Of a stretch of 64,000 bases of DNA, positions 1 through 64,000 are shown piece by piece (the stretch's first letter is position 1; the number at the start of each line of letters is the position of its first letter). Location of the stretch: assembly GCA_965262715.1 (NCBI GenBank), contig OZ253553.1, forward strand, positions 512,001 through 576,000, read 5' to 3'. The translations under genes and the position numbers were made by a program. A model generated the notes under the pieces. It saw nothing but the letters and a program-made list of their open reading frames with translations. It was not told the origin of the DNA and made no database searches. Source of the stretch: Bdellovibrionales bacterium (lineage in GTDB: Bacteria; Bdellovibrionota; Bdellovibrionia; Bdellovibrionales; JAUICD01).

Positions 1-108
1 AATTAAGTGCTTATACAAATCACAAAATGTTTGCTAGGGAGTTTACTATCACTCAATTGATAATTAGTTGTGACCAACTATCAATTAGGTGATAATTAGT
101 TCTTGCAT
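1..108. repeat. Dispersed repeat, upstream region of the AAA ATPase gene; other copies at 5298-5374 and 7912-7988
   Basis: aattaagtgcttatacaaatcacaaaat...ttcttgcata recurs at 5298 and 7912, with a 31-bp deletion between two tgataattagtt repeats. Confidence 0.85.
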
Positions 109-137
109 ATTATTTCAAGAGTGTTACTCTTACGAAT

Positions 138-1328
138 ATGAGTGGAATAAAAGAGAGGTATTTAAAGTTTGTTATTCAGAAGGACGCCCTTAAGCGGAAG
201 AAAATGGCTTTTGTAAGCGGTCCTCGTCAAGTGGGAAAGACCATACTCGGCAAAAGCTTACTTCAATCAGAAGAAAACTATTTTTCATGGGATCATGTTC
301 ACTTTCGTAAGATGTGGCTTCGTCGGCCTCAAGGTATTCTTACAGAGATCAAAGATGGACCAATAGTTTTTGATGAGCTTCACAAGCATATAAGGTGGAA
401 ATCTCATTTAAAAGGTTTGTATGATACTTACAAAGAGGAAATAGAAATTATTGTAATAGGTTCTGCTCGTCTTGATATTTATAGAAAAGGCAATGACAGT
501 CTGCTTGGCAGATATTTTCCTTATCGCCTACATCCTTTTTCTGTTGCAGAGGGTTTGCAATCTCCTTCTCCAGATCAAATTTTCCGCAGCAAATCTCGTA
601 TATCATATCCATGGAAGGACCTCATGTTTTTAGGAGGTTTTCCAGAGCCTCTTTTAACAGGCAGGGAAAAAGAAGCTGAACGCTGGTCTCGCTTGCGGTT
701 AGACAGGTTAGTTTTTGAAGACACTCGTGATATAAAAAACATCTCTAACTTGAATGCCTTTCAAACACTATTGGATTTAATTCCAGAAAGAGTTGGTTCT
801 TTGTTTTCTTACAATGCTCTTTGTGAGGATATACAGGTGGCATATGCTACATCCCGTCAGTGGGTTTTGTTATCAGAGACATTATATTATGGATTTTTTG
901 TACGTCCTTATGCTAAGAAACTTAAAAGCTCTATACACAGTATGCCTAAATATTATCTGTATGACATTTTACAAATCCATAAGAAAAATATAAGTCAAAG
1001 GTTAGAAAACTTAACAGCCTTACACCTTTTAAAAGCTGTGCAGTTTTGGACAGATACAGCGCAAGGGTTTTTTCAATTACATTTTATTAGGGATAAAAAG
1101 AAAAGGGAGGTTGATTTTTTAATCACAAGAGATAAAGTCCCTTGGATGCTTGTTGAGTGCAAATCAGGCTCTAAGACACCATCACCTCATTTAAGCTATT
1201 ATGCTGAAAAATTAGGGACTACTCGTAACTACCAGCTTGTGGAAGATGGATCTTATGATAGAAAGTATCGTATAAAACCTTCCGTCAGAGTTTTAAGTTA
1301 TCAAAAATTCTTTTCTCATTTTGTTTAA
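138..1328 (+). CDS. AAA+ ATP-binding protein (AAA_14 + DUF4143 type)
   Basis: Walker A GPRQVGKT, Walker B FDELHK, GS motif, GGFPE, C-terminal REVDF...VECK nuclease-like motif; 396 aa. Confidence 0.85.
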   Translation: MSGIKERYLKFVIQKDALKRKKMAFVSGPRQVGKTILGKSLLQSEENYFSWDHVHFRKMWLRRPQGILTEIKDGPIVFDELHKHIRWKSHLKGLYDTYKEEIEIIVIGSARLDIYRKGNDSLLGRYFPYRLHPFSVAEGLQSPSPDQIFRSKSRISYPWKDLMFLGGFPEPLLTGREKEAERWSRLRLDRLVFEDTRDIKNISNLNAFQTLLDLIPERVGSLFSYNALCEDIQVAYATSRQWVLLSETLYYGFFVRPYAKKLKSSIHSMPKYYLYDILQIHKKNISQRLENLTALHLLKAVQFWTDTAQGFFQLHFIRDKKKREVDFLITRDKVPWMLVECKSGSKTPSPHLSYYAEKLGTTRNYQLVEDGSYDRKYRIKPSVRVLSYQKFFSHFV

Positions 1329-1387
1329 GAATATATCTATCTTATTTTTAATCTCTTCTGGTTTCTAGGATATGTTGATATTTTATT

Positions 1388-1595
1388 AGAAGCGGTCTCA
1401 AAAATGAAAATATAAGAAGTTGTCCTGTTTCCCTAAAAATGAACTGGCCTCTCGAGGCGAGCCTCTGGCCATTTTTGGACAATCAGCCTGAAGACTTACA
1501 TCTTCAAGAAAATGCTGATTGTCTCAAAAACCTGTTCATTTTTAGGAAGGAGATTCTCTTCGTTTTTTTACATGATGTTAAGGAAATTGTTTCTG
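1388..1595 (+). repeat. R1 family structured hairpin / MITE-like repeat
   Basis: agaagcggtctcaaaaat terminus; aaaaatgaac/gttcattttt and gacaatcagc/gctgattgtc stems; gcctctcgaggc insert; ttacatgatgttaagg tail shared with other copies. Confidence 0.75.
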
Positions 1596-1758
1596 AAAAC
1601 TTGGTTACTTTTTAACAAATTACCAATAAACTTAAAGTTGTCCTGTTGAGAGACAGATATTTTATCAATTCGCAACAAGTTTATAAATTTCTGAACTTAA
1701 ATGTTGTCTTAATACTAGACTAGATAGTCCAGTGTCTTAATGATTTCAGCTACTTAGC

Positions 1759-1922
1759 AGTGTAACTTACGTACATAAGTTACAGTCCTGTAACCTTAAA
1801 ATCATTGATGTTTTTGGCCATTTTCCATACCAATGACCGTCAATGAAAACCTCATTCTCTTATCCTATATCGGTAGTTATTTCAATAACTTAATACTGTA
1901 ACTTTTGTACGTAAGTTACAGT
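1759..1922. other. Pair of inverted 28-bp 11-6-11 palindromic sites (1759-1786, 1895-1922); candidate invertible segment
   Basis: agtgtaactta-cgtaca-taagttacagt and actgtaacttt-tgtacg-taagttacagt; the two spacers are reverse complements. Confidence 0.6.
1867..1893 (-). promoter_or_regulatory. Putative sigma28 (FliA)-type promoter inside the candidate invertible segment
   Basis: Minus strand TTAA-N15-ACCGATAT resembles the FliA consensus TAAA-N15-GCCGATAA. Confidence 0.45.
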
Positions 1923-2154
1923 CCAGTTGAGCTAAAAAGCAGCCTTTTGGCTTGGTATTTAAGGTTTTCATTTTTGATATTCTTGGTCATCTTTCCTTTC
2001 AATTTATGCGCTTTGAGAAGACATATAATAAAAGAAAAATGATATAGAAAGTTAAATTTTTTATTATCTCAAATAATATTTATTTTTTGTTAATTAGAGA
2101 GTTTTTTATCATGAAGATGTTTTTAGTAAGTATGATTGGTGAAAGATATAATAT

Positions 2155-5100
2155 GTGATGTTAAAGTGGGAGATAGTTATTGTGGCACCGTTTTTTCAAA
2201 GGATAAATTGTCTTACTTCTAAAATTGATTCTTCAGTTAGCCTCAAACTATTTAACTATTTAAAAAAGACAATCACCTCTCCTAATTCCTTTAGTATAGG
2301 AATCAAATTCTATGCTCATTCTCGTGAGAGAGGAATGATGCTGGTAGAAGTTATCTTAATAGCTGTTTTTTTAGTTGCAACAGTAACAGGAGTTGCTTAT
2401 TTCTTTGCTCAAACAAAGACGACTATGAGTTCTTCTTCTCAGGTTATGGAATGTCAATTTATTGTAAAGCAGGCTCTAGAAAATGCCGTTTCACTAGGCA
2501 CAAGACTTTATGGCTATAAAATAAAACATCACAATCCCAACTTAAGATATGATCCTTTGTTTATAACCAAAAATGCAAAGGCTTATGATGTGGACGATAA
2601 TATAAAAAGTACCGGAAGGGGAAGTCAGTTGAACTTCCCTCCTCATATGTACCAAAGTCTTTATAAGAATCTTGTAGGGATGGATATATCTACACCTATA
2701 AAAGTCAGTCCTGAAACCAATACAGGAAAAATTCTTATCAGCGATAAAAGTTTACATCCCATTGAAATATCTACTTCCACATTGATTGTTAATTCTATCA
2801 ACGCTTTGCAATATCTTTACAACTCTGATCCTGATTATTCCATGAATAATGGTAAAAATGTAAGTTCTTCTATTTATAAGAAATACGAAGAACGATTTAA
2901 ACTAGATAATATGCAGTTTTATGTGAAGATCACACCTGTAAAAGATACTACTGTTTTGAGTGTAAGACCTATTTTAACTCGACCGCGTTTTCCCCAAAAT
3001 TCTAATGCTATCTCTTCAGATCTAACAATATTAGGAGAGGTGGATATTGGATTTGAAGTGAAAGCCCAATTAGAATATCAAACAAATCAGCAGAACTTTT
3101 CTTGTGATGCAAAGCGAAGATTCAATCATCAGATGACAGGAGAAAGTGGAAACCCTAAAGCTTTAGATGTCACTTTAAGTGGTTTAAAAAATGGAGCTGG
3201 TAAAGATTTTCTACAAGATGCAAGTTTAGTAAAGACATCTTGTGACACATACGGTGGTGGATATAAAGATATAACTGTGACATTGGATTTCAACACAGTG
3301 ACAGAAAGTCCTCAAATAGGAACTGTGATTTTATGTCAGATGAACTCTTACTGTAGAAGTGAAGGGGATGATGGTGATTACACTCATCTTGGAACAACCT
3401 GCACACCAGAGATGGGGCAATGGCAGAGATGTCATCACATTCAACCAAAAACAAATTCTGATCAGAGTTGGATATTTAAAGCTAAGTTAAAAGCTCAACA
3501 GGAATTAACATTGCAATTTCATGATATGAAAATCAATAGAAGGTATGATTTAAATATAGCTGAGTTTGCTATAGATGGGGAGAAAGTCAGAGAGCAAAAA
3601 GTTATATTTTATATAGATTCAGGCAGGAGACCTTATATAGATCTAGCTGATAGAAAAATCACAGACGATAATGTGGGACTACCTGATGATAATCAGAAAG
3701 GACGTAATTATAATGGACCTAACACTGATTGGAAGATCCCAACAGATGCACTTTCAGATGAATGGTTGCAATGCAATCAAAATGATGTGGACTTTGAAGC
3801 CACGTTAAAAGATCAATTCACTCATAATTTAAAAAATTGTGATACAGAAGGAATCAGAAAAGATGGTAATGGTGATAGCGTTATAACGGCTGATATAACA
3901 AATCACATCTCTGAGGGGCAATTTTGTAAAAGCACATTAGCTTCTATACAGCATGGAAGACAAACGATCACTTTCAAACCAAAAGACACTTGTGGATATG
4001 GAACCCCTAGAGATTTGGTATGGGATACAGATTTGCCAAGTACATTCGAGTCAAAAGGGTTTTTTGATGATAGTGATGAAGATCCTAATGATGGTGTGAT
4101 ATGGTTAAGAACACAGACAGGTTATCCCATAAAGACAAAGGTTCCAGTAAAGACAACATCTGGAAAATTTCCAAAACATTATTCTTTGGATTGCCAAGAT
4201 AAATATATAGGTAATGTAATGAGAGATGATGGCAATGGTGGGCCTTTAGTCTGTACTCTCACGAATGCTAATGCAAGTGATGCTGATGGAGCTAATCCTG
4301 GTGACCTTAGTATGAAATTTTATCACGTGTGTGGAACAAGTGAATGCACGGAGTCAAAATGGGCTGTTTACCCGCCGGTGGGTGGACCTTGTATAAATGT
4401 AGAATGTGAAGGCGGTTATATTTGTTGTAATGATTCACAAGGAGGAGATTGTGGAGGAGTCCAACATCAACAGTGTCAAGAAGACAAATGGCCACATGAA
4501 TGTGATGAGCCTCCTTGTGGATCAAATACTTCTGGTTTGGAGGGATGTCCTCCTTATGGGCTTTATGATTGTGGTTATGGTTATTGGCAGTGTGTAGGTC
4601 CTAAGGATGAGCATGGGCATAGGTATGATGATATTGACTGCTCATGTGCTACATCAGCAGGACCGAAATGTGGTAATGGTGGTAGTTTCGGTGTTGACCC
4701 TATGGATAAGACTGTTGTAACTTGTACAGGAGGAGGTTTTCCATCCATTGGAACAGGTTATCAGGTAGTCATCACTGCAGGAATAAGACCAAATCAAAGC
4801 TGCTCAAATTGTTTTGCTAAAAACTTAGACACAGGTAACCTTGAAGAACCTAAGTATAAATGTAGTACTTCTTTCTACAAGAGTTGTGGTTATAGTGATA
4901 ATCCACAACCATGTTCTTTTTTTCCTGGCTCTCACGCTTGTACAGGTGCACCAATGTGTCTAAGAGAGGGTTATGATCCAAATTCAGCAGATTGTCTTCG
5001 ATGGGATAGTCCTCAAGAAACAGTGTGTTTGGAAGCATGTCTTGAACGGGAAGACCCATATGAATTATTGTGTACAGGTAGCTTTATAGGAGGAAAATGT

Positions 5101-5187
5101 CAACCACCAGGAGGAGGTTGTAGTCCACGTCCACGTGGAGGTGGCGACAAAACCAAAGAAAAAGCCACTGACCGATCTGCTTGCTAG
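2155..5187 (+). CDS. Large type IV pilin-like (class III signal peptide) protein with Cys-rich C-terminal region; exact start uncertain
   Basis: ERG|MMLVEVILIAVFLVATVTGVAYFF prepilin motif at ~2326-2406; C-terminal ~300 aa very Cys/Gly/Pro rich. Confidence 0.7.
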   Translation: MMLKWEIVIVAPFFQRINCLTSKIDSSVSLKLFNYLKKTITSPNSFSIGIKFYAHSRERGMMLVEVILIAVFLVATVTGVAYFFAQTKTTMSSSSQVMECQFIVKQALENAVSLGTRLYGYKIKHHNPNLRYDPLFITKNAKAYDVDDNIKSTGRGSQLNFPPHMYQSLYKNLVGMDISTPIKVSPETNTGKILISDKSLHPIEISTSTLIVNSINALQYLYNSDPDYSMNNGKNVSSSIYKKYEERFKLDNMQFYVKITPVKDTTVLSVRPILTRPRFPQNSNAISSDLTILGEVDIGFEVKAQLEYQTNQQNFSCDAKRRFNHQMTGESGNPKALDVTLSGLKNGAGKDFLQDASLVKTSCDTYGGGYKDITVTLDFNTVTESPQIGTVILCQMNSYCRSEGDDGDYTHLGTTCTPEMGQWQRCHHIQPKTNSDQSWIFKAKLKAQQELTLQFHDMKINRRYDLNIAEFAIDGEKVREQKVIFYIDSGRRPYIDLADRKITDDNVGLPDDNQKGRNYNGPNTDWKIPTDALSDEWLQCNQNDVDFEATLKDQFTHNLKNCDTEGIRKDGNGDSVITADITNHISEGQFCKSTLASIQHGRQTITFKPKDTCGYGTPRDLVWDTDLPSTFESKGFFDDSDEDPNDGVIWLRTQTGYPIKTKVPVKTTSGKFPKHYSLDCQDKYIGNVMRDDGNGGPLVCTLTNANASDADGANPGDLSMKFYHVCGTSECTESKWAVYPPVGGPCINVECEGGYICCNDSQGGDCGGVQHQQCQEDKWPHECDEPPCGSNTSGLEGCPPYGLYDCGYGYWQCVGPKDEHGHRYDDIDCSCATSAGPKCGNGGSFGVDPMDKTVVTCTGGGFPSIGTGYQVVITAGIRPNQSCSNCFAKNLDTGNLEEPKYKCSTSFYKSCGYSDNPQPCSFFPGSHACTGAPMCLREGYDPNSADCLRWDSPQETVCLEACLEREDPYELLCTGSFIGGKCQPPGGGCSPRPRGGGDKTKEKATDRSAC

Positions 5188-5437
5188 CATTGTAACTCTA
5201 AGCAAAAATGCTGTTCTGGTGATTCTTACCCCAGCAATCCTAATTGCTCTTAAGCATTGAAGAGCTTGCCATCTGAGAAGTTCTCATAAGGTGAGTTAAT
5301 TAAGTGCTTATACAAATCACAAAATTTTTGCTAGGGGATTTACTATCATTCAATTGATAATTAGTTCTTGCATAGTTTGTTTAAGGATATACCTATGAAG
5401 CCATCTCAAAAGTACTGTTAAAGATATAAAGGTAAAT
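4659..5437. repeat. 779-bp direct repeat, left copy (long target-site duplication of the IS)
   Basis: Matches 7273-8051 at offset 2614; ends exactly at the IS left inverted repeat. Confidence 0.95.
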
Positions 5438-7272
5438 CCTGAGTTTGGCAGTTGAAAAAATAAAGTTGAATAATTTTAATTACTTAAAGGCGCATTGGAA
5501 TTTTGTGCCACTAGGTTTTTGTTTTGTGGTAGAGATTTAAGAGATTTTTTGTAGGTCTAAGTAGATTCTACTTTAAGTTGTTTTGATGGGATCTTTGCTC
5601 CTATAGCTTTAAATACATCAGCGTTATTGCCATAAATGTCTGTTCTTATCCAAATAGTTTTGTCTTTATATTTGACAGGTATAGCTCGTACTTCTTTCAG
5701 CTTTAACATAGCTTCTGCCACACTCAATGGCCTTGATTTTATTCTCTTATCTGTCCAATGAAACATAGGACGTGTTTTTAATGTACCCTTCAATTCTCTA
5801 AATGAATTCTCTATTTTCCATAACTGCTTATAGTTCATTATAATCTCTTCAGAACTTAAATTATCTGTATTTGTAATTATTCCAAAAAAACCATCTGTCC
5901 TCTCTGATTGTTCTATGGCTGACTTATTTAAAGTAGGTTTGCTTTTACTCTTAGGATGAACAATATACTTCTTATAATTACTATTAGATAAAAAAGATCT
6001 TGTGCTTATGGACTTCTTTGATAATTGAGCTTCTATTTTAGATAGAATATCTTCTCTTACTTTCTTATCTCGTTCTGCTCTCTTTCTCGACCAGGTAATT
6101 ATACAACGATCATTATTATAACTTGTCTCGTATATAGCTAAATCTTCATTTATAAATTTAAAATTCTTTAAATTGTATATCTCTGCATGACGATCCTTTA
6201 ATAAACCTAGCTTTAAACCTACTATAAATTCATCTCCCTTTGCTTTTAATGATTGGAGATTCTCATTAGAAAATAAACCTCTATCTCCTACTAATATAAA
6301 TCTTCTGATCTTAAACTTCTTTTTTAGCTTCTCCATAACTGAAGGTATGGTTTTACCTTCAAAGGTATTTCCAGGATAAACATCAAAGCCTAAGGGCATA
6401 CCTTCTGTATCTACTAAAAGTCCAAATACCACTTGTGTACAATCACTCCTCTTCTCTTTGCTATAACCAAATCTTCGAAGATTATCTAAATCCTCTCGGG
6501 TACTCTCAAATCTCAATGTCGTTAAATCATACAAAATAACATCACACTCATTGAAAAAACTTAACTGAGACTTACCTTGTGTATAAAGAGTCTTCTCTAT
6601 ATCTTCCTTATGCTTACTTAGAATATCTAAAGAACGATAAATATCATCGATCTTAAGATCCTTCTCTAAAAAATCAGGGTAAAATAACTTTTGCCAATGA
6701 GAATATAACTTTAACTTAGAACATGGCTCTATGAATCGATTCACAACCAATGTAAAAACTATCTTCATAAAATCAAATGAAACTTTAGGATGCTTCTGCT
6801 TCAAATCTGTTAATAATTCATAGAGGTTTAATTGTTTGAAAATAGTATCTATAATAAGTAAGGGGCCTAATATAAAAGTGTCTTTAACATCAATCTCTTT
6901 AGCTATTTCACTGGCAGATACAACATCTAAATGACGGCTTATAAGTTTAGATATGTCTTCTAATCGAGCATCTTTAGCCCGGCCTAAAGACATGAGGGTT
7001 CTGTGGTTACTTTTACCATCTTTCCAATAGCTTTCAGCTATGTGATAGTAAGTTTGGCCTCTGGAGTTTTTTGTCTTCTTTATGAACATAGAGATATACT
7101 AGAATATAAAAATAAAAAATCAAGTAAAATAAGCGTATAACGCAATGTATATATAAAGTTTGTTTCACTAGGTTTTTGACCAAAATTAAAAACCAATAAC
7201 TCCTAACTACTGTAAATAAAGCATTCCTTAAAAAAAATATCCCGAAAATTCAAATCAACTGCCAAACTCAGG
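5438..7272 (-). mobile_element. IS1634-family insertion sequence, 1835 bp, perfect 18-bp terminal inverted repeats
   Basis: cctgagtttggcagttga (5438-5455) / tcaactgccaaactcagg (7255-7272) flank a DDE transposase gene. Confidence 0.92.
5557..7089 (-). CDS. IS1634-family DDE transposase
   Basis: Motifs YDLTTLRFE, FGYSKEKRSD..QVV, GNTFE, GDRG, Y..LWKIENSFRELK...RPMFHW. Confidence 0.9.
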   Translation of the reverse strand: MFIKKTKNSRGQTYYHIAESYWKDGKSNHRTLMSLGRAKDARLEDISKLISRHLDVVSASEIAKEIDVKDTFILGPLLIIDTIFKQLNLYELLTDLKQKHPKVSFDFMKIVFTLVVNRFIEPCSKLKLYSHWQKLFYPDFLEKDLKIDDIYRSLDILSKHKEDIEKTLYTQGKSQLSFFNECDVILYDLTTLRFESTREDLDNLRRFGYSKEKRSDCTQVVFGLLVDTEGMPLGFDVYPGNTFEGKTIPSVMEKLKKKFKIRRFILVGDRGLFSNENLQSLKAKGDEFIVGLKLGLLKDRHAEIYNLKNFKFINEDLAIYETSYNNDRCIITWSRKRAERDKKVREDILSKIEAQLSKKSISTRSFLSNSNYKKYIVHPKSKSKPTLNKSAIEQSERTDGFFGIITNTDNLSSEEIIMNYKQLWKIENSFRELKGTLKTRPMFHWTDKRIKSRPLSVAEAMLKLKEVRAIPVKYKDKTIWIRTDIYGNNADVFKAIGAKIPSKQLKVEST

Positions 7273-7801
7273 AGGACCGAAATGTGGTAATGGTGGTAGT
7301 TTCGGTGTTGACCCTATGGATAAGACTGTTGTAACTTGTACAGGAGGAGGTTTTCCATCCATTGGAACAGGTTATCAGGTAGTCATCACTGCAGGAATAA
7401 GACCAAATCAAAGCTGCTCAAATTGTTTTGCTAAAAACTTAGACACAGGTAACCTTGAAGAACCTAAGTATAAATGTAGTACTTCTTTCTACAAGAGTTG
7501 TGGTTATAGTGATAATCCACAACCATGTTCTTTTTTTCCTGGCTCTCACGCTTGTACAGGTGCACCAATGTGTCTAAGAGAGGGTTATGATCCAAATTCA
7601 GCAGATTGTCTTCGATGGGATAGTCCTCAAGAAACAGTGTGTTTGGAAGCATGTCTTGAACGGGAAGACCCATATGAATTATTGTGTACAGGTAGCTTTA
7701 TAGGAGGAAAATGTCAACCACCAGGAGGAGGTTGTAGTCCACGTCCACGTGGAGGTGGCGACAAAACCAAAGAAAAAGCCACTGACCGATCTGCTTGCTA
7801 G
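7273..7801 (+). pseudogene. Duplicated 3' fragment of the Cys-rich pilin-like gene (ORF 7316-7801)
   Basis: The 161-aa ORF is identical to the last 161 aa of 2155-5187 and lies inside the direct repeat. Confidence 0.85.
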
Positions 7802-8051
7802 CATTGTAACTCTAAGCAAAAATGCTGTTCTGGTGATTCTTACCCCAGCAATCCTAATTGCTCTTAAGCATTGAAGAGCTTGCCATCTGAGAAGTTCTCA
7901 TAAGGTGAGTTAATTAAGTGCTTATACAAATCACAAAATTTTTGCTAGGGGATTTACTATCATTCAATTGATAATTAGTTCTTGCATAGTTTGTTTAAGG
8001 ATATACCTATGAAGCCATCTCAAAAGTACTGTTAAAGATATAAAGGTAAAT
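7273..8051. repeat. 779-bp direct repeat, right copy
   Basis: Matches 4659-5437; starts immediately after the right inverted repeat. Confidence 0.95.
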
Positions 8052-8063
8052 GGTTATTTTGCT

Positions 8064-10676
8064 TTACTGAAAGGACTTGAGGACAAAACGTAGAATGCCG
8101 CCACTTTGGTAGTATTTTAATTCATTTGGTGTATCGATACGGCAAATTGTTGAAATATTTTTTTGACCTTTTTGCTGATCTTCTAAAGATACACTGATTT
8201 TTTGACCACATTGCAGGTTGTTCAGATCTAAGATATTCACTGTTTCTTCTCCTGTAACAGCAATTTGATCTTGATCACCTGTGATTTGTAGAGGTAAAAC
8301 TCCCATTCCGATAAGGTTAGAGCGATGGATCCTCTCAAAGCTTTTAGCAATAACTGCTTTAACACCTAAAAGAAGAGTTCCTTTAGCTGCCCAATCTCTA
8401 GAAGATCCCATACCATAGTTTTTGCCTGCAAATACCACTAATGGGATATTGTCGTTTTTATATTTCATAGCTGCATCAAAGATGCTCATGATTTCATTTT
8501 TATATTTAGTAAAACCTCCTTCAAGGCCGCCGGCCATTTGATTGCGGAGCCTTATATTGCCGAAAGTTCCTCTCATCATTACTTCGTGGTTCCCTCGCCT
8601 GGAGCCAAAAGAGTTAAATTGTGCATTTATCACACCTACACTGTTTAAATGGCCTGCAGCAGGAGTGTTTGGGGCAATGGCCCCTGCAGGAGAGATATGA
8701 TCTGTGGTGATATTGTCTGGCAGGACAGCCAAAATCCTTGCATCTTTGATATCAGACGTTTCATCTTTAACATTATCTTCAAAAAATGGTGGTTTTTTGA
8801 TGTAGTTGCTATCTTTTTGCCACTGATAACAGATGGTTTCTGGTGTGTGCATCTCTTGCCATACTTTGGAACCTTCAAAAACATTTTTATATTTTTGTTG
8901 AAACATTTCAGGTGTTAAAAATTGTTTCAAAACGCTTTGAACTTCTTCATTTTTTGGCCAAATATCTTTAAGGTAAATAGGTTTTCCAGATGAGCTATGA
9001 CCTATAGGGCCTTTATAAAGATCGATTTTCATAGAGCCTGCAAGCGCATAGGCCACCACTAAACAAGGAGATGCTAAATAATTGCATTTGGTTTGAGGAT
9101 TAACCCGTCCCTCAAAGTTTCTATTACCTGAAAGCACAGAACAAACAGTGAGGTCTTCAGCTGTAATAGCCTCAGAGATACGAGGTGGTAGAGGGCCTGA
9201 GTTACCAATACAAGTGGTACAGCCATATCCTACCAAATGAAACCCACAAGTATCTAACTCTTTTTGCAGGCCTGATTCTGTGAGGTAGGCAGTGACCACT
9301 TGAGACCCAGGTGCCAGTGAAGTTTTCACCCAAGGCTTAACTTTTAATCCAAGAGCATTTGCCTTTTTAGCAAGAAGCCCTGCAGCAATCATTACAGGAG
9401 GATTAGACGTATTTGTACAGCTTGTAATGGCTGCAATCACAACATCACCATCAGAGAGTTTGCCATCTTTTTCTTGAACTGATGGTTTAGAAACCTGTTT
9501 TTTCTCTTGCAAAAAATTTTTAAAAGCGGATGCTGCCTGTTTTAAGTCAATGCGATCTTGTGGTCTAAAAGGTCCTGCAATGGAAGACACAATATCTGAA
9601 ATGTTCAATTCAAGATGTGTCGTAAATTCTGGTGAAGGCTCGTCTGGATTGTACCAAAGTCCTTGTTTTTGGGCATATATCTTTACAATTTCGACTTGTT
9701 TTACGCTGCGGCCTGTGAATTTTAAGTAATTAAGGGTTTCTTGATCAATAGGAAAAAAGCCACATGTTGCGCCATATTCTGGAGACATATTTGAGATGGT
9801 AGCTCTATCAGCTAAAGAAAGGTGCTTTAAGCCAGGTCCATAAAACTCTACAAATTTTCCAACTACGCCTAATTTTCTTAATTTTTCTGTAATATAGAGA
9901 ACAAGGTCAGTTGCTGTAGAACCTTCTTTTAAGCTTCCTGTTAAGTAAACTCCTACAACATCAGGGATCAAAATACTAATGGGTTGTCCTAAGATGGCAG
10001 CTTCAGCTTCAATGCCTCCAACTCCCCAGCCCAAAACAGAAAGTCCATTGATCATAGTGGTATGACTATCTGTACCTACGAGGGTGTCTGGATAAATAAG
10101 GTTATTTTCTGTCCAGATGACCTTAGCTAAATATTCCAAATTGACTTGATGACAAATACCTGTTCCTGGAGGGACGACACGGAAATTCTTAAAAGCTTTC
10201 TGTCCCCATTTTAAAAATTCATAACGCTCTTTATTACGTTCAAATTCTCTTTTGACATTAAAATCAAAAGCCTTAGGTGAAGCAAATTGGTCAACACTTA
10301 CAGAATGGTCAATCACTAAATCTACAGGGATCAAAGGATTAATTTTTTGAGGATCATTAGAAAGAGCTTCTCTCATGGCAGCTAAATCCACAATAGCTGG
10401 AACGCCCGTAAAATCCTGCATCAAAACCCGGCAAGGGTGATAAGAAATAGAATGCTTTACAGATTTGTTATCTACCCAAGAAGCCAGTGTCTTTATATCA
10501 TCAGTAGTGACCGTCTCACCATCTTCAAAGCGCAAGAGATTTTCTAGGAGTATTTTAAGGCTTTTAGGTAAAGAATTAATGTTTCCATACTTTTCTGCTT
10601 TTTTAAGACTGTAATAATCATAATGAGTATTTCCAATGAGCAGCTTATCTTTTGTATCTAATGTATTTTTTGACAT
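8064..10676 (-). CDS. acnA: Aconitate hydratase A
   Basis: RVLMQDFTGVP, GICHQVNLE, GTDSHT, AAITSCTNTSNP, GCTTCIGNSG, GSSRDWAAKG. Confidence 0.97.
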   Translation of the reverse strand: MSKNTLDTKDKLLIGNTHYDYYSLKKAEKYGNINSLPKSLKILLENLLRFEDGETVTTDDIKTLASWVDNKSVKHSISYHPCRVLMQDFTGVPAIVDLAAMREALSNDPQKINPLIPVDLVIDHSVSVDQFASPKAFDFNVKREFERNKERYEFLKWGQKAFKNFRVVPPGTGICHQVNLEYLAKVIWTENNLIYPDTLVGTDSHTTMINGLSVLGWGVGGIEAEAAILGQPISILIPDVVGVYLTGSLKEGSTATDLVLYITEKLRKLGVVGKFVEFYGPGLKHLSLADRATISNMSPEYGATCGFFPIDQETLNYLKFTGRSVKQVEIVKIYAQKQGLWYNPDEPSPEFTTHLELNISDIVSSIAGPFRPQDRIDLKQAASAFKNFLQEKKQVSKPSVQEKDGKLSDGDVVIAAITSCTNTSNPPVMIAAGLLAKKANALGLKVKPWVKTSLAPGSQVVTAYLTESGLQKELDTCGFHLVGYGCTTCIGNSGPLPPRISEAITAEDLTVCSVLSGNRNFEGRVNPQTKCNYLASPCLVVAYALAGSMKIDLYKGPIGHSSSGKPIYLKDIWPKNEEVQSVLKQFLTPEMFQQKYKNVFEGSKVWQEMHTPETICYQWQKDSNYIKKPPFFEDNVKDETSDIKDARILAVLPDNITTDHISPAGAIAPNTPAAGHLNSVGVINAQFNSFGSRRGNHEVMMRGTFGNIRLRNQMAGGLEGGFTKYKNEIMSIFDAAMKYKNDNIPLVVFAGKNYGMGSSRDWAAKGTLLLGVKAVIAKSFERIHRSNLIGMGVLPLQITGDQDQIAVTGEETVNILDLNNLQCGQKISVSLEDQQKGQKNISTICRIDTPNELKYYQSGGILRFVLKSFQ

Positions 10677-10923
10677 TTTTTATTTATCCTTTTTTCATTA
10701 TTAGCACTTTTTATATTAAGTAGAGAAGCAGCCTTAAATTAAGGAAATAATAACTCTTTTACAATCTTGCTATAAAATTTGCTAATGACTCTATCCATTA
10801 AGCTTTTTGCATTAAAATATTTTTTTATTGCATATTTCTTTTGTAGACATTAAGAGGTTATACATAACATTAAGTTGAAGTCATTCAAAAAATTAAACTT
10901 TCTCTATTGAAGGAGGGTGTATT

Positions 10924-12126
10924 ATGAGGGTTTTTTCTTTATTTGTAGCTTTTGTCTTTTCGGCGGCTGGAATATCTGCTTTTGCGGCAACAGATGCGAT
11001 AAGTACAGATGATGATATAAATGTAGTAGCGGTAAGTGATGGCAACACCTCTGTCATTTCTAATGAAATATCTGAACGTGATTTGTCTTCTAATATTTCT
11101 CTAGATGACAGCTTAAATACTGAAGATAAAGATGAAGGAGATGATAAGGAAGATAGTAAAGGAGAGGACAAACTTAGTTATATGTTTGCAGAAGTAGATG
11201 TTGAAAATGCTAAAGGCGAGCAGGCAGAAGGTGGTGATCAAGCAGTAGATGCAGGTCAAGTAACAACAGAAGAAGCAAATTCAGAGGCAGCTCCTCAGCA
11301 AGAGGAAGAAGTTGTAGCTGATGACAAGCCCTCAAGATGGAGTCTATACGTTGAGTTTTGGGAGGAAGATAAGTTTGATAAAGGAAGCTTGGAAACTTAT
11401 GCGACTATACGTCCTCAGTATCAGCTAACAGATAAATTAAGATTAGGATTCTCTTTTGAAAGCACTGTACAATGGGCTGCATTTGGTAATAAGAAGACTA
11501 CCGAATATAAAATGGGTGACCATTACTTGATGTTAGGTACTTCCACGGCTTTAGGACCTTTTGACTTATATGGTTATATGAGGATTTATTTGCCCACATC
11601 CGAAACGACTATGGCTATAGGCCGGATAGCTCGTGTGCGTATAAAACCTTATTTAACATTTCCTGTATCTAGAAATGTCAAGTTTGCATTCAGGCTAGAA
11701 ACTAATTACTTCCAGCACACTGTAGATTCTTTTAGAAATGCAGAGGCTGACACTAATTGTAACAGTGCTCAATATTGTTCTGATGTTAATGAACAATGGA
11801 GAATAGAGCCTCTGGCTGGTTTTTTAGGTAAAATCTATGGCCCTTTCTCTTTTGAAAGTATACATGGTTTTCGATTTCATTCCTATTTTGAAAACAACAC
11901 TGTTGATACTAAAAATCAGAAAAAAGGCCATGAAGTTAAGTGGTATAATGAATCAGGTGTTACGTGGGATGTTAACATAGGTGGTGTACCTGTCACCTTT
12001 TTGGCTGGTTTTTATGACCATCGTGCAACAGGAGGTTCTTTCTTAAAGAGATTACCTATTGTTTCTTATTTTACAGGGCCTCATGAAGAATCTTATTGGG
12101 TATTTTCCATTTGGGCTTCTATTTAA
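10924..12126 (+). CDS. Secreted, probable outer-membrane beta-barrel protein with acidic N-terminal region
   Basis: Signal peptide, D/E-rich ~110-aa segment, then amphipathic aromatic strands ending YWVFSIWASI. Confidence 0.55.
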   Translation: MRVFSLFVAFVFSAAGISAFAATDAISTDDDINVVAVSDGNTSVISNEISERDLSSNISLDDSLNTEDKDEGDDKEDSKGEDKLSYMFAEVDVENAKGEQAEGGDQAVDAGQVTTEEANSEAAPQQEEEVVADDKPSRWSLYVEFWEEDKFDKGSLETYATIRPQYQLTDKLRLGFSFESTVQWAAFGNKKTTEYKMGDHYLMLGTSTALGPFDLYGYMRIYLPTSETTMAIGRIARVRIKPYLTFPVSRNVKFAFRLETNYFQHTVDSFRNAEADTNCNSAQYCSDVNEQWRIEPLAGFLGKIYGPFSFESIHGFRFHSYFENNTVDTKNQKKGHEVKWYNESGVTWDVNIGGVPVTFLAGFYDHRATGGSFLKRLPIVSYFTGPHEESYWVFSIWASI

Positions 12127-12152
12127 TTAGTTAATGTCTGACTTAAAAAATC

Positions 12153-12195
12153 AATAAAACTGTGTGTATAGCAGGTGCTATACACACAGTTTATT
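12153..12195. terminator. Bidirectional intrinsic terminator
   Basis: aaactgtgtgtatagca-gg-tgctatacacacagttt hairpin between convergent genes. Confidence 0.75.
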
Positions 12196-12927
12196 TTAAG
12201 CTAAAGAAGAATTAGTTTTTAAGTACTGAAGCTCTTCTATAAACTGCTTTCGTATTTTTTCTTTAAGTTCATGTCGATCCTTGATATCTTTGCCTTTAGT
12301 AGAAAGAGCTGGCAGAATAGAGATTTTGACTTGAGGTGATTTGAGGTTTAATAATAAACTTTTTTTAGGAAGAATACCTGTATTTCCATAAATCAGAACG
12401 GGCAATAATGGAGCTTGTGCTTGAATAGCAAAAGCAAATGGCCCACTTTTAAACTCCCTAATGTTTAAAGTATCAGATCGGCCTCCTTCAGGAGACAGCG
12501 CAATACTTTTTCCGCTGTGTACTTTTGAAATAGATTCGAGGTAGATTTTTTGTGTTTTTTTAGCATTACCTCGTGTGATGGGCAGTGTGCCTATTTTTCG
12601 CATAAAAGAAGAAAAAACTGGAATGCGAAATAGTTCTATTTTTGCGCCAAAACGTAAAGAAATATGAGATCCTAGATAAGCTTGAAGGACTAAGATATCT
12701 AACAGGCTAGTGTGATTAAATAGAAGTATATTGCCTTGATGTGGTATATTCTTTTCTCCTGTAAGGGTGACAGAAATACCACAGTTTTTTAGGGCTTTCA
12801 TGGACCAATATTGCAAAAACTTATCTAATTTTATGGGTTTAAGATAGATAAAATAAAAAGATAGGAAGCAACCAATAACTATCCATATAAATGAGTATCC
12901 TGTAAAAAAAACATTTCTAAACTTCAT
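12196..12927 (-). CDS. plsC: 1-acyl-sn-glycerol-3-phosphate (lysophospholipid) acyltransferase
   Basis: NHTSLLD (HX4D), AKIELF, PEGGRS, FKSGPF motifs. Confidence 0.85.
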   Translation of the reverse strand: MKFRNVFFTGYSFIWIVIGCFLSFYFIYLKPIKLDKFLQYWSMKALKNCGISVTLTGEKNIPHQGNILLFNHTSLLDILVLQAYLGSHISLRFGAKIELFRIPVFSSFMRKIGTLPITRGNAKKTQKIYLESISKVHSGKSIALSPEGGRSDTLNIREFKSGPFAFAIQAQAPLLPVLIYGNTGILPKKSLLLNLKSPQVKISILPALSTKGKDIKDRHELKEKIRKQFIEELQYLKTNSSLA

Positions 12928-12995
12928 TATTCCTTCTCAAAAATAAATAAACTTTTATCTATGGACTGGTTACCTTTTTAATAAGTTCTTGAAAC

Positions 12996-13154
12996 TAAAA
13001 GTTTAAGGTAGGCTTCTTTCATAGGCAGCAGGCATCCCCCGTGCCTTGTATTACTGTCACTTTGTGATTTATTATAGAATAAAATATTTTATACAAGCCT
13101 TGCATCCTAAGGCACTGGCCTAGGCCTATTTCAGAAACCTACCTTAAACTTTTA
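12996..13154. repeat. R2 family long imperfect hairpin repeat
   Basis: taaaagtttaaggtaggcttct...agaaacctaccttaaactttta arms, gtgcctt/aaggcac stem, central ttttattatagaataaaa; homologues at 44158 and 54750. Confidence 0.75.
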
Positions 13155-13212
13155 ATCCTAAGTTTTTTATCATTGACTTGTCCAAGATAGCCTTTCAAAA
13201 GGTAATCAGTCC

Positions 13213-15279
13213 CTAATGAAGTTCTAAATCTAAAAGCTCTAAATGTTTGATTTTATCTCTTAAGCGGGCTGCTTCTTCAAATTCTAAATTTTTAGAGGCT
13301 TTCTTCATTTGAGTTTTCATCTCCTTAATATCTTTTGAAATCTGAGAAGGTTGGGTCTTGTATTCTTCATAGAGTTTTGTTGGTATATCCACAGAATCTG
13401 TAAGAGGAAAATCTTTTTGACTATGAACCTCTATTAAACCTGCTGCAATATTTTTCTGTATGGTTTGAGGGGTGATATTGTGTTTTATATTATAATCTTC
13501 TTGAAGCTTGCGTCTCCTATTTGTTTCTTTTATAGATTTTTTTATAGAATCTGTTTTAATATCAGCGTATAAAATGACTTGCCCATTTACATTTCTGGCA
13601 GCTCGTCCCATAGTTTGTATTAAAGCCTGAGCCGACCTTAAAAAACCTTCCTTATCTGCATCTAAAACGGCAACTAAGCTGACTTCAGGCAGATCAAGTC
13701 CTTCTCTTAAAAGATTGATGCCAACGAGAACATCAAAAACTCCTAACCTTAAATCTCTTAGAATTTCTGTTCTTTCTACTGTCTTGATGTCACTGTGCAG
13801 GTATTTTACTTTTAAGCCAATGTTTTGATAATGTTCACTTAAGTCTTCTGCGCTTTTTTTCGTTAAAGTAGTGACAAGAACTCTTTCTTTTCTTCGAGTA
13901 ACTTTTTTGATCTCAGATAAAAGATCATCTACTTGATGTTTAGCAGGCTTTATTCTTACAATAGGATCTAACAGTCCTGTTGGTCGAATGATCTGTTCTA
14001 CAACACATCCTAAAGATTTTTGAAACTCATAATCCCCAGGAGTAGCCGATACATAAAGAGTCTTATGTAAGAAGTTATTAAATTCGTCAAAGTTTAAAGG
14101 ACGGTTATCTAAAGCTGAAGGCAGTCTAAAACCGTGTTCTACAAGATTGGTTTTACGAGACCGATCCCCGTGAGACATAGCTCTTAACTGAGGTAAAGTC
14201 ATGTGGCTTTCATCCACAATACATAAAAAATTCTTTGGAAAGTATTCAAGCAGTGTTGGAGGATGTTCACCTGGTTTTCGTCCTGTAAAATGTCTGGAGT
14301 AGTTTTCTATACCATGGCAAAAACCCATCTCTTGAATCATCTCAATGTCATAATAAGTTCTTTGTTCTAATCTTTGAGCTTCTAATAACCTCATATTGTT
14401 TTTTAAATTTTGCAATCGCTGTTGCAACTCCTCTTGTATAGAAACAATAGCTTTTTTTGTTATCTCTTCTGTATTGACATGATGGCTTCCTGGGTAGATA
14501 TGGATAATATCCATCTTCGAAAGAGTTGTTCCTCTTATTGGGTCTATCCATGATATCTGCTCAATATAATTTCCAAAAAACTCTACTCTGATGGCACGAT
14601 CTTCTTCATAGGGAGGGTGAATATCTACCACATCTCCTTTGACGCGAAAAGTCCCTCTGTGGAAGTCAATGTCATTTCTGTCATATAAGATACGAACAAG
14701 CTCCTTTAAAAAAGTATCCCTATTTAGCTTTTCATTGACTTTGATAGAGACTTTCATTGTTTGATAGGCCTCAGGAGATCCAAGTCCATAAATACAGGAA
14801 ACACTGCTGACAATAACAACATCTTTATGTTCAAAGAGAGAATGGGTCGCAGAGTGTCTCATTCTGTCGATTTGATCATTGATTGAAGAGTCTTTTTCTA
14901 TAAAAGTATCACTGGCAGGTAAGTAAGCTTCAGGTTGATAGTAATCATAATAACTTACAAAGTATTCAACAGCGCTACGTGGAAAGAGAGATTTAAATTC
15001 AGTAAAGAGTTGGGCAGCTAGAGTCTTATTATGAGCTAAAATCAATGTAGGTAATTTTAATTTCTGTATGACATGTGCCATAGTGAAAGTTTTTCCAGAG
15101 CCTGTAACTCCTAGTAAGGTTTGGTGATCTAATTCTTTAAAACTTTGAATAAGAGAATCTATGGCTTGAGGTTGATCTCCTGCAGGTGAATAATCAGCTA
15201 CAATTTGAAAAGCTGACTTTGTGCTTTGAGGATTTTTGACTTTATCTCTTAATCCGTTTTGTATTTTTTGATGGTCCAT
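13213..15279 (-). CDS. uvrB: Excinuclease ABC subunit B
   Basis: [47 protein letters not shown]-terminal UVR domain. Confidence 0.98.
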
Positions 15280-16745
15280 GTTGTTTCACTTATTTGTTTG
15301 TTACCTTCTTTTGAAGTTTCTTTTTTTGCATCGTATATTTCTATACCTTTTTGTAAAAGTATATCTCTAATCTTATCACTCTTTTGATAATCTTTATTTA
15401 AGCGAGCCTCATCTCTCTCTTTGATCATTTGATCAATATCTTCCCTTTTGATGTTTTGTTTGGCTAGTGATATATCTTCTAGTTTTCTTAAAAAGGTATC
15501 AGGATCTTCTTGAAAGAGAGCTAAAAGAGCTCCTTGCTTTTTAATAAACGATTGAAAAGTTTTTGCAGCTTCAGAAAGTTGCTTTAAATGGTCACTATCT
15601 TGAGAAAGAGCATTAAAAGCTCTTATGACTTCAAAGATATGCGCAAACATTTGAGGAGTGTTAAAATCATCATTAAGAGCTTCTGTGATTTTATCTTGGG
15701 TTGTATTTATGAGTGTTACAAATTCTTTAGGTGGGCTTTGAGAGAGGTGGCTTTGGGTTTTACCAGCAAAAGATAGTGCTGAGTAGATGCGCATAAGTCC
15801 CATAATAGCATTTTGTATTTGATCTTCTGAAAACATAGAAGGAGAACGGTAATGGCTGATTAACATCATATATTTTAAAATTTCAGGGTGATGGTTTTGA
15901 AGAAAGTCACGGGTAGATATGATATTTCCTAAAGATTTTGACATTTTTTCTGATCCAAATTGGATCAAGTGGTGGTGCATCCAGTATTTTACAAATGTTT
16001 TTTCTGATGATCCTTCACTCTGAGCAACTTCGTTTTCATGATGTGGAAAGATAAGGTCCATTCCTCCTCCATGGATATCAATTGTTTCACCCAGCAGTTT
16101 ACAGCTCATCACAGAACACTCAATGTGCCAACCAGGTCGACCTCTTCCCCAAGGAGAGTTCCAACCAGGAATATCCTCTTTACTGGGTTTCCAGAGGGTA
16201 AAGTCCAGTGGGTTTTGTTTTTGATCATTGATTTCTATTCTAGCTCCAGCTTGCAGCTCTCCCACATCCTTTCCAGAAAGTTTGCCATATTCTAAGAAGT
16301 TCTTAATGCAATAAAAAACCTCTCCGCTAGTAGTTATATAGGCTCGCTTCTTTTCTATCAGCTTTTGTATCATGGCAATCATGTCTTCTATGTGATCAGT
16401 AGCCCTTGGATTATGTGTGTGTGGTTTTAGACCTAAAGATTTATAGTCTTTTTCAAATTCATAAATATATTTTTCAGCTATATCTTTAGTAGGTAAAGAT
16501 TCTTTTTGGGCTTTGTTGATGATTTTATCATCAATATCTGTATAATTATAAACATAAGTGACTTGATAATTGAGATGTTCTAACCAGTTTCTCACTAAGT
16601 TAAAAAAAATAGCTCCACGAAAATTGCCTATGTGTAAAAAATCATAAACAGTTGGACCACAAACGTACATGCGAACTTTATTACTTTCGATAGGCTTAAA
16701 TCGAACTTTTTTTTTGCTGAGTGTATTGTAAATGTTAAGAGACAT
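15249..16745 (-). CDS. cysS: Cysteine--tRNA ligase (31-bp overlap with uvrB)
   Basis: [41 protein letters not shown]. Confidence 0.98.
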
Positions 16746-16771
16746 ATAATAGGGGTTCGAACCTTATAAAG

Positions 16772-17176
16772 TTATCGTTTAGAATATTGAAACCTTCTTC
16801 TGGCACCTCTCAATCCATATTTCTTTCTTTCCACCATACGTGAGTCTCTTGTTAGTAACCCTTCTTTTTTGAGAACTGGACGCAACTCCTGATTAAAAGC
16901 CAGTAAAGCGCGGGCAATACCATGCCTGATAGCTCCAGCTTGTCCTGATTCGCCTCCACCTTTTACAGTGATTTTTAGGTCAACTGAGGTGTTGACTTGG
17001 GATTTAATAAGAACGAGGGGTTGGTTGATAATGGCTCTAGACGCTATTTTTTTTAAGTATAAAGTAGGCTTTTTCCCATTGATAGTCACTTGTCCAGAGC
17101 CCGATTTTAAAAAAACACGTGCTGCACTGGTTTTTCTCCGACCTGTAGCATAATAAACTTTTTGGGCTTGTGCCAT
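16772..17176 (-). CDS. rpsI: 30S ribosomal protein S9
   Basis: TGRRKTS, GGGESGQAGAIRHG, ERKKYG...QYSKR. Confidence 0.98.
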   Translation of the reverse strand: MAQAQKVYYATGRRKTSAARVFLKSGSGQVTINGKKPTLYLKKIASRAIINQPLVLIKSQVNTSVDLKITVKGGGESGQAGAIRHGIARALLAFNQELRPVLKKEGLLTRDSRMVERKKYGLRGARRRFQYSKR

Positions 17177-17225
17177 AATATCTCCTTTAATACTCGCCTA
17201 CATGTAGGCATCAATGAAATTGCTG

Positions 17226-17684
17226 TTACGAAGGAAGAACAAGAACCTCTGGTCTTTGCGCTTGATGAGGATGTGCTGGACCTCCATAAAGTTTAAGCTT
17301 TTTTAATATTTTTTGAGCAAGCTTGTTTTTAGGTAACATACCTTGTACAGCTTTATAAAGAACTTTTTCAGGTTTAGAAGAGTTTAAGATTTTTTCAGCT
17401 GTTTTTTGCTTTAATGATCCGATAAAGCGAGAGCGAGTGTAATATAACTTTTCACTTGGCTTTTGGCCTGTTAAATGAACCTGTGCAGCATTAATGACAA
17501 TGACAAAGTCTCCCATATCTGTATGAGGGGTAAATAGGGGCTTGTTTTTACCCCTTAAAATGGTAGCAATTTGAGTGGCCATACGCCCTACTTTTTGGTC
17601 TTTACCATCTATCAACCACCACTTTTCTGCTTGATCCACATAGCCTCTATGGCCTTTTTGGTTTGTAAAAGATTGTGTCTGCAT
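17226..17684 (-). CDS. rplM: 50S ribosomal protein L13
   Basis: WWLIDG, LRGKNKP.FTPH.D.GD, GMLPKN, HPHQAQ.P; upstream of rpsI. Confidence 0.97.
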   Translation of the reverse strand: MQTQSFTNQKGHRGYVDQAEKWWLIDGKDQKVGRMATQIATILRGKNKPLFTPHTDMGDFVIVINAAQVHLTGQKPSEKLYYTRSRFIGSLKQKTAEKILNSSKPEKVLYKAVQGMLPKNKLAQKILKKLKLYGGPAHPHQAQRPEVLVLPS

Positions 17685-17807
17685 AGGTCAATTACCCTTA
17701 TAATTGTTATATTTATATATTTTAGAGCATTAAACTATGTTATTCAAGCCTCTTTTGTCAAACCTTTTACTCAGGTTTGTTTCATTCAAATAAAATAAGC
17801 GTTTAGC

Positions 17808-18320
17808 TAAGGGCTGTTTCAGTAAAAGTGCATCTCGCCTCTGGCGACTTTTTGGCAGTAAGCCTGGCGGTTAGAACCGTCGGCAAATAGCTTACTGCCT
17901 AGAAAGGCTAATGCATTTTAGTAGGGAGGATCTTCTTGTTTCTTAACACAATGTTAGGGAAATTTTATTCTTGCCATCGGATCAGTACCTAGATTTATTT
18001 CATGGACAATCCTCAAAGAGGCTCACCTCGAGAGGCTCACCTCGAGAGGCTTGTCTTCTATTCATTTTGAGTAAAACAGAATGAAGGAAATTTTCTTTAA
18101 CATGATGTAAAAGAATGAAGATATTCTCCTTACTTAAAATAAATGGATTTTTGAGGCAGTCAGCATTTTGTTGACGGGGATACATCCCGTAGTGTTAACC
18201 GTCAAGTTGGCTGCCCAAAAACAACCAGAGGTTGATTTATTTTGAGTGAAATAAATTAAATACAAAACTGGTATCTTTTTTAAAACTTTTCTCTCTAGGA
18301 GCATTTTTGAGATGGCTTTT
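17808..18320. repeat. Composite R1 element (two oppositely oriented hairpin modules plus a terminus)
   Basis: Hairpins at ~17814-17960 (+) and ~18085-18250 (-); 17867-18074 is a near-identical inverted copy of ~46430-46625; ends atttttgagatggctttt. Confidence 0.8.
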
Positions 18321-18515
18321 ATTATATTTTTTGATAATAATAAAAATTACTTAGCTATTAATGACTTAAAAAGCATAGATAAACTTTAAAGGAGCTTTGG
18401 AACGACTGATTTAAGTGTGTAAATAATTCATAGTTTGTGATATATAACTATTTCTTTTTTACATACAAGTTGTTTGCTATTGATAATTTGGTTGAATTTT
18501 GATATAAGACCGGAC

Positions 18516-21152
18516 ATGAAGAAAAATATTCTATTATTACTTTATTTGCTGGTCTTAACAGTTGTTCTAATTGTAAAAGAGCCTGCCTTTGCTGTAGAAG
18601 AATCTGCTTCTGCTGTGGAGGAGTCCACTTCCTCTGAGTTGATCTGTCAAAATGCATTGATGACAAAGTTGTCAGATGAAGATAGAGATATAGTATCTGG
18701 CGCTATTATGATTGCTCAGCAACTTCGTCCTTCAGACCCTCAAGTCACTCTTTATCATATCTTCCTTGCTGCTATGACAGAAGTGCGTGTCGATGGTGCG
18801 CCTATAACTTACACAAACCCTAAGCTGCTTGCTTTCTTAAGAGAACGCAATCTGTTGGAGAATTTCCAAAACTTTCTTTTAAATAATATAGGTTTGAGCC
18901 GTGATCAGTTAGGTCCTTTATTTGAGAAAAACTCAGATGGCATGTTGATCCTCAATACAGACATACAATTTGATCGCAACTCTGCATCTGATTTTAACAA
19001 CTACACACCTGATGCAAATAGGCTTCTAGCAGAAATGACTCAAGAAAAAGAAATAGATGTTCAAGAAACAGAAAAAACAGGTGCTCTTCTTCCAAATGAT
19101 TTTTTCATTAATGTTTTGAAGTTTGATAATCCTATTCGTGATCGTTTGACAGAACCTCCTAAATTTTCAGAAAGATCTTCTGTTCAATTTCAATCTGCTA
19201 AATCTAACAAAATGTATCGTGGAACTACTCAGGAAACAATTCCAGCAAACCCTATTATTGCTTTTGATGTTATAAATAGAAGGATAATGCGTTCTAATAA
19301 TTATACGAACCCTTCTCCTTATTTCTCTATTGATGACCCATTGCTCTATTCTTTTTTTTCAGATTTGCTTTTAGATCTGGGAAGACATGAAGAATTTATA
19401 AGAATTTTAGAACAGCAGCAAACTTTAGATGACTCCAATCGCTTTATTACTTTAAAAGAAAATGATGACACCTATAATGACACCCATATTATGTATGGTA
19501 AAGTTATAGGTTTTTCAGAAGATCATACCTCTTTAGTTATAGAAGGTCTTGATGGTCAGAGGTACACTTATATTATTTATAGAGATAAGGATAGGTTATA
19601 TATATATAGAGAAGAAGAAGAGCTTGGAAGACTTGGAGATGCTTTTGATTCTGGTTATCGTACTAAAGATGTATCTGTAAGCATAACGTCAAAAAAACTT
19701 TTTGATATATATGAAGAGATCAGAGGCTTGGTCGGATATCCCATACCTTTAAATCAATACACTGGAGAACCATCTATTAATCTTTTTAGAGAATTGTTTA
19801 ATTCGATTACTCTAAATAATTATTTAAGAGAGCACTATCCAGATTTAGAAGCTCGTCAAGTTTCCTTAAGTGATTTTGATGAGGACCGTCATCTTGTTTC
19901 CTTTTTGAATTCACAAGGTGAACGTGTTCCTGGCAGACTTATTGAAGTCAATAACTATAATGTCACTATAGAAGATTTAAGTGGTCATAAAAATGTTATA
20001 GAAGGAGAAATGTTAAACACTATATCGCAAGATAAATCTATAAGATTCTTATTTCAATATCCTCATACTGATAGTGTAGATACTTCTGAAATAAATAACC
20101 TGCCAATTGTTCAAAGACAAGGAGAGGGAGGTTTTTCTTATGCAGAATTAGAAATGTCAGGTGATCCAGCGCAAGACGCCTTTAGAAAAGCTGTGATAGC
20201 GGGTCGCTTTGAGGGGGATGAACGATTTATTTCATTTTTCAATGAATATCATGGTGAGAGAAGGCTAGCTAAGATAATCTCTTGGAAGGAAGATGTGGTA
20301 ACCCTTTGGGTATATAATGGCAAGGGATATATTAATCAGGGAAGAAGATTTATTTTACCTCAATTTGATGAAGAAGATTACTTTATATTTTTAGCTGCAG
20401 CAGTTAGTCAAGCGGCAAAAGATTACTTTGAACGTAATGAGGTTTTTCTCAATAGAGGAAATATCAAATCTGCAGAGGATGAGGATTATCAATTTTTAAG
20501 TCGTTCTGTTCCCACAACCATAAGACTTGATGATACAGCTTTTCTAGAGGCAATTGATTTGACGGATACTAACTTGAGGAAATGGATAAAAAAGGCCACA
20601 GATATTATAAAAGAAAAAACGGGGATCGTGCCAGGGCCACAAAATTTGACTGCTGCTCAAAGGATTCAAATTTATCGAGTTTTTGATAATGACATCGTTC
20701 CTTTACTAGAGAGCCCTGCTCATGGGATAGAATATGGTTATTTTCGTGATTTAATATACACTAGTAACTTCTGTCGTCTCGAAGGGGATAACGGCAGACA
20801 TCCACTTCGATTTCTTGGTCATATTCTTGATACAAAATCAGCTGTTTGTGGTGAATTAAGCGCATTTGGCGTTGTTTTGCTCTCTGAATATGGTTTACAT
20901 GCAAAATATATGACAACGTCTTCACAAATGATGGAAATGGTTGAAAGTGAAGATGGGCATGCATGGATAGGAGTTCAAAGAGAGGATGGTTCTTTGGAGT
21001 TTATAGATACAAATGGTAGCCTAGTTTTCTGGAGTACAAACCTTCGTTTTCTAGAGGAGCGTTATCTAGAGCTGTCACATTTAAGTGATGATGAGCTACT
21101 TTCTCTTTCAGAAGAATATACTCTTGTGATTCCTCCTGCTTTGCCTGAATGA
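18516..21152 (+). CDS. Secreted protein with C-terminal transglutaminase/papain-like Cys-His-Asp domain (paralog 1)
   Basis: MKKNILL signal peptide; AVCGELS...GHAWIGV...FIDTN triad motifs. Confidence 0.65.
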   Translation: MKKNILLLLYLLVLTVVLIVKEPAFAVEESASAVEESTSSELICQNALMTKLSDEDRDIVSGAIMIAQQLRPSDPQVTLYHIFLAAMTEVRVDGAPITYTNPKLLAFLRERNLLENFQNFLLNNIGLSRDQLGPLFEKNSDGMLILNTDIQFDRNSASDFNNYTPDANRLLAEMTQEKEIDVQETEKTGALLPNDFFINVLKFDNPIRDRLTEPPKFSERSSVQFQSAKSNKMYRGTTQETIPANPIIAFDVINRRIMRSNNYTNPSPYFSIDDPLLYSFFSDLLLDLGRHEEFIRILEQQQTLDDSNRFITLKENDDTYNDTHIMYGKVIGFSEDHTSLVIEGLDGQRYTYIIYRDKDRLYIYREEEELGRLGDAFDSGYRTKDVSVSITSKKLFDIYEEIRGLVGYPIPLNQYTGEPSINLFRELFNSITLNNYLREHYPDLEARQVSLSDFDEDRHLVSFLNSQGERVPGRLIEVNNYNVTIEDLSGHKNVIEGEMLNTISQDKSIRFLFQYPHTDSVDTSEINNLPIVQRQGEGGFSYAELEMSGDPAQDAFRKAVIAGRFEGDERFISFFNEYHGERRLAKIISWKEDVVTLWVYNGKGYINQGRRFILPQFDEEDYFIFLAAAVSQAAKDYFERNEVFLNRGNIKSAEDEDYQFLSRSVPTTIRLDDTAFLEAIDLTDTNLRKWIKKATDIIKEKTGIVPGPQNLTAAQRIQIYRVFDNDIVPLLESPAHGIEYGYFRDLIYTSNFCRLEGDNGRHPLRFLGHILDTKSAVCGELSAFGVVLLSEYGLHAKYMTTSSQMMEMVESEDGHAWIGVQREDGSLEFIDTNGSLVFWSTNLRFLEERYLELSHLSDDELLSLSEEYTLVIPPALPE

Positions 21153-21591
21153 ATTAAAATTCAAAAAGGCATTAATGGATCTATCTTTTTTTAATATATA
21201 AAATAGTTTACAAGAGAGGTTTTTTTATGGATGCGTAGGCAAATTGTCTACAAACAGGTTTTGTTACCTAAAGGCAATTTGCCAGATGACTGATTTACCT
21301 GATCACTGGACTTGAAATAAAGACTTAATAAGATATAGTTTATCAATTCAATATATTCTCTTGAAATGGAAACATCCTCCAGTTGTGGACTTTATTATTA
21401 TATTTTTTGATAATAGTAAAAGTTACTTGGCTATTAATGACTTAAAAAGCATAGATAAACTTTAAAGGAGCTTTGGAACGACTGATTTAAGTGTGTAAAT
21501 AATTCATAGTTTGTGATATATAACTATTTCTTTTTTACATACAAGTTGTTTGCTATTGATAATTTGGTTGAATTTTGATATAAGACCGGAC

Positions 21592-24237
21592 ATGAAGAAA
21601 AATATTCTATTGTTATTTTATTTACTGGTCTTAACAGTTGCTCTAATTTTAAAAGAGCCTGCTTCTGCTGTAGAGGAGTCTACTCTTACTGAGGCTATCT
21701 GTCGGGATGCCTTGACTACAAAGCTATCAGATGAAAACAAAGATATCGTATCTGGTGCTATTATGATTGCTCAGCAACTTCGTCCTTCATATCCTCAAGT
21801 CAACCTCTATCATATCTTCCTTGCTGCTATGACAGAAGTGCGTGTCGATGGTGCGCCTATAACCTACACAAACCCTAACTTATTGATTTTTTTAAGAGAA
21901 CAAAAGCTATTGGGGGATTTTCAAAACTTTCTTTTAAATAATTTGGGTTCAAACCGTACTCATTTAGATTCTTTGTTTGAGAAAAAATCAGATGGCACAT
22001 TCATTCTCAATTGGAATACAAGCGTGCCATTTGATGGTAATCATGTATCTAATTTTATCTATACATTTGATGTAGAAAGACTTTTGGAAGCAATGAATCA
22101 AAACAAACAGGTAGATACTAAAAATGACTTTTTTCTTTATACTTTAGAATTTGATAATCCTATTCGAAAATTTTTCTTTGATCGTTTGACAGAACATCCT
22201 ACTTTTTTAGAAAGAACTCTTGGCAGATTGTTTAGATGGCTTGACCCAACTCAAGAGAGGGCTAGAAGAATTTATTTTATGTACCCTAAGTTATTAATGC
22301 CTGAGCTCATATATGATCTGCCCAAAAAAGCCATTCCAACAAACCCTATTATTGCTTTTGATCTTATAAATAGAATAAGTAGAAACATAGCCAATGATAG
22401 TGATTATACGAATCCTTCTCCTTATTTCTCTATTGATGACCTCTGGCTCTATCCTGGCTTTTTTGATTCAGACTTTGAAAGAGATGAAACACCACCTATA
22501 TGGAAAATTTTAAAACGGTGGCAACCCTTAGATGACTCCAATCGCTTTATTACCTTTAGAAAAAATCACGCCCATGTATATGGTAAAATTATAGGTTTTT
22601 CAGAAGATCATACCTCTTTAGTTATAGAGAGCCTTGATGGTCAGAAGTATGTTTATCATTTTTCAATTACTTCTAGATTTCTTTTTATGAAAAAATTTAA
22701 AAAAGTTATTGGAGATGCTTTTCTTCCTTTTTATGTTTTTAGTGATGTACTACTTGCAAGCAGAAGGTCAAAAAAGCTTTTTGATATATATGAAGAGATC
22801 AGGGGTTTAACAGAATCTCCTATACCTCTAAATCAACACACTGGGCAGCTATCTATTGATCTTTTTAGAGAATTGTTTAACTTGATAACTCTCAATAATT
22901 ATTTAAGGAAACACTATCCAGAGTTAGAAGCTCGCCAAGTCTCTTTAAGTGATTTTGATGAAGCTCGTCACTTTGTTTCTTTTCTAAACTCACAGGGTGA
23001 ACGTGTTCCGGGCAAACTCATTGACGTGAATGACTATAGTGTCATTGTAGAAGACTTAGATGGTCATAGAAGCCGTATAGAAGGAGAGGCATTAAACAGA
23101 GTTTCACAAGATGAAACTGTGAGACTTTTATTCCAATATCCTCATATTGATAGTGTAGATACTCCTGAAATAGATGGCACTCGAATTGTTCAAAGACAGG
23201 GAGAGGGAGGCCTTTCTTATGCAGGATTAGAAATGTCAGGTGATCCAGCTCAAGATGTTTTTAGAAGAGCTTTGATAGCAGGTCGTTTTGAAGGAGATGA
23301 ACGGTTTATTTCATTTTTCGATGAAGGTGAGAAAAAACTGGCTAAGGTATTCTCTTGGGAGGGAAAAACAATGAGACTTCAAATATATGAGGGCAATACA
23401 GATTATAGACTGACAATAGTGCCTTTACCTCTAATTAATCCTACTGATCCTAGATTTTTAAAGGATGACTCCATCTTTTCAACTGCAGCAGTTAGTCAGA
23501 CGGCAAAAGATTACTTTGAACGTATTAATTCTTTTTTGAATAGGAGAAATATCAGGCTTGCAGCAGGTGAAGATTATCAATTCTTAAGCCATTCTATTTC
23601 TATAACCAAAGAACATAATGGTAGAACTATTGAAATGAAAGTTGATTTAACTGATCCTTATTTGAGAAAATGGATGAGAAAGGCTACAGATATTATAAAA
23701 GAAAAAACAGAGATCACACCAGGAGCACAAAAACTTACAGCTGCTCAAAGAATTCAAATTTATCGAGTCTTTTATGAGGATATTGTTCCTTTAGTAGAAA
23801 TGCCTATTCGAGAAAGATATGCTTATTTTCATGATTTAATATACAATTGGTATTATTTCGAAGGAAATAGCAAGCAAAATGAATTTCAGTTTCTTGGTCA
23901 TGTTCTGGATACAAAATCAGCTATTTGTACTGATTTAAGCGCATTTGGTGTTGTTTTACTCTCTGAATATGGTTTGCATACAAGATATATGCAGACATCT
24001 CCAAAAATGATTGAAATACTTAAAAATGAAGGCATGTATGGACATGCATGGATAGGTGTTCAACGGGAGGATGGCTCTTTAGAGTTTATAGATACAAATG
24101 GTCGAATTTTCTGGAGCACAAACCTTCGTTTACTAAGAGAAGGTTATGAAGGAGATTTTTCTCATTCAACTGATGATGAGCTACTTTCTCTTTCAGAAGA
24201 ACATACTCTTATGATTCCTCCTTCTTTGCCTGAATGA
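21592..24237 (+). CDS. Secreted protein with C-terminal transglutaminase/papain-like domain (paralog 2)
   Basis: Tandem paralog of 18516-21152; AICTDLS...GHAWIGV...FIDTN; upstream ~195 bp nearly identical at offset 3076. Confidence 0.65.
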   Translation: MKKNILLLFYLLVLTVALILKEPASAVEESTLTEAICRDALTTKLSDENKDIVSGAIMIAQQLRPSYPQVNLYHIFLAAMTEVRVDGAPITYTNPNLLIFLREQKLLGDFQNFLLNNLGSNRTHLDSLFEKKSDGTFILNWNTSVPFDGNHVSNFIYTFDVERLLEAMNQNKQVDTKNDFFLYTLEFDNPIRKFFFDRLTEHPTFLERTLGRLFRWLDPTQERARRIYFMYPKLLMPELIYDLPKKAIPTNPIIAFDLINRISRNIANDSDYTNPSPYFSIDDLWLYPGFFDSDFERDETPPIWKILKRWQPLDDSNRFITFRKNHAHVYGKIIGFSEDHTSLVIESLDGQKYVYHFSITSRFLFMKKFKKVIGDAFLPFYVFSDVLLASRRSKKLFDIYEEIRGLTESPIPLNQHTGQLSIDLFRELFNLITLNNYLRKHYPELEARQVSLSDFDEARHFVSFLNSQGERVPGKLIDVNDYSVIVEDLDGHRSRIEGEALNRVSQDETVRLLFQYPHIDSVDTPEIDGTRIVQRQGEGGLSYAGLEMSGDPAQDVFRRALIAGRFEGDERFISFFDEGEKKLAKVFSWEGKTMRLQIYEGNTDYRLTIVPLPLINPTDPRFLKDDSIFSTAAVSQTAKDYFERINSFLNRRNIRLAAGEDYQFLSHSISITKEHNGRTIEMKVDLTDPYLRKWMRKATDIIKEKTEITPGAQKLTAAQRIQIYRVFYEDIVPLVEMPIRERYAYFHDLIYNWYYFEGNSKQNEFQFLGHVLDTKSAICTDLSAFGVVLLSEYGLHTRYMQTSPKMIEILKNEGMYGHAWIGVQREDGSLEFIDTNGRIFWSTNLRLLREGYEGDFSHSTDDELLSLSEEHTLMIPPSLPE

Positions 24238-24326
24238 ACTAAAACTCAAAAAGGTGTTAATGAATCTACCTTCTTTTAATATATAAAATAGTTTATAAGA
24301 GAGGTTTTTTATGGATGTGTATGAAA

Positions 24327-24358
24327 AAAAAGCCACAAATATGAATTTGTGGCTTTTT
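24327..24358. terminator. Bidirectional intrinsic terminator
   Basis: aaaaagccacaaat-atga-atttgtggcttttt between convergent genes. Confidence 0.8.
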
Positions 24359-24387
24359 ATTTTCTAAGGAGGTTATTTTTGAAAATA

Positions 24388-26229
24388 CTATGTGTTCTTA
24401 GATGTACTTAATCTGTGTGCTGCAGAGAACTTTGTAATCCATGTTGCTTTTTCTTTAAATTTTATACCTACTTTATTCTCTGACATCCAAACAATTTTTC
24501 CAGAGAGTGTAACATCTTCTCCATCTTGTTTTGATAGAAGGATATCCACTTGAGAGCCTCTCTTTAACTGTTGAGTAGAGTTATCTATTGAGATACCAGC
24601 ACCACCCTGTGAGATAGAAAATAAATTCGCAGACATAAAGTGATTGTTGAATGAGAGGTGAAGTGGAATATCTACTTCATATCTCTGCTCTCTTCTCTTA
24701 GATTGTGATGTAGCCTTCTGCTTTAAGAATAACCAAACCATTAAAGGGAGGGCTAGCATAAAGCTAAAAAGTGCTCTTGGCAGATGAGCGCCTCGGCCGC
24801 CTTTTCCATTATTTTTGTATGATTTCATCTGATGCAAGTTTGAATACATATTATGAACGAGTCCACAACCTCCAGCCATTGATGAGGAAGATGAAAAGAC
24901 ACGGCTACTGTATTCTGGCATAGCAAAACTAGGATTGTATCCTTGAGCCTTTGAAACAGCTTTTAAAGCATTTAATCTTCTTTCATTTTGTACGTAGCCA
25001 TTTAAAGATGCTACAGTATCTGCAGAATTAAGTATAATTTCCTTAACTTCATATCCATTAAGCTCTGGTTGTGCATAGAGTGTTAGTGCTGTTGCGCCTG
25101 ATACATAAGGGGTTGCCATACTTGTTCCAGATAAATTAGTATTTTGGTTATTCGGATATGTACTTTGAACATTCACACCAGGAGCACTCAAATGGACAGA
25201 GGTGGTACCATAATTAGAAAAATTACTTGCAAAAATATCATTGAAGGTGGTTGCAGCAACTGAAATAACATGAGGAACTGGATAGTTGGCTGGGTAAAAA
25301 GGTATGATATCATTATTAGATGCATTATTTCCTGCTGCAGCTACAAAGACAACACCAGCATTATAACTTCTTGTAACAGCTTCATGGAGTGCATTACTGT
25401 AAGCATCGTTTCCCCAAGAGTTGTTTAAGACTTTAGCTCCATTATTAATGGCATAATCAATAGCGCCGATAGCACTGGATGTTGAGCCAACGCCATCACA
25501 TCCTAAAAACTTTAATGGCATAATACAAAAGGCAGAACTCTCTGTTGCATCACCGACAACAGTTTGCTTAACAATTCCAGCAACATGGGTGCCATGTCCA
25601 TCACAATCGCTCAAATCTTTATTATGATCTGTAAAGTTCCAACCATGTACATCATCATCAAAGCCATTGCCATCATTATCATAACCATCACCAGCCACTT
25701 CCTCTGTATTATTACAGATAATACCTTGAAGATCACTATGTGTGATGTCAGTTCCTGTATCAATGACTGCAATTTTTACCATTTCATTGTTAAGAGTTTG
25801 GATGGCATTTCTCGCGGCTTCTGCAAAAATAGGATCTGGGTTGCTATATGTAGATTGGCTGAATGTTTTATCAGTATTCGTTTTACTAATAATATAGTTA
25901 GGTTCTATATATTCTATATCTGGATGATTTCCAACTTGTTCAATAATCTCTTCAGTTGATTGACCATCTTCAATTCCACTGAAGTGGTGCATACTAAAAT
26001 TATTAAAGGATTGCTGTAGTGTCAGACTAACAGAGCCTGAAACGCCTTGAAGTGTCAAATTGCCAGTATCTTCGCTTAAGCTTTGTCTAACTGATGAACT
26101 CTCAGGAGAATCCTTAAATTTGATAATAACGTCACCTTCAACATAACCTAAAGAGGATTGCCCATATACAGTCTGAAAATTTAAAGTGACTAATAGAATA
26201 ATAGATAATTTTACTAAATGATAAAACAC
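24388..26229 (-). CDS. S8 (subtilisin-like) serine peptidase with TM helix and C-terminal PilZ domain
   Basis: AVIDTG, HGTHVAG, SGTSMATP triad; GGCG + TM helix; RREQR and SISQGG PilZ-like motifs. Confidence 0.88.
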   Translation of the reverse strand: MFYHLVKLSIILLVTLNFQTVYGQSSLGYVEGDVIIKFKDSPESSSVRQSLSEDTGNLTLQGVSGSVSLTLQQSFNNFSMHHFSGIEDGQSTEEIIEQVGNHPDIEYIEPNYIISKTNTDKTFSQSTYSNPDPIFAEAARNAIQTLNNEMVKIAVIDTGTDITHSDLQGIICNNTEEVAGDGYDNDGNGFDDDVHGWNFTDHNKDLSDCDGHGTHVAGIVKQTVVGDATESSAFCIMPLKFLGCDGVGSTSSAIGAIDYAINNGAKVLNNSWGNDAYSNALHEAVTRSYNAGVVFVAAAGNNASNNDIIPFYPANYPVPHVISVAATTFNDIFASNFSNYGTTSVHLSAPGVNVQSTYPNNQNTNLSGTSMATPYVSGATALTLYAQPELNGYEVKEIILNSADTVASLNGYVQNERRLNALKAVSKAQGYNPSFAMPEYSSRVFSSSSSMAGGCGLVHNMYSNLHQMKSYKNNGKGGRGAHLPRALFSFMLALPLMVWLFLKQKATSQSKRREQRYEVDIPLHLSFNNHFMSANLFSISQGGAGISIDNSTQQLKRGSQVDILLSKQDGEDVTLSGKIVWMSENKVGIKFKEKATWITKFSAAHRLSTSKNT

Positions 26230-26876
26230 AAAAATATATCTCCCTAAAAAAGTAATGCAATCCCATTAAGATAAAGTGTTAATAAACTTTTGGTCAGTGT
26301 CTAAAAATTAGTCACTAAACTCTCTTTTAATAACCTTTAAACTCCCTACTTATATGACATTGCAAGAAGTGCACCTAGAAATGAATCAGTGGTTATTTCA
26401 AATTGAGACATGTTAAAAGAAGGGATAGGTTAATTAAAAATGGAAGTTTTATTAGATATTATAAGAGAAGCCATAGGCTTTAAGATTAAATCCTTAAATT
26501 TGATATTTATCTAATATACATGAAATTTAACTCTCCTACACATGCTTGTGCAACAAAGCTCATTTACACTAAATAGGTAAAGTTGATGCTTATCTCCATA
26601 AGACTTGATGCCGATCTCCACGAGATGCCTGAACTTCTTGAAAAGTGTTAGTTTTTCAAGAAAGCTGAAAGAGGTATCGAGGGGGGAACAGTGTCTCTTC
26701 TCTGATAGCAGTTAAAATGATAGCATAAGTTTGTGAAGTTGAGCGCAAAAGCTTGAATTGTAAAAGATAAATTAAAAGACCAAAAAGCTATTTATGTTAG
26801 AAGCGGCGCAAATATTTTGCGTGGCAATTATATAATTTTTGAGATAATAGCTATTTTTGATGGAGTGACTTTTGAA

Positions 26877-29800
26877 TTAGCTGGATAAGGGAAGTTTTAA
26901 AGGAGCAGTTTGATATCCTTGGGCAAAGTCAGGTCGTCCGCCACCTTTACCATATTTTCTTAATATATCAACTGCATTGTATTTATCTGTGAGATTCTTT
27001 GTAATAGCAACCATAAGAGGAGGTTTGTCTGGATCTTCTCCAGATAGGATCACTATACCTGATTTCATTTTGTTTCTGATTTTATCTGCAATTTGCCTTA
27101 AGCATTCTCTGTCATTTGTACGGATTGTTTTTTTGACTTCTTTAACTTCATTATCTATATCTTTTGATTCTTTAATAATCTTATTAATATCTATATCCAT
27201 TTCAATTCTTGATACGGTTAGTTTTTGTATTTGTTTGTGCAAATCTTTAACTTCTTTTTTCTTTTCATTGATCCAAGTGCTAAGGTTGTTATTGATTTGA
27301 GCTTCATTTTTTGCTTCAGCCAGCTCTCTGTGGCTTTGTGAAAGGACCTCAATGGCTTTTCGTCCGGAGAGAGCTGTGATACGACGGACATTAGCACTTA
27401 TGCTTTCTTCTGATGTGATTAAAAAGGCTTGAAGTTCACTTGTGTTTTTCACATGTGTTCCTCCACAAAGTTCCATGGAGGTATCTTCTCCTATTTTCAC
27501 AACATGCACATTTCCTTCTGGATATTTTTCGTTGAAAAAAGCAAGAGCCCCCTTTTTTTCAGCATCTTTGAAGCTCATTATGTCTGTTGTAACAGGGAGA
27601 GTTTTTATAATTTGGTCATTAACTTGTCTTTGAATTTGCTTTTTTTGTTGATTTGTAAGAGGTTTTGGATGTGTGAAATCAAATCGCAGATAGTGATCTG
27701 TGACCAAAGATCCTTTTTGTTTTGGTTTCATCTCCCTTTCTTCTTTTTCTCCTGCAGTGTTTATAATTTTTACCTTTTCTTTTAAAGTATCTCTTAAGAT
27801 AGTGTGCAATAAGTGTGTAGCTGTGTGATGTTTTGTTATCTCCTCTCGTCTTTCTTTGTTAATTTGTAGAAAAACTTTGTCATTAACATTTAAATGAGTT
27901 TTTACATCGATAGCATGGTAGTGCACTTCCTTATATTTTTGACAATCTGTAACTTGAGCTATTAATTTATTTGATGGATCTTTAATTTCACCTTGATCTC
28001 CAATCTGTCCTCCAGACTCTGCATAGAAAGGTGTTTGATCAAAAATAACAAAGCCTTTTTGACCAGGCTTTAGTTCTGTAATTTGTTTTTGGCCATCTGA
28101 TAAACCTATGACTTGCGCGTCAGTAGATAAAGTTTTGTATCCTACAAATTTTCCAACATGATTAAGTAATTTTCCAATTGACCGATTGGTAGATTGTTCA
28201 ATGATATCACTTACAAAACCTCTAAGATGTTTCTCATCTTCTTGTAAATACTTTGGTTTTGCCCTTGAAAGTTCTTGTGCTTTTCTAAGATGAGTTTCAA
28301 AAGCTTTTTCAAATACTTGATCGAACTCTTGATTAAAGCTTATCTTTTTCATCTTTCTTTTTATGAGATCTTTAGTGTTATCTTTAGAAAAACCGTGTGT
28401 TTCAAAGAGTTTAAAGGCAAACTCTCCCAGTGCTTCTGGTGTGAGAGTTTTAGATTTCATTTTTTGGTCAAGATCATCAAATTCTTTATTGAATATTTCC
28501 TCACTATCTTCAAGTTTTTTTTGAAAGGCCACTTCGATTTCTTCTGCAATTTGGTAAATTCGGCTTAGAATTTGAGACTTTTTGTTAGTTCGTTCTTGCT
28601 CTCTTCTTATAATGAGATTGATCTCTTCTCCTTCTTGGTAGAGAATCTCTTGTTGAATCTCTCTAATGAGAAGGCTCATCAACTTAGCCACATTTTTTTG
28701 GACGGGAGAGTCTTCTTGATATTGAAGGCTTTTTTGTCGATAAAACTCTTCTTGTTTTTGAAATTGATAGTGATAGATAAAAGGATCTGGGTTTTGGGTC
28801 ATGATAATGTCATATAGGTAATAGCAGTCATAAACAAAAAGAACATCAACCAATAGCACTCTTTTTAACTGAAGGAAGTTAAATGAACCAATACCAATTT
28901 GTTGAAGACAGTGCCTGACCTTTTTAAACAACTTTCTTAAAACATAACCTCTACCTTCATTTGATGGTAATATACCGTCAAGCAATAAAAAAGCTATGCC
29001 TCTAGCATGATCTGCTATTTGACAGAGAGCTATCCGATCTTTTATTTTTCTCTCTTCATCTATCTTTATCTTCTTAGGAGAAAGAAGCCCTCTTTCTTTT
29101 TGGAACTCCTCACACACAAAATCTAGAAAAGCAGTTCTAAGAGAACCATTTTCTGCTCTCTTAAGTATATAATATATCATGTTGAAATGAAGGCTTTTCT
29201 GAAATAAATATGATGCGCTTGGAGCTCTCCACTTATGAGCATCTTCCTCATTGTTTATTTTTTCTTCTTCCTCTTTGATAATTTCTTTTATTTCACTTGA
29301 CCTTTTATATAAGTCTTCTAGAAATTCCTTAATTATCTTTTTGGCTATTTCTTCTTCTACTTGCTCTTGTTTGTTTAATTGATAATGTTGGCTTTTAAAG
29401 GTTTTCCATACATCTGACTCTAGTTTGCAATTTAATACTTTATAAAAAGTATCGATAAATAAGTCAGCTTCAAAATTACTATTTACTCTTTGGGTAACAG
29501 CTGTGAGTCTTTCTAACCCAGCCCCTGTATCTACACAAGGGTGAGGTAGAGGTAGTCTACTACCATCAGCTTGTTGATCAAATTGCATAAAGACTAAGTT
29601 CCAAATCTCTACATCTTGCTGTCCATAATGATAAAAGACTTCACTGCAAGGCCCGCAAGGTCCTGTATTAGCCATTTTCCAAAAATTATCACTATCTTTT
29701 TTGATAAAATCATATAAAGAACGCTTGATATCATTTTTGTCATTTTCCCAGATTTTTTTCCAAATATTAAAGGAATCCTCATCTTCATTAAAGACTGTCA

Positions 29801-30176
29801 CATACAATCTATTTTTATCGATGCCTAAATACTTTTGGTCAGTTAAAAACTCCCATGCAAATTCAATAGCCTCTTTTTTAAAATAATCTCCAAAGGAAAA
29901 ATTGCCTAGCATTTCAAAAAAGGTATGGTGTCTGGGAGTATGACCAACTTGTTCTAAGTCATTAGCTCGAAAACATTTTTGTGCAGACACAGCTCTATTG
30001 TAAGGGAGCTTTTTAAGGCCTAAAAATACGTCTTTAAATTGATTCATACCTGCATTTGTAAAAAATAGATCTTTACCTTCTGGAGTTAAGGGGGAGCTTT
30101 TACAGTGTTTATGACCTCTACTTTCGAAGTACTCTATAAATTTATAACATGTTTCATTACAGTTAAGGGGTTTCAT
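26877..30176 (-). CDS. alaS: Alanine--tRNA ligase with large insertions (start MKPLNC at 30176 preferred)
   Basis: [80 protein letters not shown]. Confidence 0.95.
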   Translation of the reverse strand: [1099 protein letters not shown]

Positions 30177-30295
30177 AAAGGGGTCCTTATTGGGGAGCAT
30201 TTTTCTATAGTTAATTTTAATGAAATTCTTTATTCTTGTCAATCCTATCAATGATTGATTATAGATATAGAAAGGACTTTTGGAAGGAGAAATTC

Positions 30296-30361
30296 ATGAT
30301 AAAATTTTTAGCAACAGGTTGTTATATAGGCCTAATTCCTAAGGCTCCATGTACTTTTGGC
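30296..30361 (+). pseudogene. 5' remnant (22 codons) of pgpA
   Basis: MIKFLATGCYIGLIPKAPCTFG vs pgpA VIKFLATGCYIGLIPKAPGTFG; upstream attgattatagatata also duplicated. Confidence 0.88.
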
Positions 30362-30531
30362 TGTTTAACTCTCTCGCTTTTTTCTATCATTAGGAAAATG
30401 CTTTCAATAACATTCTTTAATTATTGGCCTCATTATCATTACTGAGTCTTATAGCAGGGCTTTTTTTAGCTTTTTTATATACCCAGTTGTCGGGGGTCAT
30501 CGAAAATATCTCTTTTGGGTTTGTTTTTAGG

Positions 30532-32370
30532 CTATAAATCGAATGTTTTTAAAAACCTAGATATTTTTCTCTCTTTTTCATCTCCCCAGGGCATTTTTCT
30601 TTTTTTAGGCCAAGTGACATATAAAAATCGCTTTGACCTAGTGAAGGCCACATACAGATTATTTTCTTCTTGCTTAAGATCAATACCCTTTTTTTGTATA
30701 GCTCGATAATCAGGGAATGTTTCATCATCCATACCTATTAGAAAGACGATATCAAACTCCTGCCCTTTCATTGTGTGAACTGTACTTAATGTAATACCTT
30801 TGTGTGGAATTGATTGATGAGTTTGGCCTAATGCCATTGCATTTTTGAACTGTAGTAATGACTTTGTGTCTGTTGTACTGGCGTATTTATTCCAATGTTT
30901 TATCAAATCATCAATGTCATTAAAGATCATATTTCTTTCATTTTCTTCGCTATAATCAGTAAGTGTATTTTTAAAACTTTTCAAAAGATATTTTAGATTA
31001 TTCCCATCATCATCTAAATTTATAACTAACTGGATAAGAGCCTTATGTTGTTTATTATTTATAGTTGATATAATTTCTTCCAGTGATTTTTCTTTTGAGA
31101 TATTTGATTTTAGTTTCTCAAGGAGTTTTCCTTTATGTAATTTATCTTGAGGATTTAATTTAACTTTAAGTGCAAGGTCAAACATATTGATTAGATCAGA
31201 TTCAAATTGAACTGAACCTATTCGCATTTTATAATAAAAAGGTATACCCTTAGATTTTAATTGAGTATTGATTTGATTAAAAAGATATTTATTACGGGCA
31301 AGGATAACTATTTTTTCGTAAGTGATTTGACCTTCAATATCTGGATGTTTTTGTATAGAGACTAGTTCATTGATTTTATCAATAATCCATAAGGCTTCTT
31401 TTTCTTCATCTTCTATGCCTTGCAATTCAAAGATACCTTGTTTCACTGTGTGAGGTATGTCTTTAGCACTAGGAAATATCTTTTTAGTAGCAGATAAAAC
31501 CTCTTGAGATGAACGATAGTTTTCTTCTAGTTCTATGACTTCAGGTTTAAAGTCTTTAATAAAAAACTCGGTCATATATTTTGGTGAAGATCCATTGAAA
31601 TGAAAAATGGATTGGTTAGGATCTCCAACCATCATCACATTGTCGAATTGACCTCCTGTTAGAGCCAGCAAGAATTGATATTGGGCATTATTTAAATCTT
31701 GGGCCTCATCAATACAAATTGCATAAAAACTACGGCGGTACAAGTCCGCCACATTTGGATATTCAATAAATAGTTTGTATGCTAGAATAAGCAGGTCATC
31801 AAAGTCTATACCATTTTGACTGCTTAATATATCTTGATAATTTTTATAAAGAAGTATTTTTTCATCATCTTTAGATTGAGAGTCTTCTTCAAGTTTACCC
31901 ATATTCCTTTTAACTTTGGCTATAAATTTCAATACTTGGTATAAAAATCTTTTTTTCTTTTTCTCATCTTTATTCCTATAAATATTTTCATAAGATGGGG
32001 TTAAATTGATAGCTTGTTCTATTAGCTCTAATCTATCATTTTCGTTTTCAAATATATGAGGCATTTTTTCTAAGCCAATAAGATATCCATGATTTCTCAA
32101 TGTTTTTTGACAAAATCCATGGAATGTTCCTACAAAAACTCTTTTATCTAAAGTAGATATACCATTTAATCTTTCTTTGACTTCTTCTCCCGCTTTATGG
32201 GTAAAGGTAAGAGCAAGTATCTGCTTCTTAGTTTTATCTAATAAAATTCTCACTCGTTCTGTAAGAACTCTTGTCTTTCCACTTCCAGCACTGGCTTTGA
32301 CACAAATGGGCTTATCCTCAAGGTTGACAATACTTTTTTGAGTTTCAGATAATTCAATTTTTGCTGACAT
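30532..32370 (-). CDS. UvrD/Rep-family SF1 helicase, GajB-like
   Basis: ASAGSGKT, IDEAQD, GDPNQSIF, LEENYRS, STVHTMKGQEFD, LYVAFTR; overlaps the upstream OLD nuclease gene by 17 bp. Confidence 0.88.
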   Translation of the reverse strand: MSAKIELSETQKSIVNLEDKPICVKASAGSGKTRVLTERVRILLDKTKKQILALTFTHKAGEEVKERLNGISTLDKRVFVGTFHGFCQKTLRNHGYLIGLEKMPHIFENENDRLELIEQAINLTPSYENIYRNKDEKKKKRFLYQVLKFIAKVKRNMGKLEEDSQSKDDEKILLYKNYQDILSSQNGIDFDDLLILAYKLFIEYPNVADLYRRSFYAICIDEAQDLNNAQYQFLLALTGGQFDNVMMVGDPNQSIFHFNGSSPKYMTEFFIKDFKPEVIELEENYRSSQEVLSATKKIFPSAKDIPHTVKQGIFELQGIEDEEKEALWIIDKINELVSIQKHPDIEGQITYEKIVILARNKYLFNQINTQLKSKGIPFYYKMRIGSVQFESDLINMFDLALKVKLNPQDKLHKGKLLEKLKSNISKEKSLEEIISTINNKQHKALIQLVINLDDDGNNLKYLLKSFKNTLTDYSEENERNMIFNDIDDLIKHWNKYASTTDTKSLLQFKNAMALGQTHQSIPHKGITLSTVHTMKGQEFDIVFLIGMDDETFPDYRAIQKKGIDLKQEENNLYVAFTRSKRFLYVTWPKKRKMPWGDEKERKISRFLKTFDL

Positions 32371-35300
32371 TGGTTTTATCCTTATTATTATAGTAATCTT
32401 TTATTTTATTAAACAAATTTTCTATTTTTGGAGGAAGTTTGTTACCTTTTATAATTTCTTTTGCCACTGCCTCTCCCATTCTAATCTTATCATCTTTCAT
32501 AATTTCAAGAAGTCGTTCATCATCGTAACTTTCAACTTCTTCTTTTTTTGCAGCTTTATGTTGTTCATTCTTGCAATGAAGTGATAAATAGGCTTTCTTT
32601 ATTTGCTCTTGGAAGCCATTAGAAATGAGTTGCTTTTCAAAATCATTACCATCATCCAAAAAAACAACAAACACTTTTGGATCCTTCTTTATTTTAAGTA
32701 CCTTGGTTTCAACTTCTCCAACAGTATTTTGATCTGCATCACTAAAGATAAAGCAAGGTATATTTAGAGATTTAGCAAACTTTATAAAAGGAGCATAATT
32801 TTTTCCTCCAACTCCTACAAAGTTTAAACCTATATCGGAAGGATGTTTCTGAAAGAACTTTTCTGCAAAGATAGGTAGTGCTCGAGATTCAGTTTTTCCT
32901 TCTGAAAAAACAATAAAGTTTGAAAAAATAATCTCTCCGTGAGTATGAGTCACATGAACTTCAATTTTGCTTTCATCTTCAGATGATAATCCTGTTACTT
33001 TTCCGCAGGTTACTTGATTGCTTTTATACAATCCTCTAATTTGCCTTATCTTTGCTTTTGCAGCTACATAGGGAGAGTGGGTTGAAATGATCTTTTGGCC
33101 TTCAATAGAATTTATTTGATGATAAAGCTGTTTTTGAGCGTTTGGATGCAAATGAGCTTCAGGCTCTTCTATTGCAAGAATTGGGAAAAACACATTGTCT
33201 TGCTCTTGGAATTTTTTTGTAAGCGATGAAATAAATGCTTTTAAAGTAAGAAGTGATGACCAACTTCTTGTTCCCATACCATGATATTCCATAGAAAAAC
33301 TATCTGTTTGTTCACCATAATAAATGGATAGCCCTTTATTTAAATCTCTTACCTTTTTTGTAAAAGGTGTGATTTCAACATTGGCTTTGTCGTTACCCAT
33401 AGTTGAGTTAATTTCTCCTAGTACAATCTTGATATGTGACAAAATGGCACTGCTATCAACGGCTTTTTCATTAAGTGATTTGATTTGATCTTCAATATCT
33501 TTGATGTCTTTTTCAGTATATTCTATTTTTGAAATCATTTTCCCAAGATAAGAACTTTTAAGCTTTATGTCTTTAAGAATATCTCTTTGAGCATCGATGT
33601 AAAAGAAAGGTATTTCATCAAAATAAAAGCGGATTTTATCCCCATCATCTTTATCAAACCAATTTGTATTCTTGTCTTTAAATTTTGGCCAGCCGTTTAT
33701 AGAAAATTGTTTTTTTTTAAAACTATTTGTTATTGGATCGAATTTTATTTTTGTTCTAAATGGGAACTGGTTTCTATTGGAATCATCAGGATCAGGTTTA
33801 ATATTTGCTGCTTGAAATACAGATACCCAATCATCTGTGAAGTTCTCACATATATTCCCTTCATCATCAACAGGGACAATAAGAGTATCTATTATAATTT
33901 CCTCTGAAGCAGAGTTTTCTTTTATAAAAAAATCATCCTGAGAGATAAACTGGTGATTGCCAAAAGCCAATTGCAATGCATATAGAATAGAAGACTTACC
34001 AGTATTATTTGCTCCTGTTAAAACAGTGGTTTTTTCTAAATCTATTTCAATATTTTCAAGCCCTCTAAAACCTCTAATACGAATAGTTTTGATTAAAATA
34101 TCCTTTGGTTCTTGCTGCTGTATTTTTTCTTCTTTCTTTTGTTGTTCCTTCTTCTTTTCCTCTTTTTGTTCTTTTGCTTTTTCTGCTTTTATTTCATTGA
34201 AAAGTTTTGCCATATCTTGTTTTACTATATAGTCATATCTTTTTTCAAACTGGGGATAATGATCTTTTGTAATTTTTAAGATATCTGCTATAAAGCCATT
34301 TAACTTATAGAGAGGAAAAATTAATGAAGATAGGGCTTCTTTTGCTTGAAGGATCAGGTCTCTTAATTTGTGACCATGCTGTGTATTGGAAAGAGTGATT
34401 TTATTTGCTAAAAGAAAAGCTATATCCAATGCATATATGGGTAACTTTGAGATAGACCTAAAAGCTTCTTGCTCTTTATTTCTACAAATTTGATAAAATC
34501 CTTTTTCATCAAATGATATGGTTTTTTCTTGAGCTATTTTTCTGAGGGGATCCATAAAAAATTTCTGCTCATAAATTTTTAAAATATGTTTGCCTGTATC
34601 AGGAGTAGGTTTTTTATCTGTTGAAGGTACTTCGAACTCTTTATCTGTTGAAGAAATGAAACCACATTCTTTAAAAAAGCTTACAGTATTTTCAGAATTG
34701 TTCCATATATAAGAAGCTATAAAATCTTTTCTTTCTTTGAGAAGAGCACGCTGTATATTATAGATGAGATATTTTTCATCCCCATCAGAAAGTTGCCAAT
34801 TGCTTTCTGATATTATTTTTGTTATAATATCTATAAAATATTGATCTCCATTAAAGAGTTTATTAAAGAATGCCTTTTTTGTAGGTTCCGATTGGTTGTT
34901 CATATAATCATAATAAGATTGGTTAGTTATTAGATTATTATTTGTATTTGCTATAATCCCTTCAATATATTGATCAGCTAGGCCTCTTAAAAGAATCAAT
35001 CTTGTTACTGAAAGATTATTTTCGACTTGAAGATTGTGAGTAATATATCTTTCGTCTTTATCAGAAAAGGTCTGTGCTAAATGAGTATTGATTTCTTCAG
35101 ATCTGTTTGGTTCTTTGAGATGAATATATTTATTTTGATAGAGTTTGAAAATAAACTCCCCTGAAATAGGCTTTTTATTGGCTATCAGTTTATCAAGTTC
35201 TTTTTTAAGTTGTTGATTATTTTGTAAGCTTCTTGAGTGTGTTATTTGCATTTTTTTACAGATGAGATCTAAAAATTGCTTTTTTCTAACAACATCATCT

Positions 35301-35572
35301 CCTTTTAAAACACTCATTAGTTTTTCAAAAAAAGATTCTTCACTACTTCTATTGTAATAAGGAGGAAAAGGAAGAAACTCCTGACGAACTCTTGGAATAT
35401 CTGAAAAAGGCAAAACCCAATCTATATCTTGGTTGTTAGAAATGCTTAGGTTAGCAATAATAGGCAAAAGCTGATCTTCAAATAAAATATCTTTATGTCC
35501 TTGTCCTTCTTCAAGTGCCTTGAAATATTCAATAAACCTTTGACGTATTTCATCACTGGTTAAATGTTTCAT
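32354..35572 (-). CDS. OLD-family ABC ATPase-TOPRIM nuclease (GajA-like) with N-terminal AlaRS-derived extension
   Basis: C-terminal ~580 aa: IRGFRGL, GANNTGKS, GMGTRS, IEEPEAHLHP, STHSP, SEGKTE, DAD; N-terminus MKHLTSDEIRQRFIEYF and other AlaRS-like segments. Confidence 0.85.
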   Translation of the reverse strand: MKHLTSDEIRQRFIEYFKALEEGQGHKDILFEDQLLPIIANLSISNNQDIDWVLPFSDIPRVRQEFLPFPPYYNRSSEESFFEKLMSVLKGDDVVRKKQFLDLICKKMQITHSRSLQNNQQLKKELDKLIANKKPISGEFIFKLYQNKYIHLKEPNRSEEINTHLAQTFSDKDERYITHNLQVENNLSVTRLILLRGLADQYIEGIIANTNNNLITNQSYYDYMNNQSEPTKKAFFNKLFNGDQYFIDIITKIISESNWQLSDGDEKYLIYNIQRALLKERKDFIASYIWNNSENTVSFFKECGFISSTDKEFEVPSTDKKPTPDTGKHILKIYEQKFFMDPLRKIAQEKTISFDEKGFYQICRNKEQEAFRSISKLPIYALDIAFLLANKITLSNTQHGHKLRDLILQAKEALSSLIFPLYKLNGFIADILKITKDHYPQFEKRYDYIVKQDMAKLFNEIKAEKAKEQKEEKKKEQQKKEEKIQQQEPKDILIKTIRIRGFRGLENIEIDLEKTTVLTGANNTGKSSILYALQLAFGNHQFISQDDFFIKENSASEEIIIDTLIVPVDDEGNICENFTDDWVSVFQAANIKPDPDDSNRNQFPFRTKIKFDPITNSFKKKQFSINGWPKFKDKNTNWFDKDDGDKIRFYFDEIPFFYIDAQRDILKDIKLKSSYLGKMISKIEYTEKDIKDIEDQIKSLNEKAVDSSAILSHIKIVLGEINSTMGNDKANVEITPFTKKVRDLNKGLSIYYGEQTDSFSMEYHGMGTRSWSSLLTLKAFISSLTKKFQEQDNVFFPILAIEEPEAHLHPNAQKQLYHQINSIEGQKIISTHSPYVAAKAKIRQIRGLYKSNQVTCGKVTGLSSEDESKIEVHVTHTHGEIIFSNFIVFSEGKTESRALPIFAEKFFQKHPSDIGLNFVGVGGKNYAPFIKFAKSLNIPCFIFSDADQNTVGEVETKVLKIKKDPKVFVVFLDDGNDFEKQLISNGFQEQIKKAYLSLHCKNEQHKAAKKEEVESYDDERLLEIMKDDKIRMGEAVAKEIIKGNKLPPKIENLFNKIKDYYNNKDKTNVSKN

Positions 35573-35686
35573 AATTGACCTATTTTGATTAATGCATACT
35601 TTCACTATAAAGTGCTTAACTACTTATAAAGTTTATCAAATTTCTTACTGGTTGTCATTTATTGATTATAGATATAAAAAAGAAAC

Positions 35687-36136
35687 ATGTATGCTGTGAT
35701 AAAGTTTTTAGCAACAGGTTGTTATATAGGCTTGATTCCAAAAGCCCCAGGCACTTTTGGGACTTTACTTGGTATTCCGCTTTCTTATCTTTTTTTATTG
35801 TTAGGAGAATATGGCTATTACATAGCTACTTTATTGTTTATATCTTTATCTATTGTTATTGCTGAACTTTATGATAGAACTTTAAAAGAGCATGATCATC
35901 AAACAATTGTTATTGATGAAGTAGCAGGTTATCTAGTTGCCTTTGCAGCACTGCCGTTTCAGGTGTTTTGGGTAGTGCTTGCGTTTTTGCTTTTTAGGTT
36001 TTTTGATGTTCTTAAGCCATTTCCTATCAATCGTCTTGATCGTATGAAAGGTGGTTTAGGGATTGTTTTAGATGACCTAGGCGCTGGACTTATTACAAAT
36101 GTTATTTTACAAATTTTATTTTGGCAGATAGGTTAA
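35687..36136 (+). CDS. pgpA: Phosphatidylglycerophosphatase A (GTG at 35696 is an alternative start)
   Basis: PKAPGTFGT, IVIDEVAG, FRFFDVLKPFPI, GGLGIVLDD. Confidence 0.95.
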   Translation: MYAVIKFLATGCYIGLIPKAPGTFGTLLGIPLSYLFLLLGEYGYYIATLLFISLSIVIAELYDRTLKEHDHQTIVIDEVAGYLVAFAALPFQVFWVVLAFLLFRFFDVLKPFPINRLDRMKGGLGIVLDDLGAGLITNVILQILFWQIG

Positions 36137-36138
36137 AG

Positions 36139-36612
36139 ATGATAGAAATAGAAGTTTTTAATCTCTTAAAAAAAAATAAATGGACTGTAAGCTTTGCTGA
36201 AAGCTGTACAGGTGGGATGCTATCATCTCACTTTACATCTGTTCCAGGTGTATCAAGTGTCTTTAAGGGAGCTATTGTCAGTTATTCTAATGAAATAAAA
36301 ATCAAGCATCTACATGTGGAATCCAGCCTCTTAAAATCAAAAGGGCCATTCAATCAGGAAACAGCCCTTCAAATGGCCAAAGGCGTACGGCTTCAGATGG
36401 ATACAGATTGGTCTTTGGCCACAACAGGGATAGCAAGTGCTATACCTGGTCATGAAAAAGACACTGGTAAAGTGTATTTTGCTGTTGTAGGACTAGAAAA
36501 CTTTCAGACAATGGTTTGTGAAACTTTTTCTGGTGACAGAGATGATATCCGACATCAAGCGGTGTTGAAGGCCTTACTTCTTTTTAAGGAGAGCTTGATA
36601 AAGTTGATATAG
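36139..36612 (+). CDS. CinA C-terminal domain / nicotinamide-nucleotide amidohydrolase family protein
   Basis: AESCTGG, PGVSSVFKG, YSNEIK, TTGIA, GDRDDIR; located between pgpA and recA. Confidence 0.88.
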   Translation: MIEIEVFNLLKKNKWTVSFAESCTGGMLSSHFTSVPGVSSVFKGAIVSYSNEIKIKHLHVESSLLKSKGPFNQETALQMAKGVRLQMDTDWSLATTGIASAIPGHEKDTGKVYFAVVGLENFQTMVCETFSGDRDDIRHQAVLKALLLFKESLIKLI

Positions 36613-36648
36613 GATATTTATTGAACATTAAATAATGTGTTCTTTTTT

Positions 36649-36718
36649 CTGGGAACTGGCAGTCTGGCAAACCGGCAGCAGGTCCCGGGAACTGCCTGCC
36701 AGATTGCCGGAATCCCAG
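36649..36718. repeat. R3 family CCGG/CTGGCA-rich palindromic repeat
   Basis: ctgggaactggcagtctggca...tgccagattgccggaatcccag. Confidence 0.7.
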
Positions 36719-36817
36719 ATTGCTAAGTTTTGGAATAAAGAAGGCTTAAGTAGTTATAAGCTATAAAATATGCTTATACATAAGTCATTTTATTTTTTAA
36801 AATAAGAGGAATTTTAA

Positions 36818-36845
36818 TTGACATAAGATGGAGATTGGCTATAAG
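36818..36845 (+). promoter_or_regulatory. Putative sigma70 promoter of recA
   Basis: TTGACA-N16-TATAAG ~115 bp upstream of the recA start. Confidence 0.45.
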
Positions 36846-36958
36846 TATTAGCGTGTTTTGAGAGCTTCTTTAAATAAAATGGGTTTATGTCACTTTCTAT
36901 TGCTTAAGGTCACAGTGTAGGGTTGAGATGAGCTCATAACAAGGTAAGGAGATAAGTT

Positions 36959-38059
36959 ATGCAAAAAGTTAATAATACAGCAAGTCAAACAAGTCAGGAG
37001 AAGAGAAAGGCATTGGACCTTGCTATTGCTTCTATTGAAAAGCAATTTGGTAAAGGTTCAATTATGAAATTAGGAGGTGGTAAGAGCCTTTATGAGAATA
37101 TCCCTGTTATTCCCACAGGCTCATTATCACTTGATATTGCTCTTGGAATAGGTGGTATCCCAAGAGGTCGAATTGTAGAAATTTATGGACCTGAAAGCTC
37201 AGGTAAGACAACTCTAGCTTTATCGATGATTGCAGAGGCTCAACAGCTGGGAGGTACAGCTGCTTTTGTGGATGCGGAGCATGCGCTTGATATAACTTAT
37301 GCTAAAAAATTGGGTGTTCAAACATCTGATATACTCATTTCCCAGCCAGATACAGGAGAACAGGGGTTAGATATTACAGAGACACTTGTGAGGTCTGGAG
37401 CGATTGATGTTTTGGTGGTTGATTCTGTAGCTGCGCTCACTCCAAAGGCAGAGATTGAAGGTGATATGGGTGATCACCACATGGGACTTCAAGCAAGATT
37501 AATGTCACAGGCACTTAGAAAGCTGACAGCTGTGATCAGTAGATCTCATACAACTGTTATTTTCATCAATCAAATACGAATGAAGATTGGTATGGTTTTT
37601 GGCAATCCAGAGACCACAACTGGAGGTAATGCTCTTAAGTTTTACTCTTCTGTGCGGTTAGATGTGCGTAGAATAGGAGCTATCAAAAATGGTGATGAGG
37701 CCACTGGTAATCGAACATCTGTGAAGATTGTTAAAAATAAACTTGCTCCTCCATTTGCTCGCGTAGAATTTGATCTTATGTATGGTATAGGTATTTCAAA
37801 AGAGGGAGAGGTGGTAGACATGGCGGCTAACAAGGATATTATTGAAAAATCTGGAGCTTGGTACAGCTACAAAAAAGAGAGGATTGGTCAAGGTCGGGAA
37901 AATGCTAAAAAATATTTAAAAGAACATCCTAATGTAATGAATGAGATATGCCAGAAGCTTTTTGAACTTCAAGGTATTACAAGGTCGTTTAGAACGACGA
38001 CGGCTGAGAAAAAAGAGATGAATGGAAAAGCTTCTACAAAACAAGTTCAAGCCCATTAG
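36959..38059 (+). CDS. recA: Recombinase RecA
   Basis: [47 protein letters not shown]. Confidence 0.99.
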
Positions 38060-38145
38060 CTTTTACTTAAGATTGATTTTAGTAGAAATATTTTTCCTTA
38101 ACGCTAATAAAAAATGAAAAGATATTACTTTCTAACAATACCTCA

Positions 38146-38255
38146 AGCTTTCTAAGCAGCAAGCTACTCTCCGATGGTGTTATAACCATCGGGCTTGCTG
38201 CCAGAAGGTGGCCGGAGGCTTGCCTCGAGAGGCTTGCCTCAAGAGGCCAGATGTT
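38146..38255 (-). repeat. Partial R1 hairpin repeat
   Basis: gcagcaagc/gcttgctgc and ccgatgg/ccatcgg stems with two 14-bp gaggcttgcctcga units. Confidence 0.65.
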
Positions 38256-38484
38256 GGCTGTGCTGGTAGTCTGACTTTGCTCGATTGCCAGATTAAAATA
38301 AAGACTTAATCAAATGTAGCTTGTAATTTCAATATCTTATATCGAAACAGCAACGGCCTGTAGCCATGAACCAATCTCTTACTTAAATCCATCTCATAAC
38401 TTCTAGTTTAAGGTAGGCTTGCCACAACTAGATTAGAGGCTTTCCACATACATACAAATATTTGTGCAATAAGGTCATTTGAAT

Positions 38485-39216
38485 TTAGTGTTTTGTTGGA
38501 GGGTCTTCATTAACAATCAATCGGAATTTTCTTGATTTATTTTCTTGGAGAGGTCTTCTTCTTTTTAATCTTTGATATTTTGTCCACACTACAAGAAAAA
38601 TCCAACCAGAAGCGATACCTCCTAGGTGCGCTAGGTAAGAAATCCTAGAGTCTATCCCTTCTTGAAGCATACTTACAAATTGAATAGTGCCTAAAATAAT
38701 CACTATCCACTTTACTTTCATAGGAAAGAAGAACATAAACAGAACTATTCTATCGCCAAATAAAATAGCAAAAGCTAACATGAGTCCGTAAATAGCTCCA
38801 GAGGCACCTATTAAAACAGCATGATTTATAGGACCAATAAATATGCTATATAGAGCATTAAAGGCAAGAAAGATCAGTCCAGCACCAGTTCCACAAGCCA
38901 AATAGTAGGTTAGGAAGAAGCGAGATCCCCAACGAAATTCTAACTCTGCGCCTAACCACCACAAAAGAAGCATATTGAAGAAAATGTGGAAGGCACTTTG
39001 AGAATGTAGAAACATATAAGTTATGGGTTCCCAGATAAAAAAGGAATTAAAAAAATGATTGACAGAAAGACCTAAGACCGAAGTGAAGAAGGGAGTTCGT
39101 AGAATAAGGTTATCTATAATCACTTGAAGAAAAAGCCATATGACCACATTAACAATCACTAACTTTTTAACTACACCAGAAAAAGGGATATGTAGATGAT
39201 TTGTTCTATAATACAT
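38485..39216 (-). CDS. Rhomboid family intramembrane serine protease
   Basis: TYMFLH, HIFFNM, GASGAIYG, AHLGG. Confidence 0.92.
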   Translation of the reverse strand: MYYRTNHLHIPFSGVVKKLVIVNVVIWLFLQVIIDNLILRTPFFTSVLGLSVNHFFNSFFIWEPITYMFLHSQSAFHIFFNMLLLWWLGAELEFRWGSRFFLTYYLACGTGAGLIFLAFNALYSIFIGPINHAVLIGASGAIYGLMLAFAILFGDRIVLFMFFFPMKVKWIVIILGTIQFVSMLQEGIDSRISYLAHLGGIASGWIFLVVWTKYQRLKRRRPLQENKSRKFRLIVNEDPPTKH

Positions 39217-39217
39217 T

Positions 39218-39691
39218 TTAGTTATCTTCTTTTAATTTTTCACTAAATTCTATAAGAACGCCATTTGCTGCACTTGGATGTACAAAAGCTATTTTACAAT
39301 TTTTAGCTCCCAACTGTGGAGTTGTATTTATTAGCTTAATACCATCTGCTTGCATTTTCTTTAAGGTTTCTTCTAAGTCTTTCACACGTAAACAAATATG
39401 GTGCAGGCCAGGCCCTCGCTTTTCTAAAAACTTATGAATTACGCTTGTAGAATCTATAGGTTCTAAAAGTTCAATATCCACCTGGTTGTTTAAAGCAAAA
39501 CAAGCCACCTTTACTTTTTCTGAGTGGATAGTCTCGAAGGAAGGCTTTAATCCTAGAGCCTCATAAAAAGAGAGAGCTTGTTGAATAGATCTAACGGCAA
39601 TACCAATATGGTCCACTTCTATAGAGTTGGTGTTAAGAGTTTTTTTTAAATTATTATTTTCTAAATTGGATTGGGTTTCAGATGATCGCAA
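39218..39691 (-). CDS. mce: Methylmalonyl-CoA epimerase (VOC family)
   Basis: DHIGIAV, IELLEP, KFLEKRGPGLHHIC, AFVHP...GVLIE. Confidence 0.85.
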   Translation of the reverse strand: MRSSETQSNLENNNLKKTLNTNSIEVDHIGIAVRSIQQALSFYEALGLKPSFETIHSEKVKVACFALNNQVDIELLEPIDSTSVIHKFLEKRGPGLHHICLRVKDLEETLKKMQADGIKLINTTPQLGAKNCKIAFVHPSAANGVLIEFSEKLKEDN

Positions 39692-39787
39692 TGGTTATTT
39701 TCCTTTATCTTTTTATTTCATTCCTCATATCTCTATCAGCGTTGGTTTGGTTTTTATCTATGACAGAGAGGTTTAGAAAAGATTTAT

Positions 39788-40028
39788 TAGAACTCACCTC
39801 AAAATTACTTTTAATGTCCACGTTTTCAAAACAACCTCTTAATTTAAGTACCGTATAAAAGAACTGTTTCACTCAAAATGGACCCTTCCGGCTTTCCGTA
39901 GAGCCACTATCATGGCTCTCGTCAAGTCTGTTCATTTTGAGTAAGAAGCCATCTTTAGTTATATTATGTTTTGTATTTTGCAATTTCGTATTATTTACTG
40001 TTATCATGTATTTTTGAGATGGCTTCTA
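39788..40028. repeat. MITE-like element with R1-type termini
   Basis: tagaactcacctcaaaatt...atttttgagatggcttcta imperfect inverted ends; internal tttcactcaaaatgga/ttcattttgagtaa stem. Confidence 0.55.
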
Positions 40029-40034
40029 AAAAGT

Positions 40035-40214
40035 TTATTTAATTTCTTTATGGAGTGTGTGTTTTTTTAGAAATGGGTTGTATTTTTTCTTTTCCAATCG
40101 TTCAGGATGGGTCTGTGTGTTCTTTTTAGTTGTGTAACGAGATGGAGAGGCACCTAGTTTCCTAGCTTCTGTACATTCTAAAGTAATAATTTTAACTTTT
40201 CCTTTTTTGGCCAT
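40035..40214 (-). CDS. rpmG: 50S ribosomal protein L33 (59 aa, absent from the ORF track; lacks the CxxC pairs)
   Basis: Manual translation [59 protein letters not shown]. Confidence 0.95.
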
Positions 40215-40386
40215 TATTAAGTCCTTTCATTTGATTTTTTTATTATGACTAAACCTGTCTTTCATCCATAAAAGATATCTCATTTTTTACTGCTAAAGTC
40301 CACTTTTATAATAAAGGGTCATAAAAAGTATCATTCTAATAGCTGATATATAAAGAGTTCAAAGTATTTGGACGATGTAGATCATT

Positions 40387-41958
40387 ATGAGTCACTTTTC
40401 AAAATACAGTCTCTTTATGATACCTTTTTTTATTGTTTTCATTACAGGTTGTCAACAAGGACAAATAGACCCTGAATATCCGTTTAACGATCTAAAGATG
40501 ACGACTAATTATATTCATATTAATTTAGATCGAGAATCATCAGAATCTTGTTTAACAGACTCTAGTATGGATGCTTGTATTTTTTGGAAGAACCCTGTAG
40601 AGCAAAACCAAGGTCCTCTCTCTGACCACTTAGATATAACAGATGTGTTGCAAAGTTTACAAACTTATGGTGTTGATATCAATGATAGCTTAGTTTCAAG
40701 TACAAGCTCATATACAGGCCAATTTCAACAGCCTTTCAGAGGAGAAGAGTACAATCAAGAGTCTAATTTTCAAGATGATAACTCTATCATAGAGCTTGAA
40801 GAGATTCCAGTCTCAGGTCAAAATTCTATTATCATAGGATTGCAAGCTCATGGAATTTCAATATTGACAGGTTCTTCCCAATTTCCAACAAGGCAGAGGA
40901 ATTTTGTTGATAACAGTTCACGCAGACTTTATAGAAATGTTCTTCAATCAAATGAAAGTGGGGTTTTTCTTCAAAATCACAGTTACGATGTAAGTATAGA
41001 TTATAAAGGAGTTGAAAGAGTAACTCGTCGAGATGATGGTAGTTGGAGATTCGAATATGGAGATTCTGATCATTCTATTGTTCAGGTGATGACATATTAT
41101 TATTTGATGCATCAGGCAGATTGGATGCAGGAAAATGCAGGAGGATGGTATGCTCTTAATAAAAATATTAATGTGATAGCACTAGATGAAGATGTTAAAA
41201 ACAATGCTCATTGGAATCCTCTAGAAAACACAATTAGTTTAGGATTTATTTGCGACTCTAATTTACCATTTCAAATATTAAGGGATGTGACCTGTGACTT
41301 TAAAATGGAAATAGGACTGAGTGCTGAAATCACACTTCATGAGGCAGGTCATGCTAACTTTTACCACTCCAAAGCAAATAATCAGGTCATTACATCTGAA
41401 GAATTTTGCAGGTCACATACAAATTGTGAAGGAACATCTATATGTCAAGATACAGATGAAAGTAAAAAGTCCGTATGTTGTAATGATGCAAGAGGTTGCT
41501 ATTTTGCTATTGATGAAGGGCTAGCTGATTTTCAATCGTCAGTTATTTTTTCAGAATCTCCTCAAATAGGAGAGGCTATCGTAAATGATATTGATGGATT
41601 GAAGTGTCCATCAGACTTGAGTATTCATAGAAATCCAGAGGTTAATATTGATAAGACGGCTGATCAGATATTTTATCAATGCGATCAAGAAGCGTCTGGT
41701 AAAGCTCACAATATGGGAATGTTGTATTCCAGTATATGGTGGTCTCTTTATACAGACTCATCAGTTAACCAACAAGAAATTATGAATCTCTTTACAAACC
41801 ATCTTCCACTTATCACTTCAGATGATAACTTTGAGACAGTTGGTCATAGACTCTTAAATCTTGATCAGTTGTTTTATACAGGCAAATATTCGAATATAAT
41901 AACAAGTGAATTTCAAAAAAGAGGATTGACTCCTCAAGCTGTTGTAGAGAACCTTTAA
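40387..41958 (+). CDS. Lipoprotein zinc metalloprotease (gluzincin, M4/M36-like)
   Basis: Lipobox FITGC; NNAHW, HEAGH, AIDEGLADF, KAHNMG. Confidence 0.75.
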   Translation: MSHFSKYSLFMIPFFIVFITGCQQGQIDPEYPFNDLKMTTNYIHINLDRESSESCLTDSSMDACIFWKNPVEQNQGPLSDHLDITDVLQSLQTYGVDINDSLVSSTSSYTGQFQQPFRGEEYNQESNFQDDNSIIELEEIPVSGQNSIIIGLQAHGISILTGSSQFPTRQRNFVDNSSRRLYRNVLQSNESGVFLQNHSYDVSIDYKGVERVTRRDDGSWRFEYGDSDHSIVQVMTYYYLMHQADWMQENAGGWYALNKNINVIALDEDVKNNAHWNPLENTISLGFICDSNLPFQILRDVTCDFKMEIGLSAEITLHEAGHANFYHSKANNQVITSEEFCRSHTNCEGTSICQDTDESKKSVCCNDARGCYFAIDEGLADFQSSVIFSESPQIGEAIVNDIDGLKCPSDLSIHRNPEVNIDKTADQIFYQCDQEASGKAHNMGMLYSSIWWSLYTDSSVNQQEIMNLFTNHLPLITSDDNFETVGHRLLNLDQLFYTGKYSNIITSEFQKRGLTPQAVVENL

Positions 41959-41997
41959 ATTAAAGTAGGCCGTATTGCGGTGCTAAACCAGACGCAA

Positions 41998-42776
41998 ATT
42001 TTGTTGCATGCCTCCATAAATTAAGCATTAAAATCAATATTTTTTGTTCTAACTCTCTTTTTTTATTTATATTTGTAGTCTTAGTTAAAGATTTTGACAT
42101 AATATTTTGAATATGTTCAAATGGCCAATATTTTCCAGAGAAATTTGACTCAAATGTGAAGGAGAGGATGTATGAAATATTCTTTAAAAAAACAAATAAG
42201 CTTATTTTTTATAGTATTTATTGGAGGAAGCCAGCTTTTTGCGCAAGATGATGTGTCGAATGATATTTCAGAACTTATATCACAGACTATAAGTGCTAGT
42301 TATACTATTAGCCCCTCTTTTCCTCATTTAAGAGTAGTTCTTTCAGACCTATTAAGAAGTATAGATAGAGATGTTGAAGAGAGACCAGTGAAGTTTGATC
42401 AGATATTTATGGTACTTACTCCTCTTACAAGAGCAGTTCTCTTAGATCTTATGGATGAAGATGTTTTTAAAGAGAGACCAATGAATTTCCATCAGATATT
42501 TATGCTGCTTGGGAGTTTATGTCCAATATATTCATTTCCAGTAGAGTTATTTGAAATATTTGAGCCAATTCTTCAAGAATCAAGTCAATTTGAAGAAATT
42601 GTTATAAACATTGAGTTTGGTGGAAATGGATCTGAAAGAGAGTCTTTTGTTTTGTCACAGGAAGAAGTACATTTTCTAAGGGAGATAATAAGATGTTCTG
42701 AAGAAGAAGCGGAAATAGAAGAAAGAAATGATTATATTGATTTTAATGCTTAATTTATGGAGGCATGCAACAAAAT
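41998..42776. other. Segment bounded by perfect 43-bp inverted repeats (41998-42040 / 42734-42776)
   Basis: attttgttgcatgcctccataaattaagcattaaaatcaatat and its exact reverse complement. Confidence 0.85.
42172..42753 (+). CDS. Hypothetical secreted protein
   Basis: RBS ggagagg, signal-peptide-like N-terminus, internal ERP..F.QIFM.L repeat; 193 aa. Confidence 0.65.
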   Translation: MKYSLKKQISLFFIVFIGGSQLFAQDDVSNDISELISQTISASYTISPSFPHLRVVLSDLLRSIDRDVEERPVKFDQIFMVLTPLTRAVLLDLMDEDVFKERPMNFHQIFMLLGSLCPIYSFPVELFEIFEPILQESSQFEEIVINIEFGGNGSERESFVLSQEEVHFLREIIRCSEEEAEIEERNDYIDFNA

Positions 42777-42966
42777 GGGTAATACCAGAGGAGTAGGATG
42801 ATAGCCTGCTGATTGATGTTGATAAGAGAGGAAATCAGAGTTTATAGGACTAAAAAATTTAGAAACAAGAAAGAGAAAAAATCAGCTGTTATAATACACC
42901 CTTGCTTTTCAAGTAGTTTATTTCTGTAATGGTTGGAATTTATTTCTACAGTTTGATCCTTATCTT

Positions 42967-43074
42967 TATCCTTGAAAAAGGATATTCTATATTATTTCAC
43001 TACTTAGTAAAAACTCAAAAGAAGCTTATTTTGAAGGTGTTCATAAGAGGTATAATATTTTATTAAAGAAATAA
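42967..43074 (+). pseudogene. Internally deleted hipBA copy: operator joined to the last ~23 codons of hipA
   Basis: TATCC-N8-GGATA at 42967-42984; 43003-43132 matches 46068-46197. Confidence 0.8.
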
Positions 43075-43106
43075 AAAATATCAATTATTATTTATACAAA
43101 GTTATT

Positions 43107-43246
43107 TTCCGGGAATCTGGCAACCCGGCAGTCCGGAAAACAGTATCCGGAATCTGGCATCGGTGATTTTGTTAATTTTTTTTTGTTAAAATTTAAGTTA
43201 CCTGATGCTGTCTCCGGCTTGCCTGATTGCTGGATCCCGGAAAAAT
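43107..43246. repeat. R3 family repeat (inverted pair)
   Basis: ttccgggaatctggcaacccggcagtccgg ... ccggcttgcctgattgctggatcccggaa. Confidence 0.7.
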
Positions 43247-43422
43247 TAATATTCTATCAGTTAGAATATATATAAACTTTATTATTATGTCATATTCTGA
43301 GACAGTTTGTTTATCGATGGATAAAAAATTTTGAGTTTTGATATAAGATGATTTTAAAAAAAGTAGCAATGTTAGATAAAATAGGTGATATAATTATAAA
43401 GTAGGGTTAAAGAGGTGAAGCA

Positions 43423-43965
43423 ATGGTAAGGCTTATTTTAAATCAAAAAGGAATATCTATGATAGAGATCCTTATTGTGGTGGTGATTGTTGGCCTTTTG
43501 GCCACTATGGGTATCCCAGGTTATCAACAGTTAAAAAGGAATAGTTACCAGCAATCAGGTATGGCCCAGCTAGCCGCTTACCACCGTGCTGCAAAGATCA
43601 TGATAGGGGAATTTGCCTACAACCCTGGTAATTTTGTAGCTATAGGTTTTAAACTTGAAGGAGATTATTATTATAGGATAAAGGCTGCAGATGGTGAAGA
43701 TCCACCTGATTATTACCCTAATCAAGGGAGTTGTGAATCTACAGAAGTTCCTACGCTACCAGGAGGTTGTTCTCAGTTTTGTGAAGGTTCACCATTAGAG
43801 TGTCCTTGGCGTGAACTATTAAGTTCCTATAAGGATGCATCACCGCTTCCAAGCCCAACAATTTCTGTAGATGGTATGAGGTTCAAAGCATATGCCTATT
43901 CTAATGATGAAGAGAATTATCTTTGTACAGATGAAGCTGGGGTTTATGCTGGTGATTGTCCATAA
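43423..43965 (+). CDS. Type IV pilin family protein
   Basis: NQKG|ISMIEILIVVVIVGLLATMGIP prepilin motif; C-terminal cysteines. Confidence 0.88.
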   Translation: MVRLILNQKGISMIEILIVVVIVGLLATMGIPGYQQLKRNSYQQSGMAQLAAYHRAAKIMIGEFAYNPGNFVAIGFKLEGDYYYRIKAADGEDPPDYYPNQGSCESTEVPTLPGGCSQFCEGSPLECPWRELLSSYKDASPLPSPTISVDGMRFKAYAYSNDEENYLCTDEAGVYAGDCP

Positions 43966-43987
43966 TTATCTTCTTTAAGTCATTTTT

Positions 43988-44065
43988 CTCCCGGAATCTG
44001 GCAATCCAGCAGTCGGGCAATTAGTTCCCGGAAACCGGTTTCCCGGAAGCCAGATCCCTGGTAAA
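43988..44065. repeat. R3 family repeat
   Basis: ccggaatctggcaatccagcagtcggg...cccggaaaccggtttcccggaagccagatccc, similar to 50766-50840. Confidence 0.7.
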
Positions 44066-44157
44066 TGGGGAATTCTAGGGGCTGGTTACCTTTCGAAGTT
44101 TTATTTAAACAGCTTATGTTGAATAAAATAGACATGAAGTTTAATGATAGAGGTAGA

Positions 44158-44307
44158 AGCATGGAGCTTCTCTTTTTCACTAACTGGCAGGCGTCCTCCG
44201 TGCCATGTATACTGTGACTTTTGATTTTATATAGAATAAAAATCTCTCTAAAAGTGTGTCTCATAAGGCATTGGACAAGAGCTAGTTCACAAGAGAAGCT
44301 GTATGCT
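44158..44307. repeat. R2 family hairpin repeat (diverged copy)
   Basis: agcatggagcttctc/gagaagctgtatgct arms, ccgtgcc/aaggca stem, central ttttatatagaataaaa. Confidence 0.6.
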
Positions 44308-44379
44308 TTTAATTTCAAGAACTTATCGCAAAAGTAAACAGCCCCTTAGTTATAAACTAAATGTTACTTTGCTTGTTTT

Positions 44380-44479
44380 TATCTTTAAAAAAAGATATTT
44401 AGATATAATTTGACTATTTATATCCTTAAATAAGGTTATTATATATTATTCTATTTGTTTTTATCCTTAAAAAAGGATA
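44380..44479. promoter_or_regulatory. Three HipB-type operators at 41-bp spacing
   Basis: TATCT-N8-AGATA (44380), TATCC-N8-GGTTA (44421), TATCC-N8-GGATA (44462); the E. coli hip operator consensus is TATCC-N8-GGATA. Confidence 0.75.
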
Positions 44480-44505
44480 TTATTATAAAAAAAAGGGTTA
44501 TTTAT

Positions 44506-44739
44506 ATGAAAAAAGGTATTGAAGAAACAGAGGTATCAAGATTTGGTTTGTTCATTAAACAAAAGCGTAAAAATAGAGGTATAACTCAAAAGGAGTTAGC
44601 TAGGCATGCAAGGGTCAGTTTTACATTGGTCAATCGTATAGAAAATGGAGATATAAAATTAAATATATCTTCTGTAAATAAAGTTTTGAAAGTTTTTGGA
44701 TGCGCACTTGCCCCTGTTCGTTTAGAGATTAAAGAATGA
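44506..44739 (+). CDS. HipB-like XRE helix-turn-helix antitoxin
   Basis: IKQKRKNRGITQKELARHARVS...RIENG; ATGA overlap with the hipA-like gene. Confidence 0.85.
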   Translation: MKKGIEETEVSRFGLFIKQKRKNRGITQKELARHARVSFTLVNRIENGDIKLNISSVNKVLKVFGCALAPVRLEIKE

Positions 44740-46139
44740 AAAATATTGCAAATGAAGAGAATTATATGTCAGAGATAAAAAAAATAATAAATACAAAGAA
44801 GGCTTGGGTTTATTTAAGAGATATTCTAGCAGGGGAGCTTGAAAAATCCGATGAGGCTTCTGTAGTTTTTAAATTCACTTATTTTAAAGATTATTTAGAA
44901 AGTCAAAACCCAGAAATAGCTCGAGCTTTTCCTAAAAGAAAAGAATCTTATATCAGTTCAGATTTACACCCTTTTTTTGATAATCTTATTGTTGAAGGAT
45001 GGTTATTAACATATACAGAAAAACTTTTACATATTCATAAATTAGATCGTTTCAAACTGCTTATGGCTACAGGAAGCGCTCCTATTGGGGCTGTAAGTGT
45101 GAGACCTGTTTATAATCAACAACCTATCAATATGACTGAAGTTCTTTTTAATAAAAACACAGAAGTTCACTTTATTAAAGAACCTAATAAGATGAGAGAT
45201 ACATTTCATTTTTGTCCATCTTGTTTTCGGGAATTAGGAGGGGATGAAGTGCATAGAAAGTGTACTATAGCTATGTGGGGCACAACAAGAAAGTTGAAAT
45301 TAAAAATAAATAAAGATAGTCCTGATGAAATGTTTGGATCTACTATTTATGGAGGTTCTATATCTGGTCATCAAAAAAAGGGAATGTTTAAAATCAACAG
45401 CAGGACAGGTGAATTGGTACCTACACCTGATAGAGCAACTCATATCTTAAAGCCATCTGGACATTTACCAGAGTTGCCAGAAAATGAACATGTCACAATG
45501 GCTATTGCAAAAGCTTTGAAATTTCCTACACCTTCGTTTGATTTGTTGGAATTTGAAGGCATAGGGAGAGTGTTTGCCACTGCTCGCTTTGATCGCAGTT
45601 TGGATGGAATGAGATTGCCATTGATGCAAGAGGATATGTGTCAGGTTATAGGGGTTTCAAGTGATAGAAAATATGATCTAAGTTATGAGAAGATTGCAAA
45701 AGCAATTAGAAAACACAGCTTGGCGCCTTTGGTTGATCTTTATGATTTTTATCGTAGGTTTGTTTTTTGTTATCTTGTGCTTAATGGGGATATGCACTTA
45801 AAAAATTGGTCTTTACTTGAAAGTCAAAAAGAGTTAGGTAGCTTTGTATTAGCGCCCTGTTACGATCTTTTAAATACAAGAATTTTTTTATCAAGAGAGT
45901 TAACGGATATAGCTCTACAGTTGAATGGAAAAGATAGGAATCTTACTAAAAAGGATATTTCCTATTTTGGTAAAGATATTGGTCTTAGTGCTGAAACTAT
46001 TGAACTTATTTTTAGCGAGCTTTCAAGCTGGTTGGAGGTGATTAAAAAATACATAAATTTGTGTTTGCTTAGTAAGAAGTCAAAAGAAGCTTACCTTGAA
46101 GGTGTTTATAAAAGGTATAACATTTTATTAAAGAAATAA
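44736..46139 (+). CDS. HipA-family Ser/Thr kinase toxin (N-terminal coupled domain fused to the kinase domain)
   Basis: LHPFFDNLIVEGW, SISGHQKK, HILKP, PENEH..M, RFDR, QEDMCQ, NGDMHLKNWS, LAPCYDL. Confidence 0.9.
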   Translation: MKNIANEENYMSEIKKIINTKKAWVYLRDILAGELEKSDEASVVFKFTYFKDYLESQNPEIARAFPKRKESYISSDLHPFFDNLIVEGWLLTYTEKLLHIHKLDRFKLLMATGSAPIGAVSVRPVYNQQPINMTEVLFNKNTEVHFIKEPNKMRDTFHFCPSCFRELGGDEVHRKCTIAMWGTTRKLKLKINKDSPDEMFGSTIYGGSISGHQKKGMFKINSRTGELVPTPDRATHILKPSGHLPELPENEHVTMAIAKALKFPTPSFDLLEFEGIGRVFATARFDRSLDGMRLPLMQEDMCQVIGVSSDRKYDLSYEKIAKAIRKHSLAPLVDLYDFYRRFVFCYLVLNGDMHLKNWSLLESQKELGSFVLAPCYDLLNTRIFLSRELTDIALQLNGKDRNLTKKDISYFGKDIGLSAETIELIFSELSSWLEVIKKYINLCLLSKKSKEAYLEGVYKRYNILLKK

Positions 46140-46171
46140 AAAATATCAATTATTATTTATACAAAGTTATT

Positions 46172-46330
46172 TTCCGGGAAACAGGCAACCCGGCAGTCAG
46201 TTTCCGGGATCCATTCAGTCCATTCTTGAGAGCTAGATTATAGTTTATCTAAAAAGATATAGATGAAACTTTCTACTTTCTTAATTCCTAAATCCCGGAG
46301 TTCAGTTTCACAGAGACCGGATTCCGGGTA
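46172..46330. repeat. R3 family repeat fragments
   Basis: ttccgggaaacaggcaacccggcagtc and cccggagttcagtttcacagagaccggattccggg. Confidence 0.6.
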
Positions 46331-46342
46331 AAAAGAAGTTCT

Positions 46343-49300
46343 AGAAGCCATCTCAAAAATGCAGCTAGAGATAACAATTTTAGAAAAAATACCAGCTTTA
46401 TATTATACAAAGAATTCCATGAGATGGCCTTTACTCAAAATGAATAGAAGACAAGCCTCTCGAGGCAAGCCTTTTTGAGGATTGCCCATGAAATAAATCT
46501 AGGTACTGATCCGATGGCAAGAATAAAGTTTCCCTAACATTGTGTTAAGAAACAAGAAGATCCTCCCTACTAAAATGCATTAGCCTTTCTAGGCAGTAAG
46601 CTATTTGCTGACGATGTGAACCGCCTGAGCTGACTACCAGAAAGTCGCCAGAGGCTAGCCTCGAGAGGCGAGATGCATTTTAGAGAAAAAAAAGCAGGTT
46701 CATTTTGAGGAAGACAGCTTTTTTATATAAGAAATTAGAGGTAATAGGTACAAATGTTCATAGACTTTTACTGAAACAGCACGATTCCCTTAACATGATG
46801 TTAAATAATGAGGAGTATCTGGTTTACTAAAATGCATCAGGCTTTCCAGGTAGTCAGCTATTTGCTGACGATGTGAACCGCCTGAGCTGACTACCAGAAA
46901 GTCGCCAGAGGCTCGCCTCGAGAGGCGAGATGCATTTTAGTGAAAAAAAAGCAGGTTTATTTTGAGGAAGACAGCTCTTTTATATAAGAAATTAGAGGTA
47001 ATAGGTACAAACGTTCATAGACTTTTACTGAAACAGCACGATTCCCTTAACATGATGTTAAATAATGAGGAGTATCTGGTTTACTAAAATGCATCAGGCT
47101 TTCTAGGTAGTCAGCTATTTGCTGACGATGTGAACCGCCTGAGCTGACTACCAGAAAGTCGCCAGAGGCTCGCCTCGAGAGGCGAGATGCATTTTAGTGA
47201 AAAAAAAGCAGGTTTATTTTGAGGAAGACAGCTCTTTTATATAAGAAATTAGAGGTAATAGGTACAAACGTTCATAGACTTTTACTGAAACAGCACGATT
47301 CCCTTAACATGATGTTAAATAATGAGGAGTATCTGGTTTACTAAAATGCATCAGGCTTTCTAGGTAGTCAGCTATTTGCTGACGATGTGAACCGCCTGAG
47401 CTGACTACCAGAAAGTCGCCAGAGGCTCGCCTCGAGAGGCGAGATGCATTTTAGTGAAAAAAAAGCAGGTTTATTTTGAGGAAGACAGCTCTTTTATATA
47501 AGAAATTAGAGGTAATAGGTACAAACGTTCATAGACTTTTACTGAAACAGCACGATTCCCTTAACATGATGTTAAATAATGAGGAGTATCTGGTTTACTA
47601 AAATGCATCAGGCTTTCTAGGTAGTCAGCTATTTGCTGACGATGTGAACCGCCTGAGCTGACTACCAGAAAGTCGCCAGAGGCTCGCCTCGAGAGGCGAG
47701 ATGCATTTTAGTGAAAAAAAAGCAGGTTTATTTTGAGGAAGACAGCTCTTTTATATAAGAAATTAGAGGTAATAGGTACAAACGTTCATAGACTTTTACT
47801 GAAACAGCACGATTCCCTTAACATGATGTTAAATAATGAGGAGTATCTGGTTTACTAAAATGCATTAGCCTTTCTAGGCAGTAAGCTATTTGCTGACGAT
47901 GTGAACCGCCTGAGCTGACTACCAGAAAGTCGCCAGAGGCTAGCCTCGAGAGGCGAGATGCATTTTAGAGAAAAAAAAGCAGGTTCATTTTGAGGAAGAC
48001 AGCTTTTTTATATAAGAAATTAGAGGTAATAGGTACAAATGTTCATAGACTTTTACTGAAACAGCACGATTCCCTTAACATGATGTTAAATAATGAGGAG
48101 TATCTGGTTTACTAAAATGCATCAGGCTTTCTAGGTAGTCAGCTATTTGCTGACGATGTGAACCGCCTGAGCTGACTACCAGAAAGTCGCCAGAGGCTCG
48201 CCTCGAGAGGCGAGATGCATTTTAGTGAAAAAAAAGCAGGTTCATTTTGAGGAAGACAGCCCTTTTATATAAGAAATTAGAGGTAATAGGTACAAACGTT
48301 CATAGACTTTTACTGAAACAGCACGATTCCCTTAACATGATGTTAAATAATGAGGAGTATCTGGTTTACTAAAATGCATCAGGCTTTCTAGGTAGTCAGC
48401 TATTTGCTGACGATGTGAACCGCCTGAGCTGACTACCAGAAAGTCGCCAGAGGCTAGCCTCGAGAGGCGAGATGCATTTTAGTGAAAAAAAAGCAGGTTC
48501 ATTTTGAGGAAGACAGCCCTTTTATATAAGAAATTAGAGGTAATAGGTACAAACGTTCATAGACTTTTACTGAAACAGCACGATTCCCTTAACATGATGT
48601 TAAATAATGAGGAGTATCTGGTTTACTAAAATGCATCAGGCTTTCTAGGTAGTCAGCTATTTGCTGACGATGTGAACCGCCTGAGCTGACTACCAGAAAG
48701 TCGCCAGAGGCTAGCCTCGAGAGGCGAGATGCATTTTAGTGAAAAAAAAGCAGGTTCATTTTGAGGAAGACAGCTCTTTTATATAAGAAATTAGAGGTAA
48801 TAGGTACAAACGTTCATAGACTTTTACTGAAACAGCACGATTCCCTTAACATGATGTTAAATAATGAGGAGTATCTCGTTTACTAAAATGCATCAGGCTT
48901 TCTAGGTAGTCAGCTATTTGCTGACGATGTGAACCGCCTGAGCTGACTACCAGAAAGTCGCCAGAGGCTCGCCTCGAGAGGCGAGATGCATTTTAGTGAA
49001 AAAAAAGCAGGTTCATTTTGAGGAAGACAGCCCTTTTATATAAGAAATTAGAGGTAATAGGTACAAACGTTCATAGACTTTTACTGAAACAGCACGATTC
49101 CCTTAACATGATGTTAAATAATGAGGAGTATCTGGTTTACTAAAATGCATCAGGCTTTTTAGGTAGTCAGCTATTTGCTGACGATGTGAACCGCCTGAGC
49201 TGACTACCAGAAAGTCGCCAGAGGCTCGCCTCGAGAGGCGAGATGCATTTTAGTGAAAAAAAAGCAGGTTTATTTTGAGGAAGACAGCTCTTTTATATAA

Positions 49301-50364
49301 GAAATTAGAGGTAATAGGTACAAATGTTCATAGACTTTTACTGAAACAGCACGATTCCCTTAACATGATGTTAAATAATGAGGAGTATCTGGTTTACTAA
49401 AATGCATCAGGCTTTCTAGGTAGTCAGCTATTTGCTGACGATGTGAACCGCCTGAGCTGACTACCAGAAAGTCGCCAGAGGCTCGCCTCGAGAGGCGAGA
49501 TGCATTTTAGTGAAAAAAAAGCAGGTTCATTTTGAGGAAGACAGCTCTTTTATATAAGAAATTAGAGGTAATAGGTACAAACGTTCATAGACTTTTACTG
49601 AAACAGCACGATTCCCTTAACATGATGTTAAATAATGAGGAGTATCTGGTTTACTAAAATGCATCAGGCTTTCTAGGTAGTCAGCTATTTGCTGACGATG
49701 TGAACCGCCTGAGCTGACTACCAGAAAGTCGCCAGAGGCTAGCCTCGAGAGGCGAGATGCATTTTAGTGAAAAAAAAGCAGGTTCATTTTGAGGAAGACA
49801 GCCCTTTTATATAAGAAATTAGAGGTAATAGGTACAAACGTTCATAGACTTTTACTGAAACAGCACGATTCCCTTAACATGATGTTAAATAATGAGGAGT
49901 ATCTGGTTTACTAAAATGCATCAGGCTTTCTAGGTAGTCAGCTATTTGCTGACGATGTGAACCGCCTGAGCTGACTACCAGAAAGTCGCCAGAGGCTCGC
50001 CTCGAGAGGCGAGATGCATTTTAGTGAAAAAAAAGCAGGTTCATTTTGAGGAAGACAGCTCTTTTATATAAGAAATTAGAGGTAATAGGTACAAACGTTC
50101 ATAGACTTTTACTGAAACAGCACGATTCCCTTAACATGATGTTAAATAATGAGGAGTATCTCGTTTACTAAAATGCATCAGGCTTTCTAGGTAGTCAGCT
50201 ATTTGCTGACGATGTGAATCGTCAGGCTGACTACCAGAAAGTCGCCAGTCAGGCTGACTACCAGAAAGTCGCCAGAGGCGAGATGCATTTTAGTGAAAAT
50301 AGTTAGATAAAGTTATGAACCACTGGAAATGTTTATTAAGTTTTTATTTTTGAGACCAGTTCTA
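46343..50364. mobile_element. Putative non-autonomous (MITE-like) element enclosing the tandem array
   Basis: Imperfect inverted ends tagaagccatctcaaaaat (46343) / atttttgagaccagttcta (to ~50364); no transposase inside. Confidence 0.45.
46569..50299. repeat. Tandem array of 257-bp R1-derived units: 14 full copies plus a rearranged partial 15th
   Basis: actaaaatgcat recurs at 46569+257n (n=0..14); no ORF of 60 aa or more; no unique spacers. Confidence 0.97.
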
Positions 50365-50375
50365 ATTAAGTTGTA

Positions 50376-50687
50376 TCATGCTACTGTGACAGTTAAGTTA
50401 ATGTGTGCATCTCTTAACTTGTCTTGGAGTGCAAGTTGAATCCAATATGCTTCTGGTTCTCCAATAGCACAAGCAATATTTTTTGCTGTTGTAGGAGATG
50501 GGATCTTCTTTCCTTTCTCAATATCAGAAAGACTTTGAACAGATAGTCCCAATAGAGCAGCACATTTACGTAAGGTTAAATTACGACATTGCCTTTCTGA
50601 AGCAATAGCAGATGCAAAAGTGAGTCTTCCAATATCTCGACTAAGTTCTTTTGTTCCATATTTTATCGTATATTTTTTCTTTGCCAT
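50376..50687 (-). CDS. XRE/HigA-like helix-turn-helix antitoxin or regulator
   Basis: LTLRKCAALLGLSVQSLSDIEKGKKIPS...YWIQLALQD; RBS aaggaa. Confidence 0.8.
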   Translation of the reverse strand: MAKKKYTIKYGTKELSRDIGRLTFASAIASERQCRNLTLRKCAALLGLSVQSLSDIEKGKKIPSPTTAKNIACAIGEPEAYWIQLALQDKLRDAHINLTVTVA

Positions 50688-50697
50688 TGTATTTCCT

Positions 50698-50766
50698 TTA
50701 ATATTTGTGTTTGTGCACTCAAATTATAATAATAAAATTTATATTTGCATCTATTTTTATGTTTTT
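50698..50766 (-). pseudogene. 3' remnant of a RelE/HigB-like toxin gene
   Basis: Reads KNIKIDANINFIIII*VHKHKY*, ending 10 nt before the antitoxin ATG; truncated by an R3 repeat. Confidence 0.55.
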
Positions 50767-50840
50767 TCCGGTAGTCCGGTAAACCGGTAGTCGGGCCATC
50801 AGTTCCCGGAAACCGGTTTCACGGAGGCCAGATCCCGGAT
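50766..50840. repeat. R3 family repeat
   Basis: ccggtagtccggtaaaccggtagtcggg...cccggaaaccggtttcacggaggccagatcccgg. Confidence 0.7.
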
Positions 50841-50927
50841 AAAAAAAGAAACCTTTTGTAAAATATATTGTAACCTCTTGACTATTTGAATAAAAAACAC
50901 ATTCATTTTCCTTAAAATAAACTAACT

Positions 50928-51200
50928 TCTGTTTCACTAAAATGCATCTGGCCTCTGGCCATTTTCTGGCGATGACCCTGACATGTTTACACTGTCAGTA
51001 TGGTCATCGCCTGGAAAAATTGATGCATTTTAGTAGGGAGGATATCTTCATTGTCTTACGTCATGTTAGGGAAATCCTTGTTGTTTATCAGTCAGCCTGA
51101 CGGGTCGTAGCGTCAGTAAAAAGCTGATTGCCTCAAAAATTCATTTATTTTAAGGAGGGAGATATTCTTTATGTTCTTACATCATGTTAAGGAAAACTTT
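50928..51200 (+). repeat. R1 hairpin repeats (one full, one partial)
   Basis: ctaaaatgcatc/gatgcattttag and ggcgatgacc/ggtcatcgcc stems; two ttac.tcatgtta.gg tails. Confidence 0.75.
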
Positions 51201-51245
51201 CTATAATGTATTTTAAAGATTCATAACTACTTAAACATTTTTCCA

Positions 51246-51287
51246 AGTTCCCAGAGATCGGATTCCCGGAGGCCATGTCCCGGATAA
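51246..51287. repeat. R3 family repeat (partial)
   Basis: agttcccagagatcggattcccggaggccatgtcccggat, similar to 50800-50840. Confidence 0.6.
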
Positions 51288-51419
51288 AAAAAGAAAACTT
51301 TTATAAAATATATTGTAACCCCTTGACTATTTGAATAAAAAACACATCTTATAAGAGCGGATGTATCCAAATGGGGTCTATTCTTTCGTCTTATTATAAA
51401 GCAATAAATAGGTTTGAGT

Positions 51420-52547
51420 ATGCAAGAAGATTATTATGATGTTTTAGGTGTTCCTCGTCAGGCTGGGCAGTCGGATATTAAAAAAGCTTACAGGCAGTTA
51501 GCATTAAAGTATCATCCTGATAGAAACCCTAATGACAAGAATGCTGAAGAAAAATTCAAAAAAGCTGCAGAGGCTTATGACGTGCTTGGTAATCCTGAAA
51601 AGCGCAGTCGGTATGATCAATTTGGACATGCTGCATTTCAGCAGACTGGTGGTCAGTATTCTGGATCTATGAATTTAAACGATATATTTTCAAATTTTGG
51701 CGATGTTTTCGAAGACTTTTTCAGCGGAGGTATGGGAGGTGGAAGTTCAAGACAAAGATCAAGATCACACCAAGGGGCAGACCTTCGTTATACATTAGAA
51801 ATTACAATAGAAGATGTCATCAATGGTTTTGAAGAGAGTATCGAGTTTGATTGTGAAGAAAACTGTTTGACATGTGAAGGTAGTGGAGCAGATCCAAAGC
51901 ATGGCTTAGAGATATGTCAAAAGTGTAACGGAACGGGACAAGTTGTTCGTTCTCAAGGTTTTTTTTCTATGGCCTCTACTTGCGCACATTGCAGAGGTCA
52001 AGGCCAGAGAGTTAAATACCCTTGTCATTCTTGTGGAGGGCAGGGCCGATCTGTAAAGCCTAAAAAGGTTGAGGTGAAGGTACCAAAAGGGGTGGATTCA
52101 GGGCTAAAATTAAGATATGAAGGTGAAGGGGAAGGTGGATATAATAAGGGTACTCATGGAGATCTTTATGTGGAAATCCATGTTCTAGACCATAAAGAGT
52201 TTGAAAGAAAAGATGATGATCTCTATGGAGAGGTTCATATCTCATATCTTCAGGCTATTTTAGGGACTCATATTCAGGTCAATACACTTGATGGCAAAAA
52301 GAAGCTTAAAATTCCTTTAGGTACACAACCAAATCAACTGCTCCGGCTCTCTGGCTTAGGCATCCCTCACCTAGACTTAAAAAGCAGGTCTTTTATTAAA
52401 ACCAAAGGACGTGGAGATTTACTTTTTACTGTTTTTGTAGATTTGCCTAAAAAGCCTAAAAAGCAGGAAGAAAAACTTTTAAGACAAATTGCAGAAATGA
52501 AAAAGGAAGATATCAGTGAGTCTCTAGGTTTTCTTGGAAAAAGATAA
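51420..52547 (+). CDS. dnaJ: Chaperone DnaJ
   Basis: J domain with HPD, G/F-rich region, four CxxCxGxG repeats. Confidence 0.97.
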
Positions 52548-52622
52548 GTTATACCTTGACTGATTGAAATTCATAACCACATTATTTGAGTGACCATAAA
52601 AAACTAAGAAGGAGGATAGAAA

Positions 52623-54569
52623 GTGGGAAGGGTTATCGGAATTGACTTAGGAACAACAAATTCTTGTGTAGCTATTGTTGAAGATGGACAACCTGAGGTA
52701 CTCACAAATCAAGAGGGAGCTCGAACAACACCGTCTGTTGTTGCTTTTACAAAAGAAAATACAAGTTTAGTAGGTCAAATTGCTAAGAGACAATCGGTAA
52801 CAAATCCTGAAAACACTATTTATTCTGCAAAACGATTTATAGGTAAAAACTTTAATGAAGTTAAAAATGAAAAACACAGAATGCCTTATAAGATCATTCA
52901 AAAAGGTGATGGTTGTGCATTTGATATCAAAGGTGAAACCTATACTCCTGAACAAATTTCTTCAATTATTTTACAAAAATTAAAAGCTGCAGCAGAAGAT
53001 TACTTACATGATAAGGTGACAGAAGCGGTGATCACTGTTCCAGCTTATTTTAATGATTCTCAAAGACAGGCTACAAAAGACGCAGGTAAAATTGCAGGCC
53101 TTGAGGTCAAGCGCATTATCAATGAGCCAACGGCTGCTGCTCTTGCTTACGGGTATGGTATTGATAAGAAGAATAATGGCAAGGAGATTAAGAAAGTTAT
53201 TGTATTTGATTTTGGTGGAGGTACTTTTGATATTTCTATTATAGAAATTGATAGTAGCCTTGTAGAAGTTAAGGCTACAAATGGAGATACTCGTTTAGGA
53301 GGAGATGATTTTGATAAAGTTATTTTAGAATGGTTATTTGTCGAGTTTAAAAAAACCAATGGTATTGATCTTTCGACAGATAAAATGGCACTGCAAAGAC
53401 TTAAAGAGGCTACAGAGAAAGCAAAGATTGAATTAAGTGCTGTTATGGAGACAGAGATCAACCTGCCATTTATCACTGCCGATGCTTCAGGTCCAAAGCA
53501 TTTAAATATGAAATTGACTCGATCTAAATTTGAAAGTCTTTCAGAAGATCTTATTCAAAGATCTATTAATTGTTGCAAAATGGCTTTGGAAGATTCTGGG
53601 TTTAAAGTTTCTGAAATTGATGAGGTTTTATTAGTGGGAGGGTCTACTCGTATACCTGCTATTCAAGAAGCCATTAAAGATTTTTTCAAAAAAGAACCTA
53701 ACAAATCAATCAATCCTGATGAAGTTGTTGCATTGGGTGCAGCATTGCAAGGTGGTATCTTATCAAGTGATGTTAAAAATATTTTGTTATTAGATGTCAC
53801 ACCTCTATCTTTAGGTATAGAAACATTAGGAGGTGTTTGTACAAGATTGATTGATAGAAATACAACAATTCCGACTAAAAAATCTCAGGTGTTTTCTACA
53901 TCAACGGACAATCAACCTAGTGTCATTGTTCACATTTTGCAGGGTGAACGTAATATGGCCACAGATAATAAGTCATTAGGGCAATTTGAGCTTTCTGGTA
54001 TTGCTTCTGCGCCTAGAGGTGTACCTCAGATTGAAGTCAATTTTGATATTGATGCTAATGGTATTCTTAATGTGAGCGCAAAAGACCTGCAATCGGGTAA
54101 GGAGCAATCTATACGTATTACATCTCGTTCAAATTTATCACAGGAAGATATTAAAAAGATGATTGATGATGCAGAAGCTTATGCAGAGGCAGATAAAAAT
54201 CATAAAGAAATGGTGGAGTTAAGAAATAATTTAGACCATACTATTTATCAGACAGAAAAACTTGTAAGTAAAAACCCAGATAAAATTTCAAAAGATATTC
54301 AGTCTCAAGTAGAGGAGGAAATAAAACTTGCGAAGGATCTGATATCATCTTCATCTAATGATAAGAAAAAGCTCTCTTCTGTTTCTGATAGTCTTACAAA
54401 ACTTTCTCAAAAAGTAACAGAGGAAATTTATAAAAACACTTCAAAAGAAGATACTCAAAAACAAAAGGCATCTTCATCTGAAGAGAAAAAAGATGCTAAA
54501 AAGGGTAAAGAGGATGTAATTGATGCAGATTTTAAAGATGTCGAAATAGATGCTAAGGATGTCAATTAA
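52623..54569 (+). CDS. dnaK: Chaperone DnaK (Hsp70)
   Basis: [49 protein letters not shown] start with RBS ggagg. Confidence 0.99.
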
Positions 54570-54749
54570 AATCCTAATTATTAGTTTTTGTTTGTATGAT
54601 AGAATAAAATTTCTTTAAAATTTTATTCACATCTCAGTTAGTTCATAAAAGAAACCGTAGATTCCTAAATAATATTTGCGCAATAAAACCTATAATTTTC
54701 TGGAGCCTTGTTGCAGAAAGGTTTAAAGAATATGTATATAAAAGTTAGA

Positions 54750-54903
54750 AGAATTATAGCAGGCTTCTTCCATAGGCTCTAGGCAACCCCCGTGCCTTGT
54801 ATTGCTATTATTTTAAGATTTTATTATAGAATAAAATACTTTAAGAGATATTTATTCCCTAAGGCACTGGCCTAATCCTATTCCAGAAGCCTGCCATAAT
54901 TCT
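54750..54903. repeat. R2 family hairpin repeat
   Basis: agaattatagcaggcttct/agaagcctgccataattct arms, gtgcctt/aaggcac stem, central ttttattatagaataaaa. Confidence 0.75.
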
Positions 54904-55236
54904 CTTACATGTTTTGTAATAAAGCCATTTTCTGGCTTAAGCCTTTTTACATTCTCAAACTTATCTTTTATACAATAAACCAAAGAATATTGTAAATTCA
55001 GACATTTTTACAAAATACTCAGACAAGCAAATTGTCTGTAATAGATGAAGGTGATTTTTAAGAAACTCATCTTTTCCTGACAAAAAAGGACAACAATAAT
55101 GCCTTTTTTTGGCATTTTTATCATCTTTTTTACCTATTATAAGCATAATAGGAGCTTTTACGTCATTATCATCTGATATCCGCATGGCATTATTTTTGAA
55201 GATATTATTGTAGATCAGAAAATAAAGGAAATCTAA

Positions 55237-57033
55237 GTGATGAAATGCTTAAATGTAACATCTTTAATTTTAACAGTCATGTTGATAAATTCTGCATGTA
55301 GTAATACAGGAATGAATGGTGACATTAAAGGTCCTCGAAGCATAGAAGAGCAGGAAGGTCGAGGAGAGTTTGGGACGTTTTCAGTAGAAGATCGAGAAGC
55401 TTTAACAACAGCTCGTGATGAAATGATAAAAATACATGGGGATAACTTAAAAATAGAGAAAGATCGTCAGGAAGGTATTAGAAGAGAGATTGAAGAGATT
55501 GACAAACTTCTTGGAAGAGATCCTGAGGCTCAAACAGGGTCGGAAGAGCCTAAGTCACCTACTGAATCTGAAGTAGATCAGGATGAAATAAATAAAAGAA
55601 GAGAGTTAGAGGCTTTAGATGAGCAAGCTTTAGAAGAGAGATTACAAGTTCTAACCAGTGAATTTAATGAAGTTTCTCAAGAAGATATTCAGGATTGTCA
55701 AGAAATTGTGATTTGTCAGGCGCTTCTGCAAGAAATAAGACTTGTCAATGATGTTTTGGGAGAAAAAAGAAATAAAGATTTTTCTGAAGATGTAGAGCAT
55801 CTTTCAGAGGAAGAACTTTTACACGTAAGAGGAACTCTTGAAGATGAGCTTGAGGCGATTGAGTTAGAAAAAAGTCGCGCAAAAAATGCTATTGCAACAC
55901 TTGAACAGATACGTCCCAATGATTATCATTTTATTCGTGTTAAGCTATTTCCTAATCGGAGAGGTTATGGAAAGTTTCCGAATGTAGAAGGAGAAGATAG
56001 TAAATATGCCAAACTTCATAATAAAGGTGGATTTAAGGTTGAAGAAGTGGATATATCATCAAATCAAGTATTAAGACAGTTAGGTCAAGGCCATATAGTA
56101 GAGATGTTTTTCAATTGTCCTGAAAGACCTAGATGTTCAGACAATAAAGTTACTTTAGACGGCAATGAAGTTGTTGCACTATCATCATCTAGTAGTGCCA
56201 TATCTGTGACTCCTTTAAATTCAATTTCATCTGAAGGTAATAGTTATTTTGATTTAGGATTTACAAAAATAGAATACAGAGGTGTAAAACAAGGTCAAAA
56301 TGTATCTCATACTGGATTTTTTAGAGGAGGATTCCGTATTCAGTTTGCAAGACAAGGTAAAAATTCTGTAGCAAGTCATTGGTCAGTTATCAATGTTGTA
56401 AGTCTTGACGAATATTTATTATCGGTTACTCCTGCCGAGTTAAACACAAATAAGATTGAAGCTAGAAAAGCGCAAATTATTATTGCTAGAACATATGCCT
56501 TAAGTATGGCTCTTGCGGCTAGAACAAGTATTAAAAAACCTCGTTTGTGGGATGTGCTTCCAACGATTCTCAGCCAACTTTATCTGGGAGCAGAAAAAGA
56601 AAGAGCTGATTATTATCAAACTATTGTGGATACCAGGGGTCAAATCCTGATCAGTGGAGATGAACCTGCTTTAGCAGAGTTTTTCTCTTGTGCTGATCCA
56701 AGAACAATCAGTGAAGCTAGTGTTGCTGAACAAAGATCTAGAAGTGTTCCTTCTGATTCTTGTAAAAAGGTACGGCGCTTATTAAAACCACTTCGAAAAG
56801 ACAAGAGTATTTCTGCTTTTGGGCATGGACGTGGCTTTTGTCAACTTTGTGGTGAAAGGCTAGCTGAGTATGGATGGTCTCTAACTGATCCTAGACAACC
56901 AACTCAAGGAGCGGCTGTTCCTTCCGATCCGTCTAGGCCATGGACAGCTGAAGAGATAGCTCATTACTTTTATGAAGGCACTAAAGTTGGCGATATGTCA
57001 GAACTCTCTAAGTTGTCAGAGGTTTCCATTTAA
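55237..57033 (+). CDS. SpoIID/LytB-domain lipoprotein (lytic transglycosylase-like) with coiled-coil N-terminus
   Basis: Lipobox-like INSAC; INVVSLDEYL.SV.PAE, KAQIIIARTYA, SQLYLG, GHGRGFCQ. Confidence 0.8.
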   Translation: MMKCLNVTSLILTVMLINSACSNTGMNGDIKGPRSIEEQEGRGEFGTFSVEDREALTTARDEMIKIHGDNLKIEKDRQEGIRREIEEIDKLLGRDPEAQTGSEEPKSPTESEVDQDEINKRRELEALDEQALEERLQVLTSEFNEVSQEDIQDCQEIVICQALLQEIRLVNDVLGEKRNKDFSEDVEHLSEEELLHVRGTLEDELEAIELEKSRAKNAIATLEQIRPNDYHFIRVKLFPNRRGYGKFPNVEGEDSKYAKLHNKGGFKVEEVDISSNQVLRQLGQGHIVEMFFNCPERPRCSDNKVTLDGNEVVALSSSSSAISVTPLNSISSEGNSYFDLGFTKIEYRGVKQGQNVSHTGFFRGGFRIQFARQGKNSVASHWSVINVVSLDEYLLSVTPAELNTNKIEARKAQIIIARTYALSMALAARTSIKKPRLWDVLPTILSQLYLGAEKERADYYQTIVDTRGQILISGDEPALAEFFSCADPRTISEASVAEQRSRSVPSDSCKKVRRLLKPLRKDKSISAFGHGRGFCQLCGERLAEYGWSLTDPRQPTQGAAVPSDPSRPWTAEEIAHYFYEGTKVGDMSELSKLSEVSI

Positions 57034-57266
57034 TAGTTTTATTGAACATTGTTGTATAAATATTAGATATAATGATTCAAAATGAGAGCTTACCGAAGTC
57101 CCTTGTAGTACAATCCATGAATAAAGAAAACTTGCTATTTTAATTTTAACTCAAATTGTAAAAGATAAAGCTTTATTTTTGATGTAGCTTCTATTATTGT
57201 AAATCATATTCCTATGTTAAAATAAATTAAGGTTACTTTCTAACTATCCATAAAAGGGTTTTAATT

Positions 57267-57644
57267 ATGTCTAAAAAATATTTAAATGTACCTTCACCTT
57301 TAGGTCCTTATAGTTCTTTTAGAGAAGTAAATGGGTTTGTATTTTGTTCTGGACAAATTGCTGTCAATCCTCAAACAAATCAAATTGTTTCAGAAGATAT
57401 TAAAGAGCAAACAAAGCAGGTGATGGAAAATATAAAAGCTGTTTTGGCATCTACTGATCTGAGCTTAAAACATATTGTTAAGACAACTATTTTTTTAACT
57501 TCTATAAAAGATGTACCTGAAGTCAATGAAACTTATGCTTCTTACTTTTCAGATACTGCTTTGCCAGCTAGATCATGTGTAGAAGTTTCTAACTTACCTA
57601 AAGATGTTAAAATAGAAATCGAAGTTTTAGCATCTCGATGCTAA
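57267..57644 (+). CDS. RidA/YjgF family reactive-intermediate deaminase
   Basis: GPYS, SGQI, QTKQVMENI, PARSCVEV..LPK...IEIE. Confidence 0.92.
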   Translation: MSKKYLNVPSPLGPYSSFREVNGFVFCSGQIAVNPQTNQIVSEDIKEQTKQVMENIKAVLASTDLSLKHIVKTTIFLTSIKDVPEVNETYASYFSDTALPARSCVEVSNLPKDVKIEIEVLASRC

Positions 57645-57723
57645 ACCTCTGGAGGCTAGCATCCAGATGTTATAAGGTACATTGCTTATTAAAAAACAGA
57701 TGAGGCTAATGTATTTAGAGAGG

Positions 57724-58389
57724 TCAGGTACACCGCCATTGTCCTCGTCTTTCAACATACCAATTTCTAAATAAGGCTCTGTACATAGCATTTGTATGAC
57801 TTCCTTCTGTGGATATAAAAGATTTGGCACTATTTAAGACTTCTATAGCACTAGAGATATCTGAAGAAGCGATTTGATTTACTGTTAACATCCTAATAGT
57901 CTGTCTTATAAAACTGTGTGTTGGGCTTAACAATAAAGCTTCTTGTAATTTTTCTGCAAGCTCAATCTCGCTATTGTTTGATCTAGTTGTATCTTGCCTA
58001 ATTGTATTTTGCCTAATGTATCGTTCTAAAGATATTATAGACAGTCTGAAGTGCCCCCAGTCTTCACTATTGAGTGAGCGATGTATATCTCTAATGGTGC
58101 GCTCATTTGCTCCCCACCTTTCATATATCCTGCTTTGTACAATTTCTGGCAGGGAAGATGGGCGTGGATTATTATTTGCTCTATTTGAAGAATCTAAAGG
58201 TTGTCTTGTGCCTGGTCGTATTGGTTCTGCTGCTCCCTCTGTTGATCTTGGATCTATTGTTCTGCTTCTTACTTCCGTTCGTGATATTCCTCTGCCTCTT
58301 TTGGCTTGTGATGTTTCAGAAATAAAAATAGCACAAGCAATCATTATGGCGGTCAAGTACTTATATTTAATCATAATATATATCCTCAT
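57724..58389 (-). CDS. Hypothetical secreted protein
   Basis: Signal-peptide-like N-terminus ending SQA; 221-aa ORF. Confidence 0.6.
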   Translation of the reverse strand: MRIYIMIKYKYLTAIMIACAIFISETSQAKRGRGISRTEVRSRTIDPRSTEGAAEPIRPGTRQPLDSSNRANNNPRPSSLPEIVQSRIYERWGANERTIRDIHRSLNSEDWGHFRLSIISLERYIRQNTIRQDTTRSNNSEIELAEKLQEALLLSPTHSFIRQTIRMLTVNQIASSDISSAIEVLNSAKSFISTEGSHTNAMYRALFRNWYVERRGQWRCT

Positions 58390-58546
58390 ATAATATGTAT
58401 TTTTTAAGGATACTAAGATAAAAAGATATTTTTGTCAAGTAAAGCTTAAAAAATCTTAAATAATAAAATGAATACATTAAAGGTATGTAAATATTTCATG
58501 ATTCATTGAAAATTTTATATATTTTAACAGTTACTAATTAATATCG

Positions 58547-61500
58547 TTAAGTGGAAGATAAAACATTTATTTGTTTGTCTTTTTCACTTGAATGTAAAAT
58601 AGATTGTCTTATATTCTCTAAGATAATATTCACAACTTCTAATAGGGCCACACTGTTTTGATCATTTGGTAGTTGTTGTTGAATATAGTTATATGTAGAT
58701 CTCATAGCTTGTACAAGTGTGGCTTCATGTATCATAGGAACTTGTTGTGGGGCATTAGATGTTATTGCGAGTATCTCACCCATAGAAGACCCAAGGCTCT
58801 GTTCTAATTGATCAGCGCATGTGCTATCTGTTATTATTTGTTCAAACTTATGACCTGGATATTCGCTTAATAGTCTAATACAATCTGTATAAGAGTAAAG
58901 GTTATCTAAAAAAGGAGGTTGTTTTGGCAGTAAGGTCATAAGTAGGTTTAGATAATAATCTGTAATATCTCTTTCAAATTGATAGATCCCTAAGGCATAA
59001 CGTCTCATGTCTTCTATATCTCCAAAGTAATACTCGAAAAAAAGCTCATTATCATATACTTCGTTCCTGTAACTGTAATCATTATTATTGTAAGCACCTA
59101 AAAGCTCTTCTCTAAGGACAGTTGTTTGTCTTTCCATATATTCAGATAAAACAGGCACTATTCCTGGTGTAACTTGCTTTTCCCAGAATTCTTCAAAACC
59201 TTCAAGTGTTATTTGGTCACCTACATTTTTAGATACATAATCAAGTAAATTGTAATAATAAACGTCTTGGTTGTTTTCCTGAACTAAAAAAGCATGATGT
59301 ACAGTTTCTATTTGATCACAGAGTGTTGGTCTATCTTTCCATATTCTAGGGGCATTAAACTCTAAACTTCCTAAACCAAATCCACTTCTTTGGATTAAAT
59401 CGATTTCTTCGACAGAGTCCCCACAAACCATACTGATTAATAACTTTTCTAAAGTAGAGTAATAGATGATTCCATAATGTCTTAAGCCTTCGTTGTTGCT
59501 TGAGGGATTAAAGTATTCTGCTCCACTTTGCACAATAGATGTGGGCATATTTGTATTTTGAGTTAAAACGTTTGATGGTTCTTTTTTGATAATCGAAAAC
59601 GCATTAGCAATAGAATCTCTGTCTTCTTCTGGTTGTGATTCTAAAAACTCAACTGCTTGTTGGATGTTTTGTATGCTGGTTGTTTTTAAGAATTCTTGAT
59701 CTAACTTTAAATTAAGAGCTATTTTGAGTACATCAAGATTGTCTGATGTGAGAGCGCGCAGCCGACTCCAATCCCATCCATGATTAGCAAAATGAATATA
59801 ATAATCTCTCATACCTTCTGGTTGATTTTTCACAAATCTTGTAAACTCATAGATTTCTTGTGTATTTTTTAACTTCAAAATATCTGGATTTAATCCTAAG
59901 TCAGTAGCTTCTGTGAGTACTGTCATATCATTATCAGTTAATTGAAGAAGCTGATTCCAACTCCATCCATCATTAGCAAAACGAATATAATAGTATCTCA
60001 GGCTTATTGGTTGATCTTTTAAAAAATTCATAAAATCATAAATTTCTTGTGTGCTTTTTGTATATAGAATGTTTGGGCTTATTGGAGTTGACTTGAAGTC
60101 ATCATTTTCAAAAAACTCAATACGTACTTGAAAGTCAAAATCTTCAAAATTATACATTTGAGAAATATCAAACCCTTTATTTAATAAAGACACTAAATAT
60201 CCGTGATTTTCCGTAGGATTTCCAAAAAAGCTATGTTCACTTGAAAGACGTTGATATAAACGCTGAAGATCAGAGTTAGATAGTTGATGAACTATATGAG
60301 GTTCAACTCCAAGCCTTAAGACATTGGATTCATCGAGCAATCTGTTGGTAAACATACCGTTAGAACTATCTAATGACCTGGAAGCAAAGTAAAGAGCATC
60401 TAGCATTCCTCTGCTTTTATTATTTTGATTAGAAAATAAACTTGTATTGTGGTGATGTCGAGCTCTTGGATTAGTATTTGACTGAGGAGATAAACGCACT
60501 TGAGCTGGAAGTTTAGGTTCTGTTTCAAAGTTAATTTGTTTTTGTGTTCTAATGATGTGTTCATAAAAATTGCGTGTTGTATATTGCCATGAAATTGCAG
60601 GTTTAAAAAACTCTGCCCATCGGTATTGTGTATCATAGAACTCTTTTAACAGAGTTTCTCTATAATGTTGGATATGGAGATTCAATTGAAAAATGCTTTC
60701 TAGAAGAACATCACCTCTAGCCTTTGTGATTTCTCCAGAAGGAAGGTTGGTTTCTATTTGATCTGTTAAATTAGGAATATCTAGTAAGATTTCTGGAAAG
60801 TGTTGATTATTTTTGTCAGAATATTGTAATGGGTTTTGGTCTGGAGATGCGTTTAAAAGACCTATTAAGTTTCTTCGAATACTTAAGTTATCTCGAGTAG
60901 CTTCTCTTTGGCTTGGTGATAAAGGATTGTTAGAAAAAATACTTGTAAGGAAGCCAGCTAAGCCAGCGCGATTTATGTTTGTAGTTGGTTGTTGAACTAT
61001 AGGTATAGGTTGTTGATTATATCCAGCTGTTAAATGTTCAAGAATAGATATTTTATCATGATCCATTTCATCAGAATATTTTCTTAAATCCCATGCTCTT
61101 TCTATTGGGGGTCCAAGGATGTCTTCCCAAGTAAAGAAGAGAATCATATGTCCAACTTGAAGCGTAAAACCTACAATAGGATTTGCAAGTGTAAGTGATG
61201 TACCTGCTTTAAACATGAGGTTTAATGTTGGCAGAAAAATACGCCTCCCAATAACTGGATAGATTGCTTTTTTAAAAACCATCATAGGAATAGAAAATAA
61301 AAGCTTTTGAGTTAGAGAAGAAGCAAAGGCTGATAAAAGTAGTGAAGTTATATGAGGAACGTGTTTTGAATCTGTTACAAATGTTTTAAAAGCATCTTGC
61401 CATGCTCGACTTAAACGTTCTTCCTCAATAGATGTTTTTCCACTTTTAAAGAAATGACTGACTATATATCTTATATTTGGATCAACTAAGAACTCATGGG

Positions 61501-62017
61501 ATAGACTTGAGACAAAACTTCCTGCAGCCATACCAAGATAACCAATAAGAGCTCTAGGAATAAGAGATTGTCCTCCTGTATTTAAAAAATGAGAAACAGA
61601 ATGGTTTGTTGTCATAAATAAAAAAAATGAAAAATATGAAATAGGATTTTTAAGTTCTTGACCAAATTCGGAGCAAGCCATTGGATTGTTTTTTACTTCA
61701 ATAGCACAGTTATAAACAGCTATTGCCCCAAGTGCTGTGTAAAAACCTGCAGCTTCCATAGGAAAACGGTGTATTGTATGATTGAATCCATGACTTACAC
61801 TATTAAGAGTCTGTTTAGCAAGATTTCTAAAATTGTTTGGGCTAGCACCTTCAATATCTTCTGGATTTGCTTTTGGTATAATGATTTCTAATGATTCACC
61901 GTTAGGTCCTGCAACATTGATATTCCAATGATTGTCATTAGGTATATTTGCTTGACCATTTGTTATAAGGATAAATGGCGTAAGCAAAAAAATAAATAGG
62001 AAGATATTTTTTTGCAT
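58547..62017 (-). CDS. Large hypothetical secreted/membrane protein with internal ~63-aa repeats
   Basis: 1156-aa ORF, signal peptide, hydrophobic N-terminal helices, TQEIY.F..F.K.QP...R.YYI.FAN.GW.W repeat. Confidence 0.7.
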   Translation of the reverse strand: MQKNIFLFIFLLTPFILITNGQANIPNDNHWNINVAGPNGESLEIIIPKANPEDIEGASPNNFRNLAKQTLNSVSHGFNHTIHRFPMEAAGFYTALGAIAVYNCAIEVKNNPMACSEFGQELKNPISYFSFFLFMTTNHSVSHFLNTGGQSLIPRALIGYLGMAAGSFVSSLSHEFLVDPNIRYIVSHFFKSGKTSIEEERLSRAWQDAFKTFVTDSKHVPHITSLLLSAFASSLTQKLLFSIPMMVFKKAIYPVIGRRIFLPTLNLMFKAGTSLTLANPIVGFTLQVGHMILFFTWEDILGPPIERAWDLRKYSDEMDHDKISILEHLTAGYNQQPIPIVQQPTTNINRAGLAGFLTSIFSNNPLSPSQREATRDNLSIRRNLIGLLNASPDQNPLQYSDKNNQHFPEILLDIPNLTDQIETNLPSGEITKARGDVLLESIFQLNLHIQHYRETLLKEFYDTQYRWAEFFKPAISWQYTTRNFYEHIIRTQKQINFETEPKLPAQVRLSPQSNTNPRARHHHNTSLFSNQNNKSRGMLDALYFASRSLDSSNGMFTNRLLDESNVLRLGVEPHIVHQLSNSDLQRLYQRLSSEHSFFGNPTENHGYLVSLLNKGFDISQMYNFEDFDFQVRIEFFENDDFKSTPISPNILYTKSTQEIYDFMNFLKDQPISLRYYYIRFANDGWSWNQLLQLTDNDMTVLTEATDLGLNPDILKLKNTQEIYEFTRFVKNQPEGMRDYYIHFANHGWDWSRLRALTSDNLDVLKIALNLKLDQEFLKTTSIQNIQQAVEFLESQPEEDRDSIANAFSIIKKEPSNVLTQNTNMPTSIVQSGAEYFNPSSNNEGLRHYGIIYYSTLEKLLISMVCGDSVEEIDLIQRSGFGLGSLEFNAPRIWKDRPTLCDQIETVHHAFLVQENNQDVYYYNLLDYVSKNVGDQITLEGFEEFWEKQVTPGIVPVLSEYMERQTTVLREELLGAYNNNDYSYRNEVYDNELFFEYYFGDIEDMRRYALGIYQFERDITDYYLNLLMTLLPKQPPFLDNLYSYTDCIRLLSEYPGHKFEQIITDSTCADQLEQSLGSSMGEILAITSNAPQQVPMIHEATLVQAMRSTYNYIQQQLPNDQNSVALLEVVNIILENIRQSILHSSEKDKQINVLSST

Positions 62018-62309
62018 TATTTTTTACTCTCTTGTTTTTATAAATAGAATTTTTGAAATCAAATAATTAATATAACCTGAAGGAAAGCATAGGAAGTGAC
62101 ACAAAAGCTGCTTACAATTAAGAAAAAATTAGAGTGCATCGGCTATATTAATGATGAATGTTATATTAAGTGATAAAAGCAGTTTTGTCAATCTGAATAC
62201 AAAAAATACTTAAAATGATCATGTTATATTTAATAATACACTTTAAGTGTGTAAATATTTCATGGTTTGTTGAATATTTTACATGTTGTTTTTAAAATAA
62301 ATCTTATCT

Positions 62310-62355
62310 AGGGACTGGCAATCTGGCAGACAGTTCATGAAAACTGATTGCCGGT
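62310..62355. repeat. R3 family repeat (degenerate)
   Basis: gggactggcaatctggcagacagttc...ctgattgccgg. Confidence 0.45.
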
Positions 62356-62507
62356 CTAATAGCTTTGCTGGTTTTCTAAAATCCTAAAGAAAAAATAAAT
62401 GTAAATTATATTTATTTAGAGCTTTTCAGCATGAAGAGTATATCAACTTGCAGTTTATAGAATAGAGATTTTTTCATTTAAAAAAAAAGGGGAGGGGGAT
62501 GGAGCTG

Positions 62508-63166
62508 TTATAGTTGCCTATAAGCTCCCTGGATAAAATTATCAATTTCTAATGGATATTGTATTCCTTGGGCATGCTGTGCTTCTGAATGGCCACAAAG
62601 AAGAATTGGCTGCTGATTAAGCAGTCTTAGGTTATTGTTAGCGGCAGCGCAAGGTGATGTATCGACTTGCTCATGAGAATAAGTACCTGGTATATCTAGA
62701 ATGCCCGGATTATAATAGTAATCATCTCCCACTACATTAGTACATCGGGTACCATTTATTAAAGGAGCCTGCTGTTGACAAGGACTTAAAAGATCAGGAG
62801 AGTAGTCTGAATATGCTATTTGTTCACCTCTAATTATTTGGTAAATTAAAAAATTCACCATTTCCAATATTTGCCATTTCTTTTAGAATATCTGTTACAC
62901 CAAGAAGATCTGAATTTGTATTAAGATAAGCTTCATCAGCTTGGTGTGCCCATCCATAATAAGCTGTAGAGAAAAAGATTCTTCCAGGTTTTAGATCTAC
63001 AATCTCTTCTACCTTGTTATAAACATAATCATTAAATGGATACCTATTTTGAAGGTATCTCTCACTAGGAGCCTCTCCTGAAATAAAGTAAATTAGATAA
63101 ATCGCATTATCGTCTTCTTCGTTTGTTTCTAACTCTTCTTTCAGAAGTCTCTCTGTTAATAGTGCT
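62508..63166 (-). pseudogene. 5'-truncated, frameshifted paralog of the adjacent vWA-like gene
   Basis: Encodes ETNEEDDNAIYLIYFISGEAPS...FFSTAYYGW...GNGEFFNLPN, then a +1 frameshift near 62835 into RGEQIA...EAQHAQGIQYPL. Confidence 0.8.
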
Positions 63167-64000
63167 ATCTCTTAATGGACATTGTATTCCTTGGGCATGC
63201 TGTGCTTCTGTATGGTTACAAGGAAGAAGAGTTGGCTGCTGATTAGGCAGTAGCCTTAGGTTATTGTTAGCGGCAGCGCAAGGTGGTGGTGTATTGACTG
63301 GCTCATGAGAATAAGTGCCTGGTAGATCTAGAAGGGTAGGAATGTTCTGATTATAGTAATCCTCTTCCACTATATTACTACATATAGCCCCATTTGTTAC
63401 AGGAACCTGCTGTTGACAAGAACTTAGAACATTAGGAGAGTAGTCTGAATGTGCTATTTGTTCACCTCTAACATTTGGTAAATTAAAAAATTCACCATTT
63501 CCAATATTTGCCATTTCTTCTAGAATATCTATTACACTAGGAAACCTTGTGTTACGAGCCTGATGATCAAGATATGCCCATCCATAATAAGCTGTGGAGA
63601 AAAAGATTCTTTCAGGTTTTATATCTACAATATCCTTTACTTTTTCATAAACATAATCATCAAGTTGAAACCTACCCGTAAATCTATTACTAGGAGCCTC
63701 TCCTGAGATAAAGTAAACTAGATAAATCGCATTATCATCTTCGTTTGTTTTTAAATCTTCTTTTATAAGTTCTTTTGTTAATTCTAATGCTGCTCCATAC
63801 TGTATTTTTCCACTCTCTCTATCTTGCCCTGGGCCATCTGGTAAAGTGAAATCATTCATTGCTTGCAAAACAATATTATGATCGTTTGTAAAAACAGGTT
63901 TCTTTCTAGGGTTATTCTCATGAGTAATAGAAGCTCTAGCAAAACCCCTCCACCCGCGATGTGCTCCTTTAAAAGTGATCATACTCCAAGAAAACTGTCT
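63107..64000 (-). CDS. vWA-like domain protein, 5' end outside the window
   Basis: Frame open to the window edge; MITF, YGAALELTKELI, IYLVYFISGEAP, EMANIGNGEF resemble degenerate vWA motifs. Confidence 0.55.
   Translation of the reverse strand, partial: RQFSWSMITFKGAHRGWRGFARASITHENNPRKKPVFTNDHNIVLQAMNDFTLPDGPGQDRESGKIQYGAALELTKELIKEDLKTNEDDNAIYLVYFISGEAPSNRFTGRFQLDDYVYEKVKDIVDIKPERIFFSTAYYGWAYLDHQARNTRFPSVIDILEEMANIGNGEFFNLPNVRGEQIAHSDYSPNVLSSCQQQVPVTNGAICSNIVEEDYYNQNIPTLLDLPGTYSHEPVNTPPPCAAANNNLRLLPNQQPTLLPCNHTEAQHAQGIQCPLRDSTINRETSERRVRNKRRRR

Follow-up and report, generated by a model that had tools for sequence, protein, structure and literature searches.

A Gabija defence locus encoding GajA fused to an N-terminal domain apparently derived from the neighbouring alanyl-tRNA synthetase

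The window analysed here, a stretch of 64,000 nucleotides from a Bdellovibrionales bacterium, contains a Gabija cassette that sits between alaS and pgpA. The housekeeping alaS (26877..30176, minus strand) encodes an alanyl-tRNA synthetase (AlaRS) of 1,099 residues beginning with MKPLNC; it matches Pfam tRNA-synt_2c (E 1.5e-126), tRNA_SAD and DHHA1 and has lineage-specific insertions. On the same strand follow gajB (30532..32370), identified by PADLOC and Pfam as a UvrD-like helicase of 612 residues, and an open reading frame (32354..35572; ATG at 35572, stop at 32354-32356) whose 1,072-residue product joins an AlaRS-derived N-terminal extension and a linker to GajA. Intact pgpA (Pfam PgpA, E 5.6e-42) lies beyond on the plus strand (35687..36136). 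No tRNA genes were found between 20000 and 45000, and thus the cassette does not occupy a tRNA-gene integration site. The stretch 30010-34889 recurs with identical sequence in an independent run (X5), and 34987-35898 is spanned by a contig of a ~90%-identical relative (X7 record 24).

The two cassette genes form a class 2 OLD/Gabija pair, a GajA nuclease-ATPase with a GajB helicase, for which a defence function is predicted from sequence. Residues 491-1061 of the fusion protein constitute a complete GajA (PADLOC model PDLC00067, E 3.8e-201, model positions 2-600 of 604), with the Old and AriA models far behind in the ranking (E 2.8e-34 and E 1.2e-31, respectively). This core (32357..34102, minus strand) matches Pfam AAA_15 (E 7e-29) and OLD-like_TOPRIM (E 1.8e-13); its catalytic motifs, that is, Walker A (GANNTGKSS, aa 520-528) and the TOPRIM Glu and DxD (SEGKTE, aa 890-895; SDADQ, aa 944-948), are intact, and the TOPRIM residues line up with OLD structure 6p74. 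GajB matches its own PADLOC model (PDLC00132, E 1e-229) along with Pfam UvrD-helicase (E 6.2e-59) and UvrD_C. Both genes are encoded on one strand, the start of gajB overlapping the end of gajA by 17 nt. A first-pass annotation of this DNA had recognized here a complete ABC ATPase and TOPRIM nuclease overlapping a UvrD helicase gene, and had equated the OLD and UvrD pair with GajA and GajB; the model matches bear out both assignments. With known Gabija systems, such as that of Bacillus cereus VD045, the locus shares the adjacent, overlapping gene pair, full-length PADLOC matches for GajA and GajB and intact motifs, but it differs in that GajA bears an N-terminal extension of ~490 residues. In the available text of PMC10568477, GajA is described as ATPase plus TOPRIM only.

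The AlaRS origin initially proposed for the N-terminal region is, for its first ~450 residues, one to which profile, hhalign and structure searches all point. A profile built from eight N-extensions matched 13 PDB chains, every one of them AlaRS; against 1.84 billion representative proteins, the same profile returned 28 matches, five from the family and 23 others, and all 23 carry PF01411. Profile-profile comparison with AlaRS by hhalign gave a probability of 97.5% and E 6.8e-12. PF01411 is matched in homolog P0008 at 43.9 bits, compared with a gathering score of 30.3, and below gathering in P0003 and P0004; the Pfam matches of N-extensions to this family span only profile positions 242-375 of 552. 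The homology escapes detection when the window protein is searched by itself (Pfam, 0 families at E<=10 for aa 1-490; BLASTP against the neighbouring alaS, best E 0.017 over 27 aa), and it thus becomes significant only through relatives. An AF2 model of the 490-residue N-extension (pLDDT 76.8, pTM 0.76) is all-helical over aa 1-452. In an unbiased structure search with this model, AlaRS took the top 3 places among 48,161 chains (Z 9.9, 7.9 and 7.4), and in a second look by VIA-align the top 16 of 961 (Z 6.1-10.3), all below about 13 and in the range where the tool warns that helical bundles can match by chance. Foldseek likewise ranked an AlaRS structure, 2zzf, first, at E 0.07, with 0 matches at E<=0.001; of the two kinds of comparison proposed with the first-pass annotation, profiles connect the region to AlaRS and Foldseek does so weakly. 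For aa 28-315, which make up the larger part of the domain, there is no significant match; in fold searches, which covered this region within the whole 490-aa model, only generic helical structures came up, and the best ESM Atlas score for aa 28-320 (0.80) is at noise level.

None of the class II motifs HHTFFEM, G.GLER, FTNAGM and GPCGPC occurs in any of nine family N-extensions, and Pfam finds neither the editing domain (tRNA_SAD) nor C-Ala/DHHA1 in the fusion protein or seven homologs, both being present in the neighbouring alaS; the lack of aminoacylation and editing motifs that had been noted for the window protein thus extends across the family. The N-extension, ~450 residues within one polypeptide with GajA, is predicted to be a catalytically dead AlaRS derivative. 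Retained are the N-terminal helix and those of Mid1, the subdomain by which AlaRS recognizes the acceptor stem of tRNA-Ala, both matching AlaRS by profile and fold, and probably part of an insertion of the lineage's own alaS; lost are the class II core with motifs 1-3, the editing domain and C-Ala. In this anatomy and in the AlaRS ancestry of the fusion we place very high confidence.

The AlaRS-like pieces and the K/E/Q-rich linker of the first-pass annotation all lie where it had placed them; two of its four pieces match AlaRS far beyond chance, but the two 'KLY..' pieces are marginal. The first robust segment is the N-terminal helix (aa 1-27; 35492..35572, minus strand), which starts with MKHLTSDEIRQRFIEYF (35522-35572), aligns to alaS 1-19 and, by HMM, to residues 1-25 of AlaRS chains in the PDB. 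Its hhalign segment score against the lineage alaS is 40.0 for aa 1-30, compared with a maximum of 17.2 in 20 column shuffles, and the DNA of the aa 1-27 region is identical to the alaS 5' end at 54/79 positions. The second is a Mid1 homolog (aa 363-451; 34220..34486, minus strand) of pattern IAFLL..SN..G..LR ... YPQF, with IAFLLANKITLSN...YPQF at 34247-34423; aa 360-475 score 64.1 versus a shuffle maximum of 22.9, and the hhalign, PF01411 (P0008) and VIA-align matches given above likewise support this homology. Both segments are collinear with AlaRS, and between these anchors lie ~290 residues that have either no AlaRS counterpart or marginal ones only. Among the latter residues, RKKQFLDLICKKMQ (aa ~78-110; 35243..35341, minus strand) resembles lineage-specific insertion 1 of the neighbouring alaS, with an hhalign score of 30.3 (shuffle maximum 18.5) where it aligns to alaS profile positions 330-363 and a 16.8-bit HMMER domain to residues 315-385 of P0012; we regard this likeness with moderate confidence. 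A KLYDTYGF-like match to Mid2, ISGEFIFKLYQNKY (aa ~127-149; 35126..35194, minus strand; ISGEFIFKLYQ at 35135-35167), reaches a marginal 25.6 versus 21.7. The second 'KLY..' piece, GKHILKIYEQKFF...FDEKGF (34496-34594) within aa 316-360 (34493..34627, minus strand), corresponds either to Mid2, which would be permuted (22.4), or to the post-motif-3 linker, which would be collinear (18.7), the shuffle maximum being 19.7 for both; hhalign and the alignments of P0014 and P0015 place it collinear with the post-motif-3 linker. Thus, the 'shuffled' order claimed at first is hinted at by the three weaker matches but not by the robust segments, and, since permutation rests on marginal matches, it is partly supported. 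An internal duplication in the N-extension is also marginal (24.3, where 30 shuffles reach at most 21.1). The K/E/Q-rich linker that leads into GajA (aa 453-490; 34103..34216, minus strand) varies in length and sequence (pairwise identity 22-73%) and is predicted to form one long helix at 454-486; in three homologs, an extra domain of ~80 aa is present at this point.

Residues known for tRNA recognition give a mixed picture. According to the available part of PMC6055181, Asn303 of E. coli AlaRS contacts U70, and Asp400 is the main positive determinant for G3:U70. An equivalent of this U70-contacting Asn, as identified in that source, is kept in 7 of 8 N-extensions. The basic motif RGYVLRR of AlaRS is eroded, having turned into HGHKLRE, YAPQLRE or HGPQLKE in most members, with the flanking Arg residues largely gone. 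The pI of the N-extensions ranges from 5.2 to 8.1 across the family, and positive net charge is not conserved. The two candidates for the Mid2 'YDTxG' element, LYQNKY and IYEQKF (with invariant Glu335), have the marginal scores given above for their segments, and an equivalent of Gly403 is missing from the N-extensions.

The fusion occurs in eight proteins, all from close relatives, whose N-extensions are 47-80% identical pairwise; a search of 383 other genomes of the order yielded 0 cases, and among the pattern matches retrieved from genome contigs (87) and metagenome contigs (355) there were 0 relatives. In all eight, the frame is open over ~480 codons of ~29% GC DNA, for which the chance is ~1e-18 per sequence. 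All seven homologs share the position of their start, which reads M(K/E)(H/D)L, the N-extension alignment contains 112 invariant columns, and in the ~90% relative the indels among 40 listed differences of ~700 preserve the frame. The one-frame fusion described initially is therefore a conserved arrangement, and two of the refutations suggested with it, a translation start near 34105 and an extension confined to a single genome, are contradicted by a GajA junction that has no ATG, GTG or TTG and by the eight in-frame proteins. Pairwise identity averages 80% for aa 1-30, 67-73% for aa 331-390 and 44-54% in several other bins, so that the AlaRS-like blocks are the best-conserved parts of the extension. 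Among the six members with a window-type GajA core, N-extensions are 50-80% identical versus 77-91% for the ATPase; of the two, the N-extension is the faster-evolving part, and it is mosaic among relatives. We judge from these patterns that the fusion is real and probably under selection. Natural variants indicate that the core machine can do without the extension: of close relatives with GajA, P0080 is devoid of it and P0081 keeps only MKHLTS. Other members of the GajA subfamily carry different N-terminal modules in its place, and 111 of the best 120 relatives of the GajA core measure 589-646 aa without an extension. The suggestion that the arrangement was possibly undescribed agrees with a full-text literature search, in which no earlier description was found, and the fusion is apparently a new variant of Gabija.

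The cassette is bounded by duplicated sequence (direct repeats D2 and D10). The left block (30096..30445) comprises the true alaS 5' end, the intergenic region and a truncated pgpA 5' pseudo-fragment (30297-30445; no Pfam match), and the right block (35480..35845) the 5' end of the fusion gene, the intergenic region and the true pgpA 5' end. The copies are identical at 54/79 (alaS-5'), 66/88 (intergenic) and 103/134 (pgpA-5') positions, or 68-77%, and genome G000 holds two copies only. In the same-genus genome G001, alaS and pgpA are adjacent and lack the cassette. Upstream of the fusion gene, a promoter-like site (35630..35658, minus strand; ATGACA-17-TAAACT with TG, 9/12) has a homologous counterpart at alaS (30214-30242; TTGACA-17-TAAAAT, 11/12); such sites number 30 in the region versus a shuffle mean of 28.1, not above shuffles, and they thus argue only weakly for a promoter. 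The neighbouring alaS is the apparent source of the N-extension, and the insertion-1-like segment points to the lineage's own gene. The N-extension may have originated as a partial duplicate of this alaS that would have brought along an alaS-like 5' region, a start codon and a promoter-like site. Recombination between the duplicated alaS-5'/intergenic/pgpA-5' blocks could then move the cassette, or lead to its loss, among close relatives.

As a whole, the locus is best explained as a Gabija system with a dead AlaRS-derived input module of local derivation, to which we assign a probability of roughly 0.45. The GajA-GajB core would work as in known Gabija, by nucleotide-gated DNA nicking and helicase action, and the AlaRS-derived domain, carried on a flexible K/E-rich helix, would serve as an input or specificity module; the alternative N-terminal add-ons in the GajA subfamily favour the module idea. 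As to its ligand, we tentatively prefer that the domain still binds a tRNA-acceptor-stem-like RNA helix, of host or phage tRNA, and thereby gates or directs the TOPRIM nuclease. Consistent with such binding are the retained Asn equivalent and the tRNA-cleaving relatives among OLD/TOPRIM enzymes: in the available part of PMC12445682, P2 Old cuts tRNA-Thr in its anticodon stem and PARIS AriB cleaves tRNA-Lys. These enzymes belong to the same ATPase-coupled TOPRIM superfamily and, as reported there, show that action on tRNA helices has a precedent among OLD enzymes, but they have no synthetase-derived domain, and the fusion protein falls in the branch of GajA, the characterised member of which nicks DNA. 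Against RNA-helix binding stand the decayed Arg-rich motif, the lack of conserved positive charge and of a clear Mid2/Asp400 equivalent, and the fast evolution of the N-extension, since slower change would be expected of a domain that reads a conserved tRNA. Moreover, within the accessible sections of PMC10568477 and PMC12445682, characterised GajA cleaves DNA, not tRNA. We consider less likely than not the wider proposal that a dead AlaRS copy was domesticated as a Gabija sensor that either reads tRNA or baits an AlaRS-attacking phage factor; on its tRNA side, the property read may be acceptor-stem identity, charging state or phage tRNAs.

The AlaRS ancestry could also be purely historical, with the extension acting as a helical appendage for autoinhibition, oligomerisation or localisation, or mainly carrying an alaS-type promoter and start, and having no tRNA- or AlaRS-related ligand. 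The matchless aa 28-315, the natural variants without the domain, the variable linker and the promoter-like site at the homologous place in the duplicated 5' region fit an appendage, but it is precisely the AlaRS-like blocks that are best conserved and the AlaRS Asn that is kept in 7/8, and a folded domain of 450 aa would be costly in AT-rich DNA if a start codon alone were needed, as the MKHLTS-only P0081 illustrates; we consider a purely historical role rather unlikely. Less likely still is an integrated decoy or guard, in which a phage factor able to bind or modify AlaRS would also bind the copy and so release the nuclease. The domain does come from an adjacent essential gene, has lost catalysis while keeping fold elements and has had its putative tRNA-holding Arg residues eroded; its evolution, faster than that of the ATPase core, and its mosaicism are as expected of an arms-race surface, and N-terminal modules are swapped in the GajA subfamily. 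However, no phage factor is known to us to target AlaRS and a literature search found none, the retained N-terminal helix and Mid1 account for no more than ~120 residues out of ~450, and the catalytic face, the most plausible target of such a factor, is gone. That the 490 upstream codons belong to a duplicate of alaS in decay, or reflect a frameshift or an error in assembly, with GajA starting near 34100-34210, is highly improbable and largely refuted: the window protein alone has no significant AlaRS match and the core of GajA begins 37 codons after Met454, but the single frame in 8/8 homologs, stop-free by chance at ~1e-18, the identical independent run, the missing canonical start at the junction and the confident AF2 fold all speak against it.

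How Gabija senses infection is still debated, the known inputs being nucleotide levels and DNA ends. Elsewhere, a HisRS-like pseudo-synthetase domain serves as the sensing module of the eukaryotic kinase Gcn2, and plant NLR integrated decoys use a dead copy of a housekeeping protein, fused to an effector, in the same capacity. The likeness of these systems to the present fusion is by analogy only, in that a dead housekeeping copy is joined to an effector, its sensing role here being hypothetical; they differ in synthetase, effector and domain of life and are not homologous. If the sensor proposal is true, the translation apparatus would be coupled directly to Gabija activation, and the locus might represent a prokaryotic counterpart of the Gcn2 pseudo-synthetase and plant decoys, observed close to its evolutionary origin, next to the parent gene. 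Should the domain bind tRNA, as we tentatively prefer, the DNA-nicking GajA branch would be linked to the recently found tRNA-cutting OLD enzymes. With the apparent parent gene next door, the locus would show a housekeeping fragment that, once duplicated, lost its catalysis and was taken up into immunity. The modules swapped or missing at the same GajA position provide a natural experiment on input domains that may retarget an OLD nuclease.

The cassette lies between alaS (minus strand, 26877-30176, starting MKPLNC at 30176) and pgpA (plus strand, 35687-36136 in the ORF list), which shares its strand with a cinA-like gene and recA. It comprises gajB (minus strand, 30532-32370 in the ORF list) and a fusion gene on the same strand, whose ORF spans 32354-35605 and whose conserved ATG at 35572 (MKHLTS) gives a protein of 1072 aa, with a 17-nt overlap between the genes. 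PADLOC assigned aa 491-1061 of the fusion protein to GajA (PDLC00067, E 3.8e-201, model positions 2-600 of 604) and the downstream product to GajB (PDLC00132, E 1e-229), and Pfam was concordant (AAA_15, OLD-like_TOPRIM, UvrD-helicase and UvrD_C). The fusion protein has an intact Walker A motif, TOPRIM Glu and DxD motif, and every sequence-level test for Gabija was positive. By its domain assignments, intact motifs and overlap, the locus is a genuine Gabija pair whose GajA bears about 490 additional N-terminal residues. This agrees with the first-pass annotation, whose GajA/GajB identification PADLOC reproduced and whose quoted motifs are all present where it placed them.

The same annotation had derived the N-terminal part from alanyl-tRNA synthetase (AlaRS). 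In the window protein alone this likeness is undetectable: Pfam gave no match to the extension at E<=10, and BLASTP against the neighbouring alaS product reached at best E 0.017, over the first 27 aa only. The relationship was settled through relatives. Seven further proteins in a large collection join this extension to GajA (47-71% identity across the extension); PF01411 matched the extension of one, P0008, at 43.9 bits (gathering score 30.3), aligning residues 374-495 with profile positions 262-375, and matched two more family extensions below the gathering score. A profile built from the eight extensions was then run against the PDB, against 1.84 billion representatives and against an AlaRS alignment. 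All 13 distinct matches among PDB sequences were AlaRS (best E 1.1e-5). Of 28 matches to the representatives at E<=1e-3, five were family members or fragments and the remaining 23 all carried PF01411. The profile-profile comparison, covering aa 316-451, gave 97.5% probability (E 6.8e-12), bearing out the proposed homology.

Each piece of the extension was scored against aligned long alaS genes of this lineage, alongside 20 controls with shuffled columns. Two anchors were robust: aa 1-30 aligned to alaS 1-19 (score 40.0, shuffle maximum 17.2), and aa 360-475 matched the Mid1 helices of the tRNA-recognition region (IADH..FLL.DG..PSN..GRGYVLR; 64.1 versus 22.9). These two anchors are collinear with AlaRS. 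The piece at aa ~78-110 (RKKQFLDLICKKMQ) resembles the lineage-specific alaS insertion between motif 3 and Mid1 (30.3 versus 18.5; HMMER match of 16.8 bits to P0012). Its upstream position, together with an internal repeat in the extension (24.3 versus 21.1), suggests, rather than proves, some rearrangement or internal duplication. Two 'KLY' pieces were marginal (25.6 versus 21.7 and 22.4 versus 19.7), and for the second, aa 316-360, the post-motif-3 linker 'NFETDLF' is almost as good a match (18.7), the collinear placement that HMMER and hhalign give it. The description of the AlaRS segments as shuffled is therefore partly supported: the robust anchors are collinear, and the weaker insertion-like and 'KLY' pieces hint at rearrangement.

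As had been claimed, catalytic and editing motifs are absent: AlaRS catalytic motifs occurred in none of the nine extensions searched, and Pfam detected neither editing nor C-Ala domain in the extension. Within Mid1, an Asn aligns with human AlaRS Asn317, equivalent to E. coli Asn303, a residue described in PMC6055181 as contacting O4 of U70; it is retained in seven of eight extensions. The adjacent basic motif is worn away in most members (RGYVLRR to HGHKLRE and similar). The extension thus lacks the catalytic core that defines AlaRS yet keeps one AlaRS subdomain; with the Gabija tests positive, the system is not a synthetase but a variant of Gabija bearing a pseudo-synthetase domain.

AlphaFold2, run on the eight-sequence alignment, predicted an all-helical extension (pLDDT 76.8, pTM 0.76). 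Taken by itself, the best Foldseek match was weak (AlaRS 2zzf, E 0.07). In VIA-align comparison of the model the top 16 entries were AlaRS (Z 6.1-10.3), followed by helical proteins of no relation at Z 5.6 and below, and an unbiased search of 48,161 chains placed AlaRS at ranks 1-3 (Z 9.9, 7.9 and 7.4) and a relative of it, the bacterial GlyRS beta chain, at ranks 11, 12 and 16; by the tool's own warning such values are not decisive by themselves for a helical model, and they agree with the sequence evidence.

A search for the same fusion elsewhere returned the seven further proteins and, in 383 other genomes belonging to the order, no fusion, the 16 other matches there being housekeeping alaS. 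The fusion is confined to one narrow clade, of a low-GC bacterium that has not been cultured. The family is very small: besides the eight fused proteins it has three shorter entries (P0009, P0010 and P0011). P0009 (478 aa) is an AlaRS-like extension without GajA, cut short by a contig end or else a free-standing domain. Long, insertion-bearing alaS was found in six more metagenomic proteins (77-87% identical). The equal contig sizes of alaS P0037 and fusion P0007 (216001), and of P0038 and P0004 (24435), suggest that each pair shares a locus. P0006 (751 aa, truncated, its C-terminal residues off the family alignment) and P0008 (1035 aa, intact) both have 189965 as longest contig, which hints that they may lie on one contig as tandem or duplicated cassettes.

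The GajA core subfamily itself is widespread (1607 matches at E<=1e-20), and 111 of the best 120 matches are proteins of 589-646 aa without the extension. P0080, with a core 81% identical, has only an ~80-aa N-terminal domain, and this same domain is inserted behind the linker in P0002, P0005 and P0007. P0081 begins MKHLTS and continues directly with the 80-aa domain, as if the AlaRS-like part had been lost naturally and in frame. In P0082 and in the same-genus genome G001, a 58-60% identical GajA bears an unrelated N-terminal domain of ~220-240 aa; the G001 gene is at a separate locus, within a defence island. Given these variants, N-terminal add-ons are swappable across the subfamily. The ~80-aa domain (..FHLDF..ERCKIVESY..SAINHFLEQEG..YRNQV.SFNQWLLLNKG) abuts the GajA core in P0002, P0005, P0007, P0080 and P0081, whether or not the AlaRS-like extension is present, and has no Pfam match. 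P0081 has contig size 216001, as do P0007 and alaS P0037, and is possibly a second cassette on one contig with a full fusion. The G001 island (locus L021, G001:C1:1958000-1972000) encodes at 2454-10602 a second type of Gabija, the 805-aa GajA with its unrelated ~220-aa domain and a 647-aa GajB, and also contains a type I R-M specificity subunit, nucleotidyltransferase plus NTase_sub_bind pairs and a DUF4145 protein.

Divergence is faster in the extension than in the ATPase: across the six members whose GajA core is of the window type, identities are 50-80% and 77-91% respectively. Within the extension the AlaRS-like blocks are best conserved (aa 1-30, 80%; aa 331-390, 67-73%). The fusion gene is mosaic: the P0005 extension is nearest P0007 (67%), its ATPase nearest P0002 (91%). 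Searches of full-text literature covering few subscription papers, and so no proof of absence from print, yielded no account of an AlaRS- or other aaRS-derived domain on GajA or in Gabija; where a review describes OLD nucleases (PMC10568477), they are ATPase plus TOPRIM only, in contrast to the extended protein here.

The anatomy of the system is shown, its mode of action inferred. The GajA-GajB core would most likely act as known Gabija, a GajA:GajB complex described as combining ATP-inhibited site-specific DNA nicking with helicase-assisted nucleotide depletion (PMC10568477, PMC12445682). Most plausibly, the AlaRS-derived domain tethered to this core provides input or specificity. We put at roughly one in three the probability that its ligand is an RNA helix resembling a tRNA acceptor stem: it retains the Mid1 helices and the Asn, and the OLD relatives P2-OLD and AriB are described as cleaving tRNAs (PMC12445682), but it has lost basic residues, shows no conserved charge, evolves rapidly and has no clear Mid2. 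A somewhat less probable alternative to RNA-helix binding is a structural or regulatory appendage whose AlaRS ancestry is only historical. Fast evolution, the mosaic gene and derivation from an essential neighbour would also suit an integrated decoy that baits a phage factor targeting AlaRS, although no such factor is known, and we regard this as rather unlikely. A pseudogene or artefact is very improbable.

A single frame stays open over ~480 codons in all eight fused proteins, in DNA of ~29% GC (probability of a stop-free run ~1e-18), and the extension alignment has 112 invariant columns. The listed extension indels preserve the frame (-3 at 35320; -1/+1 at 35438/35440). A start near the GajA junction (QQQEPKDILIKTIRIRGF), which had been raised as an alternative, finds no ATG, GTG or TTG there, the closest upstream Met being residue 454. 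DNA from an independent sequencing study (run X5) is identical over 30010-34889. Fragmentary contigs of ~85-90% identical relatives also cover the region, and one relative's contig spans 34987-35898, from the fusion-gene start into pgpA.

The cassette is flanked by two diverged copies of one block, consisting of alaS 5' codons (54/79 identical), the intergenic region (66/88) and the pgpA 5' end (103/134); genome G000 has only these two. On the left the block ends with pgpA cut short, and on the right it continues into intact pgpA. In G001 alaS and pgpA are divergent and directly adjacent, and in G002, of the same family, recX alone separates them. On the simplest reading, a partial tandem alaS duplicate would have fused to an arriving gajA and then lost its catalytic core, and the repeat-flanked cassette would now be gained or lost among close relatives by homologous recombination. 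Both alaS and the fusion gene have a promoter-like site upstream, at corresponding positions, weak evidence because site counts did not exceed those in shuffles. The truncated pgpA copy (30236-30445, plus strand) is still a 69-codon ORF (MIKFLATGCYIGLIPKAP...) with no Pfam match, presumably a pseudo-fragment. The housekeeping alaS (26877-30176 of the window, minus strand; also locus L007, 8048-11818) is unusually long, at 1099 aa in the window and 1256 aa in G001, against 881 aa in G002; two lineage-specific insertions lie on either side of its Mid1 helices, and its Pfam tRNA-synt_2c match is broken into 3-4 stretches.

Follow-up and report, generated by a model that had tools for sequence, protein, structure and literature searches.

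The 3.7-kb non-coding array in the window (the whole 64,000-nucleotide stretch of a Bdellovibrionales genome that was analyzed) is probably a tandem run of one genome-wide repeat, called here the core, inside a TA-flanked MITE. It is likely the product of neutral local amplification, which was likely begun by exchange between direct copies 257 bp apart. The core family appears to be polar: both in this genome (G000) and in a same-genus Bdellovibrionales MAG (G001), the right end of the core serves as the anchor from which upstream DNA is duplicated in tandem. The first-pass annotation, made from the sequence alone, had suggested that the array is a mobile hairpin element amplified in the manner of a satellite and enclosed by inverted ends, and the core family and a series of sister MITEs both support this suggestion.

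Fourteen full units with an exact period of 257 bp, as annotated earlier, occupy positions 46568-50165 (plus strand). They are followed by a rearranged fifteenth, partial unit, which extends to 50298. Each unit consists of one three-way-junction core of about 150 nt and about 95 bp of the MITE. The first core (46528-46688, plus strand) comprises the left motif, small hairpins and the three-way junction P1/P2/P3. Its 5' half is of type A and its 3' half of type B, as seen from the nhmmer match and from comparison with sister MITEs at genome positions 91594, 345139 and 699094. The left-end motif, TTTCC(C/T)TAACAT, defined from 297 distinct left ends, is located at 46529-46540 (plus strand). Type-B cores then occur at 46781-46945 and every 257 bp up to 49865-50029, and the last, rearranged core (50122-50298, plus strand) contains a 27-bp tandem duplication (50221-50275) with 1-bp microhomology at the P3 loop. 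The inter-core stretch of the unit (46687-46779, plus strand) combines what is left of the hairpin end of the basal MITE itself, about 60 bp from the MITE body, and a further remnant of a right end; it is found in 333-bp MITE copies and has no match in G001.

Thirteen positions vary among the 257-bp units in a mosaic pattern, and the five recurrent variants described earlier were located at unit positions 90, 134, 152-153, 188 and 254. Unit 6 (47853-48109, plus strand) carries the unit 1 haplotype at all 13 sites, as had been noticed, with 8 differences from the consensus; this haplotype is attached behind a type-B left part. The array contains no open reading frame of 60 aa or more, its longest stop-free stretch being 52 aa. 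The branched hairpin of the first-pass annotation was recovered at unit positions 1-118 (MFE -74.5 kcal/mol, z -4.05, 0 of 200 shuffles), and its minus strand also folds (z -4.77). The palindrome TTAACA-N3-TGTTAA was confirmed at unit positions 222-236. The array cannot be read as a CRISPR array, as the whole 257 bp recurs rather than short repeats with unique spacers. Type III toxin-antitoxin (TA) antitoxin arrays consist of 34-57-nt tandem repeats upstream of a ToxN/TenpN/CptN-type toxin. This assignment was rejected as well, the units here being 257 bp long and downstream of the HipA gene.

It is highly improbable that assembly or amplification created the array artificially from one or two units, even though the MAG is a single contig and some arrays of the family are 100% identical. 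The mosaic variation of the units speaks against an artefact, and so does the read-depth check. In the short-read contigs of run X5, the head-to-tail joint that goes back 257 bp (46824 to 46568) has a depth of 33.2 and the hipA flank a depth of 2; this joint is also common to a few other genomic copies, its depth gives no exact copy number, and X5 is possibly not independent of the assembly. The matches listed from runs X1 and X2 include neither cover of hipA nor a joint of this kind. In a second array of the family (431 bp x 7), the units are covered 6.5, 6.3 and 6.0 times as deeply as the flank in three runs, which come from two samples. The copy number of this array is stable in the two samples, which argues against rapid accordion behavior. 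A 201-bp duplication is common to this genome and a sister-species contig.

The MITE that encloses the whole array spans 46342-50364 (plus strand) and has a basal form of 333 bp. Its left (46342-46359, plus strand) and right (50347-50364, minus strand) terminal inverted repeats match at 14 of 18 positions, which upholds the imperfect inverted ends annotated earlier. The outer 333-bp element is short and non-coding, its ends start and finish with TA, and paired ends identify 13 dispersed members genome-wide, of which 7 measure 333-334 bp. Left-type end motifs number 153 genome-wide, and there are 188 MITE end motifs in this genome versus just 2 in G001. A related MITE, missing in G000, is present in a sister contig, although the alignment is not base-precise. 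No transposase was found between such MITE ends. TA-flanked MITEs such as ERIC, Correia and RUP are known in bacteria. The outer element resembles them in its imperfect inverted ends flanked by TA and its lack of coding capacity. Unlike them, it is only a container of cores, most of which are located outside MITE ends, and a search for its autonomous partner found none.

A build-up series emerges from sister MITEs that contain either no full core or 1, 2 or 3 of them. It leads from the basal 333-bp form, through forms with core A, with core B and with A and B together, to 3 units and then to 15 units. At the inner joints of the array, the end of core B is fused to the tail that follows core A, and the 257-bp unit itself contains no non-homologous joint. 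At genome positions 1620150-1621289, the units are 98% identical, and the MITE ends are only about 85% alike. Two direct cores would have landed 257 bp apart in the MITE, and exchange between them would have started tandem growth. Unequal exchange and gene conversion, with crossovers inside 10-20-bp identities, would then have enlarged the array and mixed its units, and the same exchange might also have made them similar to the units of a 3-unit array at a distance of 1.06 Mb. Homogenization by unequal exchange or gene conversion had been proposed in the first-pass annotation, and the mosaic of variants is consistent with it. Rolling-circle amplification, which had also been offered, is not needed for the 257-bp array because sister MITEs already contained two direct cores at this spacing. 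One-ended copying is, however, indicated for several other arrays.

The core is abundant and strongly conserved in its fold. Non-overlapping matches number 452 (306 full length) in this genome, which is 93% complete, and 1261 (741) in G001, which is 90% complete. They occupy 2% and 6% of the two genomes and form 229 and 399 clusters. Among 23 aligned copies, compensatory changes are found at 29 of 41 pairs, and 94.9% of the cells are paired, versus 34-49% in slid controls. The alignment and the end logos show an asymmetric element with the left end TTTCC(T/C)TAACAT and the right end GTGARACAR. The left motif lies outside the junction, and its CC and TAACAT positions are 95-99% conserved in the 297 left ends. 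The strong covariation together with the invariant left motif suggests that something reads the element; a host function is possible. A second site of the family lies near the array at 50801-51347 (minus strand), where a full core (50932-51076) and a truncated one (51085-51197) are positioned between two 102-bp direct repeats (50801-50902 and 51246-51347, 90% alike), and a core right end abuts one of the repeats.

The family has a narrow range. A covariance model detects the core in 3 of 151 genomes of the order and gives no other match in 150 genomes of the phylum. In the third genome (G004), the matches lie on likely contaminant contigs that are 85-92% identical to G000, and these were set aside. 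Pattern scans gave no core in viral contigs or in JGI metagenomes. A GTDB scan gave at least 80 loci, and it says little about range since the matches listed all come from one genome. Cores are present or absent at orthologous sites of sister-species contigs. In Rfam 15, the array and four other core loci have chance-level matches only, none at the gathering threshold. No earlier description of the family was found in the main texts of the literature, mostly outside subscription journals.

The array turned out not to be unique. A search for similar arrays found 21 loci in G000 with near-perfect non-coding arrays of a period of at least 100 bp that contain the core, even though cores make up 7.8% of the non-coding DNA, and further arrays in G001, where 43 of 56 TRF rows contain it. 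Among the long-period arrays of G000, those without a core comprise only a duplicated CRISPR spacer, multiples of microsatellites and a single 105-bp repeat. None of the other tandem pile-ups of the core, about twenty in all, is as long as the 3.7-kb array. Units across the family measure 150-430 bp, include native flank, and are often about 230 bp long. An automated test gave this peak in 6 of 17 families of G000 and in 7 of 25 rows of G001, where 6 rows with one common flank reduce the count to 2 independent events; the size range around 230 bp was picked after the data had been seen. Helical phasing of the unit lengths is unsupported (R <= 0.14, 23 lengths).

The two ends of the core behave differently. 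A right end is followed by a copy of upstream DNA via a new joint in 28 of 346 cases (8%). At left ends, the mirror test yielded 11 cases among 410 (3%), and these were on inspection the same target-repeat events or module homology. Five arrays stop 0-2 nt from an integral number of units; three begin within the 3' end of an upstream gene and two within a tRNA. Right ends lie within 15 nt of a convergent stop codon in 29 of 100 cases in G000 and 56 of 216 in G001, versus 7 of 102 and 6 of 121 for left ends. The corresponding numbers within 30 nt of a start are 15/106 versus 2/74 in G000 and 40/252 versus 2/105 in G001. At four tRNAs per genome, an inverted right end is found 0-8 nt behind the CCA; tRNA 5' ends and ribosome-binding sites, too, can have a right end directly beside them. 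The right-end joints are located about 4-8 nt beyond the P1 3' arm, with 0-3 nt of microhomology and no fixed dinucleotide. At 8 unrelated loci, the acceptor sites cluster at a distance of 83-89 nt upstream. Several core sites are surrounded by direct repeats, about 8 to 102 bp long, and acceptors are variable. Cores co-occur upstream of orthologous genes in 20 cases versus 11.5 expected, and core positions are conserved between G000 and G001 in 0 of 4 syntenic gaps.

By combining these observations, the core can be pictured as a non-autonomous element whose reactive end would be the right one (...GTGARACAR). Joining of this end to an upstream site would produce a tandem duplication of native flank and core, often of about 230 bp. 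Joining to a downstream site would cause an adjacent deletion up to the next essential feature, and joining to a distant site would leave a long variable target repeat. The catalyst might be a long-range transposase borrowed from the IS1634 family, or the host itself might switch templates at the folded strand.

The search for a mobilizer gave mostly negative results. The single PF01797 (RAYT) match in G000 belongs to an IS200 TnpA, which has ends of its own and lies near no core, and G001 has no such match, although a very divergent HUH protein could be missed. The Y2 family (PF04986) had no match in 5 genomes; since the control was positive in only 1 of 14 genomes, the sensitivity is uncertain. 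No IS110 was found in G000, and the 10 proteins with an HUH motif by regular expression are all unrelated. In a search for a REPtron by reciprocal best hits, 2 of 1155 orthologue pairs are core-flanked on both sides in both genomes, and neither is a recognizable transposase. GIY-YIG proteins are unsupported as mobilizers, with only one frame of about 645 aa per host. The tyrosine recombinases are a XerD-like protein of 320 aa and a 185-aa protein, neither of which adjoins cores. A dif/XerD reading of the left dyad fails on spacing, and no clear dif was found. Four-helix-bundle genes (PF05635) are often invaded by cores, but they have just as many copies in G021, in G025 and in the main contigs of G004, where the covariance model detects no cores. 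Rpn/YhgA genes lie near cores in 27 of 29 and 23 of 23 cases in G001, yet in 6 of 18 in G000 and 0 of 16 in G003. Loss of mismatch repair was dismissed as a cause, MutS being present. IS1634-family transposases, whose copies in both hosts show direct repeats of about 35-300 bp, are the best lead, although a weak one. The five IS1634-type elements have ends starting with CCTGA, of which the core shares at most CTG, and a reading of the core as an IS1634 MITE is not supported. IS1634 also occurs in 6 other relatives in which the covariance model detects no core.

To the extent that the cited texts describe them, several known systems resemble the family in part. The core family is likely a REP-like variant, which works like REPIN/BIME clusters and falls outside their membership. 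Tandem REPIN/BIME clusters that take in flanking DNA provide a precedent (PMC3116915, PMC3333891), and the core forms such clusters at 21 loci. Like RAYT-mobilized REPINs (Bertels and Rainey 2011, PMC3116915), cores are extragenic, palindromic and clade-restricted, with hundreds of folded copies per genome. They insert into or beside one another, and form ordered, near-identical clusters with flank and long arrays in opposite orientation at distant sites. REPINs are symmetric doublets of REPs of about 25 nt; the core is an asymmetric three-way junction with a separate left motif, has no GTAG-type 5' foot tetranucleotide, and no RAYT was found for it. One-ended polarity and a preferred unit of about 230 bp are not among the REPIN properties described in PMC3116915. 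As in the E. coli REP/BIME system with TnpA-REP (Ton-Hoang et al. 2012, PMC3333891), tandem copies are well conserved per locus, linkers are variable, the imperfect hairpin has conserved unpaired bases, and a two-step model of diversification and local amplification applies. TnpA-REP requires a 5' GTAG and cleaves at C^T (PMC3333891), whereas core joints follow no strict C^T rule (some have AG/CT, others T, G, GA or nothing). IS91-family elements, which transpose one-endedly by rolling circle (PMC13181058), similarly have two functionally different ends with subterminal palindromes, one of them fixed, and capture adjacent DNA beyond the other. They differ in that IS91 makes no target repeats, whereas long ones occur here, and in that no target tetranucleotide is fixed here. 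With IS1634/IS1549 elements (PMC2266710) the family shares insertions flanked by long direct repeats of variable length, but the core lacks terminal inverted repeats matching the resident IS1634 ends, and the association is circumstantial. The non-coding long-unit satellites of Leptospira interrogans, described as rare (Subirana and Messeguer 2019, PMC6749651), bear out the earlier remark that such satellites are uncommon in bacteria. They too are families of non-coding tandem repeats across a genome; unlike them, the units here have a fold supported by covariation and incorporate native flank that is unrelated.

The genes beside the array are a hipB-hipA TA pair (44455-46139, plus strand; Pfam HTH_3, Couple_hipA and HipA_C, NCBIfam TIGR03070/TIGR03071) and an HTH_3 antitoxin-like gene resembling HigA (50376-50687, minus strand). 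No toxin ORF was found upstream of the latter, so the two TA loci of the first-pass annotation become one TA pair and one orphan antitoxin. Two of three homologues of this gene in G001 follow a toxin-sized ORF of 91-94 aa. The hipBA orthologue of G001 has no repeat within about 1.5 kb, the region is not syntenic, and a special relation between array and TA genes is not borne out. As the array is the longest of about twenty pile-ups of a repeat with about 450 copies, its TA neighbors are likely incidental. It shows nothing about TA control and is a by-product.

It is improbable that the array is a selected functional unit that controls hipBA or the antitoxin gene, be it as a multimeric structured RNA, as a battery of promoters or terminators, or as a platform for protein binding. 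The strong fold and covariation, the -10-like TAACAT hexamer and dyad in every unit, and the frequent position of right ends just before ribosome-binding sites would agree with such a function. However, nothing found requires a multimeric RNA or a protein-binding array, no Rfam family matches, promoter and terminator counts equal those of shuffles, the G001 hipBA orthologue lacks an adjoining core, core positions are not conserved, and about twenty other arrays adjoin unrelated genes. Neutral amplification of a mobile core is preferred for the array itself, and the explanations below concern what drives the family.

Possibly, the core represents a new class of non-autonomous DNA that needs neither inverted ends nor a RAYT. 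The three-way junction and the invariant 12-nt motif would recruit an enzyme that joins the right end only and measures about 230 nt back, making satellites from upstream DNA and trimming downstream DNA flush to genes and tRNAs. It is rather doubtful that the process runs with no element-specific enzyme. In that case, the host polymerase would be stalled or displaced by the folded nascent strand just beyond P1, and a short free 3' tail would be left to re-prime at 0-3-nt microhomologies. Such slippage would give duplications, adjacent deletions and ectopic copies, and selection for the fold would be selection for slip. The position and microhomology of the right-end joints fit it, host genome searches found no dedicated enzyme, and both hosts have multicopy Rpn nucleases, which leave primable 3'-OH ends (PMC5350276). 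Polymerase slip leaves unexplained, however, the conserved left motif outside the junction, the acceptor cluster 83-89 nt upstream, and the spread to hundreds of clusters. There is no clear leading/lagging bias (258 versus 205 matches; 107 versus 95 clusters), and Rpn is also multicopy in G003, with no core found near the genes. An RNA route like that of a bacterial SINE is unlikely. Transcripts ending at the right end would be reverse-transcribed from a target 3' end with variable upstream flank, and circular RNA would give concatemers. The fixed right end, the variable left extensions, the variable target repeats or deletions, the mostly GNRA-like P2 loops of the top strand, the inverted right ends directly behind tRNA CCA and the three reverse transcriptase matches encoded in G000 are in its favor. 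But G001, with about three times the copies, has no RVT_1 match (at 90% completeness) and has loops that include GACA, GATA and GGTA, the G-T versus A-C wobble bias is weak (65 versus 46), and right ends adjoin tRNA 5' ends and ribosome-binding sites too.

What is new here is the polarity of the core. The core family generates most of the long non-coding satellites of two Bdellovibrionales genomes, and it reshapes gene and tRNA borders from one end. We know of no engine for REP-like repeats without a RAYT. As the polarity is sharp and countable and the list of candidate enzymes is short, the question of the engine is testable in a small reporter assay. The cited text of PMC2266710 states no model for the origin of long variable target repeats, and if the resident IS1634-type transposase is the enzyme, the core would provide a handle on how such repeats originate.

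The array begins at window position 46568 and consists of 14 units with a period of exactly 257 bp, followed by a rearranged fifteenth unit. Thirteen sites vary among the units, units 1 and 6 agree at all 13 of them, and no open reading frame of 60 amino acids was found in the array. These findings confirm what the first-pass annotation had observed, namely the exact repeat with its partial unit, the recurring unit 1 haplotype and the lack of coding sequence, and support its interpretation in part. The array folds much more strongly than shuffled sequence on both strands. The head-to-tail joint has a depth of 33.2 in the short-read contigs of sequencing run X5, compared with 2 for the hipA flank, which is rough support, as a few other copies also have the joint and X5 is possibly related to the source.

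On one side of the array lies a hipB-hipA pair, and on the other an HTH_3 gene without an upstream toxin; the two toxin-antitoxin loci proposed earlier are therefore one pair and one orphan. Three imperfect AT-rich repeats with 41-bp spacing, immediately 5' of hipB (window 44358-44490), are possibly HipB operators. CCGG-rich 7-8-nt repeats, a separate family (window 43988-44054, 46165-46320, 50768-50850 and 51246-51290), border hipBA, the antitoxin gene and multicopy four-helix-bundle genes across the genome.

The unit is not unique to the array, as one unit used as a BLAST query has 614 matches over the 2.94-Mb genome. Its conserved core is about 150 nt long, and an iterated profile gives 463 core matches in 229 clusters (452 non-overlapping, 306 full length). 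The core starts with the left motif TTTCC(T/C)TAACAT, which overlaps the dyad reported previously, continues through a small hairpin into a three-way junction closed by P1, and terminates at the right end in GTGARACAR. P2 is long, with an invariant bulged A, a T-rich internal loop and a GNNA tip, and P3 is short, with an AGA loop. Among 23 aligned copies (20 chosen for diversity and three from the window), double changes occur in 29 of the 41 core base pairs; in slid controls the paired share drops to 34-49%. The P3 loop is also the site of a 14-bp fold-back insertion (window 18017-18051 and 38215-38247; unit positions 89-102), present in zero to several copies per core and found even in a decayed tRNA copy.

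An Rfam search of the core returned no matching family. A covariance model detected it, among 151 genomes of the order, only in the genome of the window (G000), a same-genus Bdellovibrionales MAG (G001, 1261 matches) and G004; over 150 genomes of the phylum it was found in none besides those three. The G004 cores sit on contigs 85-92% identical to G000. Contigs C1, C4 and C11 show this identity though G004 is assigned to another genus, and they likely belong to a contaminating sister species.

Generating satellites is routine behaviour of the core family. Near-perfect non-coding arrays with a period of at least 100 bp and a core occupy 21 loci in G000, although cores make up 7.8% of the non-coding DNA, so the array is not the only one of its kind. 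Those of such period that lack a core comprise microsatellite multiples, a duplicated CRISPR spacer and a single 105-bp repeat. The core is present in 43 of 56 TRF rows with a period of at least 100 bp in G001. Three sequencing runs, drawn from two samples, put the unit-to-flank depth ratio of a 431-bp, seven-unit array at tRNA-Ser at 6.5, 6.3 and 6.0, and such arrays are therefore real and not hypervariable. The view that long satellites are unusual in bacteria agrees with the rarity published for long non-coding ones (PMC6749651), but another source describes tandem REPIN clusters that can take in flanks, and near-identical 12-unit arrays at distant sites (PMC3116915). Amplification of BIMEs at a locus is likewise on record (PMC3333891). 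A second G001 family forms tandem arrays of 231-247 bp (G001:C1:576979-577538, 614613-615561 and 1739929-1740837), with the right-end motif of the core and without its left motif. At G000:C1:2198524-2198955, coreless 89-bp tandem duplications place altered tRNA-Trp-like copies ahead of the intact gene.

The inverted ends of the array are the termini of a MITE that is flanked by TA and has 13 paired members, and the amplification of the array inside imperfect inverted ends, as first described, can be followed through intermediate stages in sister MITEs. Seven of the 13 are 333-334 bp long and hold just a truncated hairpin; others carry core A within this hairpin, core B about 60 bp further on, or both. 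The member at genome 91594 has A and B in direct orientation 257 bp apart, that at 1620150-1621289 has three B units, and that of the window has fifteen. Unit 1 joins the 5' part of A to the 3' part of B, and the inner joints lead from the 3' end of B to the tail following A, within about 18 bp common to both. Unit 6 has a B-type left part and then the unit 1 haplotype, and the change from one to the other falls at 13 bp of identity. The units of the three-unit array are 98% identical to those of the window, compared with about 85% for the MITE ends, and share variants with window units 8, 9, 13 and 14. These sequence patterns suggest that unequal exchange and gene conversion built the array and mixed its units; MutS is present in G000. 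The structured repeat behind the array is REP/BIME-like, restricted to its clade and nested here in a MITE, and the array is its largest product.

The core is a polar element and appears to act from its right end. At non-homologous array joints the donor position is slightly beyond the right end, by a few bases, the acceptor is variable, and microhomology is 0-3 nt. A copy of upstream DNA follows across a non-homologous joint after 28 of 346 right ends; the mirror test on left ends had 11 hits among 410, and these proved, when inspected, to be module homology or the target-repeat events already counted. Five arrays finish 0-2 nt from a whole number of units, and in five the first unit begins within a native gene end or tRNA lacking a copy elsewhere; these duplications were therefore made in place. 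Other core sites resemble insertions, either with small target deletions or between long direct repeats of about 8 to 102 bp. One of the latter, at window 50801-51347, has one and a half cores enclosed by a 102-bp direct repeat of the region upstream of dnaJ, and the HigA-like gene may have lost its toxin partner there.

Among 25 sites picked from the duplication and insertion lists, 24 of them resolved, the acceptor lies 83-89 nt upstream of the left motif at eight unrelated loci, giving units of 228-243 bp. An automated count of units of 224-247 bp, a range fixed after the data were seen, gave 6 of 17 families in G000; in G001 it gave 7 of 25 rows, of which six have one flank in common. The preference for a unit of about 230 bp is clear in G000, but no more than suggestive in G001. 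Unit lengths were also tested for helical phasing, which was rejected. Two types of CRISPR array have cores inserted within them or at their ends (G000:C1:2607200-2608440, 482122-482269 and 490461-490608; likewise G001 near 369402), and in one of them repeat-plus-core blocks are duplicated repeatedly.

With genes taken from crude ORF calls, 29 of 100 right ends in G000 lie no more than 15 nt from a convergent stop, compared with 7 of 102 left ends, and in G001 56 of 216 compared with 6 of 121; within 30 nt of a start, the counts by the same calls are 15 of 106 against 2 of 74 in G000 and 40 of 252 against 2 of 105 in G001. An inverted right end lies 0-8 nt behind the CCA in 4 of 39 ARAGORN entries in G000 and 4 of 37 in G001, and a right end stands immediately ahead of the 5' end of three tRNAs in each genome. 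The preferred reading is that the right end drives adjacent deletion or targeted joining, which selection would halt at essential features. Cores serving as portable promoters would account for the right ends near starts, but leave those at stops unexplained.

A special tie between the array and the toxin-antitoxin loci is not supported: the hipBA orthologue in G001 has different neighbours and no core within about 1.5 kb in either direction. Of four syntenic gaps, none holds a core in both G000 and G001, and promoter and terminator scans gave counts equal to those of shuffles. The array is most likely neutral.

No mobiliser of the core was identified in the host genomes among the candidate enzymes examined. 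No RAYT was found in G000 or G001, and the core joints fail the C^T rule of RAYT-type cutting; nor was a Y2 transposase found in the hosts, an IS110 in G000, the sole genome examined for it, or a reverse transcriptase common to G000 and G001. A retron-like reverse transcriptase of 590 residues with a long N-terminal domain (G000:C1:2650522-2652294) adjoins tRNA-Asp and two RtcB-like genes. Cores have heavily invaded both the four-helix-bundle genes and the Rpn genes, but both are multicopy in relatives without cores. The former (PF05635) number 11-19 copies per genome in G000, G001, G004 (C12-C15) and the relatives G021 and G025, and are apparently mobile together with the heptamer repeats.

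The IS1634-family transposase is a lead only. The family has 29 matches in G000 and 10 in G001, and occurs in six other relatives; its ends do not match those of the core. Direct repeats of roughly 35-300 bp flank 10 among the copies listed in G000 and one in G001 (for example G000 629439, 294210 and 2829220; G001:1369232). Long variable direct repeats are reported for IS1549 and IS1634 with no model offered for them (PMC2266710), and the insertions in G000 and G001 provide ready material for studying this unexplained property.

The core family behaves like REPIN/BIME clusters and like one-ended elements, yet belongs to neither family. Its significance lies in the polarity of the core and the question of the enzyme, rather than in this array.
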